Shown here: in pieces, positions 1 through 64,000 of the stretch
How positions within the stretch are numbered: the first letter of the stretch is position 1
Layout of the letters: every line of letters starts with the position of its first letter
From: Desulfobacteraceae bacterium UBA2174
GTDB taxonomy: Bacteria; Desulfobacterota; Desulfobacteria; Desulfobacterales; UBA2174
Reading direction: 5' to 3'
Assembly (NCBI GenBank): GCA_002327445.1
Contig: DCWA01000019.1
Coordinates: 7,035-71,034 of the forward strand
Length of the DNA stretch: 64,000 nt
Position numbers and translations under genes: made by a program
The notes under the pieces: model-generated
What the model was told of the DNA's origin: nothing
The model's database searches: none
What the model saw: the letters and a program-made list of their open reading frames with translations, nothing else

Positions 1-1152
1 GGGAAAAGAACGGCGGTAGTGGCTGGCGACGCAGGCCTCCACGATTCGGCCGCAGTCTTCCGGATTTTCCAGCATGGGTCGCAGCCGCTCGCTGAAAGGG
101 TCTTTGGCGGGTTTGAGCCAGGAATTGACCGCGTGAAGGATGAACGGATCGGTAAACATCACCTTGCGTGCCTTTTTGGGCGCTGCAATGAGTTTATCCT
201 CCAGCAGCGCCGGTTGAACGAAGAGCACATCCATGGATTCCAGAAGGCTGATGTAATCGGAGACGGTCTGGGGATGATCGATGGCAAGATCCTGGCACAG
301 GGCATTCCAGGTGACCTGGGATCCCATGCGCCGCAGCACCGAATCCAGGACCTGCCGCAGGTAATGTTCCTGCTTGTGCCGCTTGAGGACATCCCCGCGG
401 ATCCAGTCGCTGTAGACCGCAAAAACCGCCGGCGGGATATGCCCGTGCTTGGCAATGGCGTTGATGGCGGTGAGAAAACCGCCGTGAATCAGGTATTTAT
501 CAAAAGCAGCAAACAGACGATCCATGGCCTCGGTGCTCAGGGCCGAGACCATGGCGGCGTCGCGCTCGGAGGGCGACAAGGCCTGGACGAATGTCACAAA
601 CTCGCCGAAACTGAGCGGAAAAAGCCGGAAATCGACTTTGTCCGCCATCCCTCTTCGACCGGGAAAGCGCATCCGCGCTTCCCGGATGATGACCATGTCC
701 GATCCGGTAATTACCAGGATCACATTTTCCAGGGCGCCGCTGTCGGCCAGAAATTTCACCCCTTTATCCCAGGAGCGGGTGTAGGTGATTTCATCCAGGA
801 TAACGAATCGCAAACCCTCTTTCGGGGTTTCGGCATCTTGCAGATACATGTTGACCAACTGCACCAGGGCATGCTGGTCGTCGATCAGCTCTCCGGTGAA
901 AAAGACCATGGCGTGCGGCGGGACGCCCTTTTCGAGCAGGTGCCCCATCCATTGCTTGAGCAAAGAGGTCTTGCCGATCTGACGGCCGCCGCTGATGGTG
1001 TAGATTCCCGGCAAGTCGGTGGGCAGGCGGTCGATCAGGGGGAAGCGGTACACCAGGGGTTGCCGGCTCAGGACTTTCAGGTGCGGATCCTGCGCGGCGA
1101 ACAACTCCGGGCTTTCCAGGTGCAGGTTGTGTGGAGCGAAACGGATATCCAT
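1..1152 (-). CDS. AAA+ ATPase with DUF4143-type C-terminal region (3' end runs off window)
   Basis: Minus frame is open from ATG at 1152 (AGGAAG RBS-like upstream) to position 1. It is absent from the ORF track because there is no in-window stop. My translation MDIRFAPHNL...GIYTISGGRQIGKTSLL (Walker A), FVILDEIT (Walker B), and the C-terminal part resembles AAA_14/DUF4143 ATPases. Confidence 0.8.
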   Translation of the reverse strand, partial: MDIRFAPHNLHLESPELFAAQDPHLKVLSRQPLVYRFPLIDRLPTDLPGIYTISGGRQIGKTSLLKQWMGHLLEKGVPPHAMVFFTGELIDDQHALVQLVNMYLQDAETPKEGLRFVILDEITYTRSWDKGVKFLADSGALENVILVITGSDMVIIREARMRFPGRRGMADKVDFRLFPLSFGEFVTFVQALSPSERDAAMVSALSTEAMDRLFAAFDKYLIHGGFLTAINAIAKHGHIPPAVFAVYSDWIRGDVLKRHKQEHYLRQVLDSVLRRMGSQVTWNALCQDLAIDHPQTVSDYISLLESMDVLFVQPALLEDKLIAAPKKARKVMFTDPFILHAVNSWLKPAKDPFSERLRPMLENPEDCGRIVEACVASHYRRSFP

Positions 1153-1167
1153 AGGGGTCGCTTCCTT

Positions 1168-1183
1168 TGAATAAGTTTATTCA
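1168..1183. promoter_or_regulatory. Palindrome TGAATAA-GT-TTATTCA in AT-rich divergent promoter region (candidate operator)
   Basis: Read directly from the sequence. It lies between the divergent ATPase (start 1152) and arsR-like gene (start 1219). A second small inverted repeat, ATATT-G-AATAT, follows. Confidence 0.4.
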
Positions 1184-1218
1184 TTCCATATTGAATATAA
1201 TTTTTCAATCCATTTCAC

Positions 1219-1605
1219 ATGGAGGGAAACGAGAGCGCGCCTTTCTCAGAGGCATTCCCATTGAACGACGAACTTCTGCAGCGGATCGCTTTTCTGGCCA
1301 AATGCCTGTCGGACGGCAACCGTCTGAAGATTCTGCTGCTGGTCAGCCGGGGCCGCAAATCGGTATCGGCCATCGTGGAGGCGCTCGATCTCTCCCAGCC
1401 GCTGGTATCGCCTCATCTGAAGGAATTGAAGCGATCACTGCTGGTGGAAGTGGAACGCGAAGGCCCGTTTGTGTTTTACCATCTGGCGGATGACAGGATT
1501 TTAGATGTACTGAAAATTTTAGGGGATGTGTCAACCGATTGCCTGGAGAACCGCAAGGGCTTCTATCCCCGCGAAGGAAAACCAAGCTTATGGATGAGCT
1601 GTTGA
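1219..1605 (+). CDS. ArsR/SmtB-family HTH transcriptional regulator
   Basis: 128 aa. LAKCLSDGNRLKILLLV...SVSAIVEALDLSQPLVSPHLKELK is a typical ArsR winged-helix core. Confidence 0.8.
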   Translation: MEGNESAPFSEAFPLNDELLQRIAFLAKCLSDGNRLKILLLVSRGRKSVSAIVEALDLSQPLVSPHLKELKRSLLVEVEREGPFVFYHLADDRILDVLKILGDVSTDCLENRKGFYPREGKPSLWMSC

Positions 1606-1672
1606 GAATCGTTTCCCGCAGCGGGGCGGTTTTCATTTTTTCGAAACTCAAGAGGGAAGGGAAGTTAAACTT

Positions 1673-1996
1673 TTGAAAGGCACAAAATACCAGGAAATCA
1701 GTGCCGCCCGGGAGATCTTGCAGTTGCCGCAAGTGGCGACGATGGCCGAGATCAAGGCCGGCTACCGGCGACTGCTGTCCCAATGGCATCCGGACAAGGG
1801 GGGAGCGGACCCGGAAAAGTGCGCCGAGATGACGCGCCGCATCATTTCCGCCTATGAGACGCTCCTGGATTATTGCCGGCACTACCGGTACGATTTTTCG
1901 GAAGAAGTTGTGAAAAGGCACCAATCCCCCGAAGAATGGTGGTTCGAGCGCTTCGGGGACGACCCGCTCTGGGGAAGCGGCGCCAAACACCATTGA
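1673..1996 (+). CDS. Small J-domain (DnaJ-domain) protein
   Basis: 107 aa. ...MAEIKAGYRRLLSQWHPDKGG... contains the HPD tripeptide in J-domain context. The TTG start in the track is uncertain; the ATG at 1741 is an alternative. Confidence 0.7.
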   Translation: MKGTKYQEISAAREILQLPQVATMAEIKAGYRRLLSQWHPDKGGADPEKCAEMTRRIISAYETLLDYCRHYRYDFSEEVVKRHQSPEEWWFERFGDDPLWGSGAKHH

Positions 1997-2068
1997 GCGC
2001 TGTTTCTGATCAACCCGGGCGGCACTTGACCGAATGTGGCCAAAAGAGCAAGGGCCAAAAGGTGGAAT

Positions 2069-2689
2069 ATGGCGAAGATCGAAGCCTTCGAGCGTTTCAG
2101 CGACGTGTATGATGCGTGGTTTGAAGAAAACGCCGACAAGTACGAAGCCGAACTTGCCTTGATCCGGAGGCTGTTGCCGGCCTCCGGCGCCGGGGGAATC
2201 GAAGTCGGGATCGGCTCGGGAAAGTTCGCCGTGCCCTTCGGCATTCGCACCGGCGTGGAACCCTCACGGGAGATGGCCATCAAGGCACGGCTGCAGGGCA
2301 TCCAGGTCATCGCCGGGGTCGCCGAACACCTTCCCCTGATAAAGGATTGTTTCGATTTCGTCCTGATGGTGACCACCATCTGCTTTGTCGATGACTTGAG
2401 TGCAACCTTCGCGGAAGCCTGGCGGGTGCTGAAACCCGGCGGGTGGTTCGTGGTGGGATTCGTGGACAAGGAAAGCGATCTGGGGCGGCACTACGAAGCC
2501 CACCGGGACCAAAGCCGGTTCTACCGGGAGGCCACCTTCTTTTCCATTTGGGAGGTGATGGCTCACCTGGAGGCGGCGGGTTTCCGCATCGACCGTATCG
2601 AGCAGACGCTGATACCGGGGGATAAGGGGGGGCGGATCCTGGACGGATTCGGCCAGGGGGCCTTTGTCGGCCTGAGAGGGGTGAAGTGA
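2069..2689 (+). CDS. Class I SAM-dependent methyltransferase
   Basis: Motif I GIEVGIGSGKF, then post-I/II ...FDFVLMVTTICFVDD...LKPGGWFVVGF. ATG at 2069 (MAKIEAF) is preferred over the track start at 2036. Confidence 0.8.
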   Translation: MAKIEAFERFSDVYDAWFEENADKYEAELALIRRLLPASGAGGIEVGIGSGKFAVPFGIRTGVEPSREMAIKARLQGIQVIAGVAEHLPLIKDCFDFVLMVTTICFVDDLSATFAEAWRVLKPGGWFVVGFVDKESDLGRHYEAHRDQSRFYREATFFSIWEVMAHLEAAGFRIDRIEQTLIPGDKGGRILDGFGQGAFVGLRGVK

Positions 2690-2696
2690 TTTTAAA

Positions 2697-2976
2697 TGGA
2701 TGACTTGTATGAACTTGCCGCGGAGGCGGACAAGGTGTTAACTTTTTAAAATGCCGCGACGCCCGGTCCACTTGGTGCGGAGGCGGTTGAGCTGGATTGA
2801 CGGCGGATGTTTATGCAGCGGGCCAAAAGATCGGAAAATCGGCAATGAAAGAAAATGAGGCCATCGTCCGCACGGTGCTGCACCATTATCCCGCGGTCCA
2901 GGGAATTTATCTTTTCGGATCCCGGGCCTCAGGAGACGATCGGCCGGACAGCGATATGGACTTGGCCTTGCTGTTC
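2697..2976. repeat. Copy 1 of a ~280-bp direct repeat (dsrE-like 3' tail remnant + spacer + mntA 5' part)
   Basis: Aligns by eye with 4029-4311 at roughly 85-90% identity, e.g. GAACTTGCCGCGGAGGCGGACAAGGTGTTAACTTTTTAA and GATCGGAAAATCGGCAATGAAAGA. It begins with an orphan reading MDDLYELAAEADKVLTF*. Confidence 0.85.
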
Positions 2977-3255
2977 GGCCATGAACAATCCAAGCATCCC
3001 GGGTTGTTGGCGTTAAGCGAGTGTCGTTTCCACCTGGAAGAGGCGCTGGGTAAATCCGTCGATCTGGTCAATGCCAGGATGGTTTCAACCGTGTTGCAGA
3101 AAGAAATCATCTCGGGCGATTTGATCTTTTGTGCCAATCGATTCGCCGTCGATGAGTTCGAGATGATCGTCCTTTCACAGTACCAACGACTCAATCGAGA
3201 GCGGGCTGATATACTCGAATCGTTTCGAAAAACCAAGAGGGCCTACGCCGTATGA
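2845..3255 (+). CDS. mntA: MntA-type nucleotidyltransferase antitoxin (type VII TA)
   Basis: GSRASGDDRPDSDMDLALL fits the minimal nucleotidyltransferase GS-x10-DxD pattern. Coupled by ATGA overlap to the downstream DUF86 gene. ATG at 2845 (MKENEAIV) preferred. Confidence 0.8.
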   Translation: MKENEAIVRTVLHHYPAVQGIYLFGSRASGDDRPDSDMDLALLFGHEQSKHPGLLALSECRFHLEEALGKSVDLVNARMVSTVLQKEIISGDLIFCANRFAVDEFEMIVLSQYQRLNRERADILESFRKTKRAYAV

Positions 3256-3674
3256 ACGACGTTGCGATCAACAAGATCCAGAGCATCCAGCGCTGCGTCC
3301 AACGGGCACGAGAGGAATTTCGAAGCGATCCGGAAGGCTTCGGCACCAATTACACGTTGCAGGACGCCGCCATCCTCAACGTGTTGCGGGCTTGTGAGCA
3401 GGCCATAGACTTGGCCAATCACGTCATCCGGCTCGGCAAGATGGGGATTCCCAATACCAGCGCGGAAAGCTTCGACCTGTTGCGCAACAAATCCGTCATC
3501 GATGCCGATCTGGCCGTAAGGCTCAAGAAAATGATTGGCTTTCGCAACACGATCATTCATGAATATCAACGGATGAACTTGGATATCGTCAAGACGGTGA
3601 TTGTTTCCGGACTCGATGATCTGATCACCTTCGCAGACCGGGTCATGGCCTTTCTAGATTCCTCGGTCGCCTGA
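3252..3674 (+). CDS. hepT: HepT/DUF86 RNase toxin (type VII TA)
   Basis: 140 aa. GFRNTIIHEYQ matches the R-x4-H-x-Y HEPN motif. Sits immediately downstream of mntA. Confidence 0.8.
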   Translation: MNDVAINKIQSIQRCVQRAREEFRSDPEGFGTNYTLQDAAILNVLRACEQAIDLANHVIRLGKMGIPNTSAESFDLLRNKSVIDADLAVRLKKMIGFRNTIIHEYQRMNLDIVKTVIVSGLDDLITFADRVMAFLDSSVA

Positions 3675-3762
3675 TGCGCACCATCGGTCGCCGTAACCCC
3701 CCGACGGCGAGCAACTCTTCCCCTCGCACAGGGGGGCTTCCCCATTCCCTTGGCCAATACGG

Positions 3763-4085
3763 ATGGCGAATCGATGTGAAAAATTGTTCATCATTACCAG
3801 CGACGACGGCGAGACCATTTACAATGGCATGCGGCTGGCCAACGTGGGGGTCAAGAAGGTCGATGAGGTCGGCGTGTTCATGCTCGGCAATGGGGTGTGC
3901 TTCGCGCAGGCCGGCAGCGAGGCTTACGATGTCATGGGCCAGATCAACGGTTCGGCGGCGATTTTTTCGTCTGAGGGGTCTGCATGAAATCCCACGGTCT
4001 GGTGGGATCCGGCACCTGCCCCATCGGTTGGATGTACGATTTGTACGAACTTGCCGCGGAGGCGGACAAGGTGTTAACTTTTTAA
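3763..4085 (+). pseudogene. DsrE/YchN-like small protein, disrupted: apparent 1-nt frameshift near 3949-3953 plus in-frame TGA (3972-3974) at a conserved Cys position (possible Sec)
   Basis: Frame 1 gives MANRCEKLFIITSDDGETIYNGMRLANVG...MGQING. The frame starting at codon 3954 gives FGGDFFV-TGA-GVCMKSHGLVGSGTCPIGWMYDLYELAAEADKVLTF*. The C-terminal part resembles the ...CGTC...CP...DLY.L...DKV..F tail of DsrE-like proteins, recalled from memory. Confidence 0.6.
3989..4008 (+). promoter_or_regulatory. SECIS-like RNA hairpin downstream of the TGA at 3972
   Basis: 7-bp stem ATCCCAC/GTGGGAT with loop GGTCTG. The loop starts 21 nt after the TGA and begins GGUC, like the E. coli fdhF SECIS apical loop as I recall it. 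Confidence 0.45.
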
Positions 4086-4311
4086 ATACCCGGACGCCCG
4101 GCGCTACTTGGCGCGGAGGCGCTTGAGCCGCGTTGACGGCGGAGGTTCATGCAGCGGGCCAGAAGATCGGAAAATCGGCAATGAAAGACAATGAGGCCAT
4201 CGTCCCCACGGTGTTGCGCCATTGTCCCGCGGTTCAGGGAATTTACCTTTTCGGGTCCCGGGCCTCAGGAGACAATCGGCCGGACAGCGATACGGACTTG
4301 GCCTTGCTGTT
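4029..4311. repeat. Copy 2 of the ~280-bp direct repeat (intact dsrE-like 3' end + spacer + truncated mntA)
   Basis: See copy 1. Similarity ends abruptly after ...GCCTTGCTGTTC at 4311. Confidence 0.85.
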
Positions 4312-4384
4312 CCCCGGTTCAATGCCGGCCTTATGCCATATTGGGCATTTGACATGGTCCTCAAAAAATTCTAAAAACCACTGA
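4133..4384 (+). pseudogene. Truncated second copy of mntA (5' ~45 codons only)
   Basis: MKDNEAIVPTVLRHCPAVQGIYLFGSRASGDNRPDSDTDLALLF matches MntA up to 4311. It then diverges into unrelated sequence and stops, and no hepT partner follows. Confidence 0.75.
4349..4377 (+). promoter_or_regulatory. Candidate sigma-70 promoter for the lysR-family gene
   Basis: TTGACA (4349-4354), 17-nt spacer, TAAAAA (4372-4377). About 45 nt upstream of the ATG at 4422. Confidence 0.35.
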
Positions 4385-4421
4385 TCTTGTGCGACCACTC
4401 AAGAACTGCGGCGGATTTCCG

Positions 4422-5339
4422 ATGGACTTGAATTTGTTTTCAATCAAAGTATTTCTCAAGGTGGCCGAGACGATGAGTTTCACTCAGGCCGCCAATGAGT
4501 TGGTGCTTTCCCAGCCCGCTGTCAGTCTTCAGGTCCAGAAGATCGAGCAGATTTTTCACACCCCGCTTTTTATCCGAAAAAAAACCGGTCGAATCGCCCT
4601 GACGGAAGCCGGAAAGTGCTTCCTGGGGCATGCCGAAGAGCTGTTGCGGCTTCAGCGAACGGTTTTCAAAGACATGGAAAGGTATTCCCCGGCGCTGCGA
4701 AGAGAGGTGCGTATCGGCGCTTGTTGTATCGCCGGGGAACAACTTCTGCCGCTGGGCTTAAGGGCTTTTCGAGAAGCTCATCCGTCCTCCGAGCTGATGC
4801 TGACCATCACAAAATGTGAGGAAGTGATCAAGGGGCTCTTGGCCGGCGACCTTGATGTCGGAGTGATCGGTCTTGAGCCAAAAAGTCGATTTCTGCATAA
4901 AAAGCAACTGATACGCGTTGCCCTGGTTTGGTTTGAAAGTGGAAAGACCCAGCCCCCCACCGGCACCACCGATCTGAAAGGACTGCAAAACAACCGCATC
5001 ATTCTGCGTGAAAAAGGTTCTGGCGCCCGGGCGGAATTCGAAAGCTTTCTTGCCCGAAACAAGATGGATTTGCAGCAGTTTTCATTGGTTAGCGAGTCCG
5101 AAAGCAACGAGGCGATCAAGAATCTGGTCGAGGATGGATACGGGGTCTCGCTGCTTCCGGAATTCATGGTCCGCAAAGACATCGATCTCGGGACGTTGGC
5201 CGAAATCCATCTCAAAGAGGGCAATCCGATTCAGACCTTCTATTTGACGTACCGCAAACAGGATCCGCCCTCAGCCATGGTCAAGGAATTGATCACTTTT
5301 TTGTCGCGGTATCCCATCGGCAAATCCGTTGCAGCCTGA
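4422..5339 (+). CDS. LysR-family transcriptional regulator
   Basis: MDLNLFSIKVFLKVAETMSFTQAANELVLSQPAVSLQVQKIEQ is a canonical LysR HTH, followed by a substrate-binding domain. ATG at 4422 preferred over GTG at 4389. Confidence 0.85.
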   Translation: MDLNLFSIKVFLKVAETMSFTQAANELVLSQPAVSLQVQKIEQIFHTPLFIRKKTGRIALTEAGKCFLGHAEELLRLQRTVFKDMERYSPALRREVRIGACCIAGEQLLPLGLRAFREAHPSSELMLTITKCEEVIKGLLAGDLDVGVIGLEPKSRFLHKKQLIRVALVWFESGKTQPPTGTTDLKGLQNNRIILREKGSGARAEFESFLARNKMDLQQFSLVSESESNEAIKNLVEDGYGVSLLPEFMVRKDIDLGTLAEIHLKEGNPIQTFYLTYRKQDPPSAMVKELITFLSRYPIGKSVAA

Positions 5340-5414
5340 ATCGGCAGGATTGATCGCCACCTCCATTTCCACCGCCGTTCATCACTTCTCCTTATAGGCT
5401 TATCCAGTTTTTGA

Positions 5415-5432
5415 ATGGCCTGATGAGGCCAT
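5415..5432. promoter_or_regulatory. Inverted repeat ATGGCCT-GATG-AGGCCAT (candidate LysR-type site)
   Basis: Read directly. Lies between lysR and the downstream Tat-exported redox gene. Confidence 0.3.
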
Positions 5433-5657
5433 GAATATTACTCATTTGACCGGCGACGGTTGCTGACCTAATGAACTCCGGGGACTCTCAGGAAAATTGC
5501 TGTTTTGAGCGTAGCCTCAGCTCTCGGGGTTTCCCCGTGGCCCTTCGGGAACGACGACGGTTGTGTCTTCGACGCCGCCTGGATTTCTTTGAAGTCATTG
5601 GTCCGGCCTGAAGAGGAGCCGGTTTCGTCAATCCAGCAGCAACAGAATGGAGGGGGT

Positions 5658-6482
5658 ATGAGCCACATCGCAACGAGACGGGATTTTATTCGGCGCACAC
5701 TTAAAATCGGGGCGGTCGCCACAGCCGGGGTGGCCGGAGCGGCGGGGGTTGCGTCATTGCGTCCGCAACCCCTGTTTGCTGAAACCCCGAAGACCTTCGA
5801 ATGGCCGTGGCCCTACACGAAGCTTGACCCGGAAATGGGGCGTAAACTGGGTCACGACAGCTATTGGAGCGGCAAGGGCTGCTCCTATGCCGGCTTTCAC
5901 GGTATTGCCGGTCTGTTGCGCGAGGCCGTAGGGGAGCCCTACACGTCCCTGCCGTCCGAAATCATGATTTATGGGCACGGCGGCGGCGTCGGTTGGGGGG
6001 TGCTGTGCGGAGCCATAAACGGACCGGCGGCGCTGATTTCGTTGGTTTGTGAGAAAAAGGTCACCGACGTGCTGGTTTCAGAACTGTTCGGATGGTACAC
6101 CCAGACGCCGTTGCCGACGGACCTTGCCAATCAGTACGGGGTTGAGAAAAAATACGGGGTGAACAAATTCGACCAAGCCATTCCGGCCTGCGCAAGCGGC
6201 TCACCGCTGTGCCATGTCTCCTCCTCCACCTGGTGCAATGAAAACGGAGAAGAGATTACCTGCTTGCAGCGAATGGAGCGCTGTGCCCGCCTGACCGGGG
6301 ATTCGGTGGCACATGCCATCCAACTGCTGAACGCTCATTTTGACGGGACCTTCAAAAGCACGTTCGTCATGCCTGAATCCACCGCAACCTGCAATTCCTG
6401 CCATGGCGCCAACGGTGAAAAGGTCGACGCACTGACAAAAATGAATTGTCTGCAGTGCCACGAGGATCACAACAAGAGTTGA
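5658..6482 (+). CDS. Tat-exported C_GCAxxG_C_C-family redox protein with two C-terminal CxxCH haem-binding motifs (split-Soret cytochrome c-like)
   Basis: ATG at 5658 is preceded by GGAGGGGG. MSHIATRRDFIRRTLKIGA is a twin-arginine signal. GKGCSYAGFHG is a C-GCAxxG-type motif. CNSCH and CLQCH lie near the C-terminus. Confidence 0.65.
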   Translation: MSHIATRRDFIRRTLKIGAVATAGVAGAAGVASLRPQPLFAETPKTFEWPWPYTKLDPEMGRKLGHDSYWSGKGCSYAGFHGIAGLLREAVGEPYTSLPSEIMIYGHGGGVGWGVLCGAINGPAALISLVCEKKVTDVLVSELFGWYTQTPLPTDLANQYGVEKKYGVNKFDQAIPACASGSPLCHVSSSTWCNENGEEITCLQRMERCARLTGDSVAHAIQLLNAHFDGTFKSTFVMPESTATCNSCHGANGEKVDALTKMNCLQCHEDHNKS

Positions 6483-6508
6483 TCGGTCAAGCACGAGACG
6501 ATGCGGCG

Positions 6509-6547
6509 GGAGCCCCTGCCCGGAAAAGGCAGGGGCTCCGTTTTTTT
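6509..6547 (+). terminator. Rho-independent terminator
   Basis: 12-bp stem GGAGCCCCTGCC/GGCAGGGGCTCC, loop CGGAAAA, then G+TTTTTTT. Lies between convergent genes. Confidence 0.8.
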
Positions 6548-6573
6548 CATCTTGAATGGTGATGACCTTTTTT

Positions 6574-7404
6574 TCAGAGGGGAAGATTCAACCAGACGAA
6601 CACCCCGGTCATTTTTAACCCCATGTAGAACATCACGAGAATGAAAAGGTACTTGAGCTGTTTGGCGGGCAGCAGGTGGGCCGTGTTGGCGCCCACCACG
6701 GCCCAGGGGATGCTCACCCCGGCCAGGATGGCCCACTGGTACCAGTTGAGATACCCGGTGGAGTAGGGGGGCAGGCCGGCGACGCCCATTCCGTTGACGG
6801 CATAGGAGATGGCGCCGCCGAGGGCGGTGAAGATCATCAGGGCGGTGGATGTGCCCACGGCCTGGTGCATCTTGAACTTCAGGAAGTACACCATGATCGG
6901 GATCATGAGCACGCCGCCGCCGATACCGATGATGCCGGAGACGATGCCCAGTGGAAAACCCCACAGGATGAAAGCGGTGAGGCTGTAGCAAGGTTGATCC
7001 GTGATTTTGGGCGGCTTGGCGGTGAGCATGCGGACGGCGCCGAGAATCACAGCGGCCCCGAAGGCAGTGGTCAAAACCTTGCCAGGCAGATGCGAAGCGA
7101 TGAACGCACCGGCAAATGCGCCCAGGGCACCGGCGATGCCGAAGGTGATCCCCGCTTTCCAGAGAACGGCCTTTTTCTTGTGATGGGCCATGGCCCCGCT
7201 GAAGGCGGTGGGCAGCACCACGAGCAGATTGGTGCCGAAGGCAACGCGGATGGCGATGGTGGGGTCCACACCGATGGCCTTGAGCGCCCAGAACTGCACC
7301 GGCACCATGATGAAACAGCCGCCCACGCCCAGGAGCCCCGAGGCGAATCCCACCGCAATGCCGGTAGCCAACAACGCCACTACCTGTGCAGCTTGCATTT
7401 CCAT
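6574..7404 (-). CDS. TauE/SafE (TSUP) family anion permease
   Basis: 276 aa polytopic membrane protein with duplicated G-rich TM motifs (GLLGVGGCFIMVP, GIIGIGGGVLMIP). Confidence 0.75.
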   Translation of the reverse strand: MEMQAAQVVALLATGIAVGFASGLLGVGGCFIMVPVQFWALKAIGVDPTIAIRVAFGTNLLVVLPTAFSGAMAHHKKKAVLWKAGITFGIAGALGAFAGAFIASHLPGKVLTTAFGAAVILGAVRMLTAKPPKITDQPCYSLTAFILWGFPLGIVSGIIGIGGGVLMIPIMVYFLKFKMHQAVGTSTALMIFTALGGAISYAVNGMGVAGLPPYSTGYLNWYQWAILAGVSIPWAVVGANTAHLLPAKQLKYLFILVMFYMGLKMTGVFVWLNLPL

Positions 7405-7650
7405 TTTAGGCCGGCCTTTCTTTCATCCCATCGGCCGTGGAGTCAAACATGCCGGGCCGAACCACCGGCGCCCTGATCCGCGGCGGCCTGGATTTTTAAT
7501 TTATTCTAAATTTCGTCGGCAGTCTTAGCAAGGTTGGAGGTATGAGTCAACTTGGCGGATAGGTGGACAGAGTCAAAACCAGTGCCCGATCTGATCTTAA
7601 CATTCTCCAGATCGGCAGGGATAAAATCAGAGCGGATGATCCTCAATCCA

Positions 7651-8082
<432 letters not shown>

Positions 8083-8132
8083 CTTCGGAGATCTTCCTTT
8101 CCTGTCGGGATCATCATAGCCGGCGTCACGCG

Positions 8133-8939
8133 CTATGAACGAACCGCCGGCTTGACGGCATGGATGTCGGCGGAAACCACGAAGTCGGCGACATTGGTTC
8201 CCGGCGCCCACTCTCGGATAAACGTCCTGCTTTCCTCCTTGGGCGTCACCCGGATGTCGACAAACCCGCAGCCCTGCAACATGGCCTCGACTTCCGCGAT
8301 CAACGAAGCCCCGGCGATGCAACCGGCGTGAAGGGCCAGGTCCTGGCGCACGGCATCGGGCAACTGGGCGGTGGCCACCACATCGGAGACCGCCAGCCGG
8401 CCGCCGGGCTTGAGGGCCCGGTAGATCTCGGCAAAGACGCGGGGCTTGTCCGGCGAGAGATTGATAACGCAATTGGAAATCACCACATCCGCCGTGTTGT
8501 CGGCCACGGGCAGGTTTTCGATTTCGCCCAGGCGAAACTCCACGTTGCCATGCCCTGTCTTGGCCGCGTTGGCCCGGGTGCGGGAAATCATTTCAGGGGT
8601 CATGTCCACCCCGATCACCCGGCCCGTTTCCCCCACCTGGCGTGCGGCCAGGAAACAGTCGAACCCGCCGCCGCTGCCCAGATCGAGCACCACTTCGCCG
8701 GGTTTCAAAGCCGCGATGGCCTGGGGGTTGCCGCAGCCGAGCCCCAGGTTGGCCCCCTCGGGCACGGCGCCGACCTCCTCGGGGCTGTAGCCGAGGGCCC
8801 GGGAGATGCTGGCGGCATCCACCGCCGGGGCGCCGCAGCAGCCCGGGGCGCAGCCGCAACCGGACTGGCGGGTGTCAACAATCTGGCTGTAGCGCTGGCG
8901 CACGACCTGGCGGATTTCGTCTTTTTTCAAGATTTCCAT
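8133..8939 (-). CDS. arsM: Arsenite S-adenosylmethionine methyltransferase
   Basis: N-terminal Cys cluster SGCGCAPGCCG, SAM motif VLDLGSGGGFDCF, and ...ISNCVINL. Located between acr3 and arsC. ATG at 8939 (MEILKKDEI). Confidence 0.8.
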   Translation of the reverse strand: MEILKKDEIRQVVRQRYSQIVDTRQSGCGCAPGCCGAPAVDAASISRALGYSPEEVGAVPEGANLGLGCGNPQAIAALKPGEVVLDLGSGGGFDCFLAARQVGETGRVIGVDMTPEMISRTRANAAKTGHGNVEFRLGEIENLPVADNTADVVISNCVINLSPDKPRVFAEIYRALKPGGRLAVSDVVATAQLPDAVRQDLALHAGCIAGASLIAEVEAMLQGCGFVDIRVTPKEESRTFIREWAPGTNVADFVVSADIHAVKPAVRS

Positions 8940-8956
8940 CACATTCTCCTTTACTG

Positions 8957-10048
8957 TTACGCCTTGCAGGTGACATGGCAAACCCCGGTTGGGGTTTTGA
9001 CCGCGTAGGGGAAATATCTGCGCTTGAACCACAGGGCCACGTTGACCAGCGCGATGAGCACCGGCACCTCCACCAAGGGACCGATCACGGCGGCAAAGGC
9101 TTCCCCCGAGTTGATGCCGAACACGGCCACGGCCACGGCGATGGCCAGCTCGAAGTTGTTGGAAGCGGCGGTGAACGACAAGGTGGTGGCCTGCTCGTAG
9201 GTGGCCTTGAACTTCATGGACATGAAGAAGCTGAGCAGGAACATGACGAGAAAATAGATGCACAGCGGAATGGCGATGCGCACCACGTCCAAGGGCAGCT
9301 TGACGATGTATTCGCCCTTGAGCGAGAACATCACCACGATGGTGAACAGCAGGGCGACCAGGGTCAGGGGGCTGATTTTGGGGATGAAGTATTCATGATA
9401 CCACTTTTCCCCTTTGGTCTTCAGGCCGATGATGCGGGTGATCAGACCGGCGATAAACGGGATGCCCAGATAGATGAAGACGCTTTCGGCGATCTGGCCG
9501 ATGGTGATGTCGACCACGGCGCCTTGGATCCCGAACCATCCGGGCAGGATGGTGATGAAAAACCAGGCGTAAACCGAGAAGAACAGCACCTGGAAGATGG
9601 AGTTGAAGGCCACCAGACCGGCGCAATACTCGGCGTCGCCCTTGGCCAGATCGTTCCAGACCAGCACCATGGCGATGCAGCGCGCCAGGCCGATCATGAT
9701 CAGGCCCACCATGTATTCGTGGTGGCCGGAGAGAAAGGCGATGGCCAGCAGGAACATCAGGATCGGGCCGATGATCCAGTTCTGCGCCAGCGACAGGGTG
9801 AGGATCTTCCCATCTTGAAAGACGAAGCCCAGCTTCTCGTAGCGCACCTTGGCCAGGGGCGGGTACATCATCAGGATCAGGCCCGCGGCGATGGGCAAGT
9901 TGGTGGTGCCCACCTGGAAGATGTTGATGAAATCGCGCACCCCCGGATACAGGTAGCCGCCGAAGACCCCCACGGCCATGGCCAGGAAGATCCACAGGGT
10001 GAGAAAGCGATCCAGAAAGCTCAGGTGCTTGATGGTGGAATCGGTCAT
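8957..10048 (-). CDS. acr3: ACR3-family arsenite efflux permease
   Basis: [27 protein letters not shown]...[12 protein letters not shown]...[13 protein letters not shown] is typical of Acr3. ATG at 10048. Confidence 0.85.
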
Positions 10049-10105
10049 CTGCGTTTTTCCTTTTCCTGATCGATGCGCGGTCGCAGACGAGCGCGACAAC
10101 GGCGC

Positions 10106-10459
10106 CTATTTGCCGCACACCTCATCGCAGCCGGTCTTCATCACTTGCGCCAGGCGTTGCCGGTCTTCCAGAATCGTGGGGTTGTCCTTCAGGGCGTCGA
10201 GCAACCAGGCCAGCGCAGAACGGGCCGCCTGGGGGGCCTGGGCACCGGCCAGCCGGTAGTACATCCAGCGGCCATTCTTCCGCCCCTCGATCAACCGGGC
10301 ACTGCGTAAAATCGAAAGGTGCTTGCTGACGGTGGAAGGCGCCAGCCCGATCAACTCGATGAGCTGGCATACGCACAGCTCGCCGTCCCGCAAGGCGGCC
10401 AACAGGCGAACCCGGGTTTGATCGGCCAGGGCTTTGGTCACGGCCATGATTTGGAACAT
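10106..10459 (-). CDS. arsR: ArsR-family repressor of the ars operon
   Basis: ...LADQTRVRLLAALRDGELCVCQLIELIGLAPSTVSKHLSIL (ELCVC metalloid-site-like). ATG at 10459 is preceded by AGGAGG. The track start at 10489 would lie inside the operator palindrome. Confidence 0.8.
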   Translation of the reverse strand: MFQIMAVTKALADQTRVRLLAALRDGELCVCQLIELIGLAPSTVSKHLSILRSARLIEGRKNGRWMYYRLAGAQAPQAARSALAWLLDALKDNPTILEDRQRLAQVMKTGCDEVCGK

Positions 10460-10481
10460 CGCGGCCTCCTGTAAAGCTTTT

Positions 10482-10523
10482 CCATCCACTATAATTCGTT
10501 ATTTGGCGAATTATAGTGGATGG
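10482..10523. promoter_or_regulatory. Perfect 17-bp inverted repeat with 8-bp spacer: candidate ArsR operator
   Basis: CCATCCACTATAATTCG (10482-10498) and CGAATTATAGTGGATGG (10507-10523) are exact reverse complements. They sit 23-64 nt upstream of the arsR ATG. Confidence 0.7.
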
Positions 10524-10631
10524 AAATTAACCCCTGCGGTTTTCGCTGTCAACAGGCAATCGTTGTCTTACCTGGAAATTTCTGTCGCGGCCGCGATCAT
10601 CGGAGGGCTTTTCTGCTAAAAACCAAGCACA

Positions 10632-11210
10632 TCAAACAGTTCGAGGAGTCGACTGCCCAGCTTCTTGACCGAATCGTATAGGTTTTTTCGCCATAGGGCT
10701 GCACCCGTGGCAATCCTTGCAATCATCCTGAAAAGGAGATGAATTGTTGAACCGTGATGCCGCCTCAAGCCGGGACATGCGGATGCGCTCGATGGCTGGC
10801 AGGTTTTCGGCTGAAAACCGTTTGAAAATCAGCACCCCGCCGATGATTCCCGAAAACAAAAGGGCGGCTGAAATGGAAAGGCCGGCGCCGAAATCACGAG
10901 AGAAGCCGTGGGTTAAGGACCAGGCAAGGGCGATGGCCAGCGTCAGCCCGACCAGAGGTGGCCCCAATCCGGCCGCAGCATTTCTCAATAAAGTGCCTGA
11001 ATGCAGGCTGACGACAACCTGATCCCCCACCTGCGCCCCGACGGGGTTGAGGGCCTCCACCGTGAAGGAACTCCCGCCGGACGTACAATGGCAGACCCGT
11101 CTGTTCACCTCGCCGGAAACCCCCGGAATGCCGGGACTCCCGGGCTCAATGACGACCTCGGCCTTGCCGTCGGCCTTCAGCGTGGCGATATATCCCTCAT
11201 ATTCCGGCAT
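10632..11210 (-). CDS. RseC/MucC-family (SoxR-reducing system type) membrane protein
   Basis: N-terminal beta-rich domain with Cys (RRVCHCTSGG) followed by two TM helices. GGAGG RBS upstream of the ATG at 11210. The C-terminal Cys motif is unusual. Confidence 0.5.
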   Translation of the reverse strand: MPEYEGYIATLKADGKAEVVIEPGSPGIPGVSGEVNRRVCHCTSGGSSFTVEALNPVGAQVGDQVVVSLHSGTLLRNAAAGLGPPLVGLTLAIALAWSLTHGFSRDFGAGLSISAALLFSGIIGGVLIFKRFSAENLPAIERIRMSRLEAASRFNNSSPFQDDCKDCHGCSPMAKKPIRFGQEAGQSTPRTV

Positions 11211-11286
11211 GTCGGATTACCTCCGTTTTCGTTTCCATGCGATTCAATTCTCTTGGATATCAAGCGTATCCTTTCCTGCTTGACGC

Positions 11287-12063
11287 TTACATACGGACAA
11301 ACGGGTTGGTAATGAAGTAAATTCCCAACAGCCCGACGACAGCCCCGGAGCCGCGCTGAAACCACAGGCCGGCTCCCTGCCAGGCGCTGTTTTCGGTAAT
11401 GCGTCGCACCATGGCGGTGGAGCTGCCGGCTACGGCGATGGGCATACAGTGGCCCAGGGCAAAGAGAATCATCATCAGCGCGCCGGCGAAGATCTTCTGC
11501 TGCACGGTGACGATGGCCAGGATGGGTGCGATGAAACCGAAGGTGCACGATCCGGACAAAACCCCGTAGGCCAACCCCAAGCCGAAGGCCCCGTGGATGC
11601 CGCGCAGATTGAGCCGGTAGAGCAGGGAGCCGGACATGGAGCAGGCATGGACACCGAGCATGCCCAGGGCCACCCAGACGAGTACCGCGCCCACCAGCAC
11701 CTGCCACCCGTCGCCCACGACACCGAGCATGCGGCCCAGATAGGCGCAGACGATGCCCACCACCGCGATGGTGAGGAACAGGCCAAGGGAAAAGGCGCCG
11801 GCGTATTCCCGTTTGAGTTCCTCGATGATGGGCGCCATCATCTTGCAAGGAACGCACGAATCGACGCCTAGGTCGATCATCGTGACTCGCCCGGGAGACG
11901 GGGCGTCGGCGACACGGGAGACGGCCTGGCGCGGCTGACCGGCAGCCGGCGCGGTGGCCTCCGGTCCGACCTTAGGGCCCTCGGGCTTCACCAGGAAAAA
12001 GGCGACGGCCGCTGCTGCAACAGCCAGGACCAGGGGTATCGTCCACTTGGCCTTTTGTCGCAT
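11287..12063 (-). CDS. Fusion protein: signal anchor + N-terminal fragment of a thioredoxin fold (CVPC) joined to a CcdA/DsbD-like multi-TM domain
   Basis: VTMIDLGVDSCVPCKMMAPIIEELKREYAG is the beta1-CxxC-alpha1 portion of a thioredoxin. It runs directly into about 5 TM helices with SGSC and GHC motifs. Confidence 0.55.
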   Translation of the reverse strand: MRQKAKWTIPLVLAVAAAAVAFFLVKPEGPKVGPEATAPAAGQPRQAVSRVADAPSPGRVTMIDLGVDSCVPCKMMAPIIEELKREYAGAFSLGLFLTIAVVGIVCAYLGRMLGVVGDGWQVLVGAVLVWVALGMLGVHACSMSGSLLYRLNLRGIHGAFGLGLAYGVLSGSCTFGFIAPILAIVTVQQKIFAGALMMILFALGHCMPIAVAGSSTAMVRRITENSAWQGAGLWFQRGSGAVVGLLGIYFITNPFVRM

Positions 12064-12171
12064 CGGGAAATATCACCTGTTGGCGAAATTTGAATGGTTG
12101 ATAAATTTAACACGATATTACAGTATGATAGACTGCAATGCGATACCGGCCGGGCCGGAGACGGACCGATT

Positions 12172-12411
12172 TTATTTGATCCACTTCAGGACATCCTCTC
12201 TCTTGGGAATCTTGCCCACCGATTTGACTTCGCCATCCACCACCACCGCGGGAGTGCCGAAGACCCCGTAGCCGGCGATCTGCATCAGGTCGGTGACTTT
12301 TTCTACCTTGGCGGCCACGCCGGCCTCGGCCACCGCTTCCTTGACGATCTTTTCCGTCTGCTGGCATTTGGGGCAGCCCGGGCCCAGTACTTTGATTTCC
12401 ATGGTTTTCAT
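12172..12411 (-). CDS. Thioredoxin_3 family small redox protein (redox-active disulfide protein 2-like)
   Basis: 79 aa: MKTMEIKVLGPGCPKCQQTEK...GVFGTPAVVVDGEV. Confidence 0.8.
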   Translation of the reverse strand: MKTMEIKVLGPGCPKCQQTEKIVKEAVAEAGVAAKVEKVTDLMQIAGYGVFGTPAVVVDGEVKSVGKIPKREDVLKWIK

Positions 12412-12453
12412 TCCTTTAAAATCAATAAGTTAACAATATTCTGGCTTCATTCG

Positions 12454-13629
12454 TCAGCCAAAGAAAGAACCGTAAATCATCCCGGCGATGGTGGACAAAA
12501 CCACAATGATGCCGCAGAAGGTGGCGGTCTTCTTGACCCCCATGACCGAACCGATCACCAGCATGTTGGGCAGAGAAAGCGCAGGACCTGCCAGCAGCAG
12601 GGCCAACGCCGGCCCCTGGCCCATACCCGAACCGATCAACCCTTGTAGAATGGGCACTTCAGTGAGGGTGGCAAAGTACATCAGTGCCCCGGCCACCGCG
12701 GCGATCAGGTTGGCCCACAGCGAGTTGCCCCCCAGCAGCGCCGAGACCCACTGCTCGGGAATCAGCGCCGGGTGCCCGGGGCGACCCAGCATGAAGCCGG
12801 CCACCAGGACCCCGGCGCCCAGCAGCGGGAAGATCTGCTTCATGAAGCCCCAGGTGGAATCGACCCAATCCTTGCACTCGTCGCGGGTGAACCAGGCCTT
12901 GAGCATGAACCCGAGGATGACGAGCAGGGCCACGGTGATGTACCACTTGGCGGCGAAAATCGCCGGCCAGAGACCTGCCGACCCCGCGGCCGGACGTGCA
13001 AAGGCGGCGAAGACCAGGATCAGCACCATGGTGAAAATGTACAAGCCGTCCTGAAGAAGGGTGCGTTCCTTGGCGCCGGCCTCTGGCACGTAGATCTGAC
13101 CAGTGGCGCGGGCGGCATCGTCCTTCCTGAAGATCAGGGCCATGAGCAGGCCGGTGATCACTGCGAAACTCACCGCCCCGACGGCCCGGGCCAAGCCGAG
13201 CTGCCAGCCGAGGATCTTGGCGGTCAACGAGATGGCTAACACGTTGATGGCCGGCCCTGAATAAAGGAAGGCCGTGGCCGGGCCGATGCCTGCCCCGCGG
13301 GCGTAGATGCCGGCAAACAGGGGCAAAACAGTGCAGGAGCAGACCGCCAGGATGGTCCCCGACACCGAGGCCACCGAATAGGAGAGGATCTTGTTCGCCT
13401 GGGCGCCAAAGTATTTGAGTACCGAGGCCTGGGAGATGAATACGGCGATGGCCCCGGCGATGAAAAAGGCCGGAATCAGACAGGTGAGCACATGTTCTCG
13501 GGCGTATTCCTGAAGCATCAGGAAGGCTTCCAGGCCCGACTGGCGGATGACGGGATGGCTCCAGGGGACATAGTAGGCGACCGCAAAAATTCCTAAGATC
13601 CACAATAGCTTGGTACGTTCTTTCATCAT
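12454..13629 (-). CDS. Predicted permease (ArsP_1/DUF318-type)
   Basis: 391 aa polytopic protein with ...AVCSCTVLPLFAGIY... Occurs in the recurrent arsR + permease + thioredoxin_3 arrangement. Confidence 0.65.
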   Translation of the reverse strand: MMKERTKLLWILGIFAVAYYVPWSHPVIRQSGLEAFLMLQEYAREHVLTCLIPAFFIAGAIAVFISQASVLKYFGAQANKILSYSVASVSGTILAVCSCTVLPLFAGIYARGAGIGPATAFLYSGPAINVLAISLTAKILGWQLGLARAVGAVSFAVITGLLMALIFRKDDAARATGQIYVPEAGAKERTLLQDGLYIFTMVLILVFAAFARPAAGSAGLWPAIFAAKWYITVALLVILGFMLKAWFTRDECKDWVDSTWGFMKQIFPLLGAGVLVAGFMLGRPGHPALIPEQWVSALLGGNSLWANLIAAVAGALMYFATLTEVPILQGLIGSGMGQGPALALLLAGPALSLPNMLVIGSVMGVKKTATFCGIIVVLSTIAGMIYGSFFG

Positions 13630-13704
13630 CGCATCACTCCGGCGGCAGGTCCGGTATTTTTATATCGTCATATAACGATACATTAAGGTCAAAAAAATAT
13701 ATCC

Positions 13705-14049
13705 TCACCCCCCGCAGATGGTCTCGCGGCGGATCTGCGGCAGCCGGGCCACCAGGGCCGACACCTGGGGATCGTCCTCCAGCCAGTGGCGCAGATTGCC
13801 CAGGAAGCTGAGCGCGTAGGGGTTCCTTGCATCTTCGGCCAGGCGGTAGTTGACCCACAGACCTTCCTTGGCGTAGGTGATCAATCCGGCGTCTTCCAAT
13901 ATTTTCAGGTGCTTGCTGGCGGTCGACTGGGCCAGGCCCAATGCCTCCTGGATCTCGCAGACGCAGAGCACCCGCCGCTGGAGCAGTTTGAGCATCTTGA
14001 CCCGATTGGGATCGGAGAGGGCCTTGGTCACCTTGATGAATTCCCGCAT
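13705..14049 (-). CDS. ArsR-family transcriptional regulator
   Basis: MREFIKVTKALSDPNRVKMLKLLQRRVLCVCEIQEALGLAQSTASKHLKIL. Confidence 0.8.
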   Translation of the reverse strand: MREFIKVTKALSDPNRVKMLKLLQRRVLCVCEIQEALGLAQSTASKHLKILEDAGLITYAKEGLWVNYRLAEDARNPYALSFLGNLRHWLEDDPQVSALVARLPQIRRETICGG

Positions 14050-14384
14050 GTGGCCTCCATACCGTTGGATCGAAATATAGTGGTCCAGCCCGGATCCGTC
14101 AAGGCAAAAATTCGGGAGCGTTTGGAGGCGCCTTCAGCGGCAACCGATTTCAAGGTTGACAGCTCCAAACGGGTCGACTAAGAGATGTAACAATGTTTCG
14201 ATGTTAGGCTCGATACTTTGGTCAATCAAATAAAAACAATAAGATATCAACTTATTAGGATGAAACAGAGTTTTTGTCGACACTTCTTGCGCCTCGATTC
14301 CTGATAAGACAATATTAACATTAAATACAGATGGATATTATTTAATCGAGTCCCGGAAAGCCCGAGGGACTCGCCCCGGACCAG

Positions 14385-15005
14385 ATGACTGAACCGATAA
14401 CAAAGTTCGGTGCCCTGAGGCCCGAGATTCAGCGCCGGCTGGAAGCGGCGGTGATGGAAATTTTTTCCAGCTCCGACTTTCACAAGGCCAACATGCGTGA
14501 TGTGGCCCGCCGTGCCGGCGTCAGCTTCTCCACCATCTATTCGCATTTCGGCAGCAAGGAGCGCCTGGTCTTCGCTTTCGTGGACATCTGGCTCGGCAAG
14601 CTCACCGACCGGATTATCGATCACCTCCAGGGCATCGAGGACCTGAAGGAGAAACTGCGCAAGGTCCTGTGGCTGCAGCTCGACTACTACGAGCGCAACC
14701 CGGGACTGGGGCGGATCTTGTTCATGACATTGCCCATGCAGACCTGGATGGCCGACGAGAGCTTCCAGCAGAAAAAGATGATCCATCTCTACCTGGACGT
14801 GCTGCGGCGGGGACAGCAGGAAGGGGTGCTCGTGGACACGGTGCGGGCCGGCGTGTTGCTCGATTTCATGCTCGGTTTCGTGCAGCGCACCTTTTTCATG
14901 TGGATCTCCAGGGGCCAGCAAGAAGGTCTGGCGGCCCAGTCCAATGTGTTTTTCGAGCTGATCTGGCGTGCTATCGCCAACCCGCGGCACACGGAGAACG
15001 GCTGA
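14385..15005 (+). CDS. TetR/AcrR-family transcriptional regulator
   Basis: ...FHKANMRDVARRAGVSFSTIYSHFGSKERLV is a TetR HTH. Confidence 0.8.
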   Translation: MTEPITKFGALRPEIQRRLEAAVMEIFSSSDFHKANMRDVARRAGVSFSTIYSHFGSKERLVFAFVDIWLGKLTDRIIDHLQGIEDLKEKLRKVLWLQLDYYERNPGLGRILFMTLPMQTWMADESFQQKKMIHLYLDVLRRGQQEGVLVDTVRAGVLLDFMLGFVQRTFFMWISRGQQEGLAAQSNVFFELIWRAIANPRHTENG

Positions 15006-15036
15006 CAGGGTACGGGTCGCGTAAAATTATTTTATA

Positions 15037-15160
15037 TCTGACGGATCTGACGGATCTGACGGATCTGACGGATCGGACGGATCGGACGGATCTGACGGAT
15101 CGGTCGGTTCGGACGGATCGGTCGGTTCGGCCGGTTCGGTCGGATCAAACGGATCGGCTG
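15037..15160. repeat. 9-bp tandem repeat array, ~13.8 units (consensus TCTGACGGA, degenerating to TCGGTCGGT)
   Basis: I split the sequence by hand into 14 units: four perfect TCTGACGGA, then variants. Unit junctions create 10 GATC sites. Lies between tetR and the mutase gene. Confidence 0.9.
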
Positions 15161-15234
15161 TAGACGATCGCACCCGGCACCGGTCGCCGGGCGCAGGGAA
15201 AACCACCGGCAACAGGGAGTCAAAGGAGACGACG

Positions 15235-17367
<2,133 letters not shown>

Positions 17368-17428
17368 AAACTGGAAATTGGGTCCTTTGAGTCCCTTTTG
17401 TCCTATTTGTTTTTATTAAAGTTGTTAG

Positions 17429-18430
17429 ATGGTATCGATGCTCAGCCAAGACCCCAATTTTTACGTTGAGGGCGTCCTCGCGGGGAACCGCCGCATCCTG
17501 GCCAAGACCATCACCCTGGTGGAAAGCACCCGCCCGGAGCACCAGGATTTGGCCATGGCGGTTCTTGACCGTTTGATCCCCCATACGGGGAAGGCGGTGC
17601 GCCTCGGCATCACCGGGGTGCCCGGCGTGGGCAAGAGCACCTTCATCGAGGCCTTTGGCATGCAGCGCATTGCCGGGGGGCACCGGCTGGCGGTGCTGGC
17701 GGTGGATCCGAGCAGCAGCCGCAGCGGAGGCTCCATTCTGGCCGACAAGACCCGCATGGAGCGGTTGTCCACCGAGCGTAACGCCTTCATCCGGCCATCG
17801 CCTTCGGGTGGCACCCTGGGCGGGGTGACCCGCAAGACCCGCGAGACCATGCTGGTCTGCGAGGCGGCCGGTTTCGACCTGATCATCGTCGAAACCGTTG
17901 GGGTCGGGCAGAGCGAAACCGCCGTGGCCTCGATGGTCGATTTTTTTCTCGTGCTGATGATCGCCGGGGCCGGCGACGAACTTCAGGGCATCAAGAAGGG
18001 CGTGCTGGAACTGGCCGATGCGGTGGTGATCAACAAGGCGGATGGCGACAACCGCCAGCCGGCTGAACTGGCGCGGTGCCAGTACGAAAACGCCTTGCAC
18101 CTGCTCATGCCGGCCTCCGCCTGCTGGCGGGTGCCGGTGATGACGTGCAGCGCCAAGACCGGCGAGGGACTGGAGGCCGTCTGGGAGAAGGTGTGCGAGC
18201 ACCGCGAACGCATGACGGCCAGCCGGGAGCTGGAAGCCAAGCGGCGCAACCAGGCTCTGGCCTGGATGTGGAGCCTCATCGAGGATGGGCTGCGCAAGCG
18301 GTTCCAGCGGAATCCGGAGGTCGGTCGCCTTCTGCCGGTCATCGAGCGCGAAGTGGCCGCCGGCCGCCTCGAAGCCACTCGCGGCGCCGATCGGTTGCTT
18401 TTTTCCCTTGACAAGGCCGGTGCGGTTTAG
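17429..18430 (+). CDS. meaB: MeaB/ArgK G3E GTPase (mutase chaperone)
   Basis: P-loop GVPGVGKSTFIEAFG, then ...VETVGVGQSE...INKADG. Immediately downstream of the mutase. Confidence 0.9.
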   Translation: MVSMLSQDPNFYVEGVLAGNRRILAKTITLVESTRPEHQDLAMAVLDRLIPHTGKAVRLGITGVPGVGKSTFIEAFGMQRIAGGHRLAVLAVDPSSSRSGGSILADKTRMERLSTERNAFIRPSPSGGTLGGVTRKTRETMLVCEAAGFDLIIVETVGVGQSETAVASMVDFFLVLMIAGAGDELQGIKKGVLELADAVVINKADGDNRQPAELARCQYENALHLLMPASACWRVPVMTCSAKTGEGLEAVWEKVCEHRERMTASRELEAKRRNQALAWMWSLIEDGLRKRFQRNPEVGRLLPVIEREVAAGRLEATRGADRLLFSLDKAGAV

Positions 18431-18486
18431 AAGGAGTAACATTTCGGCTGTTTTTTTCACGGCTGTTTCAACGAAAGGATACGATC

Positions 18487-20040
18487 ATGAGCCTGGTGCA
18501 AGACAAGATTCAGGAACTGGAGCAGCGAGCCGCCGCGATCCGGCAGATGGGAGGTGAAGCCGCGGTGGCCAAGCACAAGGAAAAGGGGCGGCTCACGGCC
18601 CGGGAGCGCCTGGCGGCCCTCTTCGACCCGGACACGTTCCGGGAGATCGACATGTTCGTCACCCACCGTTGCGTAAATTTCGGGATGCAGGATGTCGAGA
18701 TTCCCGGCGACGGCGTCATCACCGGTCATGGGCTGGTGGACGGCCGGCCCGTTTTTGCCTTCGCCCAGGATTTCACCAGCCGGGCCGGCAGCCTCGGGGA
18801 AATGCACGCCAAAAAGATCTGCAAGGTGATGGACCTGGCGCTCAAGGCCGGGGTGCCCTTCGTCGGGCTCAACGACTCCGGCGGCGCACGGATTCAGGAA
18901 GGGGTCGACGCCTTGTCCGGTTACGGGCAGATCTTTTACCGCAATTCCCAGGCCTCGGGCACCATCCCCCAGATTTCGGCCATCATGGGGCCGACGGCCG
19001 GCGGTGCGGTCTATTCGCCGGCCATGACCGATTTCATCTTCATGGTCAAGAACACCAGCTACATGTTCATCACCGGCCCCGAGGTGATCAAGTCGGTCAC
19101 CGGCGAGGAAATCACCTTCGAGGACCTCGGCGGCGCCATGACCCACAACGAAAAGAGCGGGGTGGCGCACTTCGCCTGCGATTCGGACGCCGAGGCGCTG
19201 GCGCAGATCCGCGGCCTGCTGTCCTATCTGCCGTCCAACAACATGGAAGATCCGCCCCGGGTGCCGTGCACCGACGACCCTCGGCGCACCGATCCGGCCC
19301 TGGACGCCATCGTGCCCGACATTCCCAACCAGTCCTACGACATGAAGGACGTGATCCGCTCCATCGTGGACAACGGAGATTTCTTCGAACCCCACCAGTA
19401 CTTCGCCCGGAACATGGTGGTCTGTTTCGCCCGGCTCAACGGGCGCACCATCGGCATCATCGCCAACCAGCCGAAGATGTTGGCCGGCTGCCTGGACATC
19501 GACGCCTCGGACAAGGCCACGCGCTTCATCCGGTTCTGCGATGCCTTCAACATTCCGATGCTCACCATCGCCGACGTGCCCGGCTACCTGCCCGGCAGCC
19601 AGCAGGAGTGGGGCGGGATCATCCGCCACGGCGCCAAGCTGCTCTGGTGCTACTCGGAGGCCACGGTGCCCAAGCTCCTGCTGGTCACCCGCAAGGATTA
19701 CGGCGGCTCTTACCTGGCCATGTGCAGCAAGGACCTCGGGGCCGACATGGCCTTCGCCTGGCCCACGGCGGAGATCGCCGTGATGGGGGCCGCCGGTGCC
19801 GCCAACATCATCCATCGCAAGGAGATCAAGGGTGCCGCGGACCCGGCGGCCAAGCGCAAGGAAAAGATCGCCGAGTACGAAACCCTCTTCTCCAATCCTT
19901 ACTGCGCCGCGGCGCGGGGCTACGTGGACGACGTGATCGCGCCCCGGGACAGCCGGCCGCGGCTCATCGAGGCCCTGGAGATCATGTGCAGCAAACGCGA
20001 ACTGCGACCGCCCAAGAAACACGGCAACATTCCGATGTAG
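18487..20040 (+). CDS. Methylmalonyl-CoA carboxyltransferase 12S subunit / propionyl-CoA carboxylase beta-type
   Basis: 517 aa. ...GRLTARERL..LFD..TF.E...GDGVITGHG.VDGRPV..FAQDFT...GSLGE is a typical carboxyltransferase. Confidence 0.9.
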   Translation: MSLVQDKIQELEQRAAAIRQMGGEAAVAKHKEKGRLTARERLAALFDPDTFREIDMFVTHRCVNFGMQDVEIPGDGVITGHGLVDGRPVFAFAQDFTSRAGSLGEMHAKKICKVMDLALKAGVPFVGLNDSGGARIQEGVDALSGYGQIFYRNSQASGTIPQISAIMGPTAGGAVYSPAMTDFIFMVKNTSYMFITGPEVIKSVTGEEITFEDLGGAMTHNEKSGVAHFACDSDAEALAQIRGLLSYLPSNNMEDPPRVPCTDDPRRTDPALDAIVPDIPNQSYDMKDVIRSIVDNGDFFEPHQYFARNMVVCFARLNGRTIGIIANQPKMLAGCLDIDASDKATRFIRFCDAFNIPMLTIADVPGYLPGSQQEWGGIIRHGAKLLWCYSEATVPKLLLVTRKDYGGSYLAMCSKDLGADMAFAWPTAEIAVMGAAGAANIIHRKEIKGAADPAAKRKEKIAEYETLFSNPYCAAARGYVDDVIAPRDSRPRLIEALEIMCSKRELRPPKKHGNIPM

Positions 20041-20078
20041 CCGCCGGGCCAAACGCGATGTCAAAGACGGGAGCAACC

Positions 20079-20300
20079 ATGGATACCAAGAAGATGGCGG
20101 CCGTCGGCGCGGCGGTCTTGCAATACATCCGCAGCGAGGAGGAGGCCCTCATGGCCAGCCTGTCGCTGGCACGGATGGCGGCGCCAGCCCCCCAGATCCC
20201 GCTGGCAGCCAAACCCTGGGCGTTCAATGGCCGGCAGCAGCAGATGGAGATGCGCAACCTGATGCAGCTGCGGATCTTCGCCGGGGCAAGGCTCAGATAA
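20079..20300 (+). CDS. Small operon-internal ORF, possibly an OadG-like/epsilon-type accessory subunit of the biotin enzyme
   Basis: 73 aa. GGAG lies 7 nt upstream of the ATG at 20079. MDTKKMAAVGAAVLQYIRSEEEA...PWAFNGRQQQMEMRNLMQLR resembles small subunits next to carboxyltransferases, from weak memory. It lies inside an alternate-frame track ORF. Confidence 0.4.
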   Translation: MDTKKMAAVGAAVLQYIRSEEEALMASLSLARMAAPAPQIPLAAKPWAFNGRQQQMEMRNLMQLRIFAGARLR

Positions 20301-20305
20301 AAAAA

Positions 20306-20441
20306 AGTTACAAGTGACGAGTGAGCTAAAGTGACTAAAGTGAAGCCGCGCCCCGGGAGGCGGCTCTCTACAAGAAGAAAACAGGCGCGAAGCGCTTCCA
20401 CAACTTTAGCTCACTTTAGGCATTCGACACTTTAGCTCACT
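20306..20441. repeat. Composite intergenic element A: AAAGTGAC/AAAGTGAGCT-type tandem units, unique core, then the inverted units (CTTTAGCTCAC)
   Basis: Left GTGAGCTAAAGTG is the exact complement of right CACTTTAGCTCAC, which is present twice. The core holds small GC hairpins (GCCGC...GCGGC; GCGC-GAA-GCGC). Confidence 0.8.
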
Positions 20442-20472
20442 TTTCTTTCGATTTTTTTAAAAGGAGAATCCC

Positions 20473-22521
20473 ATGAGCGACCACGACCAGTTGAAATTGA
20501 CGGCGATGAACTATGCTCCGGACCGTCCCAAGGCGGACAACCCGGTCAAGATCGAGGATTTGAGTCTGCGTGACGGTCACCAGAGCCTGTTCGCCACCCG
20601 CGGGCGCACCGAGGACATGATTCCGGTGGCCGAGCTGATGGACCAGGTGGGTTTCTGGGCCATGGAGGTCTGGGGCGGCGCGACCTTCGACACGATGCAC
20701 CGGTTCTTGAACGAGGATCCCTGGGAGCGGATCCGCACCCTGAAGCGCTACATCAAGAAAACGCCGTTTTCGATGCTGCTGCGCGGTCAAAATCTGGTGG
20801 GCTACCGCAACTACGCCGATGACGTGGCCGAGGTCTTCGTGGAACGGGCCGCGGAAAACGGGATGGACATCTTCCGGACCTTCGACGCCCTCAACGACTA
20901 CCGCAATTTCGAGACCGTAGTGCCGGTGATCAAGCGTTGCGGCAAGCATTTCCAGGGCTGCATCTGCTACAGCCTCACCGAGCCGCGTCTCGGCGGTGAG
21001 GTGTATAACATCGATTACTATGTCTCCAAGGCCAAGGACTTGCAGGCCATGGGGGCCGACAGCGTCTGCATCAAGGACATGGCCGGTCTCATCGCGCCCT
21101 ACGACGCCTACGCGATCGTCAAGGCGATCAAGCAGGTGGTGACAGTGCCGGTTCACCTGCATAGCCACTTCACCTCGGGCATGAGCGCCATGAGCCACCT
21201 GAAGGCCATCGAGGCGGGGGTGGATATCGTGGACACCTGCATGTCGCCATACGCCTTCCGCACGAGCCACCCGGCCATCGAGCCGCTGGTGATGGGCCTG
21301 ATCGGCACCAACCGCGACACGGGCTTCGACATCCGGCTCCTGGCCCGGATCAACGACATTTTGGAGAAGCAGGTGATGCCGAAGTACCGGCACCTGCTTG
21401 ACGACACCAAGATGTCGATCATCGACATCAACGTGCTGCTGCACCAGACCCCGGGCGGGATGTTGAGCAACCTGGTCAACCAGTTGCGCGAGATGGACAA
21501 ACTGGACAAGATCGACGAGGTCTTCAAGGAGTTGCCGCGGGTGCGCAGGGAACTGGGGCAGGTGCCGCTGGTGACCCCGACCAGCCAGATCGTGGGGATC
21601 CAGACGGTCAACAACGTGCTCTTCGACGACGAGAACGAGCGCTACAAGATGATCACCGCCCAGGTGAAGGACCTGTGCTACGGCCTGTACGGCAAGACGG
21701 CGATCCCCATCGACCCGGAGGTCCAGAAGAAGGCATTGAAGGGTTACGCCCGGGGCGAGGAGCCCATCACCTGCCGCCCGGCCGAGGTTCTGGAGCCCGA
21801 GCTGCCCAAAGCCAAAAAAGAGATCGGCGACTTGGCGGTGGATACCGACGACCTGATCACGTACGCCCTGTATCCCGTGACGGGCAAACGCTTCCTCAAC
21901 TGGAAGTACGGCAAGGAGCCGGTGCCCGAGGAGGTGCGTCCCATCACCCTGGAGCAGGTGCACCAACGCCAGGAATTGGTCAAGAAGGCGCTGGCCGGCG
22001 AATTGGTGGAAAAGCCCGCCAAGGAGGCCCCGGAAAAGAGCGCCTCGGCCCGGACCTTCAACGTCTTCGTGGACGGCGAATACTTCGAGGTGGGCGTCGA
22101 CGAGGTGGGGGGCAGCCCGGTGCTGAGCTACATCCAGCAGATGTCGATGATGCCGACGGCGCCGATGGCGCCGATGGCCGCCGTGCCGATTGCCGCCGCG
22201 CCGATGGCGGCGGCACCGAAACCGGCCCCTGCGGCGCCGGCGCCTCGGCCGGCCCCGGAAGCCAAGGCGGAAGCCTCCAAGGCGGCAGCGCCGGCGGGCG
22301 CGGTCTCCGGAACTCCGCTCACCGCGCCCATGCCGGGGATGATCGTCAGCGTGGCCAAGAATGTGGGCGACACCGTGGAAAAGGGCGATACGGTGATCGT
22401 GCTGGAGGCGATGAAGATGGAAAACGCCCTGCCGGCGCCGGTGAGCGGGAAGATCAAGGCGATCAACGTGGCCCAGGGCGCCAGCGTGGCCAAGGGGGCC
22501 GTGCTGGCGGTGATCGGCTAG
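20473..22521 (+). CDS. Transcarboxylase 5S-type carboxyltransferase (oxaloacetate decarboxylase alpha-like) fused to a biotin carboxyl-carrier domain
   Basis: 682 aa. ...IEDLSLRDGHQSL.. is the TIM-barrel pyruvate carboxyltransferase domain. An Ala/Pro-rich linker leads to a C-terminal biotinyl domain with EAMKMEN. Confidence 0.9.
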   Translation: MSDHDQLKLTAMNYAPDRPKADNPVKIEDLSLRDGHQSLFATRGRTEDMIPVAELMDQVGFWAMEVWGGATFDTMHRFLNEDPWERIRTLKRYIKKTPFSMLLRGQNLVGYRNYADDVAEVFVERAAENGMDIFRTFDALNDYRNFETVVPVIKRCGKHFQGCICYSLTEPRLGGEVYNIDYYVSKAKDLQAMGADSVCIKDMAGLIAPYDAYAIVKAIKQVVTVPVHLHSHFTSGMSAMSHLKAIEAGVDIVDTCMSPYAFRTSHPAIEPLVMGLIGTNRDTGFDIRLLARINDILEKQVMPKYRHLLDDTKMSIIDINVLLHQTPGGMLSNLVNQLREMDKLDKIDEVFKELPRVRRELGQVPLVTPTSQIVGIQTVNNVLFDDENERYKMITAQVKDLCYGLYGKTAIPIDPEVQKKALKGYARGEEPITCRPAEVLEPELPKAKKEIGDLAVDTDDLITYALYPVTGKRFLNWKYGKEPVPEEVRPITLEQVHQRQELVKKALAGELVEKPAKEAPEKSASARTFNVFVDGEYFEVGVDEVGGSPVLSYIQQMSMMPTAPMAPMAAVPIAAAPMAAAPKPAPAAPAPRPAPEAKAEASKAAAPAGAVSGTPLTAPMPGMIVSVAKNVGDTVEKGDTVIVLEAMKMENALPAPVSGKIKAINVAQGASVAKGAVLAVIG

Positions 22522-22684
22522 CAAAGTGCCTAAAGTTACGAGTGCCTACAGTTGCAAGTGCCTAAAGTGACGAGTGACTAAAGTGCCTAAAGTTAAGGAA
22601 TTCTGCCATCTCAAATACAGGGGGGCAGTGCCCCCCTTAACTTTAGGTCCCTTTGGTCCCTGAAGTCCTTTACGTCCTTTTCCC
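22522..22684. repeat. Composite intergenic element B: AAAGTGCCT/AAAGTTACGA units, GC hairpin core, right arm switching to GTCCCTTT-type units
   Basis: CCTAAAGTTAAGG (left) pairs with CCTTAACTTTAGG (right). The core hairpin is GGGGGGC-AGT-GCCCCCC. The right arm reads GGTCCCTTTGGTCCCTGAAGTCCTTTACGTCCTTTT. Confidence 0.8.
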
Positions 22685-22707
22685 AAAAGTTTCACAAGGA
22701 GTTAAAA

Positions 22708-23868
22708 ATGAAAATCCACGAATACCAGGCCAAGGAGCTTTTTGGCCGGTACGATGTCCCCATCCCCGCGGGGCGGGCCGCCTTTTCGGTCGACGAGGCC
22801 GTGGCTGCCGCAGATGCCCTCGGGGGGTATCCGGTGGTCGTCAAGGCCCAGATCCACGCCGGCGGCCGCGGGAAGGGCGGCGGCGTGAAGCTGGCCCGTA
22901 GCGCCGGGGATGTGACGACGGTGGCCGGACAGATCCTCGGCATGACCCTGGTGACCCATCAGACCGGGCCTGAAGGCCGGCTGGTCAAAAAGGTGCTGGT
23001 GGAGCAGGGCCTCGATATCGCCAAGGAGCTGTACCTGAGCCTCCTGCCCGACCGCGGCAGCGCCAAGTACCTCATCATGGCCAGCGAGGCGGGCGGGATG
23101 GACATCGAGAAAGTGGCTGCCGAAACGCCGGAAAAGATCGTCAAGGTATGGGTCGATCCGCTCATCGGGCTCCAGTCCTTTCATGTGCGCGAGGTCGGTT
23201 TCGGCCTGAACCTGCCGCCGGCGGCGATGAAGCCGTTTACCAAGCTGCTGACGAACCTGTTCAGGCTCTTTGTCGAGCTGGATTGCTCCCTGGTGGAAAT
23301 CAACCCCTTGGTGCTTACCGCCGACGACCGGGTCCTGGCCCTGGACGCCAAAATCAACTTCGACGACAACGCCCTCTATCGCCACAAGGACATCCTCGCG
23401 TACCGCGACCTGGACGAGGAAGATCCCCTGGAGGTGGAGGCCTCGGCCCACCACCTCAACTATATCAAACTCGATGGCAACGTGGGCAACATGGTCAACG
23501 GCGCCGGCCTGGCCATGGCGACCATGGACATCATCAAGCGCGCCGGGGCATCGCCGGCCAATTTTCTGGACGTCGGCGGCGGGGCCAGCGCCGAGATGGT
23601 GGAGAACGGTTTCCGCATCATCCTCTCGGACCCCAACGTCAAGGGGATTTTGATCAACATCTTCGGCGGCATCCTGCGCTGCGACGTGCTGGCCCAAGGG
23701 GTGGTGGAAGCCGCCAAGAAGACCAGGGTCAGCGTGCCGGTGGTCGTGCGCATGGAGGGGACCAACGTCGAGGAGGGACGGCGCATCCTGGCCGAATCGG
23801 GACTCGACCTGACCGGTGCGGTGGATCTGAAGGATGCGGCGGCCAAAGTGGCCAGTATTGTGAAGTGA
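22708..23868 (+). CDS. sucC: Succinyl-CoA synthetase beta subunit
   Basis: [20 protein letters not shown]...[19 protein letters not shown]. Confidence 0.95.
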
Positions 23869-24103
23869 CTAAAGTTACGAGTGACTAAAGTTACGAGTGA
23901 CTAAAGTGACTAAAGTTTAAAGTGGCTAAAGTTCTTTTAGGGGAAGGATTCGACGATTCAAATTGCCGGAGCGAAGCGACTCCTGAACTTTAGGCACTTT
24001 AGTTCACTTTAGGCACTTTAGTTCACTTTAGGCACTTTAGGCACTTTAGCTCACTTTAGGCACTTTAGCTCACTTTAGGCACTTTAGTTCATTTTAGACA
24101 CTT
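23863..24103. repeat. Composite intergenic element C (largest): ~7 AAAGTGACT/AAAGTTACGAGTGACT units, core, then ~12 inverted CTTTAGGCA/CTTTAGTTCA/CTTTAGCTCA units
   Basis: Read directly. The left arm starts at the sucC stop codon. The arms are about 90% complementary unit-for-unit: AGTGACTAAAGT vs the reverse complement AGTGCCTAAAGT. Confidence 0.85.
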
Positions 24104-24123
24104 CCTATCCGAAAGGGTTTCGC

Positions 24124-25002
24124 ATGAGCATCTTCGTCAACGCAGACACCCGTGTCCTGGTGCAGGGCATCACCGGGCGCGAGGGGCAATTCCACACCCG
24201 CCAGTGCCTCGCCTATGGCACCCGGGTGGTGGCCGGGGTCACGCCGGGCAAGGGCGGGCAAAAAATGGATGAGGTGCCGGTCTTCGACACCGTGCGTCAG
24301 GCCATGGCCGCCACCGGCGCCAACTGCAGCCTGATCTTCGTTCCGCCGCCCTTTGCCGCCGATGCCATCCTGGAGTCGGCGGAAGCCGGCATATCGGTCA
24401 TCGTGGCCATCACCGAAGGGATTCCGGTGATGGACATGCTGAAGGTCAAAAATTTCATTCAAAACAAGATGCTGCGCCTCATCGGGCCCAACTGCCCGGG
24501 GATCATCACGCCAGGTGCCTGCAAGATCGGCATCATGCCGGCGGCGATCCACAAACCCGGCGGCCCCATCGGGGTCGTTTCCCGTAGCGGGACACTGACC
24601 TACGAGGTAGTTCACCAGCTCACCGGCCAGGGGATCGGTCAGACCACTTGCATCGGCATCGGCGGCGATCCGGTCAACGGGACCAACTTCATCGACTGCC
24701 TCAAGGCGTTCGAAGAAGACCCGGATACCCGGGGCATCGTGATGGTGGGAGAGATCGGCGGTTCAGCCGAGGAAGAGGCCGCGGCCTGGATCGCGGCCAA
24801 TGGGTCCAAGCCGGTGGTGGGGTTCATCGCCGGGCTCACCGCCCCCCCGGGCCGCCGCATGGGCCACGCCGGGGCCATCGTCAGCGGGGGCAGCGGTACC
24901 GCCGAGGGCAAGATCGCTGCCATGCGACAGAGCGGGATCGCGGTCTGCGAGGACCTGGGCACCCTGGGCGAGATGTGCAAGAGGGTGTTTGGCAAAAGCT
25001 GA
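24124..25002 (+). CDS. sucD: Succinyl-CoA synthetase alpha subunit
   Basis: [25 protein letters not shown]...SRSGTLTYE...GIGGDP...GHAGAI. Confidence 0.95.
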
Positions 25003-25050
25003 AGCACCCTCTTTTTTACCGTCAAGACACCGCGTCGGAGCACAATGTCA

Positions 25051-25086
25051 GACAGGTCGGACCCAGCCGGACCGGTCTGACCTGTC
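25051..25086 (+). terminator. Strong hairpin after sucD (13-bp stem, no U-tract): possible operon-end or RNA-stability element
   Basis: GACAGGTCGGACC / GGTCTGACCTGTC with one G-U pair, loop CAGCCGGACC. It is followed by CGAAAAAG, so it is not a canonical intrinsic terminator. Confidence 0.35.
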
Positions 25087-25122
25087 CGAAAAAGCAAACG
25101 CTTGAAACATTAAAGGGTTTTC

Positions 25123-25488
25123 ATGCACGAAATGGGTTTGGCTCTGGAAATCATCGATATCGCCACGGCTTCGATCCCGGCCGATTTGGCCGGGACGCGG
25201 GTGGAGCGGATCAACCTCACCGTCGGCAAGCTCTCGGCCGTGGTGCCTGAAAGCCTGCGATTCTGCTTTCAGGTCGCCAGCCGTGAGACAGCGGTGGAGG
25301 GTGCCGAACTGCATATCGAGGAAGTCCCCGTGGTGGCGCGATGCAAGCAGTGCCGGCACGAGTGGACCATCGATGAACCGGTGTTTCGTTGCCCGGCCTG
25401 CGACGCGACAACCATTGAGGTCGTATCGGGCCGGGAGCTGGACATCCGTTCCATCGAACTGGAAGACAAAGAAGAAAAAGGACAGTAG
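25123..25488 (+). CDS. hypA: Hydrogenase nickel-insertion protein HypA
   Basis: MHEMGLALEIIDIA... and a zinc ribbon CKQC...CPAC. Confidence 0.9.
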   Translation: MHEMGLALEIIDIATASIPADLAGTRVERINLTVGKLSAVVPESLRFCFQVASRETAVEGAELHIEEVPVVARCKQCRHEWTIDEPVFRCPACDATTIEVVSGRELDIRSIELEDKEEKGQ

Positions 25489-25490
25489 AA

Positions 25491-26285
25491 ATGCCGTTTT
25501 CCCTGTTTCGCACCGTCATCCGCCGCCACCATGACCACGGCCGTCCCCATCACCATCCCCACGACCACTCCCATGAGGATCATGAGACGGTGCGTTCCGG
25601 CGCGGGTCGGGAAATCAAGGTAGTGCGCCGGGTCCTGGACGCCAACGACCGGATGGCCCAGGCCAACCGCCGCCTCTTCGCTGCGCACAACATCTTCGTG
25701 CTCAACGTGATGAGTTCCCCCGGATCCGGCAAGACCACCGTTTTGATGCGCACCTTGGGCCAGTTGATGCCCGACCTGCGCTGCGCGGTGATCGTGGGCG
25801 ACATCTGCTCTACCCTGGACGCCGACCGGTTGTCCGTTTCCGGGGCGCCAGTGGTTCAGGTCAACACGGACGAATTCGGCGGCGACTGCCACCTGGCGGC
25901 CCACGTCATCGAACGGGCCGCAGCCGAGCTTCCGCTGGACGATCTCGATGTGCTGATCGTGGAAAACGTGGGGAACCTCGTCTGCCCGGCGGAGTTCGAC
26001 ATCGGCGAGGACCGGCGCGTGGTGATCCTCAGCACCACCGAGGGCGAGGAGAAGCCGATCAAATATCCGCTGATGTTCCGGCTCTGCCAGGCCACGCTGC
26101 TCAACAAGATCGACTTGCTCCCCTACCTGGATTACGACCGCCAGCTGGCGCTCAGGAACATCCGCCAGATCCAACCGGACATGTCCATCTTCGAACTCTC
26201 CGCCAAGACCGGCGAGGGCTTCGATCCCTGGATCGCCTGGCTCAGGTCCCAGATCGCTGCCAAGCGGGGCACCGCCAAGGGTTGA
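25491..26285 (+). CDS. hypB: Hydrogenase maturation GTPase HypB (His-rich N-terminus)
   Basis: HHDHGRPHHHPHDHSHEDHE, P-loop SSPGSGKTT, then ...ENVGNLVCPA... Confidence 0.9.
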   Translation: MPFSLFRTVIRRHHDHGRPHHHPHDHSHEDHETVRSGAGREIKVVRRVLDANDRMAQANRRLFAAHNIFVLNVMSSPGSGKTTVLMRTLGQLMPDLRCAVIVGDICSTLDADRLSVSGAPVVQVNTDEFGGDCHLAAHVIERAAAELPLDDLDVLIVENVGNLVCPAEFDIGEDRRVVILSTTEGEEKPIKYPLMFRLCQATLLNKIDLLPYLDYDRQLALRNIRQIQPDMSIFELSAKTGEGFDPWIAWLRSQIAAKRGTAKG

Positions 26286-26328
26286 TGGCGGACGGATTCC
26301 CTCAATCGCACCGCCGTGGCGCCAGCCG

Positions 26329-27480
26329 CTAGAAGCGATACATGGCGGCCACCGGATGTTGGTCGGGAACTTCCGCCGGCGGGACGGCGTATACCGTTCC
26401 TCCCTTGAGCAGGCATTGAATCGCCGCCAGGTCGAGCAGATCCCCGTCTCCGACTTCAGGCGTCGAATGGATTTCACAGCGGTTCAGCTGCGGGTCGCAG
26501 CGGCCCCATACCTGGACCCCGACGGCGACAAACAGGGTCCCCACCCTTCCATGATGGGCCGCCAGTACCGCTTCTTCCACGTTGCTGGTGGTCTGGCCCG
26601 TGCCGGCGAGGCGGCGATATCGGTCGGCGGCCTCCTCCCGTTCCCCCTTGAACACGGGTTCCACCAACGGCCATGCCTGCCCGTGAAGCTCTTCGGGTTT
26701 CAATCCTTCCGGACTTCCCGCCACGCCTTCCGCTATCAGGTGCGCATAGGTGTTGGCCTCCCGGTAGAGCGGAAACAGGGAATCGACCCCGGCCAGCACC
26801 AGGGGCGCCTTGGCGTCGCCGAGTACCTCGCGGAGTTTTCTGTCGATCATTCGGAACCAGCGAGCCAGCTTGTCCTTGTTTTCCTTGCTGAGATCGTGGC
26901 CGAAGAACATGGCCGCACGCTCTCCGGCGCCGGACGGAGGGCCGGTGTGAGATTGCAACTGCCTTTCCGTGGCAGTTTCCCCCGCGGATTCGGCGAGGCT
27001 GAGGGGCAAGTCTCCCAGTTCGACTTCGAAGGCGGTTTGGCGGGTGGCTTCGAGCAGCCGCACCCGGTTTTGACTCAGGGCCAGGATGAAAAAGCGACTG
27101 TCGCTGGTGAGCAGGGAGAGCAGGGGTTTGATGTGGAATCGTTCCGAAACCACCAGGGTTTCTTCGAAGGTCACCGGAAGGCGGAAGGCATGGATGCCAT
27201 CGACGGAAAAAAAAACCGCCAACCCGTCGCTGCGGCTTTTCCAGAACCCTCCATCCTGCAGCAGTTGGTAGGCGTTCTTGAGCCGGTCGCGCACCTCGGG
27301 GGTGCGTAGCCCCTGGGTCAGGAAGCGGTTTTCCGCCTCCCGCAGCAGGTTCTTGAAGCGGATCCGATCCTGCTCCGCTTCGCGCCCGGCGCGATGGGTC
27401 GGCATGTAAAGGGAGACGCACCAGTTAAAACGGGTTTCCAAAAAGCGCTCTTTCAGTTCTTCGAGGGTGATCCTATCCAT
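26329..27480 (-). CDS. Hypothetical protein resembling bacterial eRF1-like (baeRF) family proteins
   Basis: ATG at 27480 with AAGGAG upstream. MDRITLEELKERFLETRFNWCVSLYMPTHRAGREAEQDRIRFKNLL... and ...APLVLAGVDSLFPLY...HHGRVGTLFV match my memory of the baeRF/host-attachment-like layout. Not verifiable here. Confidence 0.45.
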   Translation of the reverse strand: MDRITLEELKERFLETRFNWCVSLYMPTHRAGREAEQDRIRFKNLLREAENRFLTQGLRTPEVRDRLKNAYQLLQDGGFWKSRSDGLAVFFSVDGIHAFRLPVTFEETLVVSERFHIKPLLSLLTSDSRFFILALSQNRVRLLEATRQTAFEVELGDLPLSLAESAGETATERQLQSHTGPPSGAGERAAMFFGHDLSKENKDKLARWFRMIDRKLREVLGDAKAPLVLAGVDSLFPLYREANTYAHLIAEGVAGSPEGLKPEELHGQAWPLVEPVFKGEREEAADRYRRLAGTGQTTSNVEEAVLAAHHGRVGTLFVAVGVQVWGRCDPQLNRCEIHSTPEVGDGDLLDLAAIQCLLKGGTVYAVPPAEVPDQHPVAAMYRF

Positions 27481-27661
27481 GAAATGGGTCTCCTTTTGCC
27501 CGGCTTGCCCGTCCGGCCGAAGCATGGCGCCGGCAAATCCGGGGTGATGTGAGCATCTCCGAGACAGGATGGCGGAAAACCGGGTGTGCCAAATCCCTCA
27601 GGCGGCGAGGATCCTCCTTTCTTCGATCGAATGGACTGCGGACAATGCCAGTCCCGCCCGG

Positions 27662-28846
27662 TCAGGTCACCGGGCAGGCAAGATGGGACGGCCCCTTCCA
27701 GAACGGCGACATCTGACGCAGCCGTTCGATGATCGGCGGCAGCTTTTCTATCACCAGATCGACGTCGGCATCGGTGTTGAACACGCTGAGGCTGAAGCGG
27801 ATCGAGCCGTGGGCCCGGGTAAACGGGACGTTCATGGCGCGCAGCACGTGGCTGGGCTCCAGCGAACCGCTGGTACAGGCCGATCCGGAGGAGGCGCAGA
27901 TGCCGTACCGGTCCATCATGAGCAGGATCGCTTCCCCCTCCACCGCGTCGAAGCCGATGCTAGTGGTGTTGGGCAGGCGGTTGTCCCGGTCGCCGTTGAC
28001 ATAGGTATCCGGCACCCGTGCGAGCAGTTCGCTCTCCAGTCGGTCCCGCAGCCCCTTGACGCGGGTGTTTTCCTCTTCCATCCGTTCGGCCACGAACTTC
28101 GCTGCCCGGCCCAGACCCACGATGTTGGCGGTGTTTTCGGTGCCGGCACGCCTGCCGTGCTCCTGGTGGCCGCCGTGCAAAAAAGGTGAAAAAGGGGTTT
28201 TATCGCGTACATAGAGCGCGCCGATCCCCTTGGGCCCGTGAAGTTTATGCCCCGAGAGCGACAGCATGTGGATGCGGCTGCGGCTCATGTCGATGGGCAC
28301 CTTGCCCACGGCCTGCACCGCATCGGTGTGAAACAGCACCCCGCGTTCGTGGCAAAGGGCGGCGAGCTCTTCCACGGGAAATATCGTTCCGGTTTCGTTG
28401 TTGGCCCACATGAAACTGGCGACGGCGGTGTCTTCGCTGAGGTGCTTCTTGAAGTATTCCATGTCCAGGCGGCCATCGGCATCCACCGGAACGAAGGTGA
28501 CCCGGTAGCCGTTTTGCGCCAGCCATTCGGCCAGGTTCTTCACGGCCGGGTGCTCCACCCGACTGGTGAGGAGATGACGGCGTTCAGGGCGGGTGCGCAG
28601 GGCCGACCAGATCGCCGTGCTGTCGCTTTCGGTGCCGCAACTCGTAAAGACGATCTCACCCGGCTTGGCCCCGAGGAGTTCGGCGAGATTGGCGCGCGCC
28701 TGGCGCAAGTCGGCGGCCACATCGCCGCCAAAAGCATGCATGCTCGATGGGTTGCCGTAGCGTTCACCGAAGTAGGGGAGCATGGCCTCGATCACTTCGG
28801 GCGCTACACGGGTGGTGGCGTTGTTGTCCAGATAGATCGGGTTCAT
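27662..28846 (-). CDS. nifS: Cysteine desulfurase NifS
   Basis: MNPIYLDNNATTRV...SLSGHKLHGPKGIGALY (PLP-Lys), ...SSGSACTSG (active Cys). ATG at 28846. The 501-aa track ORF is over-extended. Confidence 0.9.
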   Translation of the reverse strand: MNPIYLDNNATTRVAPEVIEAMLPYFGERYGNPSSMHAFGGDVAADLRQARANLAELLGAKPGEIVFTSCGTESDSTAIWSALRTRPERRHLLTSRVEHPAVKNLAEWLAQNGYRVTFVPVDADGRLDMEYFKKHLSEDTAVASFMWANNETGTIFPVEELAALCHERGVLFHTDAVQAVGKVPIDMSRSRIHMLSLSGHKLHGPKGIGALYVRDKTPFSPFLHGGHQEHGRRAGTENTANIVGLGRAAKFVAERMEEENTRVKGLRDRLESELLARVPDTYVNGDRDNRLPNTTSIGFDAVEGEAILLMMDRYGICASSGSACTSGSLEPSHVLRAMNVPFTRAHGSIRFSLSVFNTDADVDLVIEKLPPIIERLRQMSPFWKGPSHLACPVT

Positions 28847-29670
28847 GAAGGTACCTCCTCCACCACCAGTTCCGGGGTGACCGTCTCGCGCAGGCGAGCT
28901 TCGACGAAGTCTTTCAAAGTCGCCTGGCTCAGCTTGCAGGTGGCGCAGGCACCGCGCAGCTTGATCAGCACCTGGTTGCCGTCCACGTCCACCAGCTGGA
29001 TGTCCCCCCCGTCCTTCTTGAGCGCCGGCCGGATCTCGGTTTCCAGGGTTTCCTCGATGCGCCGGATTTTTTGAATGTTGGTCATGGCCGGCGGCTTTTT
29101 TACCGGCTCGGGCAACCCGAGGGTCTCCCAGATGATCTCCTGGATCTTTTCGTGGCAGTTGCCGCATGCCCCGCCGGCCTTCAGGTAGTCGGTAACATCT
29201 TCAATGGTCTTGAGCTTGTGCTCGGCCACCGCCTCGCGAATCTGAACGTCGGTGACCCCGAAGCACTCGCATACCACCTGCCCCTCTGCCTTGCGGTCCG
29301 GCTCGCCCAGGTAGCAGGATATGGCCTTTTCCAGTGCGTCGCGGCCCATCACCGAGCAGTGCATCTTTTCCTTTGGCAGGCCGCCAAGGTACTCGGCGAT
29401 GTGGTCGTTGGTGATCTGGCGCGCCTCCTCCAAGGTCTTTCCCTTGACCATCTCGGTCAGGGCCGAGGACGAGGCGATGGCGCTGGCGCAGCCGAAGGTC
29501 TGGAACTTGGCGTCCTGGATACGTTGATGATCATCGAGTTTGAGATATAAGGTCAAGGCATCGCCGCAGGCCAGCGAACCGACTTCGCCGACGGCATCCG
29601 CATCTTCCATCTTGCCCACGTTGCGTGGATTGAGAAAATGGTCTTTGACTTTATCGGTATAGTCCCACAT
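28843..29670 (-). CDS. nifU: NifU Fe-S cluster scaffold (three-domain)
   Basis: MWDYTDKVKDHFLNPRNVG..GSLACGDA...FGCASAIASSS..., central CECF...GGACGNC, C-terminal NifU domain GACATC. Confidence 0.9.
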   Translation of the reverse strand: MWDYTDKVKDHFLNPRNVGKMEDADAVGEVGSLACGDALTLYLKLDDHQRIQDAKFQTFGCASAIASSSALTEMVKGKTLEEARQITNDHIAEYLGGLPKEKMHCSVMGRDALEKAISCYLGEPDRKAEGQVVCECFGVTDVQIREAVAEHKLKTIEDVTDYLKAGGACGNCHEKIQEIIWETLGLPEPVKKPPAMTNIQKIRRIEETLETEIRPALKKDGGDIQLVDVDGNQVLIKLRGACATCKLSQATLKDFVEARLRETVTPELVVEEVPS

Positions 29671-29846
29671 GGCATGTCCCCCCTGATGCGGCAAGACCCG
29701 GGAGATCTCCGCAGGTCTCCCGGCATGCTTCCCGGATTTGCGGTTGGTTCTTGCTCCGGTGTATCATAATCATCATTGTCTGAAAGGAAACCGACCGGCA
29801 AGGGCGGGTCTTCCCGTATCTCAATCATGTACCAGAGGAGGCGATC

Positions 29847-30698
29847 ATGAACGTACGCAAACCGGTGTTTGCCGGTAGCTGGTATCCGGCCACGGCGGAA
29901 GAGTGCCGCCGCCAGATCGAGATCTTCCTCCGGGATCCGGCGATCAAGGCTCCGGCTCCAGGACGCCGGGTGGGAGGGATCGTCCCCCATGCCGGCTGGT
30001 TCTATTCGGGGGCGGTGGCCTGCAACGTGATCCACCGACTGGCACAAGGGGAGGCACCGGACACGGTAGTGGTTTACGGAATGCACCTGCATCCGGATTC
30101 CCCCTGCCACATCATGGCGGAAGGCGGGTGGGAAACCCCCTTCGGGGTGATCGAGATCGACGCTGAACTCGCCGGCCAGCTCACCGCCGAGTTCAATTTC
30201 GTGGTGGAAACGGCCCGGCGCTTCGTCCAGGACAACACCATCGAACTCCAGCTCCCTTTCATCCGTCACTTCTTCGGCGATGTCAGGCTGCTGCCCATGG
30301 GCGTGCCGCCGGCGGCCGCCACGCTGACCCTGGCGCGCCGGGTGGCGGCCAAGGCGGCCGCGCTGGGCCGGCGCATCAAGGTTGTCGGTTCCACCGACCT
30401 GACCCATTACGGCGCCAATTACGGTTTCGCGCCCCGGGGGAGCGGGCCGGCGGCCCTGGCCTGGGTGAGGGATGAAAACGATCGGCGCATCGTGGATGCC
30501 ATGTTGCGTCTGGAGCCCGACGCGGTGATCCGGGAGGCCTTGACGCACCACAATGCCTGCTGCGCCGGTGCGGCGGCCGCGGCCATCGAAACCGGGCGGC
30601 GCCTCGGGGCCGAGGCCGCCCATCTGTTGGCCTACACCACCAGTTACGAAAAAAGTCCGGGGCCGAGCTTCGTGGGGTATGCCGGTCTTGTTTTCTGA
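29847..30698 (+). CDS. Memo-like protein (AmmeMemoRadiSam system protein B family)
   Basis: MNVRKPVFAGSWYPATAEE...GGIVPHAGWFYSG...STDLTHYG...NACCAG. Confidence 0.8.
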   Translation: MNVRKPVFAGSWYPATAEECRRQIEIFLRDPAIKAPAPGRRVGGIVPHAGWFYSGAVACNVIHRLAQGEAPDTVVVYGMHLHPDSPCHIMAEGGWETPFGVIEIDAELAGQLTAEFNFVVETARRFVQDNTIELQLPFIRHFFGDVRLLPMGVPPAAATLTLARRVAAKAAALGRRIKVVGSTDLTHYGANYGFAPRGSGPAALAWVRDENDRRIVDAMLRLEPDAVIREALTHHNACCAGAAAAAIETGRRLGAEAAHLLAYTTSYEKSPGPSFVGYAGLVF

Positions 30699-30774
30699 CG
30701 GCCCGCAACGCGTGTTGCGGGCCGCCAGAAATGGTTGCGGTTTTCCCGCGGCCGGTCATGTCTGTCGGATCAAA

Positions 30775-31266
30775 CTACTTCTTGGATTCTCCTGCGCCTT
30801 GTTGAAGGATTTTGTGGCGGGTATCCAGGTACTCGGGTTTGGCCTCGATGGCGATGGCCTGGTCGATCCACCGGCGCGCCTGGTCGTAGCGTTTCTGCTG
30901 CATCCGCACGAAGGCCAGATTGTTCATGCTGTCGCTGTGGTCGGGTTTTCTTTCCAAGCTGCGCCGGTAGTGCAGGGCCGCCTTGTCCAGTTGCCCCTTC
31001 TGGTAATAAACATTACCCAGATTGAAATAGGGTAGATACCAGTCCTTGTCCTTTTGGATTGCCTTTTTGTATTCTTTCTCCGCCAGTTCCAAGTTGCCCC
31101 GGGTTTCATAGGAGAATCCCAGGTCGTTGTGGTCGGCGGCCGTGAGCGAATCCTCGACCACATGGATCCCGAGCATGGCGCATCCCGTCATGCACAGGAG
31201 AGCCGTTGCGATGCACCATGATCTCAGGGATGAACGATCAGGTATGGGTTGCCCAGGCGCTGCCAT
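30775..31266 (-). CDS. TPR-repeat lipoprotein
   Basis: Signal/lipobox ...ATALLCMTGC, followed by TPR-like repeats (LGFSYETRGNLELAEKEYKKAIQKD..., YFNLGNVYYQKGQLDKAALHYRRSL). Overlaps the upstream gene by 43 nt, so the start is uncertain. Confidence 0.65.
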   Translation of the reverse strand: MAAPGQPIPDRSSLRSWCIATALLCMTGCAMLGIHVVEDSLTAADHNDLGFSYETRGNLELAEKEYKKAIQKDKDWYLPYFNLGNVYYQKGQLDKAALHYRRSLERKPDHSDSMNNLAFVRMQQKRYDQARRWIDQAIAIEAKPEYLDTRHKILQQGAGESKK

Positions 31267-31724
31267 TTTTTCTCGAAGGTTTCATGGTCGACCAGGACCG
31301 AGGCATCGGTTCCGTCGTGGACGATGACCCCTTTTTCATTGAAACCGACAACAACGACATAGTGGGGGCGGCTGGCCAGCCAGACCCCGTCGTCGATGAG
31401 AACGATCACCGGTTTTCCGTCCCGGATGCTTTTTTTGATCAGGTCCAGGTCGCCTTGGCCGGATTCGGTTATAAATCCCAATCTTGCGGCATAGTTTTCA
31501 AGGTCGGGCAGCAGGGCGCCCCGCAGGGTTTCGTTGTAGACCTCCTGGCTGATCTGACGAGAGGGGACGAACCGCTCGTAGTAAGCAAAGACGGTGGCCA
31601 GGGCCGCGGCGCCGCACTGATGCCGCTGCTGCTCGAAAAAAGGCACCCCCTCGATGATTTCCGCTCCCGGGGGGCTCGTCCAGCCAAGCCAAAACAGGAC
31701 CGCCAGCAGGCAAGTTTTTTTCAA
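31224..31724 (-). CDS. Secreted C39-like cysteine peptidase (PA2778-family-like)
   Basis: Signal peptide MKKTCLLAVLFWLG. VPFFEQQRHQCGAAALATVFAYY is a C39-type Q...C nucleophile context. ...HYVVVVGF... is the His region. Confidence 0.65.
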   Translation of the reverse strand: MKKTCLLAVLFWLGWTSPPGAEIIEGVPFFEQQRHQCGAAALATVFAYYERFVPSRQISQEVYNETLRGALLPDLENYAARLGFITESGQGDLDLIKKSIRDGKPVIVLIDDGVWLASRPHYVVVVGFNEKGVIVHDGTDASVLVDHETFEKKWQRLGNPYLIVHP

Positions 31725-31731
31725 ATGTGGG

Positions 31732-32127
31732 CTACCGGATGATGATTTCTTTGTTCAGCAGTTTCATGATCACGATGACCAGCAGGATGATGACCAGGAC
31801 CCCGATCACCACCCCGATCCCATTGCCGCCGGCGAGCACATTGTCCGAGGCCTGGGCCAGCATATGGATCTGATCGTCGCTCATTTGGGAAAGCTTGCTC
31901 TGGATCTCGGCGGGGTTCATGCCGCAGGCGACGAGCTTGTCGGTGACGACTTTCTGCTCCAGGGCGTTCTGGATTTTTTCGATTTCCACCATTCGCAGCG
32001 ATCCGGACGGAGACCCGTTGGACAGGCTGGAGCTCATCAGGCCAGCGGCGGCAGGCGAGGTCCACAGGCACATCAGGTAGACAGCGATTCCCAGGGCCAG
32101 GGTGGCGTTGCGAAAATTCTTCAGCAT
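31732..32127 (-). CDS. Small secreted/C-terminally anchored protein (PA2779-family-like)
   Basis: Signal peptide ...LWTSPAAA, a helical middle, a VLAGG motif, and then a single C-terminal TM helix NGIGVVIGVLVIILLVIVIM. Confidence 0.55.
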   Translation of the reverse strand: MLKNFRNATLALGIAVYLMCLWTSPAAAGLMSSSLSNGSPSGSLRMVEIEKIQNALEQKVVTDKLVACGMNPAEIQSKLSQMSDDQIHMLAQASDNVLAGGNGIGVVIGVLVIILLVIVIMKLLNKEIIIR

Positions 32128-32223
32128 GAGCCAATTCTCCCTTTTTTTGGCGGTTCAATATGTCGTTTCTTCGATACGATTTCATATGTCAAAATTTTAA
32201 GCGCCTGTCAATTTGCGTGTTAA

Positions 32224-32511
32224 GGGGAATATTGGCTGCTTAACCGCGTAGCGGCAGGGGCCAAACCGGAAACGGGAGGCGACAATGATCAAGGTGGTTT
32301 TCGACGAGGCATTCTACTCGGTTTCGATCATCACCTCCAGGACTGGGGCCGGCTGCTGGCCACCGAGGATTACGCCCGCATCGGCCGCTTGGTGCGCAGT
32401 GCGGCGCTGCGCTGCGGCGGCGGATGTTTTGCCGTGCTGGAGGGTGGTTACAACCACAGCGTGCTGGGCTACAACGTGCAGGCGCTGCTTCAGGGGCTCC
32501 AATCGGTCTGA
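32224..32511 (+). pseudogene. C-terminal remnant of a histone-deacetylase-family (HDAC/AcuC-like) gene
   Basis: The frame ending at the TGA at 32509-32511 reads ...GILLGFDHHLQDWGRLLATEDYARIGRLV...GGGCFAVLEGGYNHSVLGYNVQALLQGL*. There is no start codon and no N-terminal catalytic domain. Confidence 0.6.
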
Positions 32512-32533
32512 TTGCCTGAGGCTAAACGGCGCC

Positions 32534-34372
32534 TCAATCTGGCGGGCGGTGTTGCGGCTGCTGCCACAGCTTTTCCGCCAGGCCGGAGGCCCGCTCGGCG
32601 CTGCGGGCCGCCGCCTTGCGGATCAAACCAACGGGGCCGCGGATTTCGATATGCCGCCGGGCGCGGGTGGCGGCGGTGTAGAGCAGCTCCCGGGAGAGGA
32701 CCTGCACGTCGTGATCGGGCAGCAGCAGCAGGACCCGGTCGAATTCCGACCCCTGGGCCTTGTGCACGGTAATGGCAAAGGCGGTTTCGTGCGCCGGCAG
32801 ACGGCCGGGGGAGATTTTTTTCAATTCGCCGTCCGCCTGCCGGAACCAGGCGCGCAGCACACCGTCGGCCGGGTCGGGCCAGAGAATGCCGATGTCGCCG
32901 TTGAATACGCCAAGCTGATAGTCGTTACGGCTGACCAGGATCGGCCGCCCCTGGTACATGCCGCCTGGTTCCACCGCCAGCCCGGCCGCTTTTAGCCCCA
33001 TTTCGATGCGGCGGTTGGTTTCCACCACGCCGGCGGCACCTTCGCGGGTGGCGCAGAGAATGGCGAAATCTTCCAGGCAGGCCAGGGCGCGGGCGGGATC
33101 GACGGCCTTGAAGATGGCGCCAAAGGCGCTGATGGCTGCCTCCGGCGTTTTCATCGGGGCGGCCGGGTCCGGGGCGACATGGGTCACATCCCCCATGCCG
33201 GCCTCGAAAACCGGCATCGGGTCGGCGCCGGCGCGCACGGCACGGGCCAGGGCGCCGATGCCGCTGCGGGAACCGAAACGGTAGCTTCTTTCCAGGAGCG
33301 CCAGGCAGTCCCCCAGGGCGGTGGCCGCCGGATCCGCCGGGCCGTCGTAGGCGGCGCAGCGCTTCAGCAGGGCGCACAGGGCCGGGCTGTATCCGCGGCC
33401 GGGTTTGGCGCACAGGTCCGCGAAGACGTTGCCGGCTTCCACCGAGGCAAGCTGGTCCTTGTCGCCGAGCAGGATGAGCCGGGCGTGGTCCGGCAGGGCG
33501 GCCACGGTCCGGCTCATCAGGGGCAGATCGATCATGGACGCCTCGTCGATCACCAGCAGGTCCAGGTGCAGCGGGTGGTCCGGCCCATGACCGGGGTTGG
33601 CCCGGCCCGGTCGAACCCGGATCAACCGGTGAAGGGTCATGGCTTCGGTGGGGATGGCCGCCCGGACTTCGGCGGTTACCGGCAGTCCCTCCCGGGCCTT
33701 GCGAATGGATTCGGTGAGGCGGGCCGCGGCCTTGCCGGTGGGGGCCGCCAGCACCATCCGCGGAAAAGGCGGCCCGGCCAACTCGGCGATAAGCGCCAGG
33801 ATGACCGCCACGGTGTGGGTCTTGCCCGTGCCGGGGCCGCCGGAGACGATGCACAGGCGGCGCAGGGCCGCCAGGGCCGCGGCGGTTTTCTGGTCGTCGG
33901 ATTCTCCTGCTGCGATGGCTGCCGGGAACAGGCGATTCAGCGCCGCTTCGAGCCGGCCGATGTCCACGGGCACCGGGGCCGACGCCAGCCGGTGCAGCGC
34001 ATCGGCCAGGGTCTTCTCGAAATGCCAGTAGCGGGCGAGGTAGAGCCGGGTTCCGTCGAGGACAAGGAGGCGGTCGGGCCTCTCCGGAGTCCCCACGGCG
34101 GCGGAGGCGCGCAGGGCATCGATCCAGGGCTTCAGATCCGGGGCTGGCAGACCGTCTTCGGCCTCCGGGGTGGCAAAGAGCCGCTGGCCGGCGAAACGGG
34201 ACAGTTCCACACACACGTCGCCTTCCCCGAGCCGCTGGCTGGCCAGGGCCGCGGCCAGGGTCGGCGGCCCGGCGGCATCTCCGGAAAGCACCCCGATCCA
34301 CCGGGCGAAATGCCGGTCCAGGTCCCGCAGGGTGTTGAGGGATTGCATCGCTTCCAGCATGCCAGTGGTCAT
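32534..34372 (-). CDS. recD: Exodeoxyribonuclease V alpha subunit RecD
   Basis: ATG at 34372 overlaps the recB stop (ATGA). ...CIVSGGPGTGKTHTV (Walker A), LLVIDEASMID, ...AITVHKAQGSEF. Confidence 0.9.
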   Translation of the reverse strand: MTTGMLEAMQSLNTLRDLDRHFARWIGVLSGDAAGPPTLAAALASQRLGEGDVCVELSRFAGQRLFATPEAEDGLPAPDLKPWIDALRASAAVGTPERPDRLLVLDGTRLYLARYWHFEKTLADALHRLASAPVPVDIGRLEAALNRLFPAAIAAGESDDQKTAAALAALRRLCIVSGGPGTGKTHTVAVILALIAELAGPPFPRMVLAAPTGKAAARLTESIRKAREGLPVTAEVRAAIPTEAMTLHRLIRVRPGRANPGHGPDHPLHLDLLVIDEASMIDLPLMSRTVAALPDHARLILLGDKDQLASVEAGNVFADLCAKPGRGYSPALCALLKRCAAYDGPADPAATALGDCLALLERSYRFGSRSGIGALARAVRAGADPMPVFEAGMGDVTHVAPDPAAPMKTPEAAISAFGAIFKAVDPARALACLEDFAILCATREGAAGVVETNRRIEMGLKAAGLAVEPGGMYQGRPILVSRNDYQLGVFNGDIGILWPDPADGVLRAWFRQADGELKKISPGRLPAHETAFAITVHKAQGSEFDRVLLLLPDHDVQVLSRELLYTAATRARRHIEIRGPVGLIRKAAARSAERASGLAEKLWQQPQHRPPD

Positions 34373-37300
34373 CGCCGATCCCCGGGTTCGGTATTGCCGG
34401 CGAACATCCGGTCCAGGGCCTCTACCAGGGCCGGCTCCGGCCGGTGGGAAAAAACGCCCCGAGACGGCCCGTGGTCCGGGTGCATGCCGCGGAGAAACAG
34501 ATAGTACACCCCGCCGAAGTGGTCCGAGTAGCGGTAGCCGGGCAGGCGGCAGGCCAGGTAGCGGTGCAAGGCCACGGTGTACAACAGGTACTGCAGGTCG
34601 TAGCGGTGAGCGGCCATGGCCTCCCCGATTTGCCGCGGGCCATAGTCCTGGAGGTGGTCGCCCAGGTGGTTGGACTTGTAATCGGCGATGTAGTAGCGGC
34701 CCCGGTGGCGGAAGACCAGATCGATGAAGCCTTTCATCAGACCCTTCACCGGGTCGAAGTGCAGCCCTTGTCCCGCGCTGCGATGACCGGCGAAATCCGC
34801 CAGGACGCCGGCCAGGCGGGTCGGCTCCAGGCGGGCCAGGGGGAAGTGGAATTCCATCTCGTCGAGCCGGTCGGGGCGGCAGATGGCGCGCAGGCGCAAT
34901 CCATCGGCGTCCAGGGGGGTGTCCAGGGTTCGGCGCACGATTTCCGCGGCAACCGGCTGCCAGCCGTCGCCGATGGCATGGCGGGCCAGTTGTCGCTGGA
35001 CGGCTTCGGCCAGGGCCGGCCCTTCGGCGGTGGGGAAATCGATGTTTTCCAGCAGTTCGTGGAGGCACTGGCCTGCCACGGTGCCGCGGGGAAACCGAAA
35101 GACGGCGTCCACTGGCGCGGAGGGGGTCTCGGCTGTCTCTGGCGATGGTTCGGGATCATGGTCCGGTCGCTCCACGTCCCTGCCGGCCAGCAGGCCCGAG
35201 TAGCTGGTCAACCGCCAGTCGCCGGCGATACGGCCGGTAAACGGCCGCGCGGCATAGTTTTTTTCGTCCTGGGACGGCAGTCCGATTTCGGGTGCGGGTT
35301 CCTCTGGCGCGGGTTTGACCTGGATGGCACCGCCGGCCCCGGCGGCCAGCGTCTCCAAGCGCGCCCGGATCTCCTCCTCGGCCAGATCTCTCATGAGGCT
35401 TCGGGGCGGGTCTTGTCCGGAGTCCGGGTGCAGGAGCCAGGCCAGGGCCGAGTGCTCGGCGTTGTTGATGCGGCCCCAGGTGAGGACGCACAGGTGCCGG
35501 GCCCGGGTCACGGCGACGTAGAGCAGCCGCAGCCGTTCGGCCAGGTCTTCGGCGGCGGCCATTGCCTGGTGGGCCTCGATGCGGTCGGAGCCCAGGTCCA
35601 GGATCACCGGGTAAGGGGGTTCCGGGGCATGGAACACCACCGGGCCGCGGCCCGCCATGCCGCCTGCCCAGGGAAAGGGGATGAAGACCACCGGGTATTC
35701 CAACCCCTTGCTCTTGTGGATGGTCACGATCTGCACCAGGGCTTCGTCGCTTTCCAGGCGCAGCAGCCGCTCATCGTCGGCGCCGGGGTCGCAGCGCTGG
35801 TCGGCCAGCCAGCGCAGGAGCCGCTGGGGTCCGGTGAACTGCCGGGAGGCGGCCTGGAGCAGCTCTCCCAGGTGCAGCAGGTTGGTCAGCCGCCGTTCGC
35901 CGTCCGGATCCGTCTGGCATCGCTCCAGGATTTTCTCGCCTTCGATGAGCGCGAAAAAGGCCCGCTGGAACCCGCGATGCAGCCAGAGGTCCCGGTAGGC
36001 GTGGAACCGGCTGAGGACCGCTTCCCGCGGCTGCATTTGGTCATCGAGGGCCAGGATCTCCTCGGCGGGCCATACGAGCAGCGCACTGGCCAAGGCGGCT
36101 TTGAAACGGCCCTCGTTGCCGGGGTCGCTCACCGCCATGAGCACCTGCTGGAGGGCTTCGGCCTCAGGGGTATCGAAGACGCTTTGCTGGCTGAGACTGA
36201 CGCTGGCAATTCCCCTCTCGCGCAGGGCGCGCTGCATCCAGAGGCCGTCACTGTGGCTGCGGACCAGCACCGCGATGTCGCCGGCTTGCAGAGGAACATC
36301 TCCCAGCACGGCCCGCCCCCGGGCCGACAGAGCCAGCAGGCGGGCGATCTGGGTGGCGCAGACGGCGGCGGCCGCCTCCCGGGCGGCATCGGCGGTGATG
36401 GCGCCGTTTCGTGTCAGGGTCCGTCCCCGGGTTTCGAGAAACCAGAAGGACAGCGGCGTCGGGACCTGACCGGCGAGTTTCAGCGGCCGGTCGTCGGCGC
36501 GGGGGCCGGCGCTCACCGGGAGAAAAGGGATGTGTCGATCGTAGACAAACGGCCGCTGGGCAGCGGAAAAGAGGTGGTTTACCGCCGCCACCAGGCGGGT
36601 GGCCGAACGCCAGTTGGTGCCCAGGGTAAAGCAGCGTCGGGCGCCGGCGTCGTTCTTGGCCTGCATGTAGGTGAAAATGTCGGCGCCGCGGAAGCTGTAG
36701 ATCGCCTGTTTGGGATCGCCGATGAGGAAAAGCCCGGATTGGTCGCACTGGCGATAGATTTGTTGAAATATTCGGTACTGCAGCGGATCGGTGTCCTGGA
36801 ACTCGTCGATGAGGGCCGCGGGGAATCGTTCCCGGATGACGGCGGCCAGGGAGGGGCCTCCGTCGCCGGACAGCGCCTCGTCCACCAGCCGGAGCAGGTC
36901 GTCGAAACTCAGCACCTGCCGCTGCCGCTTGCGCTGGACCATCTCGGCGGCCAGGAACTCCCGTGCCGCGGCCAGCAGCGTGACCCTGCGCGCTTTCAAC
37001 GTCATCTCGAATGTCTTGGCAAAAGCGGCGCAGCGGTCGAAAAAGGCGTGTGCCGGGACGGCTTCACCCGGCTTGGTCTGCGCTTTTAACTGGTCCGGGG
37101 TAAAGCGGGCCAGTTCGGCCGGCAGGGCCAGCGGCAGGTCTCCGGCGAGCAATTCGTCCATCGCGGCCACCGCTCGTCCCACCACCGGCTTGCTGTACGA
37201 ACGGCGGTTGAGCCCGCCACTGTTTTCCAGGATCTTCACTACTGCTTCACGATCCGTGGCCCACGCGGTTTTCAGACTCTCGAAAACCCCGGCCAGGGCG

Positions 37301-37935
37301 GCGAAATCATCCGAGTGGGCCATGTCGGCCGGGTCGGGCAGAATTCGGATGCGGTCGTCCCGGACCATTGGCCCCAATGCCTGGAGCAGATCGAGGGGGG
37401 TGCGCCATTGGCGTCTGAGCCAGCGGGCTTCCGCAACGGAAAGGGATTCGGCCTGCCGGCGCCAGAAGTCGGCGATCACCGTGCGGCGCAGTTCGCTTTC
37501 GTCGGTGACGAACTCGGACTCGAAGGGGACCCGGCTTTCGAAGGCGTTTTCCCGCAGTGTGCGCTGGCAAAAGGAGTGGATGGTGTACACGGCCGCCTCG
37601 TCGAGACGGGTCAGGATGTCGGCGAGATGACGCCGGGCCGTCAGGTGGTCCGGCAGGCGGGCGAAGATGGCGGCCAGCGTTTCGTCGGCGGCATCGGCGT
37701 CATCCAAGGCGGCGATGGCCTCGGCGATGCGTCGGCGAATGCGCCCCCGCAACTCCTCGGTGGCCGCATTGGTGAAGGTGACGACCAGGATGCGGTCCAC
37801 ATCGAGATCGGCCTCCAGGAGCAGGCGGAGGTAGAGCGTCACTAGGGTATGGGTTTTTCCCGTGCCGGCACTGGCTTCGATCAGGGTGAGGCCCCGCAGC
37901 GGCAACTGCAGCGGATCCAGGCGCGCGGGGCTCAT
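34369..37935 (-). CDS. recB: Exodeoxyribonuclease V beta subunit RecB
   Basis: 1188 aa. ...LIEASAGTGKTHTL..VVTFTNAATEELR is the UvrD-like helicase region. The C-terminal nuclease region reads ...GFIDLVFRHRGRYYIADYKSN. Confidence 0.9.
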   Translation of the reverse strand: MSPARLDPLQLPLRGLTLIEASAGTGKTHTLVTLYLRLLLEADLDVDRILVVTFTNAATEELRGRIRRRIAEAIAALDDADAADETLAAIFARLPDHLTARRHLADILTRLDEAAVYTIHSFCQRTLRENAFESRVPFESEFVTDESELRRTVIADFWRRQAESLSVAEARWLRRQWRTPLDLLQALGPMVRDDRIRILPDPADMAHSDDFAALAGVFESLKTAWATDREAVVKILENSGGLNRRSYSKPVVGRAVAAMDELLAGDLPLALPAELARFTPDQLKAQTKPGEAVPAHAFFDRCAAFAKTFEMTLKARRVTLLAAAREFLAAEMVQRKRQRQVLSFDDLLRLVDEALSGDGGPSLAAVIRERFPAALIDEFQDTDPLQYRIFQQIYRQCDQSGLFLIGDPKQAIYSFRGADIFTYMQAKNDAGARRCFTLGTNWRSATRLVAAVNHLFSAAQRPFVYDRHIPFLPVSAGPRADDRPLKLAGQVPTPLSFWFLETRGRTLTRNGAITADAAREAAAAVCATQIARLLALSARGRAVLGDVPLQAGDIAVLVRSHSDGLWMQRALRERGIASVSLSQQSVFDTPEAEALQQVLMAVSDPGNEGRFKAALASALLVWPAEEILALDDQMQPREAVLSRFHAYRDLWLHRGFQRAFFALIEGEKILERCQTDPDGERRLTNLLHLGELLQAASRQFTGPQRLLRWLADQRCDPGADDERLLRLESDEALVQIVTIHKSKGLEYPVVFIPFPWAGGMAGRGPVVFHAPEPPYPVILDLGSDRIEAHQAMAAAEDLAERLRLLYVAVTRARHLCVLTWGRINNAEHSALAWLLHPDSGQDPPRSLMRDLAEEEIRARLETLAAGAGGAIQVKPAPEEPAPEIGLPSQDEKNYAARPFTGRIAGDWRLTSYSGLLAGRDVERPDHDPEPSPETAETPSAPVDAVFRFPRGTVAGQCLHELLENIDFPTAEGPALAEAVQRQLARHAIGDGWQPVAAEIVRRTLDTPLDADGLRLRAICRPDRLDEMEFHFPLARLEPTRLAGVLADFAGHRSAGQGLHFDPVKGLMKGFIDLVFRHRGRYYIADYKSNHLGDHLQDYGPRQIGEAMAAHRYDLQYLLYTVALHRYLACRLPGYRYSDHFGGVYYLFLRGMHPDHGPSRGVFSHRPEPALVEALDRMFAGNTEPGDRR

Positions 37936-40900
37936 GTCAACGGCTCCTCTTCGGCGGCGTTCATCAAGGGTTCAAAAACAAGGACGGCCGTTTGTCGAAA
38001 TGGCTCCTGCAAGGGATCCTGACCGCGCCAGGCGAGCTGGACCGCCGGGTCGAAAGCGTCGCCGCGGGCGTTGTAGTCATCCCGCCAAACCCGGCGGCAG
38101 GCCGCAAGGGCCTTGTCCGGGTTGCCGCTTCGATTCCACGCTTCGACATAGGCCCTGGATGTTTCGGGGAAAAACGGCAGCGGGGCCGAATGTCCCGCGC
38201 GCCAGAGCACCAACAGTTCCTGGAGAATCTCCAAGGGGTTGGCCACCGGCGCCAGTCGAAGCACCCTGTCGGCGGCGATGTGCAGGCTCGTCGCCGGCCG
38301 GGTGCCGGCTGTGGCGGCGCACAGGGCCAGGTGCTGGAGCCAGAGCTGCAACCGGTCCCTGGCTTTCAGCGCCGCCGGGCGAAAGGCCATCCGACCGCTT
38401 TCGGTGAGCCCGCCGAGCCACCCGCGCAGGATGACGTCTCCCACGACGAGGTCCAGTTCCAGCGGCGCCACCGGCTGGCGTGCCGCGTCCTGAACCCGCT
38501 GCACAACCAGATCCATGCCTTCCAGCATCTCTTCCCATGCCGCTTCTCCCGGGGCGGCATGGGGCAGTTGGCCCCGGGCGCGCAGCTTGCGCCTCACCTC
38601 TTCGATCCGGTGGCCTTCCAGCATCTCGGCCACCAGCGTGTCCCGAGCCCCGTAGCGCTCCAGCCCGGCGATATCGAAGGGTTCCTCGTCTGGAGGTGGG
38701 CCTTGGTCCGCCATCAACTGGATGCCGAGCCGCTGCTGGAGAAACCAGCGGGCCGGGTGGCTGAAAAAACGCACCAGATCCGAGATGTCCACTACCGGCT
38801 CCCGGTCCGCGGGGACCGGCAACGGCTGCGCCGCGAAGGGGCGGGGCCCTGACGCCCGAAGGTTCGGCGCGGCCCGGCACCAGCGGGAATCGTAGGAAAA
38901 CAGGTCAGGGTGCCGGCCGTCGAAGAGGCGGAGGCTGAAGGGCTGCAAGGGATGGCGCCGGACCAGGCGATCGGATGGCATCTTGCTGCCAGGCAGCCGC
39001 CAGCTCCCGTCGACGTAGGCCATCAGCTCGCTGACCACCACCGACGGCTCCCGGGGGCTGTTGTCCCGCACGTCGTTGCCTAAGTAGCTGACATAAAAGA
39101 CGTCGCGGGCCGAAAGGAGGGCTTCGAGAAACAGGTACCGGTCGTCCAGGCGCCGGGACCGGTCGCCGGGCCGCGGATGGCGGGCGATGAGATCGAAGCC
39201 GGGCGGCTGCTGGCGGCGGGGAAAATCCGTGTCGTTGAGCCCCAGGAGGCAAACCACCCGGAAGGGAATGGCGCGCATGGGAACCATGTTGCAGAAGGTC
39301 ACGCCGCCGAGGAGGAAGCGACGTGCTCCGCCGGCGGTGGCGAGATGCCCTTCCAGGTGGGCGCGGATCACCCGGGCTTCCAGGCAGGTTTCCAGGCCGG
39401 CCTGGCCGGCTGCCTGCCCCAGTCTGTCCGCGGCCCGCCGCAGGGCCTGGAGGCTTTCGGCCTCATCCGGATCCGGCGCCAGGAAATCATCGACCAGATC
39501 GTTGATCCGCTGAAGCCAGTGCCCGGCGGAGGCCGGTGCCTTGAGCACGGCGCGCCAGCGGGCCAGCCGGTCCACCAGGGTCTGCAACATCCCCAGATCG
39601 CTGGCCTCGCTTCCTTCCACATCCGGGTAGCTCAGGGTGTCCCCGTAGAAGACCTCCTCCGGAGGCATGGCGTAGCCGAGGAACAGGCGGGCAAGGCCGG
39701 CCTGCCAGGTGTTGGCCGGTTCGGCGGGCAGGCCCAGGGTGGCGCGCATGGCACCGTCCAGTCCCCAGCGAATCCCGGATTCCTCCACCCAGGTGCGGAT
39801 GCGCGCCAGCCCGTCGGCATTCAGAGAAAAGCGCCGGGACACCGCCGGCACTTCCAGCAGACCCAGCACTTCCGAGACGCTGAGGCGCATCTCGGGCAGA
39901 TCCAGCAGGCCCAGAACGGTTTCCACCACCGGTTCCCGGGCGGTGAGGCGCCGGTCGGCCATGCTCCAGGGAATGGAGCGTTCCCGGGGCGCCGCGTCAA
40001 AGACCGCTTCCACATGGGGGGCATAGATGTCGATATCCGGCGCCATGACCACGACCTGGCGGGGATGCAGGTTCGGAAGCGTCTCGAAGAGCGCCAGAAG
40101 GCGGTCGTGGAGGACTTGCACCTCGCGCATGGGAGTGTGGCAGGCATGGATCTGCACGGAAGGATCATCGGGGGCGAGGGCGGCCGGCCGTTTGTCGCCA
40201 CGCCGGTCCTCCAGGTACAGCAGATCGTGCTGAAGGCAGGCCAGCAGGCTTGCTTCGCCGGGATCGGCGAAGGCGTCCCGGTCCCGGGCGCCGATTTCCA
40301 GCAGTTGATCGAGAAAGCCTTGGCCGGTGTGGCCGAAGGCGGCCAACAGCGGATTGCCCACGTCGAGGAGGCCGCTGAAGTCATCGCTCCCGCTGCGCCG
40401 CCATAGCGCCCGCCGCCGAGCCTGGCCCCGGTCGTCGACGATGTCGGCCCAGTACTCGGCGCTGGGATTGAGCAGGAACAGGTGCACCGGGCGGTGGCGC
40501 GACAGGATGTCCAAGGCGTGCAGGTGCACCGGCGCCAGTGCGGTGAGCCCGAAGAGGCTCACCCGCTCTGGCAAGGCGCCGGACGGGGGGTTGCCCTGAC
40601 CGGCGGCCTGGCGAAAGGCGTCAAAGATGGCGGCCCGGTGCATGCCGCCGACGCTGCCCACCACCGTTCGCCACAGGATGGCCTGCCAATGGTCTTCCCG
40701 GCCGGCCTCCCAGTCCAGCATCATGTCCGGCCGATAAACGAGGTACTGATCGAAGACGTCGGCGATGCGCCCGGCGAGCTGATAGGCCTTGAGGCCGTCG
40801 GCGTCTTCTTGCAGGTAGCGTTTTAATTCGGCAAAGGCCGGTTGGGGCAGGAGGGGGGGCAGCAGCGCCAAAATTCGCCAGTGGAGGGCTTCCCGGTCGT

Positions 40901-41153
40901 AGCGGGTTTGATCCGGCATCTCCGACAGCCATGCGCTGTAAACGCGCCAGACGAAGGTAGCGGGCAGCGGAAAGTCCAGGTTGGCGGCAATCCCCGTTTC
41001 CAGCGCCAGTTGCTGGGCCAGCCAGCGGGCCATGCCCGGGTTCTGGACCACCACCGTCTCCGGCGCCATGGGGTCGGCCAACGGTTGCCGCGTCATGTCC
41101 ACAAACCGCTCCAGCAGGAGCTCGGTGCGGTTGCTGTGGTGGATATGGATCAT
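37932..41153 (-). CDS. recC: Exodeoxyribonuclease V gamma subunit RecC
   Basis: 1073 aa. MIHIHHSNRTELLLERFV... is a typical RecC N-terminus. ATGA-coupled to recB. Confidence 0.9.
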   Translation of the reverse strand: MIHIHHSNRTELLLERFVDMTRQPLADPMAPETVVVQNPGMARWLAQQLALETGIAANLDFPLPATFVWRVYSAWLSEMPDQTRYDREALHWRILALLPPLLPQPAFAELKRYLQEDADGLKAYQLAGRIADVFDQYLVYRPDMMLDWEAGREDHWQAILWRTVVGSVGGMHRAAIFDAFRQAAGQGNPPSGALPERVSLFGLTALAPVHLHALDILSRHRPVHLFLLNPSAEYWADIVDDRGQARRRALWRRSGSDDFSGLLDVGNPLLAAFGHTGQGFLDQLLEIGARDRDAFADPGEASLLACLQHDLLYLEDRRGDKRPAALAPDDPSVQIHACHTPMREVQVLHDRLLALFETLPNLHPRQVVVMAPDIDIYAPHVEAVFDAAPRERSIPWSMADRRLTAREPVVETVLGLLDLPEMRLSVSEVLGLLEVPAVSRRFSLNADGLARIRTWVEESGIRWGLDGAMRATLGLPAEPANTWQAGLARLFLGYAMPPEEVFYGDTLSYPDVEGSEASDLGMLQTLVDRLARWRAVLKAPASAGHWLQRINDLVDDFLAPDPDEAESLQALRRAADRLGQAAGQAGLETCLEARVIRAHLEGHLATAGGARRFLLGGVTFCNMVPMRAIPFRVVCLLGLNDTDFPRRQQPPGFDLIARHPRPGDRSRRLDDRYLFLEALLSARDVFYVSYLGNDVRDNSPREPSVVVSELMAYVDGSWRLPGSKMPSDRLVRRHPLQPFSLRLFDGRHPDLFSYDSRWCRAAPNLRASGPRPFAAQPLPVPADREPVVDISDLVRFFSHPARWFLQQRLGIQLMADQGPPPDEEPFDIAGLERYGARDTLVAEMLEGHRIEEVRRKLRARGQLPHAAPGEAAWEEMLEGMDLVVQRVQDAARQPVAPLELDLVVGDVILRGWLGGLTESGRMAFRPAALKARDRLQLWLQHLALCAATAGTRPATSLHIAADRVLRLAPVANPLEILQELLVLWRAGHSAPLPFFPETSRAYVEAWNRSGNPDKALAACRRVWRDDYNARGDAFDPAVQLAWRGQDPLQEPFRQTAVLVFEPLMNAAEEEPLT

Positions 41154-41399
41154 GGGAAGGATCTTGCGAAGGCTCCGGTAAGCAGGAATCCTGCGTGACG
41201 GTCACAAATCCCCAGGCGGTGAACCGGGTGTGGTGTAACACGTTGCGCCTGAGGTCGCAATGTACGCCATCCGACTGAATTGGATGGTGCCAGCGGGCGC
41301 ACCCACTGGCTCGAGTTCCAGCCGCGTCTTCTCTTGCCTGCCAAAGTGAAGTATACAGGAAGGCAATCCTTCCGCGAAACATTTCCTGGAGAACCGGCA

Positions 41400-41603
41400 A
41401 TGGAAAAAATCGGCTACGCCCTGCTATTGGCGGCGGCCCTCGGTTGGTTGATCGGGGTGTTGATGGGGATTCCCCGTACTTTTCCCGCCGGTGCCATCGG
41501 GTTGCTCGCGTTGGTGGGGGTCGGCTTGCTGTTTGCCAAGGTGCTGAAGGAGCGTTGGGGCAACAAGGAAGACGATCACTACGACAAAACGGTGGAAAAA
41601 TAG
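41400..41603 (+). CDS. Small two-TM membrane protein
   Basis: 67 aa: MEKIGYALLLAAALGWLIGVLMGIP...GLLALVGVGLLFAKVL. Lies 9 nt upstream of ybjQ-like. Confidence 0.5.
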   Translation: MEKIGYALLLAAALGWLIGVLMGIPRTFPAGAIGLLALVGVGLLFAKVLKERWGNKEDDHYDKTVEK

Positions 41604-41612
41604 GAGCCCGCC

Positions 41613-41939
41613 ATGCTGTTGACGACGCAAGATGAATTCGCCGACTACCAGATCGTCCAGACGCTGGGACCGGTGAAGGGCAATACCATCCGGGCGCGGC
41701 ATATCGGCAAGGATATCCTGGCCAGTTTGCGCAACCTGGTTGGCGGCGAGGTCCATGAATACACCAAGATGTTGGCCGAATCCCGCGAGCAGGCCCTCGA
41801 CCGGATGGTGTCGCAGGCCAGGATCCTCAACGCCGACGGGATCGTTTGCCTTCGATTCACCACGGCCAGCGTGATGCAGGGAGCGGCGGAGCTGCTGGCC
41901 TACGGCACCGCCGTCAAGCTTCAGCCGAAAAAACCGTAG
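41613..41939 (+). CDS. YbjQ/UPF0145-family protein
   Basis: MLLTTQDEFADYQIVQTLGPVKGNTIRARHIGKDILASLRNLVGGEV.EY..M...R. Confidence 0.8.
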   Translation: MLLTTQDEFADYQIVQTLGPVKGNTIRARHIGKDILASLRNLVGGEVHEYTKMLAESREQALDRMVSQARILNADGIVCLRFTTASVMQGAAELLAYGTAVKLQPKKP

Positions 41940-42400
41940 ATCATGAAAGACGCCGCTGCCTGACAGGACAGGGCAAAACCGGGTGCGGGCCGGTCGCAAT
42001 GGGCCGGCACCGGGGAAAGGCCGGACGATTTGTGGCGTTTGGTTTCTCCGGGCAATGGCAATCTGCCTGCTTGACGGCATCTGCCGGAAGCCGAATCGTT
42101 GGCCTTTGCGACGCCGAATCGGGCAAGGCGATCTTCATCGTACCCGCAGACGCAGAGGAGGCGTCGGTGGGGTTCGCTCAGCTTTTCTCTCATTGCCGGG
42201 GCGACTCTGGGGCGGAATCGGAGCAGTGGCGCCCCGATTCTGCAAAAGTCGGGCTTGACTTGTTTCATTTGACGGATTCTAAGAGGCAAGAGACCCGCTG
42301 CCGTCCGAGGCGATATGATTGTTTCGGCCGATTTTGCCTTCTCTCATCAGAACGGCCCGATCGGAGAGGGCAAGCCGGGTAAATTCAGAGAGTCGGATGG

Positions 42401-43525
42401 ATGCCAGTCATGTTCCCGTTAATTGAAAAGGCACCGGCGGCGGCCGGCCAAACCGCCATCGACCCTGAGGCACTGGAGAAAAAACGCCTTGCGCAGATTG
42501 TGCTCCTGTTCGGCGGGGTGGCGGTTTTTATTCTGCTCACCATCTCGGCGGTCAATTATGTCCGGCATTCCGGGGCATTCATCTGGATGACGGTGCCGGC
42601 GGCGGCGGTCCTCCTGGCCCTGGTTTTCTTTACACAACGCACCGGCAATATCTCGCTGGCGATCAACGCATTTGGCGTCATGATGGTCGCCTTGAGCCTG
42701 ATTCTGCTCGTCTCCGGCGGCATCAACGGGTATGGGCTGCTGTGGATCTACATTTTTCCGCCCTTTATCTTTTATGCGCAGGGATTTCGGCGCGGCCTGT
42801 TCTACATGGCCCTTCTCATTGCCTGCGTCCTGGCGGTCTTCTACGGTCAGTATTGGCCCATCGACCATTTTCGTTACAGTCCCGATTATAAAAAGCGCTT
42901 CCTGCTCTCGTTGTCCGGCGTGGTGATGATTTCCGCCATCTCCGAATACAGCCGCCAGAAAACCCACCGATGGCTGGCGACGTTGGCGGCAAAGCTGGAG
43001 GCGCTCTCCTACCAGGACGAACTCACCGGGCTGGCCAATCGGCGTTGCGGCCTTAGCCAACTCTCGACGCTCCGGGAGATTTCCTTGCGCAACGAAACCC
43101 CGTTTTCCCTCATCGTTGTGGATATCGATCACTTCAAGCAAATCAATGATCATTACGGGCATGAAGCCGGGGATGCCATGCTCCGGCACTGCGCCGACAC
43201 CATGCGCCAGGGGATTCGTAAGCAGGACTTGCTCGTGCGCTGGGGCGGTGAGGAGTTTCTGTGCCTGCTGCCCAACACCGACCTGGACGGTGCTTTCGTC
43301 GTGGCCGAAAAGATGCGCAACAATCTGGAGAAGGCCCAGTTGGTCGCGGGCAGCCGGGTATTGAGAGCCACCGGCAGCTTCGGGGTCGCCCGGGTCGGGA
43401 AAGAGGAATCCCTCGACGCAACCTTGGCCCGGGCCGATGAGGCATTGTACCGGTCCAAGGAGGAAGGTCGCAACCGTGTTTCCGTGGCCGACAATTTCCA
43501 ACCGCCCAAAGGAAAGGCCGCCTGA
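42401..43525 (+). CDS. Membrane-anchored diguanylate cyclase (GGDEF)
   Basis: About 6 N-terminal TM helices, then ...DELTGLANRR...DIDHFKQINDHYGHEAGD...RWGGEEFLCLL. Confidence 0.85.
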   Translation: MPVMFPLIEKAPAAAGQTAIDPEALEKKRLAQIVLLFGGVAVFILLTISAVNYVRHSGAFIWMTVPAAAVLLALVFFTQRTGNISLAINAFGVMMVALSLILLVSGGINGYGLLWIYIFPPFIFYAQGFRRGLFYMALLIACVLAVFYGQYWPIDHFRYSPDYKKRFLLSLSGVVMISAISEYSRQKTHRWLATLAAKLEALSYQDELTGLANRRCGLSQLSTLREISLRNETPFSLIVVDIDHFKQINDHYGHEAGDAMLRHCADTMRQGIRKQDLLVRWGGEEFLCLLPNTDLDGAFVVAEKMRNNLEKAQLVAGSRVLRATGSFGVARVGKEESLDATLARADEALYRSKEEGRNRVSVADNFQPPKGKAA

Positions 43526-44685
43526 TGCGCTTGAAAGACAAGTACGCCATCGTCGGGGTGGGGTACACCCCCCAAGGTAAAGTGCCGGAGCGCACCACCT
43601 TGAGTTTCCATCTGGAAGCCTGCGCCAACGCCATCGCCGATGCCGGGCTGAAGCCCCACGACGTGGACGGCCTCATCGTCTATCGCCACTTTTCAGGCCC
43701 CACCGGCGAGCGGGACCTCACCCCCTACCTGTTGGCCCAGCACCTTGGCATTGCGCCAACCTACGCTTATCAGGACGCCAACTGATCGCGCAGCCACCTC
43801 CAGCACGCCGTGAGCGCGCTTGAATCCGGCCTCTGCCGATATGTGTTGCTGTCTTACGCCCATTCGGGAGACAGTATGCTGCGGGTGCTCGACGAGATCA
43901 GCGGCGATGAGGCTCCCTTCGGGTTGTTCGGCGCCGCCGGCGGATACGCCCTGGCCGCCCGGCGGGCCATGCACGAATTTCGCACCGGCCCCGATACCTG
44001 GAAGCACATCGCGGTGGGCCAGCGCAAATGGGCCCGCCTCAATCCACGGGCGATCCTTCGCGACCGCCCGTTGACCCTGGAAGATTACGAAAATGCCCCC
44101 TTCCTCGTCGAACCGTTTCGACTGCCCGACAACTGCCTGGTCAACGACGGAGGGCGGGCCTGCGTCCTGACCTCCCTGGAACGCGCCCGTGACCTGAAGC
44201 ATCCGCCGGTGACCATCATGGGTCTCGGGCAGCACAACCCGTCGGGCGACCTTTACCAACCGGGCCATCTCACCGGGCCCACCGGTGCCAAGGTGGCTTT
44301 CCAGCAAGCCCTGGGCATGGCGGGAATCACGCGATCGGAGATCGATGCCTGCCAAATTTACGACTGTTTTACCTACACCGTTGAAATAACACTCCAGGAT
44401 TACGGTTTCTTCGAACCCGGCGGAGGGGCGGAATGGCTTGCCGGGGGCACCATCGAGCCCGGGGGCCGAATACCGGTGAACACTTCGGGAGGGCAATTGG
44501 CCGAGGCCTATCACATGGGGCTGACGCCGCTCACCGAGGCCGTGATGCAGCTCATGGGCCGTTGCGGGGCGCGCCAGCTCGGACCGGAAACCGGCACCCG
44601 GAAGCCCGAGGTGATTCTGTGCAGCGACAACGGCGGCGTCTTGCAAACCCATTCTTGCTGTATTTTAAGGAGGTGGACGCCATGA
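43525..44685 (+). CDS. SCP-x/DUF35-associated thiolase-like protein with in-frame TGA (43783-43785) at the nucleophile-Cys position: Sec candidate or nonsense pseudogene
   Basis: Track ORFs 43525-43785 and 43810-44685 share one frame. Read-through gives ...AYQDAN-TGA-SRSHLQHAVSALESGLCRYVLL..., and a C-terminal ...VNTSGGQLAEAYHMG... ATGA-coupled to the DUF35 gene. Confidence 0.6.
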
Positions 44686-45095
44686 CGGCCCCAGCCAAAC
44701 CGGCGCCGCGGCTCAATGCCGACTCCCGGCCTTTCTGGGAAGCGTGCCGATCCCATCGGCTCCAGGTTCAGCAATGCACCGCCTGCGGATTGGCGCGCTG
44801 GCCGCCCGCGTTTCTCTGCCCCCGGTGTCATGGGAAAGAGGCTCAGTGGCGAGACTGTTCCGGCAGGGGGCGGGTGTACAGCTACGTGGTGTATCACAAG
44901 GCGTTCCATCCGGCCTTCAAGACGGATGTGCCTTACGTGGTGGCCATTGTGACCCTGGCGGAGGGCCCCTGCCTGGTGAGCAACATCGTCGGATGCGATC
45001 CGTCCGAGGTTTATTGCGAGATGCCTGTCGAGGTGACGTGGGCGGATCGGCCGGCCGGATTCTCGCTGCCGTTGTTCAAGCCGTCCAATATGTAG
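44682..45095 (+). CDS. DUF35 OB-fold/zinc-ribbon protein (thiolase partner)
   Basis: ...FWEACRSHRLQVQQCTACGLARWPPAFLCPRCHG...GRVYSYVV.. AGGAGG RBS upstream of the ATG at 44682. Confidence 0.8.
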   Translation: MTAPAKPAPRLNADSRPFWEACRSHRLQVQQCTACGLARWPPAFLCPRCHGKEAQWRDCSGRGRVYSYVVYHKAFHPAFKTDVPYVVAIVTLAEGPCLVSNIVGCDPSEVYCEMPVEVTWADRPAGFSLPLFKPSNM

Positions 45096-45219
45096 CTGAA
45101 AACATGAGTTTTGTATTCTATATTGAGTTTGACAGGTCTCGGGGGTTTTGGTAGTCACTGGCATGGATACCGCTTCCAATACTGCAGCGGAAACTTTACG
45201 GCCAAAAGGAGGAACGTCA

Positions 45220-45846
45220 ATGAAAAGGTATGCTTTTACCGTCGCCGTCTTTTTTGTCGTTTTTCTCGTGGTTGGCACCGTGTACGCGGCAGAAGGGTTT
45301 TATGCCAGTTTGAACGCAGGGGTGGCCATCGCAGATGATTCCGATGTGGATTTTGATGGCGGCTACAAGGTCGAGATCGAAATGAAGGAGGGAATGGCGG
45401 TTTCATATGCCATGGGGGGCAACCTCAACGAATTTTTCAGAGCCGAACTGGAGCTTGGTTATCAGGAGCATGATTTCGACAAAGCCAAAGATCCCGATTT
45501 CGGGAAGGTCGACATCAGTGGCGATGCCGCAATTTATTCACTCCTGATCAACGGTTACGCCGATTTCAAGAACACGACGATGTTGACACCCTTTGTGACG
45601 GTGGGGCTCGGTATGGCTCAGGTCGATTTCAGCGATATCGGGGTTGAAGGTATAATGGTGCCGACTTCTGACGATGATATCGTATTCGCCTACCAGGTTG
45701 GGGCGGGGGTCGGAATCGAGGTCCATCCACGTGCTACGATTGACCTTAAATATCGGTATTTCGGGACTTCCGATCCCGAGTTGGATTACTATGATACCGA
45801 GTTCTCAAGTCACAATCTTTACGCCGGCATACGGGTTTACTTCTAA
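45220..45846 (+). CDS. Outer-membrane beta-barrel protein (OmpA-like barrel / porin family)
   Basis: Signal MKRYAFTVAVFFVVFLVVGTVYA, alternating beta-strand pattern, and a C-terminal ...YAGIRVYF. AAGGAGGA RBS. Confidence 0.75.
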   Translation: MKRYAFTVAVFFVVFLVVGTVYAAEGFYASLNAGVAIADDSDVDFDGGYKVEIEMKEGMAVSYAMGGNLNEFFRAELELGYQEHDFDKAKDPDFGKVDISGDAAIYSLLINGYADFKNTTMLTPFVTVGLGMAQVDFSDIGVEGIMVPTSDDDIVFAYQVGAGVGIEVHPRATIDLKYRYFGTSDPELDYYDTEFSSHNLYAGIRVYF

Positions 45847-45885
45847 CCGCCATCCATGCCATCCTCAGGCATCTGTTTGAATTGA

Positions 45886-45927
45886 CGCCCCTTCTTGCAT
45901 CAAGAGCGCGAAGGGGCGGTTTTGTTT
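45886..45927 (+). terminator. Rho-independent terminator
   Basis: Stem CGCCCCTTC/GAAGGGGCG (9 bp) followed by GTTTTGTTT. Confidence 0.7.
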
Positions 45928-45964
45928 CGGACAAAACAGGAACAAGCAAACCCGGAGAGACAAC

Positions 45965-47116
45965 ATGAACGAAGACAACTGGCGCATCGTCAACCCCGAC
46001 GGTAAAAATCGCGTCATCGTCACCCGGGACCTGCCCGGAGAACGGTGGGTGGATATTCTCGTGGCCGCCGGTTGCCGGGTGGAAATTTTTACCGGGACCG
46101 CAGAGCTGTCCTCTGACGAAATCCGCCATGCGATGGGATCGCGTTGCGACGCCGTCATCGGTCAGCTTGTGGAGAGTTGGGACGATGCCCTGTTCGAGGG
46201 CCTCAAGGCGGCAGGAGGGAGGGCCTACAGCAATTACGCTGTGGGGTTCAACAACATCGATTTGGCGGCCGCCACCCGTTGCGGCATCCCGGTGGGCAAC
46301 ACGCCGGGAGTCCTCACCGAGGCGACCGCCGAGCTGGCGGTGGCCTTGACTTTTGCCGCGGCACGCCGCATCGGCGAGGCCGAGCGGTATCTGCGGGCCG
46401 GAAAATGGGATCGCTGGCTGCCGAGACTGTTTCTGGGGACCCAGTTGCGGGGCAAGACGGTCGGCATCATCGGTGCCGGCCGCATCGGTTCCGCCTATGC
46501 CCGCATGATGATGGAAGGCCACAAGGCGGACATTCTCTACTACAGCCGTCACCCAAAACCGGCTCTGGAGTCCTTCGCTGCGGCCTACAACCGGTTTCTC
46601 GCCATGCGGCAGGAGCCGGCGGTGGTTTGCCGGTACGCCAAAACGATCGAGGGCCTGCTGAAAGAGACCGACTGCGTCAGCATTCACGTGCCGTTGGGCC
46701 ATGGCACAAGGCACCTGATCAATGCCGAACGTCTGGCGCTGATGAAACCGGAAGGCGTGCTGGTCAACACCAGCCGTGGGCCGGTGATCGACGAAGCGGC
46801 TCTGGTGGACCATTGCCGCCAGCATCCCGAATTTCGGGCGGGTCTGGATGTCTACGAGAATGAGCCGGAGTTGGCGCCGGGATTGGTGGAACTGGAAAAC
46901 GTGGTGTTGGCGCCGCACATCGGGTCAGCCACCCGCTGGGCGCGAGAAGGCATGGCGACCTTGGCCGCATTTAACGTGGCCGCCATGCTGGTGGGCAATC
47001 CGGTGTGGCATCGCCCCGACATCGACGCCTTCCTCAAGGCGGATCCGCCGCCCGCCGCGCCAAGCATTCTCAACGCCACGGAATTGGGGCTGCCGCTATA
47101 CGGGGCAATGGAGTGA
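45965..47116 (+). CDS. D-isomer-specific 2-hydroxyacid dehydrogenase (hydroxypyruvate/glyoxylate reductase-like)
   Basis: GKTVGIIGAGRIGSAYARMM (NAD fold), ...NTSRGPVIDE..L......GLDVYE.EP...L....NVVL.PHIGSAT. Confidence 0.8.
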   Translation: MNEDNWRIVNPDGKNRVIVTRDLPGERWVDILVAAGCRVEIFTGTAELSSDEIRHAMGSRCDAVIGQLVESWDDALFEGLKAAGGRAYSNYAVGFNNIDLAAATRCGIPVGNTPGVLTEATAELAVALTFAAARRIGEAERYLRAGKWDRWLPRLFLGTQLRGKTVGIIGAGRIGSAYARMMMEGHKADILYYSRHPKPALESFAAAYNRFLAMRQEPAVVCRYAKTIEGLLKETDCVSIHVPLGHGTRHLINAERLALMKPEGVLVNTSRGPVIDEAALVDHCRQHPEFRAGLDVYENEPELAPGLVELENVVLAPHIGSATRWAREGMATLAAFNVAAMLVGNPVWHRPDIDAFLKADPPPAAPSILNATELGLPLYGAME

Positions 47117-47142
47117 ACCGGCCTGGCCGATGCGGCAACGCT

Positions 47143-47463
47143 TCAGCAGTACTTCTCGAAAAAGCCATCCACCAGCGGTTCGTAAATCCGGTACTCGGTT
47201 TTAACACCGGCAATGGCGTCGATCTGGCGCTGAATGGCGGCCCGCTCCTCGCTGTTAAACCAGTTTTTCCAGGCTTCGAGCGATTCCCAGGTACTGCGAA
47301 CCAGATAAGCCTTTTCGTCAAGCGGTTCGATGCAGCGCAACGATGCGCTGCAGATGTAGCCGGGCCGGGACTTGGCCAGAGATCTCAACTTGATCATAAG
47401 CGGCGCCACCTGCTTGGCCTTTTCCTCGACAAATTCCCTTCGGATCAACACTTCGATGCTCAT
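47143..47463 (-). CDS. Antibiotic-biosynthesis-monooxygenase (ABM) domain protein
   Basis: MSIEVLIRREFVEEKAKQVAPLMIKLRSLA...STWESLEAWKNWFNSEER. ATG at 47463 preferred. Confidence 0.6.
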   Translation of the reverse strand: MSIEVLIRREFVEEKAKQVAPLMIKLRSLAKSRPGYICSASLRCIEPLDEKAYLVRSTWESLEAWKNWFNSEERAAIQRQIDAIAGVKTEYRIYEPLVDGFFEKYC

Positions 47464-47802
47464 CGTAGCCTCTTTTCCGAACCCCCGGCAATCCATCTGG
47501 TGGGACCCACCGATATTTGTTTCTTTAATATGCGTATCGCTTTCATCCTGAAACGGCAACCTCTATCGCGTTCTTCGGCAGAAAATGCAGGATGCGATCG
47601 GGTCGTTCCGCCGCGCAGCGGATGTGCCGACCAGGGTTTGGAAAATAAATGAATAGAGGTTCATTGCTCTCCTTGCGGTTAAAACGGGACCCGAGATGCG
47701 GTTCGGTTCGGCGTTCCAGGCGGTTTAATATAAAGTTATCCATTTGAATATAAATGTAAATATTTCATTTTACAAAATTGGTGAAACGATTTGACTTTCC
47801 CC

Positions 47803-47848
47803 TTGACATGGGGTTGTCGCTTTTGGTAGATGAATGAATATTCATTCA
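47803..47848 (+). promoter_or_regulatory. Candidate promoter (TTGACA-18-TAGATG) overlapped by a perfect 18-bp palindrome TGAATGAATATTCATTCA (operator)
   Basis: The palindrome at 47831-47848 was verified as its own reverse complement. A third half-site, TTCATTCA, lies at 47861-47868. The element is 45 nt upstream of the fad-like ATG. Confidence 0.55.
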
Positions 47849-47892
47849 CTTATAGTTGCCTTCATTCATCCATCGTTTTCGAGGAGGATCCC

Positions 47893-50301
47893 ATGCACAG
47901 AAAGATCAGAACGGCCGCGGTGCTCGGCTCCGGCGTGATGGGAGGCGGGATCGCCGCCATCCTGGCCAGCGCCGGCGTCAAAACCCTGTTGCTGGACATT
48001 GTTCCTTTCGATTTGACCGAAGACCAGAAAAAAGATCCGAAGCTGCGCAACCGGATCGTCCAGGCCGGATACGACACGGTGGTCAAGTCCCGTCCGGCCC
48101 TGTTGATGCAAGCCAAGGATGCCGGCCTGATCCGCCTGGGCAATTTCGAGGATGATTTCGCCAAGTTGGCGGACGTGGACTGGATCGTCGAGGTGGTGGT
48201 GGAAAACCTCAAGATCAAGCGCGAGGTCTTCGCCCGCATCGACAAGGTCCGCAAGCCCGGCACCATCGTCTCCTCCAACACCTCCGGAATCCCCCTCAAG
48301 GCGATGAGCGAGGGCCTCAGCGAAGATTTCCGCAGGCACTTCCTCGGCACCCATTTCTTCAACCCCGTACGATACATGCACCTGCTGGAGATCATCCCCG
48401 GCCCCGACACCCTGCCTGAAATCCTGAAGTTCATGGCCGATTTCGGTGAAAAACGCCTCGGCAAGGGGATCGTGTGGGCCAAGGACACCCCCAATTTCGT
48501 GGGCAACCGCATCGGCGTCCAGGGGATGGTCAAGGCGATGCAGCTCATGGTCGAAGACGGGTTGACGATTCCCGAGGCCGACGCTCTGTTCGGCCCGGTG
48601 ATGGGCCGGCCCAAAACGGCCATGTTCAAGACGGCCGACCTGGTGGGCCTGGACACCCTGGGCCACGTGGCCAAGAATACCTACGAACTGGTCACGGATG
48701 ACGAGGAACGCGACAGCTTCGTGGTGCCCGCCTTCGTCAACCAGATGATTGAAAAGAAGATTCTGGGCAACAAGACCAAGGCCGGCTTCTACAAGACGGA
48801 CCTGACCCCCGAGTGGAAGAAGATTCGCAAGGTCATCGATCCGGCGACCCTGGAATACGCCGAGTACGGCAAAGCCGATTTTCCCTGCCTGGCGGCAGCC
48901 AAGGCAGCCAAGAGCCTGCCGGAAAAAATGCAGGCCGTGGTGTACGGCGACGACAAGGGGGCCCGCTTCGCCTGGAAAGCCACCGCCAGCCAGTTGATCT
49001 ACTCGGCCAACCGTATCCCCGAGATCTCCGACACCATCGTGGAAATCGACAACGCGATGAAGTGGGGCTACAACTTCGAAATGGGGCCGTTCGAGACCTG
49101 GGATGCCATCGGCGTCGAAAAAGCCGCCGCCAAGATGAAGTCCGAGGGGATGAAGGTCCCGGCCAAGGTCGAGGCGATGCTCGCTGCCGGCAACCGGACC
49201 TTCTACAAGACCGAAGGCGGCCGGCGCTACTTCTACGATTTTGCCAGCGGCAGCTACCAGCCGGTGCCGGTGAGCGAAACCCAGATCGACCTGCCGGCCC
49301 TCAAGGGCGCCGGCAAGACCATCAAGACGTGCAAGTCGGCCAGCCTGATCGATCTTGGCGATGACGTGTTTTGTCTCGAGTTCCATACCAAGATGAACGC
49401 CATCAACGGAGATATCGTCGAGTTCATGGGCGACGCCATCGACTACGTCGAAGCCAATGGGGCCGGTTTGGTGATCGGCAATCAGGCCGGTGGCATGCCG
49501 GGAGCTTTCTCCGCCGGTGGCGACCTGGCTTTCATGGCCGGCTTGGCCAAGGCGGGCAAGTTCGACGAGATCGACGCCTTCCTGAAGAAGGGCCAGGACG
49601 GGATGCAAAAAACCCGTTATGCCAGCTTCCCGGTGGTGGCGGCCCCCTACGGGCTGACCCTGGGCGGCGGTTGTGAAGTGTGCATCGGCGCCGCCGACCG
49701 GATCGTGGCCCATGCCGAACTGTACATGGGGCTGGTGGAAATCGGCGTTGGCCTGCTTCCCGGCGGCGGCGGGTGTCTGAACCTGTACAAGAAGATGACC
49801 GCCAACATTCCGGAGAACGTCACCGACGTGGACCTGGCCAAGTTCTTCGTTCCGTGCTTCATGAACATCGCCATGGCCAAGGTGAGCACCTCGGCCGCCG
49901 AGGCCCGGGCCAACGGGTTCCTCGGACCGCAGGACCGGATCGTGTTCAACCGCGACCTGCTCATCGGCGAGGCCAAGCGCGAAGTGCTGCGGATGGTGGA
50001 GGACGGGTATGCCCCGCCGGTACGTCGGCCGCTGCGGGTTTTCGGCGAGGCGGCACAGGGAATGATCCAGGCCGAGCTGTTCAACATGCAAAGCGCGGGT
50101 TTTGTCAGCGAGTACGACGTCTTTCTGGCCAAGCGCATCGCCTACGTGATCTGCGGCGGGGACGCCCGCACCAATGCCCTGATCGACGAGCAGACCATCC
50201 TGAATCTGGAGCGGCAGGCCTTCTGCGACTTCTGGAAGCAGGAAAAGACCCGGGCCCGCGTCGAGACGATGCTCAAGACTGGCAAGCCACTGCGCAACTA
50301 A
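47893..50301 (+). CDS. Multifunctional 3-hydroxyacyl-CoA dehydrogenase / enoyl-CoA hydratase
   Basis: ATG at 47893 after GAGGAGGA. N-terminal Rossmann AAVLGSGVMGGGIAAILA. C-terminal crotonase-like ...GAFSAGGDLAFM... Confidence 0.85.
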   Translation: MHRKIRTAAVLGSGVMGGGIAAILASAGVKTLLLDIVPFDLTEDQKKDPKLRNRIVQAGYDTVVKSRPALLMQAKDAGLIRLGNFEDDFAKLADVDWIVEVVVENLKIKREVFARIDKVRKPGTIVSSNTSGIPLKAMSEGLSEDFRRHFLGTHFFNPVRYMHLLEIIPGPDTLPEILKFMADFGEKRLGKGIVWAKDTPNFVGNRIGVQGMVKAMQLMVEDGLTIPEADALFGPVMGRPKTAMFKTADLVGLDTLGHVAKNTYELVTDDEERDSFVVPAFVNQMIEKKILGNKTKAGFYKTDLTPEWKKIRKVIDPATLEYAEYGKADFPCLAAAKAAKSLPEKMQAVVYGDDKGARFAWKATASQLIYSANRIPEISDTIVEIDNAMKWGYNFEMGPFETWDAIGVEKAAAKMKSEGMKVPAKVEAMLAAGNRTFYKTEGGRRYFYDFASGSYQPVPVSETQIDLPALKGAGKTIKTCKSASLIDLGDDVFCLEFHTKMNAINGDIVEFMGDAIDYVEANGAGLVIGNQAGGMPGAFSAGGDLAFMAGLAKAGKFDEIDAFLKKGQDGMQKTRYASFPVVAAPYGLTLGGGCEVCIGAADRIVAHAELYMGLVEIGVGLLPGGGGCLNLYKKMTANIPENVTDVDLAKFFVPCFMNIAMAKVSTSAAEARANGFLGPQDRIVFNRDLLIGEAKREVLRMVEDGYAPPVRRPLRVFGEAAQGMIQAELFNMQSAGFVSEYDVFLAKRIAYVICGGDARTNALIDEQTILNLERQAFCDFWKQEKTRARVETMLKTGKPLRN

Positions 50302-50345
50302 TCGCCCGGATCGCTTTTTAAAGCGTTGATGAGGAGGATCGCACC

Positions 50346-51530
50346 ATGAGAGACGCCTATATCGTAACTGCCGTCAGAACCCCCGGCTGCCGACGCGGCA
50401 AAGGGGCCTTCAAGGACACGCGGCCCGAGGATCTGCTCAGCTTCATTCTCAATGCCGCCATCGACAGAACCCCCGGCCTGGAAAAGGGCCAGGTGGATGA
50501 CGTGATGATCGGCTGCTCGTTCCCCGAGGCCGAGCAAGGGCTCAACGTGGGCCGGATCGCCACCCAGATCGCCGGCTTTCCCGATCATGTCTCGGGTGCC
50601 ACGGTCAACCGTTTCTGCTCCTCGGGCCTGGAAGCCATCGCCCAGTCGGCCATGCGCGTCATGTCCGGCTGGTCGGAGATCACCATCGGCGGCGGCCTTG
50701 AGTCCATGACGTATGTGCCCATGGGCGGCAACATGGCCCGGCCCCATCCGGAGTACACCCGCGAGCGCCCGGACCTGTACATCTCCATGGGTATGACGGC
50801 CGAAAACGTAGCCAAGCGCTACAACGTCAGCCGTCAGGACCAGGACCAGTTCGGCTATGAAAGCCAGATGAAGGCTTCCAAGGCCAAGGCGGAAAAGCTC
50901 TACACCGAGCTGGTGCCCACCCCGGCGACGCGCTTCGTGCTCCAGAAGGACGGCACCTACAAGAAGGAGGCAGTGCTCCAAGACTTCGACGACGGGATCC
51001 GCGAGTCCACCACCCTGGAGGGTCTGGCCAAGCTGCGTCCGGCCTTCTCGCCCACCGGTTCGGTCACCGCCGGCAACTCGTCCCAGACCACCGACGGTGC
51101 CGCCGTTTCGATCCTCATGAGCGAGCAGGCGGTCAAGGATTTCGGGCTCAAGCCCATCGCCAAGCTCAAGTATTACACCACGGTGGGCTGCCGGGCCGAC
51201 GAGATGGGCGTGGGGCCGCGCTACGCCATCCCCAAGCTGCTCAAGCTGGCCGGCATGACCATCGACGACATCGGTCTGTGGGAGATCAACGAAGCCTTCG
51301 CTTCCCAGGCGCTCTACTGCATCCGTGAGCTCGGTCTGGTCAAGTACATGGACCGGATCAACATCCACGGCGGCGCCATCGCCCTGGGCCACCCGTTGGG
51401 CTGCACCGGGGCCAAGCTCTGCGCCACGCTGCTGGCCAACATGCGCACCAAGGGCGTCAAGTACGGCGTCGAATCCATGTGCATCGGCGGCGGCATGGGG
51501 GCGGCGGCCCTCTTCGAGCTGTGCGATTGA
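50346..51530 (+). CDS. fadA: Acetyl-CoA C-acyltransferase (3-ketoacyl-CoA thiolase)
   Basis: MRDAYIVTAVRTPG..., ...VNRFCSSGLEAI (nucleophile Cys), ...NEAFA..., ...GGAIALGHPLGCTGA. Confidence 0.9.
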   Translation: MRDAYIVTAVRTPGCRRGKGAFKDTRPEDLLSFILNAAIDRTPGLEKGQVDDVMIGCSFPEAEQGLNVGRIATQIAGFPDHVSGATVNRFCSSGLEAIAQSAMRVMSGWSEITIGGGLESMTYVPMGGNMARPHPEYTRERPDLYISMGMTAENVAKRYNVSRQDQDQFGYESQMKASKAKAEKLYTELVPTPATRFVLQKDGTYKKEAVLQDFDDGIRESTTLEGLAKLRPAFSPTGSVTAGNSSQTTDGAAVSILMSEQAVKDFGLKPIAKLKYYTTVGCRADEMGVGPRYAIPKLLKLAGMTIDDIGLWEINEAFASQALYCIRELGLVKYMDRINIHGGAIALGHPLGCTGAKLCATLLANMRTKGVKYGVESMCIGGGMGAAALFELCD

Positions 51531-51579
51531 ATCGGTGCGGCATTCATTTCGGGATGCCGCGCGGGATAGGGTGAGAAAC

Positions 51580-51617
51580 GGGGCCGGTTCCTTCTTGTGG
51601 GGCCGGCCCCTGTTTTT
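51580..51617 (+). terminator. Rho-independent terminator
   Basis: GGGGCCGG/CCGGCCCC stem followed by TGTTTTT. A 7-bp hairpin GCGGCAT/ATGCCGC precedes it. Confidence 0.65.
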
Positions 51618-51789
51618 CCCCTCGCCTGGTTCCCGGCGGAACTCCAGCAACGTTTGTTGACTGTTTGACGCCGGCGTGTTTTTGTGGGGGGCAACACAAC
51701 GGGACCGCTCCGGCTCTGAAGGAAGACCCGCGTCGGGTCCGCCTCCGGGCGTGTTCTGATACAACGCAAAAAAAAATCCAGGAGATACC

Positions 51790-52620
51790 ATGGATGCCGA
51801 GTTGCACCGACTTGTCGAATCGTTCGCCCGCAGCGGGGGAAATTTGCTGGTGGTTACCGGGGAAGGGGTGGCCGAGGAATGCGGAGTTGCGTCGTTTCGT
51901 ACGGATCCGCGGCCATTTGGTTATCGGGGGAAGTCTTACGAGGTCCGGGAGTTGATGACCTCGGAGCTGTTCGAGCAGGCCCCCGAGGCCGTCTGGGCCT
52001 GGCACCTGTGGCGGCTGGAAGAGGTGCGTCGGGGGCAGCCGGGATTGGTTCATCAGGCCGCCGCTCGTGCCGCCGAGAGATTGGGAGATCGATTGAGGGT
52101 GGTCACCGAATGCGTGGACGGATTACATCGACGCTGCCAACACCCCGCCGAAGGCCTGTTCGAACCGCAAGGCAACCTCTTTTTCATGCGTTGTGCCGAA
52201 GGGTGCACCCCCGCGCTGTACCCGGTTCCGGAGGCCCTCCTCGGGCGCACGGCCCATCAACCCCTCACGGCAACGGAAATGGCCTTGCTGCGTTGCCCGG
52301 CCTGTGGCGGGCCGACCCGTCCGCATATCCTCTGGCGTGACGAGAGCTACGATGAACCCTTCTACGGCGTCAACAGCGTTCTGGAAACGGCCCGGCGCAG
52401 CGAATTGCTCGTCATGGCCGGTTTTTCCGGCCACACCAACCTGGCCAACAAGGTGGCCTGGGAAATTACCCACAATCACCGGGCACGCATCGTGGACATC
52501 AACCCCGAACCCAACCCGGTGGCGGCCCTGGCCCGTCGCATCGGCGGACTCGCCTATCGCGAGTCGCCATCGGGGCTGCTGCCGTCGATTTTGGAAGCTT
52601 TTGTCGCCGCGGCGGGCTGA
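51790..52620 (+). CDS. Divergent Sir2/sirtuin-family homolog with substituted catalytic motifs
   Basis: LLVVTGEGVAEECGVASFR (vs GAGISxxSGIPxFR), VVTECVDGLH (vs QNIDxLH), LFEPQGNLFFMRC (vs xxHGxxxxxxC), zinc ribbon C..C / CPAC. Confidence 0.6.
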   Translation: MDAELHRLVESFARSGGNLLVVTGEGVAEECGVASFRTDPRPFGYRGKSYEVRELMTSELFEQAPEAVWAWHLWRLEEVRRGQPGLVHQAAARAAERLGDRLRVVTECVDGLHRRCQHPAEGLFEPQGNLFFMRCAEGCTPALYPVPEALLGRTAHQPLTATEMALLRCPACGGPTRPHILWRDESYDEPFYGVNSVLETARRSELLVMAGFSGHTNLANKVAWEITHNHRARIVDINPEPNPVAALARRIGGLAYRESPSGLLPSILEAFVAAAG

Positions 52621-52628
52621 AACGGCTT

Positions 52629-54032
52629 TTACTGGCGGTAATTCTCGGCGCTGATGTTGTAGCGCCGCATGATCTGTTGCAGGGCCTGGCGCTCCAGGCC
52701 GCAGTCGCGAGCCGCCTGGGTCACGTTGCCGCCGGTGTCGGTCAGGCGCCGGCCGATGTAGCGGGCGTTGAAGGCTTCCAGCACCTTGGCCTTGGCTTCC
52801 TTGTAAGTCAGCCGGAGCAGTTCTTCATCCATTCCCGTGGGAATTCCGGCGGCCGCTTCCTGCGGCCCCCCCAAGCCCACCTCGGCTGGCTGGATCTCGA
52901 CTCCGTCCGCGAACAGGATCCCCTGGATGATCAGATTTTCCATCTCGCGGACATTGCCGGTCCAGGCCCGTTTTTTGAAAATTTCCATCAGTTCCGGCGA
53001 AAGCCGCTTCAACGGGCGATCCAGGGCGGCGCAGTGCTTGCGCAGCAGGTGGCCGGCGATCAACGGAAGGTCATCCACATGTTCCTGAAGGGAGGGCAGG
53101 CGCAGGGGCAGGACGTTGAGTCGGTGGAAGAGGTCCTCCCGGAATTCCCCGCGGCTGATCTTGGCGGCCAGGTCCTGGTTGGTGGAGGCGACAATGCGCA
53201 CGTCCACGGAGATGGTGCGGGTGTCCCCCAGGGGCTTGATCTCCTTTTCCTGGAGCACGCGGAGCAGTTTGGCCTGCATGGCCAGACTGATGTCGCCGAT
53301 TTCGTCGAGGAAAATGGTTCCCCCCGAGGCTTCCTGAAACAGGCCGATCTTGTTCTGGGTGGCGTGGGTGAAAGCGCCCTTGCGGTAGCCGAAGAGTTCG
53401 CTTTCCAGGATCTGTTCCGGCACCGTGGGGCAGTTGACCGCCACGAAGGGACCGCTGCGACGGGGGCTGAGCTGGTGTACGGCCCGCGCCGCCAGATCCT
53501 TGCCCACCCCGGAGGCACCGGTGATCAGTACCGTCAGGTCGGTCTGGGCCACGGTGCGGATGGTCTCGTAGACGCGCTTCATGATGGTGCTGTTGCCCAC
53601 CAGGTCCTGGAGTCCGTCGCGCTGGCCGCGATCGATGCGCAGTTGCCGGTTTTCACGGATGAGCAGGGCCCTTTCCAAGGCCTTTTCCAAACGGACCAGA
53701 AGCGCGTCGTATTCGAAGGGCTTGACGATGAAATCGTAGGCGCCATGCCGCATGGCGGTGACCGCCGTGTCGATCCCCCCGTAGGCCGTCATCATCACCA
53801 CTGTCTGCTGCGGATGCTGGCTCTTGATCAGGCCCAGCAACTCCAAGCCGCCCATGCCCGGCATCTTGATATCCGCCAGAACAAGGTCGAAGGAGCTATC
53901 GGACAGCTTTTTCAGGGCCTCTTCGCCGGTGCCGGCGGTGACCACGCGACAGTTGAGGTCCGGTTCCAGGCTGCGTTGGAGCAGGTCGCGCATGTCCTGT
54001 TCGTCATCGACGACCAGAATGGTTTGCTTCAT
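52629..54032 (-). CDS. Sigma-54-dependent response regulator (NtrC family)
   Basis: MKQTILVVDDE...DLVLADIKMPGMGG (receiver), GASGVGKD...GAFT...ESELFGY (AAA+ with GAFTGA-like loop), C-terminal HTH. An alternative ATG at 54050 overlaps the kinase stop. Confidence 0.85.
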   Translation of the reverse strand: MKQTILVVDDEQDMRDLLQRSLEPDLNCRVVTAGTGEEALKKLSDSSFDLVLADIKMPGMGGLELLGLIKSQHPQQTVVMMTAYGGIDTAVTAMRHGAYDFIVKPFEYDALLVRLEKALERALLIRENRQLRIDRGQRDGLQDLVGNSTIMKRVYETIRTVAQTDLTVLITGASGVGKDLAARAVHQLSPRRSGPFVAVNCPTVPEQILESELFGYRKGAFTHATQNKIGLFQEASGGTIFLDEIGDISLAMQAKLLRVLQEKEIKPLGDTRTISVDVRIVASTNQDLAAKISRGEFREDLFHRLNVLPLRLPSLQEHVDDLPLIAGHLLRKHCAALDRPLKRLSPELMEIFKKRAWTGNVREMENLIIQGILFADGVEIQPAEVGLGGPQEAAAGIPTGMDEELLRLTYKEAKAKVLEAFNARYIGRRLTDTGGNVTQAARDCGLERQALQQIMRRYNISAENYRQ

Positions 54033-54046
54033 GAGCCGCTTTCCTC

Positions 54047-55546
54047 TCATCCACGGCGCAGCGGTAGGGTCACCGTAAAGGTGGACCCTTCTCCGGGAAC
54101 ACTGCGAACGGCGATATCGCCGCCGTGGTTCTTGACGATCCCGTAGCTGACCGACAATCCCAAACCCGTCCCCTCACCGGTGGGTTTGGTTGTGAAGAAC
54201 GGATCGAAGATCCGGCCGAGATTTTTCTTTTCGATGCCGCAGCCGTCGTCGGAGACGCGGATCTCGATGGCATCCCCGCCTGGGCACAGGACGGTTTCGA
54301 TATGGATCGTTCCCTGTTGGCCCACCGCATGGTGGGCGTTGACGATCAGGTTGAGGATCACCTGGCGCATCTTTTTTTCATCCAGCAGCAGCGGCGGGAT
54401 GCTTTCGTTGTAACGGCGCTCGATGATCACCTTCTCGCGGCGGGCGTGCTGGGCAAAAAAATTGACCGCATCGTCGATGACGGCATGAATGTCCGTATGC
54501 GTGTTGACCGGGGGGGAGGAGCGGGCGAAATTGAGCAGGTCCTCGACGATGGCCTTGCAATTGCGCACGTGCTTCTCGATGGTTTTCAAGTCGGCCTGAC
54601 GTTTGCTGCCGGCCTCTTCTCCCCGCAGCAGCAGTTGGGTGTAGCCCAGGATGATGCCCAGGGGGTTGTTGATCTCGTGGGCGATGCCGGCGGAAAATTC
54701 TCCGATGGAGGCCAGCTTGTCGGTCTGGGCCATCTGTTTTTCCATCTGCCGGCGCTGTTCGATATCCTTGATCAGCAGGTGAAAGGTATCCACGCCGGCG
54801 ACGGAGCGGTCCCGGCTGCCGCTGATCAAGGCCATGCGATGGCTGCCGTCCGGGCGAAGCAGCATCAATTCGGCGCTGGTGATGAAACGATTGGCGTCGA
54901 TGGTCGCGCGAATGGACTCCCAGGACCGCTCGTCGGCGAGGAAATTCTGGATGTGGGCGCCCACCGGTCCGAGCGGATAGGGCAAGTTGCCGGACAGGGC
55001 CTCGTAGCCGGCCGGGTTGAGGTCGAGAATGCGTCCCTCGCTGCTGGTCACCACCACGATGTCCGGCGACAGCTCGAAAATACGGCGATATTTGTGTTCC
55101 GAGCGGCTCAGGGCTTCGGTGCGCTCGGCCACGAGGGTTTCGAGGTTCTGGTTGAGGTCGACCAGTTTCGCATGGGCATCCTGAATTTCGGCCTTGTCGC
55201 CCTGGATCTGCCGGTAGGCGGCCCAGACCTGCTCGAAGTAGAGGGTTACCGAGGCCACCACGGCGAACATCAGGGTGTTGAAGGCGCCGGTGAACGGGCT
55301 GATGGCGCGCCAGATTTCCCCATGGCCGCCGAAAATCAAGAGCTGGCGCAGGATATGACCGGCGGAGCGGGAGATGGCGAAACCGGCCAAACCGAGGCAC
55401 ACCCACCAGAGGTAAGACCAAAGGAGCTCATCCGGGGACCGGCGCCGCAAGCGGGCCACGTTGGACAGGCAGAAAAATGACAGCACGATCATGGCGATCG
55501 AGCCGAACAGATCCACCAGAAGGATGGGGACCGAGTTGACCGTCAT
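54047..55546 (-). CDS. Membrane sensor histidine kinase (4 TM + PAS + HisKA + HATPase)
   Basis: ATG at 55546. ...SAGIAHEINNPL (H-box), ...DDGCGI..., ...GTGLGLSVSYGIV. The track ORF of 685 aa is over-extended upstream. Confidence 0.85.
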   Translation of the reverse strand: MTVNSVPILLVDLFGSIAMIVLSFFCLSNVARLRRRSPDELLWSYLWWVCLGLAGFAISRSAGHILRQLLIFGGHGEIWRAISPFTGAFNTLMFAVVASVTLYFEQVWAAYRQIQGDKAEIQDAHAKLVDLNQNLETLVAERTEALSRSEHKYRRIFELSPDIVVVTSSEGRILDLNPAGYEALSGNLPYPLGPVGAHIQNFLADERSWESIRATIDANRFITSAELMLLRPDGSHRMALISGSRDRSVAGVDTFHLLIKDIEQRRQMEKQMAQTDKLASIGEFSAGIAHEINNPLGIILGYTQLLLRGEEAGSKRQADLKTIEKHVRNCKAIVEDLLNFARSSPPVNTHTDIHAVIDDAVNFFAQHARREKVIIERRYNESIPPLLLDEKKMRQVILNLIVNAHHAVGQQGTIHIETVLCPGGDAIEIRVSDDGCGIEKKNLGRIFDPFFTTKPTGEGTGLGLSVSYGIVKNHGGDIAVRSVPGEGSTFTVTLPLRRG

Positions 55547-56145
55547 GATTCCCCGGTAGTCCTGTCGCCCGCCTCCTTGAGGAGGGCGCGCAGGCCCAGG
55601 TAAAGCAGGACCAGGGCCGGGACGCAGAAGAGGTGGTCGAGCTTGACCAGGTAGTAGAGGGGCACCAGGCACTCGAACCCCGGACGCGGTACGATGGACA
55701 GGTGAAGCGGATTCGCGTGGTGGACGGCGATCAGCCCGGTTTGCTCGTCGAGCAGGTGGGCCAGAAATGCGTCTACGTTCCAGACCATCAGCATGATGGC
55801 GGCATAGCGGATCAAACGCCAGCCTTTCTGCCGCACCAGACCGTGCGCCCGGATCCAGTAGGCCAGGGTGGCCATGGACAGCAGGAAAAACAGGTGGGCG
55901 ATCTGGTGGACCACCAGTCCCTCCGGCCCCCCGTGGGTCTGGGTGGCGCATGCCGGGAGGGCGGTGGCGAGCAGGATCGGAATGATGAGGAGGATGTACA
56001 CCGCCGCCAGCCCAACGCGTCTCAGGATTGACCGGCAACGATGGATTATCCCCGCGGCGAGGCCTGAGGACGGTGTGGCGGCGCCGGCCCCCGGAGCACC
56101 CCATCGGGGAGGCCAGGGTGTATCATGTGCAGGGTCAAGTCGCAT
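55543..56145 (-). CDS. Polytopic membrane protein of unknown function, ATGA-coupled to the kinase gene (start uncertain)
   Basis: ...AAVYILLIIPILLATALPA..HQIAHLFFLLSMATLAYWI..YAAIMLMVWNVDAFLAHLL...LFCVPALVLLYLGL. The N-terminal ~45 codons look non-genic, so an internal GTG/ATG start is likely. Confidence 0.5.
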   Translation of the reverse strand: MRLDPAHDTPWPPRWGAPGAGAATPSSGLAAGIIHRCRSILRRVGLAAVYILLIIPILLATALPACATQTHGGPEGLVVHQIAHLFFLLSMATLAYWIRAHGLVRQKGWRLIRYAAIMLMVWNVDAFLAHLLDEQTGLIAVHHANPLHLSIVPRPGFECLVPLYYLVKLDHLFCVPALVLLYLGLRALLKEAGDRTTGES

Positions 56146-56326
56146 CGCAAAAAAAATCTACCCCGGGAAGATCCCCCCGGTAGGAGCAGGATTTGAGCCG
56201 CGCCTGGTCAATTTGCGGTTGAAATGGCTGTCGAAGGCGTTCGTGTCTTATTTACAGAGCCTTCAACCGGGTGCCAAGGAAGATTTTAAAAGTTTATCGG
56301 ACAAGCCGGGTTTGCACCCTGTTTCC

Positions 56327-56914
56327 CTATGGACGCTCCGTCGTGGAAGATTGCGGGTCCCGGCGCCCGGTGGCGTCGAGTTCCCGTTGGACCTTGGAAA
56401 AATAGGGAAGCCAGCGGCGGATCCGCCCGAAAATCATGCGGCAAAGAATATAGACCGGGATGAAAATGAACGGATAGCCGACGCTTTCACCGAGCAGGCG
56501 GTTCAAGGGCCAGGCCAAAAGGAAGTCGATGTCCGCGAAGCGGCTGTGCATCCAGGCCAGGGCCAGGGGAATGGGCCAGAGCATTCCGGCCGAATAGGCG
56601 GCCATGTTGAAGAAATGGCGGCCCCAGGCGTCGTTGGCCTCCCTGTTGAGGGCCTTGTATCCGTCGCGGTTTCCGGCTGCATAGGCGTGGAGGCTCAGCG
56701 CCTCCTTGCGGGAAATTTCCTCGTTGAGCGCATCGATGTGGCGGCGGTTGAAGCGGATGGCCCCCGACAGCGTCAGCTCTCCGGCGACCACTGCGATCAT
56801 CGCCAGGCAAAACGATCCGATGAAGAAATTGATCAACGAATGGCCCGTGAGGCGGTAGGGAGCGATGAGAATCGGATCGATCCACACGAGAATATGATGA
56901 AGGGAAGCGTCCAT
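56327..56914 (-). CDS. Hypothetical membrane protein
   Basis: 195 aa with about 4 hydrophobic helices and no motif I recognise. Lies downstream of the TSUP gene on the same strand. Confidence 0.45.
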   Translation of the reverse strand: MDASLHHILVWIDPILIAPYRLTGHSLINFFIGSFCLAMIAVVAGELTLSGAIRFNRRHIDALNEEISRKEALSLHAYAAGNRDGYKALNREANDAWGRHFFNMAAYSAGMLWPIPLALAWMHSRFADIDFLLAWPLNRLLGESVGYPFIFIPVYILCRMIFGRIRRWLPYFSKVQRELDATGRRDPQSSTTERP

Positions 56915-57002
56915 TATTCGCTAGGCCTGCCCGCCGGACGGAAGGGGGACGGCCGTCCTAGCCGTCCCCCATGTCCGCACGCTTGGATTGAAGGAAACCG
57001 CC

Positions 57003-58142
57003 TTAGAAACCGATAATCGGCATCTTGTAACCGGCAAACCCGCGCAGGGTGTAGTTGAGACCGACGTAGAAGGACAGGAAGATGAAGACGTACTTCAAGC
57101 CCTTCTCCGGAATGTACTTGCCGGTCCGCGGACCGATCATCGAACCGACAAAGACGCCCACCAGCTCCACGGCGATCATGAGCCAGTAGACGGTGACGCC
57201 CTTGATCATGTAGTTGAAAATCGAAAGGATCATGCTGATGAGCACCGCCAGGCCGGAGGTGCCGGCGGCCACGTACATCGGCAGGCCGACGACGCTGGTG
57301 AGGAACGGCACATAGAGGAAGCCGCCGCCCACGCCGATGAAGGAGGAAAGGGCGCTGATGAAGAAGCCGCCGATGAAGGCCCAGATCGGATTGAAGCCGA
57401 AGGTCTGGCCGAAGAAGGAGATTTCGGTGCGGGTGATGCCGAGTTTGACCGTCTCGACGCCCATTTGAGTGATGTCACCCTTCTTCTTCATCGTCTCTTC
57501 GAAAGCTTTGGCCGCAGCCTTGGCCGCCTTCTTGGAAGACTGCCCCTTGGGGGTCTGCTCATAGATCATGAAGGCGCCGATGATGAACACCACCAGACCG
57601 AAATAGCCCTGATACTGGGAGAACTTGAGCTTACCCATGGTAGTGTACACCACGAGGAAGGCCGCCACCAGGGAGCCGAGACCAAGGGTGACGCCAAGGG
57701 GAATGATCAAGCGCTTCTGCTTGGCGTAGTTCAGGGACGAAACGAAGGCCGACAAGCCCACCAGCCACTGGTTGGACACCCGGATACTGTCGGTGACGAG
57801 CTTGTTGAGCGGGTTGTCCTGAAAAGTCTTGGCGTAGGCGCCGAGGCCGAAGATCGACATGTGCCCGACACCGGCCATGATGCCGCCGAAGGCGCCGACC
57901 GTGGAGAAGACCCAGCCGACCCAGCATGCCCACAGAAAGGCCACGATCAGGTTGGGCTTGGGGCCGCCCGGGATGCCGAGATAGCCGGGTTCGGCCGCCT
58001 GGTCGATCTTGCCTTCGGTGATGGCCTTGGCGATGGCATCTCCCAAGGGATCGGCCGAGGCCGTGCCGGCCAGCATCAGCGGAGCGGCGATCAGTGTCAT
58101 CAGAAGCAGTAGAACCCACAGTTTGCCACAACGTTTGTTCAT
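57003..58142 (-). CDS. TauE/SafE (TSUP) family permease with signal peptide and a Lys/Ala-rich soluble insert
   Basis: ATG at 58142 (MNKRCGKLWVLLLL...) is preceded by GGAGGGGG. GAFGGIMAGVG and SFIGVGGGFLYVP are TSUP repeats. The central insert reads ...KGQSSKKAAKAAAKAFEETMKKKG... Confidence 0.7.
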   Translation of the reverse strand: MNKRCGKLWVLLLLMTLIAAPLMLAGTASADPLGDAIAKAITEGKIDQAAEPGYLGIPGGPKPNLIVAFLWACWVGWVFSTVGAFGGIMAGVGHMSIFGLGAYAKTFQDNPLNKLVTDSIRVSNQWLVGLSAFVSSLNYAKQKRLIIPLGVTLGLGSLVAAFLVVYTTMGKLKFSQYQGYFGLVVFIIGAFMIYEQTPKGQSSKKAAKAAAKAFEETMKKKGDITQMGVETVKLGITRTEISFFGQTFGFNPIWAFIGGFFISALSSFIGVGGGFLYVPFLTSVVGLPMYVAAGTSGLAVLISMILSIFNYMIKGVTVYWLMIAVELVGVFVGSMIGPRTGKYIPEKGLKYVFIFLSFYVGLNYTLRGFAGYKMPIIGF

Positions 58143-58267
58143 TTCCCCCTCCATTAGATAAGTTTAGTGAAAATTGAACTTGAATAATAAATGCCGCATT
58201 GGTCTCCGATCCGTGAAACATGAGATCGGGAATGCGGCCGGCATACAAAGGACATTCCCCTGCTTAC

Positions 58268-58284
58268 TAGCAATGTACATGCCA
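58268..58284 (-). promoter_or_regulatory. Sigma-54 (-24/-12) promoter
   Basis: The minus strand reads TGGCAT-GTACA-TTGCT, matching TGGCAC-N5-TTGCW. It lies about 125 nt upstream of the TSUP ATG, in a 410-bp AT-rich spacer, with an NtrC-type regulator in the same cluster. Confidence 0.7.
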
Positions 58285-58567
58285 TCGCATTTTACGGTTT
58301 CGATCAATGGCGAAATCCGCCAATCGAAAAAAATATCATTTACAATTTCAGAATGTTGTATGTTGTTTTCGCCAGCCTCGGGACGGTGTGATCAGAAGAG
58401 GAACATCAACTTTCGAGTCAGGCCGCAAATAAAATAATGCGCGATTTGAAATTTGGCACCGATACCTTCAAAATCAATGGAACAATATTAGGTGCATCAA
58501 AATTTTTGCATGCCTGCATAAGAATTGCTTCACTTGAAAGGCACATCATCGGCAGAGCATTGGCTTT

Positions 58568-58954
58568 TCATTCTGATTCCAGAAAAACAGTACGATTCAC
58601 CAGATTGTCGAATTCCTTTTCTTCCAGTGCCATCCACGGGGATCGGGGCTGGAAATGGAACGACGACCGGACCCCTGGGGCGAACACCTTTCCGGCACGG
58701 ATCACAGGCCCCGGCAGTCGATAGACGTGCCCCGGCGAGAAGACCAGGACCAGATCGACCTCTTCAGCGCCATCGAGCAGATCGACCAGCAAGGCGTTGA
58801 CCACCTGCCCGTAGCCGCGCAGGTTCTTGCCGCGGCCGTCCTCGTAAACTTCCACCACCACCTCCGTCACCCGGAGGCCGCGTCCCGAGGCAACGTGAAA
58901 AAATGCCGCCTCGACGCGGTACTCCCCCTCATCGCAAGCAATCCAGGAATTCAT
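58568..58954 (-). CDS. Hypothetical protein
   Basis: ATG at 58954 with GGAGAAGG RBS. 128 aa, MNSWIACDEGEYRVEAAFFHV... No recognisable motif. Confidence 0.4.
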   Translation of the reverse strand: MNSWIACDEGEYRVEAAFFHVASGRGLRVTEVVVEVYEDGRGKNLRGYGQVVNALLVDLLDGAEEVDLVLVFSPGHVYRLPGPVIRAGKVFAPGVRSSFHFQPRSPWMALEEKEFDNLVNRTVFLESE

Positions 58955-59233
58955 GGTACCTTCTCCATCCGGTTGTCTGTTGTCTTCCTGCGCCGGCGAC
59001 GCCAAGGCGTCAGCGACCGCCATGGGCGCACCGGCCATCCGGCCGGGCCTCCGGCGCGCAAATCGGCGAAACGGGTTCAGTGCCTATAACGTCTGCACCC
59101 ACCGGGTGCAAGGGAAACCCTGGCGCCAGCGGCCCCCCAATGCTTTACAAGCGCCGGCCCCTGTGCAATACATTCCCTTTGATCAAGGTCGCTTAGCAGG
59201 CCGTGGATATTGGGTTCGGAGGTCGACGTAAAG

Positions 59234-60934
59234 ATGCTCGAGGAATTGGTCATCAGAAATTTTGCCATCATCGAGGACCTGCGCATCCGGTTGGCGCCGG
59301 GGTTGACGATTTTCAGCGGCGAAACCGGCGCCGGCAAATCCATCATCATCAATGCGGTCAACCTGCTGTTGGGCAGCCGGGCGTCGTCGCGGCTGATCCG
59401 CACCGGGGCCGAAAGCGCCGAGCTCGAGGCCCTGTTCCGCGTGGCGCCCGACAGCCCCACGGCCCGCGCCATGCTGCTGCATGGTCATGTGCCCGCTGAC
59501 GGGCTCGTGGTCCGGCGTATCATCCACCGCGACGGAAGCAACCGCATCTACATCAACGGCGCCTTGGCCACCGTGGCGGTGCTGGCCGAGTTGACCGGAT
59601 CCCTGGCCTCCATCTCCGGCCAGCACGAGCACCAGACGCTGCTCAAGGAGGATACCCACCTCCTTGTCCTGGATCGTTACGGGGGGCTCATGCCCCAGCG
59701 GCAGGAGGCCGCTGAAGCCTATCGCTTGATCCAACCGCTGCTGGGCGAGGGCCGGGACCTCGCGGCGCTCAAGGCCCGCCAGAGCGAAAGGATGGAGATG
59801 CTCCGGTTTCAACGCGACGAAATCCAGGCGGCGAGCGTGGTTCCGGACGAGGATGCCGTACTGGAGCGGGAGCGGCAGGTGCTGCGCCATGCAGAGACCC
59901 TGATGCAGACCCTCGGCCAGGGAGTCGAGGCCCTTTACGGCGCAGATGGGGCTGTCCTGGGGCAGGTGGCGGCCGTCGGCAAGGAAATGGCCCGGGCCGC
60001 GGCCATCGATCCGGCCTTGTCCGCCTTTGCGGAACGCCTGGAGGAACTCGGCATCTGGATTCAGGATCTTTCGGCGGAGATGCAGCGCCACCTGAGCAGC
60101 CTGCAAGTCGAGGAGGGGCGCCTGGAACAGGTGGAGGAGCGCCTCGAAACGCTCCGGCGGTTGAAGAAAAAATACGGTGGCAGCCTGGCCAAGGTCCTCG
60201 ATCACCTGGAGATCGCCGAAAGGGAACTCGACGGCATCGAAAACCTCGATGACCGCATCGAGGCGAACCGGCGCGCTCTCGATGACGCCGCCGGCCGTCT
60301 GGCCGAACGCTGCCGCCGGCTGTCGGCCGGACGGAAGAGGGCGGCCCGGGATTTGGCCCGGGCGGTGGAAGCGGCCCTGGGCCCCCTGCGCATGGAGGGG
60401 ACCCGCTTCGAGGCGGCCTTGAGCCAACCTCCGGCGGGACCGGGATCCGATCCGCACCTGTCGGTGGACGGGAGCGAGGCCGGCGAGGCCGGCATCGATC
60501 AGGTCACCTTCATGCTGGCGCCCAACGTCGGCGAGGCATTGAAACCGCTGGCCGCCATCGCTTCCGGGGGCGAATTGTCCCGGGTGGTCCTGGCCCTCAA
60601 GGCCATTCTGGCGGCCAATGACGCGGTGGAAACCGTGGTTTTCGACGAGGTGGACGCCGGAATCGGCGGCGCGGTGGCCGAAGTGGTGGGACGCCGCTTG
60701 CATGAATTGGCGCGCCATCACCAGTTGATCTGCATTACCCACCTGCCCCAGATCGCCCGGTTCGGGGACCATCATTTCCGCATCGAAAAAGCGGTCTCCC
60801 AAGGTCGGACGCGCACCACTATTCAACCTCTGGACGACAACGGGCGCCTGGAAGAAATCGCCCGCATGCTGGGGGGAGAAAAAATCACGGATCGGACGCT
60901 GGCTCATGCCCGGGAGCTGCTCGAACAGCGTTGA
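59234..60934 (+). CDS. recN: DNA repair protein RecN
   Basis: MLEELVIRNFAIIEDLRIRLAPGLTIFSGETGAGKSIII (Walker A), coiled-coil middle, ...SGGELSRV...VVFDEVDAGIGG. Confidence 0.9.
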   Translation: MLEELVIRNFAIIEDLRIRLAPGLTIFSGETGAGKSIIINAVNLLLGSRASSRLIRTGAESAELEALFRVAPDSPTARAMLLHGHVPADGLVVRRIIHRDGSNRIYINGALATVAVLAELTGSLASISGQHEHQTLLKEDTHLLVLDRYGGLMPQRQEAAEAYRLIQPLLGEGRDLAALKARQSERMEMLRFQRDEIQAASVVPDEDAVLERERQVLRHAETLMQTLGQGVEALYGADGAVLGQVAAVGKEMARAAAIDPALSAFAERLEELGIWIQDLSAEMQRHLSSLQVEEGRLEQVEERLETLRRLKKKYGGSLAKVLDHLEIAERELDGIENLDDRIEANRRALDDAAGRLAERCRRLSAGRKRAARDLARAVEAALGPLRMEGTRFEAALSQPPAGPGSDPHLSVDGSEAGEAGIDQVTFMLAPNVGEALKPLAAIASGGELSRVVLALKAILAANDAVETVVFDEVDAGIGGAVAEVVGRRLHELARHHQLICITHLPQIARFGDHHFRIEKAVSQGRTRTTIQPLDDNGRLEEIARMLGGEKITDRTLAHARELLEQR

Positions 60935-61064
60935 AACGGGCAAGCGGGCTTAATCGCTTGACACCGCATCCCACCGGGTACTATTTGAAAAATTTTCATC
61001 GCATCGACCCCGGTGCCGGCTATCGATACGCGGCGCTGGGCCGAATTGGTTCAAGGAGGTCCCC

Positions 61065-61301
61065 ATGCCGATCTACGAGTTCAAGTGCCTCTCCTGCAAC
61101 GCGCTGTTCGAAGTGCTGATCATGGACAGCGGAGACGAGACGGAGGTCCGGTGCCCCTACTGCCAGGAAACCAATTTCCAGCGGGTCATGAGCGCCGCCA
61201 GCCACCAGGTGCGTTCTGGCCGCTCCGGCGCGGCCAAGGTGGAAAACCACAACTGTACCAGCGGCTCCTGCTCGACCCTCACCATTCCAGGGCCGGACTG
61301 A
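61065..61301 (+). CDS. FmdB-family zinc-ribbon protein
   Basis: MPIYEFKCLSCNALFEVL...RCPYCQ... Confidence 0.8.
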   Translation: MPIYEFKCLSCNALFEVLIMDSGDETEVRCPYCQETNFQRVMSAASHQVRSGRSGAAKVENHNCTSGSCSTLTIPGPD

Positions 61302-61395
61302 CCGTCGGCCGCCAGGGAGCGGCCCGCCGCTTTCACGGACCGGGCGTTGACAGCCGTCCGGCCCGGATTTAGCTTTAATTCCTTGGAAAGGGGCC

Positions 61396-62112
61396 ATGAA
61401 GACTCTGCACAGCAAGGAAAAAGAGCAGTTCAAGAAACTTTTCGGCCAGGAGGGCATCGACCGGTTCGAGGACCGGTTGAAAGTCCTGGACGTGTTTTGG
61501 CAGATGGATGGCCACCCGACGGCCGTGGGCGTGCATGAGGTCCTGGTCGATGAGGGCGTCAAGCTGGACCCGGACTTCGTCCGCGAGACGCTAAAGCTCA
61601 TGTGCCAGCTCGGCTTCGCCCGGCGCAGCCGATTCGGAAACGGGGAGGTGCGTTACGAGCCCCTGCACCTCGGCCAGCACCACGACCACATGATCTGCAC
61701 CAAGTGCGGTCGCATCTACGAGTTTCAAAGCGATCCGCTCGAGGCGCTGCAGATCAAGATCGCAGAAGCCCATGGGTTCCATCTCCTCCAGCATCGGGTG
61801 GAGTTCTACGGGATCTGCGCCGAGTGCTTGAAGGAGCGTATCGACCGCATGCCCCTGGACATGGCCCGGCCCGGAGAGCGGCTGACGATCATCGATTTCA
61901 CCGGCGGGACCGGGGCCCGGATGCGCCTGATGACCATGGGGCTTCGCGTCGGCGACAGCGTCGAGGTCATCACCAACATCAACGAAGGACAGATCGCTCT
62001 GGCAATGGGGAACCGGCGCCTGGTGCTCGGCCGGGGATTGGCCCAAAAGATCCTCGTGCGACCCGACCGGGTCACCCCGGGGCGGCCGTTGAGCCATAAC
62101 GCCGAAGACTGA
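61396..62112 (+). CDS. Fur-family regulator fused to a C-terminal FeoA (SH3-like) domain
   Basis: N-terminal ...HHDHMICTKCGRIYEF...FYGICAECL is the Fur metal/Zn site pattern. C-terminal ...PGERLTIIDFTGGTGARMRLMTMGLRVGDSVEVI...RRLVLGRGLAQKILV is FeoA-like. Confidence 0.75.
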   Translation: MKTLHSKEKEQFKKLFGQEGIDRFEDRLKVLDVFWQMDGHPTAVGVHEVLVDEGVKLDPDFVRETLKLMCQLGFARRSRFGNGEVRYEPLHLGQHHDHMICTKCGRIYEFQSDPLEALQIKIAEAHGFHLLQHRVEFYGICAECLKERIDRMPLDMARPGERLTIIDFTGGTGARMRLMTMGLRVGDSVEVITNINEGQIALAMGNRRLVLGRGLAQKILVRPDRVTPGRPLSHNAED

Positions 62113-62354
62113 TGGAAATCGGGATGCCGACGCTCAAGGACATGCGGGAAGGGCAGGAGGCCGTCATCGTCCGGGTGGGGGGCAACGGCGCCCTCCGGCG
62201 GCGCCTCCTGGAAATGGGGCTGCGCAGCGGCGCGCGGATTCGCATCGAAAAATACGCCCCCTTGCGGGATCCCTTGGAACTGGTGGTCAATGCGATGCAC
62301 GTCTCCCTGCGCGTGGAGGAAGCCGCGCAGATCGAGGTCGATCCGGCCGCGTGA
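62112..62354 (+). CDS. feoA: FeoA
   Basis: ...LKDMREGQEAVIVRVGGNGALRRRLLEMGLRSGARIRIEKYAPLRDPLELVV.. Confidence 0.85.
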   Translation: MEIGMPTLKDMREGQEAVIVRVGGNGALRRRLLEMGLRSGARIRIEKYAPLRDPLELVVNAMHVSLRVEEAAQIEVDPAA

Positions 62355-62438
62355 TGCCGTCGGCGGCTGCTCCGGTATTCCAGAATTCGTGATCCCGTCA
62401 GCATCCATTTCGTTTATTGCGCCGCACAGGAACCGCTC

Positions 62439-64000
62439 ATGCCTCCCGCCAAACACCTGACCATCGCTCTGGCCGGGAACCCCAACTCCGGCAAAACCAC
62501 CATCTTCAATGCCATCACCGGCACCCGGCAGAAAGTCGGCAACTGGCCGGGGGTCACGGTGGAAAAGAAGGAAGGACACGTCCAGCGCTTCGGCTATGAA
62601 CTGTCCATCATCGACCTGCCGGGCACCTACAGCCTCACCCCGTTTTCCATCGAAGAGATCGTGGCCCGGGATTTCGTCCTGGACGACCGTCCCGACGTTG
62701 TGATCGACATCATCGATGCCTCCAACCTTGAGCGCAGCCTCTACTTGGCCACCCAGTTGCGCGAGATCGACTGCAAGGTGCTTTTCGCCCTCAACATGGC
62801 CGATCTGGCGCAAAGCAACGGGATCCGCATCGATGCCGCCAAGCTTGGCGAACTGTTGGATCTGCCGGTGGTGTTCACCGTCGGAAACCGGCAGGAGGGG
62901 ATCGACGAGCTGCTCCAGAAGGCCGTCGGTCTGGCCGAATCCGGGGCGCCGGCGCCGCAGAAACGCCGGGTGCGCTACAGTCAGGATATCGAGACGGCCA
63001 TCGGACGGCTGCGCACCTTCATGGCGGGCAACGCCGAGGGCGATCTGCCCTACAACCCGCGCTGGGCGGCCATCAAGCTGCTCGAGGACGACCGCATTGT
63101 TCAGCAGCGGATCCTGGCCGCCGCCGGTCCGGGCGGCCCGAAGATCCTGGAAGAGGCGGAGCGGTTGCGCCAACAGCTGGCCGACCGCTACGACGATGCG
63201 CCGGAAATCGTCATGACGGATGAGCGTTACGGGTTCATCGCCGGCATCATCCGCGAAGTGCTCACCACTACCCGGCGTCAGCGGGTGGACACCTCGCGGG
63301 CCATCGACAAGGTATTGACGGACCGCTTCCTCGGTTTTCCGATTTTCGTCTTTTTCATCTGGGCCATGTTCCAGTTGACCTTCTCTCTCGGCGCCTATCC
63401 CATGGACTGGATCGGCGCGGGGTTCGAGGCCGTCGGTGGCCTGATCCAGCGCTGGGTGCCCGAATCGCTCCTGAGAGACCTGCTGGTGGAAGGGGTGCTG
63501 GCCGGGGTCGGCAGCGTGGCGGTGTTCCTGCCCAACATCCTGATTCTCTTCTTCTGCATATCCCTGTTCGAGGACACCGGCTACATGGCCCGGGCCGCCT
63601 TTCTGATGGACCGGATCATGCACCTGGTGGGGCTGCACGGCAAATCGTTCATTCCGATGCTGATGGGCTTCGGCTGCAACGTGCCGGCCGTGATGGCCGC
63701 GCGCACCCTGGAAAGCGAAAAGGATCGGATTCTCACCGTCCTGGTGACGCCCTTCATGAGCTGTTCGGCCCGGTTGCCGGTCTATCTCGTACTGGCAGGG
63801 ACGTTTTTCGCCCAGCGGGCCGGCACCGTCATCTTCGGCATTTACCTGCTGGGCATCGTGGTGGCGATGCTCTCCGGCCGGCTGTTCCGCAAGACCCTCC
63901 TGCCCGGCGCCGACGCGCCCTTCGTCATGGAGCTGCCGCCGTACCGCATGCCCATGCTCAAGAGCCTCATGATCCACATGTGGGACCGAGCCCGGATGTT
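62439..64000 (+). CDS. feoB: Ferrous iron transporter FeoB (3' end runs off window)
   Basis: My translation from the ATG at 62439 reads [28 protein letters not shown]...DLPGTYSL (G-domain), then membrane gate motifs ...[14 protein letters not shown]... It is missing from the ORF track because there is no stop in the window. Confidence 0.9.

Follow-up and report, generated by a model that had tools for sequence, protein, structure and literature searches.

Whether the dsrE-like gene at positions 3763-4085 of a 64-kb stretch of DNA from Desulfobacteraceae bacterium UBA2174 (the whole stretch analysed, hereafter the window) still encodes a selenoprotein is the question raised by this locus, where a TGA codon and a SECIS-like hairpin are found downstream of a break in the reading frame. 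The sequence comparisons presented here make it highly probable that the copy at 3763-4085 was recently inactivated and is now a pseudogene of a known family, the DsrE-like UxxC selenoproteins of sulfate-reducing and syntrophic Thermodesulfobacteriota. The copy would be unable to make the selenoprotein because of a 1-nt deletion and replacements at near-invariant residues, and its UGA and SECIS would still be perfect because the lesion is young.

The translated ORF on the forward strand (3763..3987) has a product of 74 aa, MANRCEKLF...MGQINGSAAIFSSEGSA*, composed of 62 N-terminal DsrE-like residues and 12 out-of-frame residues (GSAAIFSSEGSA), and is terminated by an out-of-frame TGA at 3985-3987. 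A second frame, one base back, runs from 3951 as FGGDFFV-TGA-GVCMKSHGLVGSGTCPIGWMYDLYELAAEADKVLTF to the TAA at 4083-4085. Within this ancestral frame, all on the forward strand, the codons FGGDFFV (3951..3971) represent the conserved strand F-x-G-D-F-Y/F-V that runs into the active site, and 77 homologues show little or no variation at its G, D and F. The ancestral Sec codon, the TGA at 3972..3974 and the U of U-G-V-C, is followed by GGG GTC TGC and is now outside the translated frame. The ancestral C-terminal 36 codons (GVCMKSHGL...ADKVLTF) and the TAA stop occupy 3975..4085, part of which is listed separately by gene callers as a 33-aa ORF (3984-4085). The two frames, with the C-terminal third reached by a -1 shift, are seen in the sequence exactly as the preliminary description had them.

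Alignments to the intact syntenic relative L005 located a 1-nt deletion at 3949..3950 (+), the placement being ambiguous within 3947-3951. The intact closest relative reads ATCAACCAGTTCGAC where the window has ATCAA-CGGTTCGGC, with 1 nt missing in the window. Written in codons, this closest relative (P0007) reads ATC AAC CAG TTC GAC GGC GAT TTT TAT GTC TGA against ATCAA-CGGTTCGGCGGCGATTTTTTCGTCTGA in the window, and one base has therefore been lost in the window. The codon 8 positions before the Sec codon, encoding Q, K, R or G in homologues, is cut to GG, and with the deletion at 3949-3950 a continuous frame from start codon through TGA to stop is absent from the window copy.

Joining the two frames gave a conceptual product of 107 aa. 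The frame-corrected product matched Pfam DsrE (PF02635) with E = 4.6e-8 and 33.7 bits against a cut-off of 22.7 bits, and this, together with the YchN/DsrE fold matches given below, confirmed the DsrE-like identity first proposed from the letters of the sequence. A search of 5.8 billion protein clusters found 189 close relatives, nearly all 66 aa long and ending in ...F(E/G)GDF(Y/F)V, and therefore cut off at the same TGA codon. Five 'full-length' cluster entries carried Trp at the Sec position (VWGVCMKSHGL) because the gene caller had read TGA as Trp. A scan of one genome per species gave 151 relatives, and the best 80 of these were from Thermodesulfobacteriota MAGs and isolates, e.g. Desulfosarcina variabilis, D. 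widdelii and strain NaphS2. The Sec column was TGA in 93 of the 93 loci examined and a Cys codon in none, and the frame 3′ of the TGA was conserved in the related loci as GVCMKSHGL(E/V)GSSxCPI(G/A)WMDDLYEL..EADKVLTF*. The intact member L080 also has TGA there, reading GNFYV-TGA.

An exhaustive profile search detected distant full-length homologues of 106-107 aa, with 36-50% identity, which carry the motif A-C-G-T-C. Their first Cys is in the TGA column and their second Cys is invariant, in agreement with the earlier suggestion that the TGA takes the place of the first Cys of C-G-x-C. These Cys-containing proteins resemble the frame-corrected window product in fold, in length and in having CGxC in the same column, but differ from the window in their modest identity, in Cys for Sec and in being without SECIS. 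The Val codon immediately 5′ of the TGA (3969-3971 in the window) was GTC in 73 of 76 homologues (entropy 0.28, at a four-fold degenerate codon), which suggests that the 5′ context of the UGA may be under constraint besides the hairpin.

The AlphaFold2 model of a family member (pLDDT 92.8) consisted of one alpha/beta domain, in which the Sec position falls where strand 63-67 ends and helix 68-73 starts. The active-site Cys or Sec of DsrE/TusD/YchN-fold proteins is located at the strand-to-helix junction. The best solved matches to the model were YchN (1jx7), a Sulfolobus DsrE/DsrF-like protein (3mc3), DsrEFH (2hy5) and TusBCD (2d1p); a sequence profile search of the PDB gave a match to VapB only, which was due to chance, and it was the fold search that succeeded. 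DsrE of DsrEFH, TusD of TusBCD (2hy5, 2d1p) and YchN (1jx7) have the same alpha/beta fold as the window family, with a Foldseek probability of 1.0 and TM of 0.66-0.85, whereas sequence identity to them is 9-20%. The family is unlike DsrEFH and TusBCD in being a stand-alone protein of ~103 aa with no DsrF/H or TusB/C partners encoded, and unlike DsrE, TusD and YchN in its CGxC/UGxC motif and third Cys (C-P-I).

The selenoprotein family to which the window gene belongs has been known since 2005. The DsrE-like protein selenoprotein family (PF02635, UxxC) was reported in the Sargasso Sea survey of Zhang, Fomenko & Gladyshev 2005 (PMC1088965), a DsrE-like selenoprotein is listed for Desulfovibrio vulgaris (PMC1794560), and a 2026 review gives WP_014524487.1 as an example (PMC13188914), so that the preliminary description was correct in pointing to a published DsrE-like selenoprotein family. 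Compared by features, the window copy shares with this family the Pfam domain, the U-x-x-C motif, deltaproteobacterial (Thermodesulfobacteriota) hosts and a SECIS directly after the UGA with a G in the small apical loop, and is unlike it in the 1-nt deletion 8 codons before the UGA and in the near-invariant replacements. The frame-corrected product also had a weak NCBIfam match to the C-terminal region of YedF (E = 5.6e-4), a protein whose DsrE-like C-terminal domain (TIGR03527) has a CGxC motif (PMC5322559). The 19.8 bits obtained are far under the 110-bit YedF cut-off, and the gene is therefore not a YedF; the match covered profile positions 123-192 only and no N-terminal domain, and YedF, unlike the window gene, has an extra N-terminal TusA/SirA-like domain.

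Two other members of the family showed changes of their own. In Desulfobacteraceae bacterium UBA2771 (L081:4001-4309) a premature TAA (VMC*INQF) was found upstream of the Sec codon and the SECIS loop was altered to GGGATA, not GGTCTG; pseudogenisation may have occurred here a second time, independently, unless the changes are errors of the MAG. In an 80-aa protein from JGI (P0010, on a 141-kb contig) ...LFEQAG is joined straight to MKSHGLEGSS..., an internal deletion that takes out the Sec codon together with the conserved strand before it.

The hairpin of the window is located at 3989..4008 on the forward strand and is the same element as in intact homologues. Its 7-bp stem ATCCCAC/GTGGGAT (ATCCCAC at 3989-3995 and GTGGGAT at 4002-4008) encloses the loop GGTCTG (3996-4001). 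The hairpin begins 14 nt after the UGA, and from the TGA to the first loop G there are 21 nt; the hairpin at 3989-4008 and the 21-nt distance are exactly as in the preliminary description. The 24-nt hairpin alone stood out in folding (-11.6 kcal/mol, z = -2.77, with equal folding in 4 of 200 shuffles), whereas the 49-nt context after the TGA folded the same as shuffles (z = 0.02), and the element is therefore backed by conservation and not by energy. A near-invariant block AAATCCCACGGTCTGG(A/T)GGGATC was present in 75 distinct 72-nt homologue segments, and the nearly invariant 23-nt SECIS block of the family can be written AAAUCCCACGGUCUGGWGGGAUC. The RNAalifold consensus included the 3989-4008 hairpin. 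For the 7-bp structure, 90% of cells were paired against 25-54% with slid partners, and 0 of 500 shuffles were as high. Pair 25-42 was compensatory, with U-A changed to G-C together in four sequences. The inner A-U pair was found in the Val variant only (26 of 75 segments, including the window), the Glu variant having an A.A mismatch at this position.

The strongest evidence for a SECIS is the freeze of synonymous sites. Among 77 homologues the normalised synonymous codon entropy at codons +5 to +12 after the TGA was 0.13 compared to 0.82 elsewhere (Mann-Whitney p = 2.8e-6), and TCC, CAC, GGT and GAG were the sole or near-sole codons over the hairpin block. Rfam gave no relevant match, either with gathering thresholds on the whole window or with permissive E-values on 3700-4200. 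Judged by conservation, compensation and frozen synonymous sites, the hairpin is a real SECIS, as had been proposed. The comparison of its loop with that of E. coli fdhF, made in the preliminary description, was upheld in genomes: the 46-nt E. coli fdhF SECIS segment, which lies within fdhF in 5419 of the 5426 E. coli genomes, shares the GGTCTG hexamer with the window. Both are hairpins within the coding sequence just after the UGA, with the in-frame hexamer GGUCUG (Gly-Leu) and GGUC at the loop. Counted from the U of the UGA the loop G is nt 22 in fdhF and nt 25 in the window, the fdhF hexamer being one codon closer. The fdhF SECIS has a bulged-U stem, whereas the window stem is a perfect 7-bp helix and most homologues have the A.A mismatch.

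The frameshifted 74-aa product (P0006) was present in NCBI, JGI, ENA and Logan assemblies. The identical deletion was identified in JGI 3300035312, 3300035377, 3300001580 and 3300002703, in NCBI GCA_002403345.1 and in Logan SRR36367043 and SRR5324155, that is, in at least 7 independent datasets as counted in assembled sequences, and the contig of SRR5324155 with the deletion was present in 11 samples. The DNA of the gene was identical in one JGI metagenome, the MAG GCA_002403345.1, two Logan assemblies and two older JGI metagenomes. A further JGI contig (L095) had the same deletion and two nonsynonymous changes, F9L and E17A, the latter striking a near-invariant Glu. An un-shifted version of the window allele was absent among the matches of the 5.8-billion-cluster search. 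The closest relative, P0007, is intact, was found in 24 contigs and has the same neighbourhood (DnaJ, methyltransferase, MntA, HepT), and the shift was absent from the sister lineage (L005-L014) and from the 80 species-level relatives. From these alignments and assemblies the frameshift is taken to be a genuine 1-nt deletion and not a sequencing error.

Four replacements were confined to the window lineage: A22G (Ala in 77 of 77 homologues), G33V (Gly in 76 of 77), K43N (Lys in 74 of 77) and D92Y (Asp in 76 of 77). The intact sister has the consensus residue at all four positions. The window copy and its sister differed by 12 nonsynonymous and 11 synonymous substitutions, accumulated over two lineages, and the resulting dN/dS of 0.27 was above the values of all 1179 intact homologue pairs, which had a median of 0.074 and a maximum of 0.24; it is raised, yet far from 1. 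No disabling change is present in the TGA, in the SECIS or anywhere in the downstream frame, and decay is therefore read from the upstream lesion and the substitutions rather than from wholesale erosion. The 74-aa fragment is without one of the five predicted beta-strands (E99-102), has out-of-frame residues in place of E63-67, and is also without two of the five helices, the U-x-x-C motif and third Cys and hence the whole active-site motif, and the last third of the fold. Sequencing error and genuine decay had both been offered for the frameshift in the preliminary description; the former failed and the latter stood, given the at least 7 datasets, the replacements and the dN/dS. The concern raised there that the gene might prove a pseudogene turned out to be justified for function, because the deletion occurs in at least 7 datasets with extra replacements and a raised dN/dS, whereas family identity and the recoding signal stand.

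Several other explanations of the locus were weighed against this one. If the TGA were an ordinary stop, the family protein would end at 66-70 aa, the small ORF behind it would be unrelated, and current annotations would be right. Nearly all database entries do terminate at the TGA and Rfam reports no element here, but the frame is kept across the TGA in 93 of 93 loci, the Cys homologues are undivided proteins of 106 aa that carry Cys in the TGA column, the model folds as one compact domain, synonymous sites over the hairpin are frozen, and the family is in the literature as a selenoprotein (PMC1088965, PMC1794560, PMC13188914). The probability left to an ordinary stop is negligible, and for the family this reading is effectively refuted. 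It is very improbable that the missing base is a sequencing or assembly artefact, with the gene intact in the cell and a normal DsrE-like selenoprotein made. The flawless remainder of the gene, including TGA and SECIS, and the origin of many sources in metagenome assemblies would fit such an error, but one and the same deletion recurs in at least 7 datasets, which come from different projects and were assembled with different programs, the site AACGGTT has no long homopolymer, the sister lineage assembles intact in its 24 contigs, and the four replacements of near-invariant residues are inexplicable by sequencing error.

Recoding could also be imagined to rescue a truly shifted gene, either by programmed -1 ribosomal frameshifting or by transcriptional slippage in the T6 run at 3962-3967, restoring the frame before the UGA. 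The shift required is indeed -1, the T6 run is located between the deletion and the UGA, and a stable SECIS hairpin follows ~20 nt downstream. Nevertheless, the canonical X_XXY_YYZ heptamer is absent from the 0 frame of 3763-3987, the nearest being T_TTT_TCG at 3963. A shift in the T run would give GSAAIF instead of the conserved xF(E/G)GDF, and as a slip in T6, the only homopolymer, replaces the near-invariant G-D-F, the normal protein would not be restorable. The shift occurs in none of the 80 species-level relatives nor in the sister lineage, and the T5-T6 run is ancestral to the family (GAT TTT TAY). A T5-T6 run is too short for efficient RNA polymerase slippage. We consider restoration of the frame extremely improbable, and see an equally faint chance that a selenoprotein is still made by the two recoding events needed. 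Low-level compensation by a -1 ribosomal slip or RNA-polymerase slippage in U6, 5-10 nt before the UGA, is just as remote; if true, one short mRNA would need both a frameshift and UGA-to-Sec recoding to give the variant selenoprotein …INGSAAIFFV-U-GVC…, and the SECIS hairpin would double as a downstream frameshift stimulator. Finally, the gene could be split and not dead, if a new function preserved either the N-terminal fragment of 74 aa or the C-terminal ORF of 33 aa. The allele with the frameshift has become fixed and occurs widely among samples, and both pieces are annotated by gene callers; the fragment, however, is without strand E99-102, two helices and the active-site motif of a single-domain fold, its E63-67 strand is swapped for out-of-frame residues, the replacements are at residues near-invariant in the family, and L095, the variant allele, has two further changes that are both nonsynonymous. 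Retention for a new function is very improbable.

The decoding steps that we propose for intact members, and their absence from the pseudogene of the window, may be depicted as follows, the former on the basis of what is established for Sec decoding in bacteria. SelB-GTP-Sec-tRNA(Sec) would, in intact members, bind the hairpin that starts 14 nt after the UGA, and the UGA would be decoded as selenocysteine. The predicted product is a single-domain protein of ~103 aa with the DsrE/YchN fold and a third Cys that lies 12 residues beyond its U-G-V-C centre. U-G-V-C would be placed where a beta-strand ends and a helix starts, the usual place of a redox or sulfur/selenium-transfer active site. For the window lineage the consequences can be read directly from the sequence: with the base lost upstream, ribosomes read GSAAIFSSEGSA and stop at 3985-3987. 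The lost base is 8 codons upstream, and ribosomes therefore pass the UGA out of frame, so that it is never in the A site in frame.

The surroundings of the gene contain traces of a rearrangement. A direct repeat of 281 nt is present on the forward strand in two copies of 88% identity. Copy 1 (2696..2976) comprises a dsrE 3′ end, a spacer and the 5′ part of mntA, and copy 2 (4032..4312) takes in the final 54 nt of the dsrE-like gene and also the start of a truncated copy of mntA, which follows the frameshifted gene as ORF 4133-4384 (+) in the ORF list. As the repeat includes the last 54 nt of the dsrE-like gene, a second dsrE-like copy, a 3′ remnant of 17 codons (MDDLYELAAEADKVLTF*), is found at 2696..2749 (+), where it was matched by tblastn. 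This remnant is located between the methyltransferase stop and mntA, is common to the intact lineage L005, and keeps the ancestral Asp where the main copy has Tyr. The simplest reading of the repeats is a tandem duplication of dsrE-mntA-hepT, of which both ends were probably eroded afterwards. The repeats flanking the gene were also considered as integron cassettes, a reading that was set aside because the eroded tandem duplication is simpler. Short Logan contigs were seen to break at the 281-nt repeats.

An ArsR-type regulator (1219-1605) and a DnaJ-domain protein (1673-1996), both on the forward strand, have relatives that recur upstream of the dsrE-like gene elsewhere. In the loci compared (L015-L094, about 0.7-1.2 kb upstream of the gene), an ArsR-type HTH regulator was found upstream on the same strand in 23 of 79 loci, and either an uncharacterised protein of 88 aa (17 loci) or a protein with a DnaJ domain (7 loci) was also found there. 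In the window lineage a methyltransferase and the MntA/HepT toxin-antitoxin pair are inserted between ArsR/DnaJ and the dsrE-like gene. In the window the gene is found beside genes for ArsC, ArsM, ACR3 and ArsP. ArsC and ArsM are much nearer the dsrE-like gene in the intact sister, whereas a LysR / C_GCAxxG_C_C / TauE block separates it from these two in the window. From this gene neighbourhood, the family may act in redox or transfer reactions that involve metalloids, sulfur or selenium, and the ArsR-type regulators and arsenic-resistance genes constitute a lead for such a putative role.

The arsenic-resistance island itself spans 7651-14049 and contains ArsC (LMW-phosphatase-type), the methyltransferase ArsM, an ACR3 efflux pump, two ArsR, an ArsP_1 permease and a small CxxC thioredoxin-like protein. 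ArsC and ArsM were identified from Pfam families at the syntenic locus L005, and the ACR3 pump, the two ArsR regulators and the thioredoxin-like protein from reading of the ORFs only. Within the island, ORF 11287-12063 on the minus strand has a thioredoxin-like CxxC start (VTMIDLGVDSCVPCKMMAPIIEELKREYAG) followed directly by DsbD_TM (profile positions 49-186 of 219), and may be a fusion or deletion product.

Current understanding is left unchanged by these results, and the window copy agrees with the published picture in which selenoprotein loss is frequent in bacteria. It provides a clean and dated example of such a loss, in which the recoding signals are perfect, the frame is broken and near-invariant residues are changing. 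The family entries in databases are mostly stubs of 66-70 aa that end at the Sec codon, sometimes accompanied by a separate 33-aa ORF, and a family-wide alignment with the invariant TGA, the SECIS block and the Cys homologues could mend those annotations.

ARAGORN detected no tRNA of any kind, selC included, across the 64 kb of the window, and selA, selB and selD were not among the about 40 large window ORFs in Pfam scans. When the window was scanned blindly for other selenoproteins, as a sign of Sec use, in the form of two ORFs with a TGA between them, spurious high-GC ORFs swamped the result. The most promising candidate, the ORF pair 62100-63998, was rejected as its sequence motifs are those of FeoA followed by FeoB. 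A complete methylmalonyl-CoA pathway cluster was found at 15235-25002, encoding a mutase with B12 domain, MeaB, a carboxyltransferase, a biotin-carboxyl-carrier/oxaloacetate-decarboxylase-type subunit, and succinyl-CoA ligase beta and alpha, and points to a propionate-metabolising (syntrophic or sulfate-reducing) deltaproteobacterium. A tandem repeat at 15036-15157, with a 9-nt unit (ATCGGACGG) in 13.6 copies and 84% matches, lies in the spacer immediately preceding the gene for methylmalonyl-CoA mutase (15235-17367). A gene of baeRF family 3 (bacterial eRF1-like) is located on the minus strand at 26329-27525, flanked by a CobW/HypB-type GTPase at 25491-26285 (+) and a class-V aminotransferase/cysteine-desulfurase-like gene at 27662-29167 on the minus strand.

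Follow-up and report, generated by a model that had tools for sequence, protein, structure and literature searches.

The 64-kb stretch of DNA analysed here (the window) carries a propionate-pathway operon with short tandem units on both sides of a core in three of its spacers. The question is whether these are a peculiarity of this locus or members of a wider repeat family, and what such a family might do inside an operon. The motif CTAAAGTK has 26 exact matches in the window, and 26 of 26 lie inside the three spacers, on the plus strand to the left and on the minus strand to the right; dinucleotide shuffles of the window gave a mean of 0.60 matches and a maximum of 3. The three repeat elements (A, B and C) that a sequence-only reading had described are therefore real, with z-scores of −3.7 to −6.5 for their predicted folds. 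Their architecture is (CTAAAGTG-N1-2)n, followed by a unique core and (N1-2-CACTTTAG)n, and the TRF periods in these spacers were 9, 16, 19, 28 and 47. The features were as follows:

15036–15157, plus strand: 13.6 tandem copies of ATCTGACGG, another unit family, in the tetR/mcm spacer of the same operon
17380–17409, plus strand: three GTCCYTTNN units (GGGTCCTTTGAGTCCCTTTTGTCCTATTTG) in the mcm/meaB spacer of the same operon
20301–20472: element-bearing spacer A, between propionate-pathway operon genes
20306–20343, plus strand: left arm of A, AGTTACAAGTGACG-AGTGAGCTAA-AGTGACTAA-AGTGA
20344–20401, plus strand: unique core of A, a GC hairpin and a triloop mini-hairpin
20402–20444, minus strand: right arm of A, AACTTTAGCTC-ACTTTAGGC-ATTCGAC-ACTTTAGCTC-ACTTTT, with units read on the minus strand
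22522–22707: element-bearing spacer B, between propionate-pathway operon genes
22522–22598, plus strand: left arm of B, AGTGCCTAAAGTTACG 16-nt composite units and 9-nt units
22599–22634, plus strand: core of B, AATTCTGCCATCTCAAATACA and the hairpin GGGGGGCA-g-TGCCCCCC (22620–22636)
22635–22684, minus strand: right side of B, one true unit CCTTAACTTTAGG (22635–22647), then diverged GTCCYTTNN units (22646–22684)
23869–24123: element-bearing spacer C, between propionate-pathway operon genes
23862–23934, plus strand: left arm of C, 6 units, two of them 16-nt composite
23935–23985, plus strand: core of C, GAAGGATTC..CAAATTGCC-GGAGCGAAGCGACTCC, with a mini-hairpin at 23968–23983
23986–24105, minus strand: right arm of C, CACTTTAG units, 11 exact and 1–2 degenerate, alternating between 9 and 10 nt

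The left arm of element A begins 6 nt past the stop codon of a 73-aa ORF (20079–20300), and its right arm stops 28 nt short of the 5S transcarboxylase start codon (ATG, 20473). Its core contains a GC hairpin (20345–20364, GCCGC..GCGGC) and a mini-hairpin with a C-GAA-G triloop (GGCGCGAAGCGCTTCC, 20384–20399), located 5 nt 5' of the first ACTTTA of the right arm. The left arm of element B directly adjoins the 5S stop codon (22519–22521). The first half of its core is homologous to a subfamily core consensus, AAGGAATTCTG.CA, and the GTCCYTTNN units on its right side, a variant also present in the mcm/meaB spacer, form G-U pairs with the left arm in the predicted RNA fold. The first unit of element C, AAGTGA, is the last sense codon of sucC (Lys) together with the stop (AAG TGA, 23863–23868). 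Its core belongs to a conserved ~55-nt core subfamily, and its right arm, which is unusually long and breaks contigs in several assemblies, ends 18 nt before the sucD ATG (24124). The core motif previously noticed in A and C, GCGAAGCG..(C)TCC..AACTTTAG, was present in both, and the earlier count of about 12 right-arm units in C was borne out. The single architecture proposed for the three spacers was confirmed, with the correction that B is asymmetric and has only one true CACTTTAG unit 3' of its core. The ATCTGACGG array starts just 3' of a sigma70-like −10 (15002–15030) and has no inverted partner. All copies of the unit family in the window lie within this single operon.

The arms had been proposed to pair, and exact pairing over 13 nt was found in A (AGTGAGCTAAAGT / ACTTTAGCTCACT; 19 nt at 89%) and in B (CCTAAAGTTAAGG / CCTTAACTTTAGG), with 29 pairs in C, the longest of 21 nt at 90%. 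The predicted folds were −54.0 kcal/mol for A (z −4.7), −52.2 kcal/mol for B (z −3.7) and −86.5 kcal/mol for C (z −6.5), and in each case none of 200 shuffles was equally stable. As the sequence-only reading had stated, the elements are non-coding and are neither CRISPR arrays nor classical terminators. A CRISPR array was taken to have direct repeats of ~24–48 nt and unique spacers of similar length; the units here are contiguous, 9–10 nt long and without spacers. An intrinsic terminator was taken as a GC-rich hairpin with a U-tract directly after it. No terminator-like site was present at any element end, and such sites were not in excess (14 compared with 9.0 ± 2.8 expected in 10.4 kb). The only terminator-like match inside an element was to the hairpin in B's core; it occurred on both strands and lacked a true T-run, and no U-tract was seen. 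Rfam gave no matches at the gathering score in the whole window and none at E ≤ 1 in 20250–24150. The unit strings were not found in the literature, and the family, which had not been recognised on first reading either, is apparently undescribed.

The units, which might have proved peculiar to this locus, recur in phage contigs and in numerous genomes from several phyla. At least 120 family loci were found in species-representative genomes; those listed comprised 60 in Desulfobacterota, 26 in Bacteroidota, 14 in Planctomycetota and others, with carrier contigs including some of 0.4–4.1 Mb. The 21-nt composite unit was found at at least 120 metagenome loci. Among the viral matches listed, 90 stretches carry the family, including a bona fide phage; one carrier encodes a terminase, a portal and methylases and has at least five element copies in 11 kb, and phage copies also sit between structural genes. 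Altogether, the family occupies hundreds of sites in sediment bacteria from three or more phyla and in the phages of these bacteria, so that it is a genuine and probably mobile element of REP/STRR type rather than a quirk of one locus.

The layout of the family is 5'-(AAGTG-N1-2-CTA)n, a core of ~10–270 nt and (TAG-N1-2-CACTT)n-3', with constant element ends (AAGTG...CACTT). Units from different phyla keep the same 8-nt core, and the 1–2-nt linker is free. Among the matches listed, units were spaced by 9 nt in 291 cases and by 10 nt in 210, arms mostly had 2–4 units and the median core was 50 nt. Arm pairs within 300 nt, again among the matches listed, were '+-' in 59 cases and '-+' in none, such that the arms are inverted copies of each other. 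One subfamily has a common ~55-nt core with an invariant C-GNA-G mini-hairpin, in which the middle loop base is A in 11, C in 8, T in 3 and G in 1. By crude gene calls (longest ORFs), ~85–90% of the clusters listed were intergenic, and the flanking genes were co-directional in 56 cases, convergent in 15 and divergent in 11. The median distance from the upstream stop to the element was 22 nt; many elements abut stop codons, and they often span from the stop to near the next start. Solo arrays have a polarity fixed to gene ends, sense arrays lying 6 nt past the stop and antisense arrays lying 31 nt ahead of the following start. Many other 7–10-nt unit families have the same layout.

Copies at different loci of a single MAG shared 91–95% identity over 111–142 nt, 34-nt cores recur identically in one phage, and whole elements were seen as 2–3 tandem copies. 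Arms grow and shrink by whole units. Spacers A and B were identical in contigs of this species from JGI, ENA and Logan, and spacer C, where spanned, was identical to the window in L002, L003 and L005; in L001, an NCBI MAG contig, the right arm of C was shorter by 66 nt (7 units) and the ATCTGACGG array by 18 nt (2 units). Two phage genomes with 2 SNPs in 11 kb differed by one 10-nt unit, a fresh 10-nt tandem duplication was found within a core, and expansion of the ATCTGACGG array was seen only in the window's species. Both arms evolve together across species. The arms of spacer A read AAGTG/CACTT in two species, and those of the L219/L225 and L221 species read AAATG/CATTT; at two pairs, GC has become AU through changes on both sides. 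The last codon of sucC, AAG or AAA, tends to match the unit type. In related genomes, A–C were retained at the same three spacers in species with 89–94% SucC identity, with compensatory changes. Element B was present in the window and L219, absent in L221 and, with its core inverted, present in L224; neither L223 nor L224 had element C. A more distantly related genome has other unit families in the spacers of this operon. The retention of A–C, the confinement to a single operon and the other families in that genome's spacers fit selection or a local hot spot better than they fit selfish insertion at random.

The ~0.8 Mb around the at least 120 genome loci listed contained no transposase and no other gene that recurs near the elements; the neighbours encoded ABC ATPases, histidine kinases, radical-SAM and HdrD-like proteins. 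No unit of a plus arm, a gene and a minus arm with a transposase was present among the loci examined; the genes lying between the few long-spaced arm pairs are of phage capsid, four-helix-bundle or DUF218-like type. Direct matches of at least 2 nt, as for a target-site duplication, were seen in 6 of 44 cases compared with 3.3 expected from shuffled partners, with none longer than 4 nt, and no conserved target motif was found at the element sites. As no clean pair of filled and empty alleles was found among the compared loci, mobility is read from the copy patterns.

We consider the chances about even that the elements represent a family of intergenic DNA repeats ('inverted tandem-array' elements) that is dispersed and has spread horizontally, is REP/BIME/STRR-like and hairpin-folding, and is tolerated in operon spacers. 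Family members occur in phages as well as in many genomes from three or more phyla, have one polarity throughout and multiply within genomes. Copies would spread without target duplication, either by recombination or through a route via hairpins or single-stranded DNA such as that of REP/RAYT and IS200/IS605, with the mobilising enzyme supplied in trans, and arms would expand via slipped-strand mispairing until coding sequence is met. Elements may persist inside operons because they fold back on themselves in the mRNA, which would keep the upstream stop near the downstream ribosome-binding site; the hairpin could then, as with REP and Correia elements, be a decay barrier, RNase III site or partial terminator and thereby tune the flanking genes' relative expression. 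REP325 is both a terminator and a stabiliser (bioRxiv 10.64898/2026.03.23.713779), and the Correia hairpin, a substrate of RNase III, can change expression (PMC10969869); by analogy, we infer that the present elements may affect mRNA processing or stability.

It is unlikely, though worth weighing, that the elements are instead host-selected cis-acting RNA hairpins, with a long, imperfect stem in the polycistronic mRNA as a 3'-exonuclease barrier, RNase III site or partial terminator that would set the relative expression of the 12S/5S transcarboxylase, SucC and SucD, and with spread being secondary. The strong predicted hairpins of A, B and C would fit, together with elements that begin at or near stops and finish near the next ribosome-binding site, the same spacers retained at 89–94% identity with compensatory changes, the copies between phage structural genes, and the precedents of REP and Correia elements (bioRxiv 10.64898/2026.03.23.713779; PMC10969869). 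Older, degenerate copies also fold better in the sense strand, where G-U pairs are commoner (L219_B, −50.5 vs −33.0 kcal/mol antisense; L221_C, −35.3 vs −20.6 kcal/mol). However, the comparison of fold stability between sense and antisense strands was 21:23 in 44 elements (p = 0.97), the sense advantage in the operon was weak once composition was controlled, and the conserved asymmetric core was sense to co-directional genes in 6 cases and antisense in 4. These counts argue against a motif selected on sense RNA, and a core in either orientation to transcription points to a DNA element. Of 82 elements among the matches listed, 11 have divergent genes on their two sides. About 44% of arms have no exact-unit partner, and so the hairpin is not obligatory. 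We regard as rather improbable a second reading, in which the tandem unit is itself functional as a double-stranded DNA binding array for a nucleoid-associated or global regulatory protein or gyrase, and the inverted pair is one common arrangement. BIMEs have a known binding-site role for such proteins and gyrase. Conserved unit cores with free linkers, the many solo arrays and their kept polarity, and the other unit families of the same layout would be consistent with binding, recognition by a conserved host factor would likewise keep the 8-nt units nearly identical from phylum to phylum, and such a role was hypothesised for the paired tandem repeats of Geobacter (PMC2700814). However, no candidate protein was found, the 9/10-bp alternation means that each site is turned around the helix relative to the one before, one protein would have to be conserved between Bacteroidota, Desulfobacterota and phages, and the solo polarity is equally explained if solo arrays are halves of composite elements.

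A purely local origin, with each array formed by replication slippage of a short direct repeat in a hairpin-forming spacer and no movement between sites, is very improbable and largely refuted. Unit-number polymorphism, the fresh duplication inside a core and the species-limited ATCTGACGG expansion are all what slippage would give, and the excess of bacterial heptamers has been ascribed to polymerase slippage (PMC4692102); however, independent origin cannot produce the same unit, linker set, polarity and homologous ~55-nt cores at unrelated loci, in different phyla and in phages, and slippage survives only as a mechanism of arm growth. We give almost no credence to convergent weak promoters, whereby both arms would fire towards the core. 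The fixed inward polarity would suit them, and three 9-nt units place GTGACT (−35-like) 17 nt before TAAAGT (−10-like, with A-11 and T-7 kept; repeat GTGACTAAAGTGACTAAAGTGACTAAAGT), but only 8 of 12 consensus positions match, which is below the scan threshold, no promoter was called in the spacers, and GTGCCT and 10-nt units break the fit. Furthermore, Bacteroidota, in which the promoter consensus differs, carry the same units.

For the preferred reading, a dispersed DNA repeat family, the earlier suggestion of REP/BIME- or MITE-like elements stands in so far as they behave as intergenic palindromic repeats. Strict membership of either class fails, as there is no GTAG/CGTC tag, the unit is non-palindromic and there is no target-site duplication. 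Like the REP/BIME/REPINs of enterobacteria and Pseudomonas (Di Nocera et al. 2013, PMC3733652), the elements are extragenic, high-copy and near the 3' end of the upstream gene, with mostly co-directional or convergent neighbours (by crude longest-ORF calls), no target duplication and strain-to-strain variation; inverted pairs make larger hairpins, whole elements form tandem clusters, and a role as mRNA stabiliser or partial terminator would be expected by analogy. A REP unit, however, is a 20–40-bp imperfect palindrome, one end of which carries an unpaired tag, GTAG or CGTC (PMC3733652), whereas the units here are 9–10 nt, are not self-complementary, end in AAGTG...CACTT and had no such tag beside arms or core hairpins in the element sequences inspected. 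REP elements may flank an associated RAYT (Y1 transposase) gene; no RAYT gene was seen in the ~0.8 Mb around the at least 120 loci listed. Most REP families stay within one genus or family, unlike this one, which spans phyla and phages. Bacterial MITEs such as Correia and Chunjie (PMC10969869) are similar in their size of ~100–250 bp, terminal inverted repeats, size variants and partial copies, and Chunjie elements are likewise inserted in operons without breaking them. MITEs, by contrast, have a parent IS and are flanked by target-site duplications; for the present elements, the test for duplications was negative, no parent was found among the loci examined, and the arms are variable-copy tandem arrays and not a fixed inverted repeat.

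The elements also match STRR and the paired sites of Geobacter classes 1–3, taken as intergenic arrays with at least three tandem units of 7–9 nt, often paired on opposite strands at varying distance; this class is drawn at the level of description, without a molecular definition. Cyanobacterial STRR and the G-rich heptamers of Xanthomonas and Nostoc (Rehm et al. 2015, PMC4692102) are similarly ~90% intergenic, nearer the upstream ORF and mostly between co-directional genes, with some inverted pairs, some intra-operon arrays (pecE-pecF), and conserved positions with length and sequence varying among close relatives. Their period is 7 compared with 9–10 here, they are lineage-specific, G-quadruplex potential is theirs only, and no common core is known for them. 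A similar paired inverted tandem-unit architecture is described for Calothrix STRR, as cited within that paper. In Geobacter metallireducens, the 'putative global regulator binding sites' of classes 1–3 (GTTGCTYN, TCTCCGTS[Y] and MTYCTGA; Aklujkar et al. 2009, PMC2700814) likewise form opposite-strand pairs at variable distance, each of 3–5 tandem 7–9-nt repeats, are intergenic and also intra-operon (proB-proA), and include several unit families per genome, their function being putative. Their unit sequences differ, they were reported as peculiar to a single genome and have no described conserved core, and they were read as IHF/HU sites with an IS inserted at a fixed distance (PMC2700814), of which none was seen here. 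As paired inverted arrays of 7–9-nt units are already known from Geobacter metallireducens (PMC2700814), Xanthomonas/Nostoc (PMC4692102) and Calothrix, the kind of element is not new; what is new is only this unit family and its breadth.

The window operon, in DNA with a G+C content of 61.6% across the 64 kb, comprises a tetR-like regulator, methylmalonyl-CoA mutase, MeaB, carboxyltransferase 12S, a 73-aa ORF, 5S with a biotinyl domain, sucC, sucD, hypA and a cobW-like gene (Pfam labels). The exact motif CTAAAGTK was present 26 times in the 64 kb, and all 26 copies lay inside three spacers of this operon (shuffled sequences: mean 0.60, maximum 3). In each of the three elements, '+' units stand to the left of the core and '-' units to the right. 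In the window, TRF and an inverted-repeat scan bore this out, with tandem repeats of period 9, 10 and 16 and with arms that pair over as many as 21 nt.

Predicted RNA folds of the three elements
Element A, spacer between 12S/73-aa ORF and 5S: -54.0 kcal/mol, z -4.7
Element B, spacer between 5S and sucC: -52.2 kcal/mol, z -3.7
Element C, spacer between sucC and sucD: -86.5 kcal/mol, z -6.5

Element A was also predicted to fold as single-stranded DNA (-31.3 kcal/mol, z -5.2). The single inverted-repeat architecture that the sequence-only reading ascribed to the three spacers was confirmed by the motif counts and by the identical recurrence of the spacers in independent assemblies, with two amendments. 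The right arm of element B contains only one true CACTTTAG unit, the remainder being a diverged GTCCYTTNN variant. In element C, the first unit overlaps the end of sucC. The elements are non-coding, as had been proposed: the mixture of 9- and 10-nt units disrupts all reading frames and the units contain TAA, TGA and TAG, so a coding-repeat reading was rejected. The GTCCYTTNN 9-nt units, seen at 22646-22684 (right side of B) and in the mcm|meaB spacer at 17380-17409, resemble a divergent GTCACTTTA and can pair with CTAAAGTG units through G-U pairs.

In same-species assemblies from NCBI, ENA, JGI and Logan, the spacers were identical except in one MAG contig, which lacked 66 nt (7 units) in the right arm of C and 18 nt (2 units) in an upstream array. 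The agreement of independent assemblies shows that the elements are real, and an assembly artefact was therefore rejected. Four contigs (L004, L006, L007 and L008) end just past sucC, at element C, and a run of N is present at L225 9620-9720 in a relative; short-read assemblies break at or mask elements C and B. Array lengths in MAGs, the window included, may consequently be under- or over-collapsed.

Across all loci compared, the TAAAGT-to-TAAAGT spacing was 9 nt (n = 291), 10 nt (n = 210) or 16-17 nt (n = 93), with free linker variants GCC, GAC, GAGC, GAAC, GGC, GATC and GTC. Arms mostly contain 2-4 units, and the right arm of element C, with 11-12, lies in the extreme tail. Arm polarity was fixed: 59 '+ then -' pairs were found no more than 300 nt apart (median core 50 nt) and no '- then +' pairs. 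The element ends are constant (5'-AAGTG...CACTT-3'), some continuing as degenerate AAGTTTG or AAGTGTG units. One subfamily, to which elements A and C and the first half of B in the window belong, has a common core of ~55 nt with the consensus GAAGGAATTCTGGCAGTTATAAAAA(G/A)CCG-GAGCG-N-AGCGAC-WCC-N2-3-AACTTTAG. A C-G[N]A-G triloop hairpin is invariant in this core, with a free middle base (A 11, C 8, T 3, G 1). Mini-hairpins of the d(GCGNAGC) type are unusually stable in single-stranded DNA. The cores of other copies are short, AT-rich and lineage-specific. Two or three whole elements (arm, core, arm) stand head to tail, like BIME clusters, at L290 3032-3568, L325 3222-3703, L244 1393-1745 and L293 1-298.

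The possibility, raised in the sequence-only reading, that the units are confined to this locus was not borne out. A scan of one genome per species with the pattern AGTG-N1-2-CTAAAGTG-N1-2-CTAAAG (18 specified bases) identified at least 120 loci, and the same pattern was present in 90 stretches of viral contigs. The 21-nt composite unit GTGMCTAAAGTKACGAGTGMC occurred at at least 120 loci in metagenome contigs, where we estimate a chance expectation of ~2; among the matches listed, ~30 of these loci had a G+C of at least 57%, near that of the source lineage. By record title, the genome matches listed included Desulfobacterota (60), Bacteroidota (26) and Planctomycetota (14), with one or two loci each from KSB1, Zixibacteria, Aegiribacteria, Chlorobiota, Nitrospirae, Anaerolineales, Patescibacteria, UASB270 and others. 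With carrier contigs of 0.4 to 4.1 Mb among these loci, mis-binning cannot account for the spread across phyla. A match in Fontibacillus resembles a coding repeat and was taken as a probable false positive. One phage (terminase, portal, two methylases) is represented by viral contigs L153 and L180 and has an element or half-element at almost all gene junctions. A phage ORF between elements (L180 2499-3143) had a weak match to the DnaA C-terminal HTH (E 2.6e-5, below the Pfam cut-off) and no PHROG match; DnaA boxes are also 9-mers.

No Rfam family matched at the gathering score or at E <= 1, and identity with a known RNA family was rejected. A blastn search of GenBank phages and PLSDB plasmids gave no match to element C, a weak negative, since low-complexity filtering may have hidden the query. 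Literature searches returned unrelated primers for the unit sequences and, by concept, analogues other than the CTAAAGTG family. The sequence-only reading had recognised no described repeat family, and these searches agree with it. The elements are a real, widespread and apparently unnamed family.

By crude gene calls, ~85-90% of clusters were intergenic, and the flanking gene pairs were co-directional in 56 cases, convergent in 15 and divergent in 11. In co-directional spacers, the element began a median of 22 nt after the upstream stop and ended 42 nt before the next start. Of the arms that had at least two units, approximately 44% lacked an exact-unit partner. Hidden partner arms were discounted, as complementarity on the expected side was only slightly in excess (72:53, p = 0.015). 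The solo arms retain the geometry of full elements, sense arrays lying a median of 6 nt past the stop and antisense arrays a median of 31 nt ahead of the following start, an arrangement consistent with their being halves of composite elements. At the inspected loci, the missing half had decayed or belonged to another unit family.

The last codon and stop of sucC are supplied by the element C unit AAGTGA (window 23863-23868). SucC ends in Lys in the window and in L219, L221, L227 and L228, relatives in which element C is present (...IVK*, in one ...MVK*; AAG TGA or AAA TGA, a choice that tends to follow the unit type), and in Ala (...IVA*) in the element-free relatives L223 and L224. The terminal unit of element C has replaced the original last codon and stop.

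The orthologous operon was compared among relatives picked by SucC identity to the window species, a comparison the sequence-only reading had suggested.

State of the three spacers in relatives (percentages are SucC identity)
Spacer A: occupied in 4 of 4 species at 92-94%, with AAGTG/CACTT in two and AAATG/CATTT in two
Spacer B: common to the window and one 94% species; shortened in a 92% species and absent in a 93% species
Spacer C: A-type or degenerate element in 89-94% species; absent at 82-83%

The split in spacer A indicates a joint change of every unit in the two arms. Double substitutions from GC to AU were noted at two predicted pairs, and the cores of the AAGTG and AAATG groups were unalignable. 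In an 82% species, spacer B contains an element that is displaced in position and has its core inverted; in place of element C, the 82% relative has a mcm|meaB hairpin built of GAACGTTGAAC-type units. Evidence that the elements multiply within genomes came from one MAG, where four copies with unrelated flanks had 91-95% identity over 111-142 nt, from phage copies with identical 34-nt cores, and from the tandem runs of 2-3 whole elements. Two phage genomes separated by 2 SNPs over 11 kb differed by one 10-nt tandem unit inside a core, which places unit slippage among the fastest changes seen here.

We consider it roughly an even call that the elements are dispersed REP/STRR-like DNA elements whose hairpins allow them to be tolerated in operons. 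The predicted folds could instead reflect RNA hairpins selected by the host, which we regard as unlikely. Among 44 elements between co-directional genes, the sense strand folded better in 21 and the antisense in 23 (p = 0.97). The sense strand of older operon copies seemed better folded, an advantage that was largely compositional; the asymmetric core was sense to the genes in six cases and antisense in four, and the orientation of the core mini-hairpin was mixed. Selection on the sense-strand RNA was rejected on these grounds. The absence of sense bias and the 6:4 cores indicate that the inherited entity is a DNA element that inserts or persists either way round, and any effect on mRNA must come from the symmetric hairpin. 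A scan found no excess of promoters or terminators; both identities were rejected, in agreement with the earlier view that these are not classical terminators. Protein-binding arrays, which the sequence-only reading had suggested from a period of about one helical turn, appear quite improbable to us.

As for the dispersed DNA element, neither a target-site duplication nor a target motif was found, and the lack of duplication speaks against cut-and-paste transposition of the DDE type. When ORFs from 120 genome loci were clustered all against all and then assigned with Pfam, only common housekeeping families emerged as recurrent neighbours. Long-spaced arm pairs enclosed ordinary genes, with no autonomous version among them, and a linked transposase was rejected for these loci. 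The remaining routes would be hairpin or single-strand transfer (as in REP/RAYT and IS200/IS605), recombination or an unrecognised factor.

TRF analysis of loci L009-L228 (~1.6 Mb) yielded ~470 further arrays of 7-11-nt units, usually with 4.4-5.4 copies over 30-38 nt, and frequently paired in inverted orientation at a distance of 50-110 nt. Unit families such as GAACATC, ATTGACT, CAGAAGA, GATTGTT and ACCGGCTA, among others, recur in unrelated genomes and in viral contigs or phages, so CTAAAGTG is one family of a broad, scarcely described class. The tetR|mcm spacer (15036-15157) contains ATCTGACGG 13.6 times in tandem without an inverted partner, directly downstream of a sigma70-like promoter match (15002-15030); in one MAG the array is shorter by 2 units. 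With ~4 degenerate copies in L219 and L225 (93-94%) and none in L221, this array is a recent expansion in the window species. Two viral contigs (L159 13330-13466 and L185 10513-10631) run off their ends, after an identical flank, in an array of GTGCCTAAA units alone (at least 13-15), which could be a genome terminus or a mere assembly break. Tandem 9-/15-nt repeats inside the 5S gene (22152-22249) encode an Ala/Pro-rich linker (PMAPMAAVPIAAAPMAAAPKPAPAAPAP); these are coding and unrelated to the spacer elements. The sucD|hypA spacer (25047-25089) holds a 16-nt inverted repeat, TCAGACAGGTCGGACC / GGTCTGACCTGTCCGA, with GGACCGG-like units, and relatives have tandem GTCGGACCG units at the corresponding position; the unit is similar to the GGACCGG heptamers of Geobacter metallireducens, a family of 49 copies (PMC2700814).

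The CTAAAGTG elements and their sister families of 7-10-nt units might be the cis part of an unrecognised system in sediment bacteria of several phyla and their phages, an idea we put forward as improbable. A conserved trans-acting enzyme or binding protein would read the arms or the C-GNA-G mini-hairpin in single-stranded or cruciform DNA, and would either copy elements to new spacers or employ them as a signal, common to phage and host, for regulation or replication. If true, the copying branch would be a new class, a hairpin mobile element with its transposase in trans. The family is unusual in its very short trackable unit, fixed polarity and conserved core with a mini-hairpin. Its breadth across Desulfobacterota, Bacteroidota, Planctomycetota and phages makes the question of spread testable, by seeking the gene that tracks CTAAAGTG elements across phyla; the effect of a hairpin between stop codon and ribosome-binding site on a core catabolic operon is likewise testable. 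In practice, short-read assembly is interrupted by the arrays at operon spacers, as at element C, where several contigs stop; copy numbers of arrays in MAGs are untrustworthy, and a gene can take its final codon and its stop from an array.

Short intergenic repeats such as REP, BIME and STRR, palindromic or tandem, have been known for over 30 years, with families usually found within one genus or family; to our knowledge, their origin, route of spread and function are still unsettled. The "REP/BIME-like or MITE-like" label of the sequence-only reading holds for behaviour, as the CTAAAGTG elements behave like REP/BIME (PMC3733652; bioRxiv 10.64898/2026.03.23.713779) and like the Correia and Chunjie MITEs (PMC10969869), and fails for defining features of either class, which were looked for and found lacking. 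Heptamer arrays of xanthomonads are 89-93% intergenic, with the upstream ORF on average 28 nt away, and the Xanthomonas and Nostoc arrays sometimes form inverted pairs and vary between close relatives, a layout matched by the CTAAAGTG elements (PMC4692102). The same layout is found in Geobacter metallireducens, where paired opposite-strand sites of 3-5 tandem 7-9-nt repeats, for example at proB-proA, were proposed without test as IHF/HU sites (PMC2700814).

Follow-up and report, generated by a model that had tools for sequence, protein, structure and literature searches.

In most characterised prokaryotic selenoproteins the fold is thioredoxin-like and a redox motif is present (2026 review). 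In selenoprotein genes carrying a SECIS element within the ORF, such as FdhA/fdhF, an in-frame UGA occupies the position of a catalytic Cys, a hairpin exposing GU in a small loop is found just past it, and Sec and Cys are frequently interchanged on the tree; these features are shared by the locus described here. The thiolase fold associated with a DUF35 partner is known from the acetoacetyl-CoA thiolase of the archaeal thiolase/HMG-CoA synthase/DUF35 complex (6esq, 6et9) and the P. furiosus thiolase (7yvy), from the benzoylsuccinyl-CoA thiolase BbsAB (7pxp), which is likewise encoded by two genes, one for the thiolase and one for a DUF35 zinc-ribbon protein, and comes from anaerobes, and from the steroid side-chain retro-aldolases Ltp2-ChsH2 (6ok1) and Sal-Shy (9myr). 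Catalytic roles have been described for the tyrosine and motif residues of Ltp2 and Sal, and the retro-aldolases, in which Ala, Gly or Ser takes the place of the nucleophile, are incapable of thiolysis (PMC12329534).

These two groups of systems appear to meet in a gene found in the window, i.e. the whole 64-kb stretch of DNA that was analysed. The gene encodes a thiolase-fold protein with a UGA at the codon for the nucleophile, and we regard it as very probably an intact selenoprotein gene, specifying a Sec-nucleophile enzyme that works with a DUF35 partner. Thiolase is not among the 119 prokaryotic selenoprotein families of the 2026 catalogue, in agreement with the suspicion, voiced when the sequence was first annotated, that it is not an accepted selenoprotein family; no relevant paper came out of a literature search that paired selenocysteine or selenoproteins with thiolase or acetyl-CoA acetyltransferase. 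As a selenoprotein family, the Sec thiolase is likely new.

Organisation of the locus

Two ORFs, 43525-43785 (86 codons, terminating at the TGA) and 43810-44685 (GTG start), share the same frame and are separated by eight sense codons. When the TGA is read through, a product of 386 residues is obtained (...AYQDAN-[TGA]-SRSHLQHAVSALESGLCRYVLL...). The resulting gene of 1161 nt contains that single in-frame TGA, and its own stop, TGA at 44683-44685, overlaps the ATG of the DUF35 gene as ATGA. The ORF and translation check thus reproduced the coordinates, shared frame and eight-codon gap of the initial annotation, and the product length and ATGA overlap were both found as it had given them. The features are collected in Table 1.

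Table 1. Features of the thiolase-fold locus (window positions)
Feature	Position	Strand	Description and basis
Thiolase-fold gene	43525..44685	+	386 codons, probable Sec at codon 87; translation, Pfam Thiolase_C_1
In-frame UGA at the position of the thiolase nucleophile, probable selenocysteine codon	43783..43785	+	Cys alignment, homolog codons
Core of the putative bacterial SECIS hairpin	43802..43820	+	pairing, covariation, synonymous entropy, MFE
DUF35 partner subunit gene	44682..45095	+	C4 zinc ribbon + OB fold; Pfam zf-ChsH2, OB_ChsH2_C

Among the 32 Pfam-supported genes of the window, the thiolase-fold gene alone has an internal stop. TGA is the terminal stop of 21 of these 32 genes, and there is therefore no genome-wide reassignment of this codon. 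A search for other TGA-joined ORF pairs across the window gave a list swamped by chance ORFs (the GC content is 62%); 3674-4384 and 5505-6644 were considered as further selenoprotein genes and rejected, their read-through translation being nonsense.

Decoding of the UGA

The position of the UGA was compared with that of the catalytic Cys of thiolases. All 130 Cys-type homologs have Cys in this column, and in a PDB profile search it matches the nucleophile Cys of the EAACASG motif in the archaeal thiolases 7yvy and 6esq; these two results bear out the earlier placing of the TGA at the nucleophile, around residue 87. In the AlphaFold model of a Cys homolog (72% identity) the column lies at an elbow, between strand 81-86 and helix 92-101. 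Where a stop occurs at codon 87 it is always TGA, never TAA or TAG, and it alternates only with Cys codons. On a neighbour-joining tree at least 18 Sec/Cys switches are required.

The hairpin which follows the UGA consists of a 5' arm AGCACGC (43802-43808), an apical loop CGUGA (43809-43813) with GU at 43810-43811, and a 3' arm GCGCGCU (43814-43820), with one A.C mismatch at 43805/43817; weak extensions of the lower stem are predicted at 43799-43800/43822-43823 and 43793-43795/43828-43830. The bacterial SECIS criteria are an apical loop of 3-9 nt and an upper stem of 4-16 bp (PMC13188914, Fig. 2), a G within loop positions 1-2, as a rule with G or U after it, and pairable flanking loop bases, a spacing of 16-37 nt between UGA and loop, and an MFE of -7.5 kcal/mol or lower (PMC13188914). 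The window hairpin falls within these ranges: its loop has 5 nt, with G at position 2 followed by U; its upper stem has seven positions (six pairs and the mismatch); the distance from the UGA to the first loop base (43809) is 23 nt; and the MFE is -11.7 kcal/mol for the 48 nt from the UGA and -8.7 for 34 nt. An MFE of -7.5 kcal/mol or lower was found for 114 of 115 TGA genes. The bare 19-nt core gave -6.5 kcal/mol for the window, and a median of -8.0 for the Sec forms versus -2.85 for the Cys forms.

Several comparative tests bear on the same hairpin. In the 92 distinct sequences, 90% of cells of the stem are paired. The pair closing the loop covaries (AU 74, GC 11, CG 5), with a score reached in none of 500 shuffles. 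Relatives have AGUUG, GGUCG or CGUGG where the loop of the window reads CGUGA, and the GU does not vary. Of the four-fold-degenerate columns (n = 130), the least variable in the TGA forms are codons 97, 98, 96 and 95, with Gly97 written GGC in 93/93 and Ala98 written GCG in 52/52; of the two-fold columns (n = 113) they are codons 94 and 93. Codons 93-98 are thus the synonymous entropy minimum of the gene in the TGA forms, whereas the Cys forms are variable at the hairpin codons (Fisher p = 3e-6 for Gly97) and lack the fold, save for three with a fossil hairpin. The amino acids follow the same division: Val96, whose codon provides the loop GU, occurs in 102/102 Sec forms but in 25/130 Cys forms (p = 3e-42), and His94 in 100/102 and 82/130, respectively (p = 3e-12). 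The low synonymous variability, the covarying closing pair and the invariant Val96 are all absent from the Cys forms. By these alignments the hairpin is selected specifically in the Sec forms.

Other ways of looking for the structure were less telling. RNAalifold recovered five of the eight pairs and missed the A-U/A.C position, the outermost A-U and the loop-closing pair. Shuffled sequences fold as stably as the 86-nt segment 43775-43860 (z = -0.09); set against the comparative tests, this means that the hairpin signal is visible in comparative analysis only. Folding had been proposed as a check from the outset; it gave the -11.7 kcal/mol of the 48 nt from the UGA and this z value for the 86-nt segment. 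Rfam gave no match, either for the whole window at gathering thresholds or for 43700-43900 at E <= 10; this was to be expected and carries no information, the sequence of a bacterial SECIS being particular to its gene family. The initial annotation had pointed to a weak stem, 43787-43791/43814-43818, and to the lack of an apical loop containing GU. That stem is not the relevant structure. The conserved hairpin, which is not weak, pairs 43802-43808 with 43814-43820, and its CGUGA loop does contain GU.

We propose that the UGA is decoded as selenocysteine during translation: the hairpin, which occupies the region 17-35 nt past the UGA, would serve as a bacterial SECIS, and its exposed G-U would recruit SelB carrying Sec-tRNA(Sec). 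This selenocysteine reading had already been advanced in the initial annotation, and it is strengthened by the Cys column, by the match with 7yvy and 6esq and by the conservation of the hairpin in the TGA forms only.

The strongest competitor, although an improbable one, is programmed read-through without Sec, in which a near-cognate tRNA, helped by the hairpin, would insert Trp, Cys or Arg at the UGA. Downstream hairpins can stimulate read-through in other systems. Within the 64-kb window, moreover, no Sec machinery was seen: Pfam searches of about 50 ORFs and a tRNA search found no selA, selB, selD or tRNA-Sec there, nor any tRNA gene. Against this stand features expected of SelB recognition, namely the invariant GU, the covarying closing pair and a spacing within 16-37 nt. 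Alternation with Cys codons only, at a catalytic Cys, is the pattern of selenoproteins and counts against read-through of another kind. So does the distribution of the gene. The TGA carriers are Desulfobacterota (Syntrophales, Desulfobacterales, Desulfatiglandales, Smithella, Desulfatitalea), and groups such as these are on record as Sec-rich (PMC1794560; PMC5109826), as the initial annotation had held for Desulfobacterota; the Dehalococcoidales homologs, on the other hand, use Cys codons (3/3).

It is very unlikely that the locus works as a split gene, in which residues 1-86 would assemble with a product re-initiated at the GTG at 43810 and the nucleophile would be dispensed with. The window does have this GTG, eight codons past the TGA, but in 93 of 102 TGA genes codon 96 is GTT or GTC, neither of them a start codon. 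The eight codons that re-initiation would leave untranslated (SRSHLQHA) are conserved as they are in the Cys homologs, and the restriction of the stop to TGA, in alternation with Cys codons alone, argues likewise against a split gene.

Persistence of the UGA

Public gene callers all break the gene into ORFs of 86 aa and of 291 or 269 aa, and the fragments are present in databases under the label 'acetyl-CoA acetyltransferase'; for the 291-aa fragment of the window itself no called gene was found on record. Such splitting, and the fact that a single base change turns TGC or TGT into TGA, would suit a nonsense pseudogene from which an 86-residue fragment or nothing at all is made. That the gene is dead in this way, as in the fresh nonsense mutation considered by the initial annotation, is nevertheless scarcely credible. 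TGA is found in at least 127 loci (102 distinct genes), and TGC or TGT in 12 loci. The alignment of orthologs, suggested earlier as a means of seeing which codon they carry, showed TGA for 68 species-level genomes out of the best 80 and TGC or TGT for the other 12, the downstream structure being conserved in the TGA forms; Sec, not Cys, would thus be the predominant form among the closest sampled Desulfobacterota homologs. At least about 50 further TGA homologs, of 65-77% identity, were found in a metagenome scan. Amino-acid identity is 93% and 88% for two lineages in which the TGA also persists, and neither indels nor further stops are seen there. The dS separating these lineages is 0.47-0.67, and dN/dS is 0.03-0.08 upstream of the TGA and 0.08-0.15 downstream; purifying selection is strong on both sides. 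A dead gene would not be expected to retain, in addition, an RNA hairpin that is specific to the TGA forms and under selection.

A sequencing or assembly error at the TGA, a possibility also raised at the outset, is negligible: the 1161-nt gene is identical, TGA included, in five independent assemblies from different samples, and the same codon is present in more than 100 relatives.

The thiolase-fold product and its relatives

In the read-through product, residues 243-383 are covered by the Pfam domain Thiolase_C_1 (E = 5e-37). The best PDB match is 4u4e (E = 9e-68), further matches being 6ok1, 9myr, 7yvy and 6esq, and in Foldseek the model of the 72%-identical homolog reaches a TM-score of about 0.8 against thiolases and aldolases. 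Homology shows the product to be of thiolase fold and places it in the DUF35-associated SCP-x/Ltp2-like branch. With the classical thiolase of the window, hhalign aligned the C-terminal domain only, at 5% probability, and placed YDCF opposite NEAF. The DUF35 gene is directly downstream in 118 of the 119 loci with enough sequence (107/108 for the Sec forms), and it is the only conserved neighbour. Downstream, the window also has FadB-like and classical thiolase genes, which are particular to the source lineage.

The candidate catalytic set is made up of Sec87, Tyr279-Asp-Cys281-Phe and Tyr329. Cys or Sec is invariant at the nucleophile position of the family, and so is Y279-D-C281-F, which aligns with the HDCF of 6esq. 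The catalytic His of the GHP motif is missing, the invariant Tyr329 being aligned with the GHP/GHA His of 7yvy and 6esq; the neighbouring His330 of the window product is Phe in most homologs. The initial description as an SCP-x-type thiolase thus holds for the fold and the DUF35 pairing, while the active site departs from textbook SCP-x, with Tyr in place of the catalytic His and YDCF in place of HDCF.

From these residues we infer that the product would carry out thiolase chemistry. Sec87 would sit at the strand-to-helix elbow, in the place of the nucleophilic Cys of thiolases, and its selenolate would attack an acyl-CoA at its thioester or 3-oxo carbonyl to give an acyl-selenoester enzyme intermediate. 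Cys281 of YDCF may act as acid/base on the enolate, and Tyr279 and Tyr329 may take over from the His residues by which ordinary thiolases polarise substrate and nucleophile. The low pKa of the selenol might offset the loss of the Cys-activating His, for which Tyr is found instead. The DUF35 zinc-ribbon/OB-fold protein is probably a bound structural subunit, an arrangement known from BbsAB, the archaeal complex, Ltp2-ChsH2 and PhlABC.

With less assurance than for the decoding of the UGA itself, we lean towards regarding these proteins as an unrecognised and widespread family of selenoenzymes, and as the first members of the thiolase superfamily to use Sec as acyl-carrying nucleophile, in an acyl-selenoester C-C chemistry on CoA thioesters. 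If this is true, selenium enters covalent acyl transfer and C-C bond chemistry through the Sec nucleophile of a thiolase fold, and the family offers a natural Sec/Cys pair, interconverted as often as the tree requires, from which it could be learnt what selenium gains in such a reaction. In syntrophic and sulfate-reducing Desulfobacterota the gene would be systematically misannotated, as fragments or as a pseudogene; because of this, a conserved enzyme would be lacking from metabolic reconstructions, and selenium demand would be underestimated. The SECIS pattern AGCACGC-NGUNG-GCGYGCU, 23 nt past the UGA, is a ready search model for gene finders.

Among thiolases, a selenium-containing enzyme of Clostridium kluyveri was reportedly described by Hartmanis and Stadtman in 1982, but its selenium is said to be selenomethionine, incorporated non-specifically, and not a UGA-encoded active-site Sec. 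The archaeal enzymes 7yvy and 6esq have only about 22-26% identity to the window protein. The Cys of their EAACASG motif aligns with Sec87 and that of HDCF with Cys281, whereas their His in HDCF and GHP are Tyr279 and Tyr329 in the window protein; the archaeal complex (6esq, 6et9) moreover includes HMG-CoA synthase, and no such gene adjoins the window locus. BbsAB is a structural match, but the NCBIfam matches are weak (BbsB 56 bits for a cut-off of 750, BbsA 31 for 250) and the bbs operon context is absent at the window locus.

After 4u4e, the closest solved structures are Ltp2-ChsH2 (31% identity) and Sal-Shy (30%), both with a DUF35 partner as at the window locus. Tyr294, His296 and Tyr344 of Ltp2 align with Tyr279, Cys281 and Tyr329, and Tyr302 and Cys304 of Sal (YDCY) correspond to the YDCF motif; on this alignment the catalytic Tyr and second acid of the retro-aldolase type are present in the window protein. 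The nucleophile position, however, is Gly in 4u4e, Ala in 6ok1 and Ser in 9myr but Cys or Sec throughout the window family, for which the hallmark of retro-aldolases, the lack of a nucleophilic Cys, consequently fails.

The remaining comparisons are with selenoproteins. The loop variant GGUC, found within the thiolase-fold family, is presumably that of E. coli fdhF; the formate dehydrogenase FdhA/fdhF is a redox enzyme, whereas the host of Sec is here a thiolase-fold enzyme of acyl-CoA. The catalytic Cys of amidotransferases forms a covalent acyl-enzyme intermediate. On that basis one predicted selenoprotein family of the catalogue, in which Sec appears to replace an acyl-enzyme Cys and not a redox one, resembles the window enzyme; its fold and reaction are unrelated, and it carries out no C-C bond chemistry.

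The interrupted thiolase-fold gene

The ORF coordinates, the shared frame, the 386-residue read-through product and the ATGA coupling to a DUF35 gene proposed in the initial annotation were all reproduced in the window (see table). Mechanical ORF calling starts the second ORF at a GTG (43810), in the unchanged frame and 8 sense codons past the TGA, and Pfam places a Thiolase_C_1 match on residues 243-383 of the read-through translation. In the window lineage, the thiolase/DUF35 pair is flanked by the GGDEF gene and, on the other side, by 2-hydroxyacid dehydrogenase, FadB-like and classical thiolase genes. The DUF35 gene is immediately 3' of the thiolase gene in 118 of 119 loci; the comparison of neighbourhoods across homolog loci revealed no other conserved neighbour.

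Features of the window, with position, strand and remarks
Feature	Position	Strand	Remarks
MNT-type nucleotidyltransferase-like protein, near-duplicate N-terminal segments	2797-3255; 4133-4384	+	second copy looks truncated
C_GCAxxG_C_C family protein	5505-6482	+	twin-arginine-like leader; two C-terminal CxxCH motifs (CNSCH, CLQCH)
Complete methylmalonyl-CoA pathway cluster	15235-25002	+	
Methylmalonyl-CoA mutase	15235-17367	+	
MeaB	17429-18430	+	
Carboxyltransferase 12S	18487-20040	+	
5S/biotin carrier subunit	20473-22521	+	
Succinyl-CoA synthetase beta	22708-23868	+	
Succinyl-CoA synthetase alpha	24124-25002	+	
CobW/HypB-type GTPase	25491-26285	+	
Class-V aminotransferase	27662-29167	-	Pfam match to Aminotran_5 only
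RecB-like and RecC, two large genes	34369-41153	-	UvrD/PD-(D/E)XK helicase-nuclease (1188 aa); RecC (1073 aa)
YbjQ	41613-41939		between RecB-like/RecC genes and GGDEF gene
GGDEF gene	42401-43525		stop overlaps thiolase ATG as TGATG
Thiolase-fold reading frame	43525-44685	+	1161 nt; single interruption, TGA 43783-43785
SECIS 5' arm	43802-43808	+	AGCACGC
SECIS apical loop	43809-43813	+	CGUGA
SECIS 3' arm	43814-43820	+	GCGCGCU; stem with one A.C mismatch
DUF35-type partner	44682-45095	+	start overlaps thiolase stop; 137 residues; zf-ChsH2 zinc ribbon, OB_ChsH2_C fold (Pfam)

The TGA is neither an artefact nor a sign of global recoding. The DUF35 protein of the window recurs unchanged on 12 public contigs; in the five of these that were retrieved, each from a different sample (L213-L217), the thiolase gene matches that of the window over all 1161 nt, TGA included (5/5). 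The 32 Pfam-supported genes of the window end with TGA (21), TAG (6) or TAA (5), and none but the thiolase gene contains an internal stop. Public gene calls break this gene into an 86-aa ORF and a second one, either 291 aa from a GTG or 269 aa from an ATG (loci L001-L010 and L213-L217), the larger fragment being labelled "acetyl-CoA acetyltransferase" by JGI; the GTG in question is the Val96 codon of the SECIS loop, at which 93 of 102 relatives have GTT or GTC.

A fresh nonsense mutation, the alternative raised in the initial annotation, would leave just such a split gene. A protein search returned, amid full-length Cys homologs, two 291-residue "fragments" (P0005 and P0038, 93% and 88% identity), and their contigs (L001-L010) contain an 86-codon ORF, a TGA and a downstream ORF as in the window. 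The three lineages differ by 135-160 nucleotides, with no indel and no further stop; by Nei-Gojobori estimates, dS was 0.47-0.67, and dN/dS was 0.03-0.08 before the TGA (codons 1-86) and 0.08-0.15 after it (codons 96-386). Low dN/dS on either side of the TGA means that both halves are translated and under purifying selection. Conservation of the TGA across diverged lineages, together with this selection, rules out a fresh pseudogene; pseudogene, split-gene and artefact explanations are effectively excluded.

The TGA was also said to fall at the thiolase nucleophile block, and it does: codon 87 corresponds to Cys in all 130 Cys-type homologs, and a profile of 31 of these, searched against the PDB, aligns that column with the Cys of EAACASG in 7yvy (Pyrococcus furiosus thiolase) and 6esq (Methanothermococcus acetoacetyl-CoA thiolase), in the latter the nucleophile Cys85. 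An AlphaFold model (pLDDT 82) of a homolog with 72% identity places residue 87 after strand 81-86 and before helix 92-101.

The downstream hairpin

Although only a weak structure without a GU apical loop had been noticed by eye, a conserved hairpin does follow the TGA. Its consensus in TGA-bearing genes is AGCACGC-NGUNG-GCGYGCU; pairing in the stem reaches 90% over 92 distinct sequences, with an invariant loop GU. The bases flanking this GU covary (A-U 74, G-C 11, C-G 5; 16 double changes), with a score matched in none of 500 shuffles and reduced for every slid partner offset except +2. The window hairpin agrees with the published bacterial SECIS constraints on loop, stem, loop G, UGA spacing and MFE (PMC13188914), with a 5-nt loop having G at position 2 followed by U, a 7-position stem and a distance of 23 nt from the UGA. 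The 48 nt from the UGA fold at -11.7 kcal/mol in the window and at -7.5 or below in 114 of 115 genes.

Because the hairpin lies within coding sequence, synonymous variation provides the sharpest test. The four lowest third-position entropies among 130 four-fold-degenerate codon columns (median 1.69 bits) are those of codons 97, 98, 96 and 95, Gly97 being GGC in 93/93 and Ala98 GCG in 52/52; among the 113 two-fold columns, codons 94 and 93 rank lowest. These positions are variable in the 12 Cys-codon genes (Gly97 third base C5/T3/A2; Fisher p = 3e-6). The RNA constrains the protein as well: residue 96, whose GUN codon provides the loop GU, is Val in 102/102 Sec forms versus I53/L48/V25 in Cys forms (p = 3e-42), and residue 94 is His in 100/102 versus H82/N42 (p = 3e-12). 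The median MFE of the 19-nt core is -8.0 kcal/mol for Sec forms versus -2.85 for Cys forms. Three exceptions (L133, L140, L198), whose Sec-column codon is TGC or TGT, retain the hairpin (-5.0 to -10.8 kcal/mol), probably as a fossil SECIS after a recent Sec-to-Cys switch.

Together, the Cys column, the SECIS and the conserved TGA strongly support the selenocysteine interpretation, one of the two readings offered in the initial annotation, and we regard the TGA as very probably a Sec codon.

Distribution and novelty of the Sec form

Metagenome contigs scanned with the degenerate pattern D/E-A-N-TGA-S/A-R-x-H/Q-L gave matches at at least 120 loci; among the matches listed, about 50 are full homologs (65-77% identity; 49 distinct sequences) with TGA in frame at the codon-87 column. 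A GTDB scan, with one genome per species, yielded 205 relatives, the best 80 of which have TGA (68), TGC (6) or TGT (6). TGA carriers are Desulfobacterota (Syntrophales, Desulfobacterales, Desulfatiglandales, Smithella, Desulfatitalea), among them an isolate, D. alkaliphila M08but; a Desulfobacteraceae MAG (93% identity) is closest to the window. The three Dehalococcoidales homologs have Cys codons (3/3). All scans combined give at least 127 TGA loci (102 distinct genes), and a neighbour-joining tree of 232 sequences implies at least 18 Sec/Cys switches. MAGs JAFDAS01 (L132 and L135) and JAGGSD01 (L173 and L208) each contain two separate TGA-containing copies; the Sec form can therefore occur as paralogs in one genome.

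The family is widespread in Desulfobacterota. The recoding would use the standard bacterial mechanism; novelty appears to lie in the host family. We would class the finding both as a new selenium variant of a thiolase-fold enzyme and, with equal justification, as a new selenoprotein family. The selenium-containing thiolase of C. kluyveri has its selenium as selenomethionine. In line with the doubt expressed in the initial annotation, neither a thiolase nor an acetyl-CoA acetyltransferase nor PF22691 is listed in a catalogue from May 2026 that covers 119 prokaryotic selenoprotein families and subfamilies. A thiolase selenoprotein is likewise unmentioned in an earlier review, the deep-Sep, Olavius symbiont, ISME 2016, Genome Biology 2006 and marine Deltaproteobacteria papers and Haft's preprint, and full-text searches of the open-access literature for a Sec thiolase returned nothing relevant.

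Within the 64-kb window, ORF, Pfam and tRNA searches found neither Sec machinery nor further selenoprotein genes. Some organisms make their C_GCAxxG_C_C protein as a selenoprotein; the window gene ends at an ordinary TGA stop, read-through of which gives nonsense. The class-V aminotransferase, presumably a NifS-type enzyme (cysteine desulfurase / selenocysteine lyase), and the CobW/HypB-type GTPase have no demonstrated link to the selenoprotein. The methylmalonyl-CoA cluster is typical of propionate metabolism in Desulfobacterota; its mutase has a counterpart of identical protein sequence in MAG GCA_002403345.1 (contig DHHP01000050.1, L212), probably of the same species.

Catalytic residues and related enzymes

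NCBIfam gave only sub-threshold matches (best PRK06158, 256 bits versus a cut-off of 421). Among solved structures, 4u4e (a putative Sphaerobacter thiolase, 38% identity) is nearest together with two steroid retro-aldolases, Ltp2-ChsH2(DUF35) and Sal-Shy(DUF35); archaeal thiolases, PhlC, BbsB and SCP2 thiolases come next. In the alignments, the invariant residues of the family form a hybrid set: Sec/Cys87 matches the thiolase nucleophile Cys (PDB profile alignment), Tyr279-Asp-Cys281-Phe corresponds to HDCF (SCP2 and archaeal thiolases), YDHF (Ltp2), YDCY (Sal) and YDCF (TbSLP), and Tyr329 to the His of thiolase GHP and to the catalytic acid Tyr344 of Ltp2. The enzyme could conceivably have retro-aldol or mixed activity. 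The aldolases and 4u4e have Ala, Ser or Gly at the nucleophile position, whereas this family has Cys or Sec; the motif Cys, absent from Ltp2 and 4u4e, is kept in Sal as the catalytic Cys304. The presence of both cysteines in the family thus suggests covalent thiolase-type catalysis, which in the Sec87 enzyme would proceed via an acyl-selenoester, with Cys281 as putative acid/base and tyrosines in place of the thiolase histidines.
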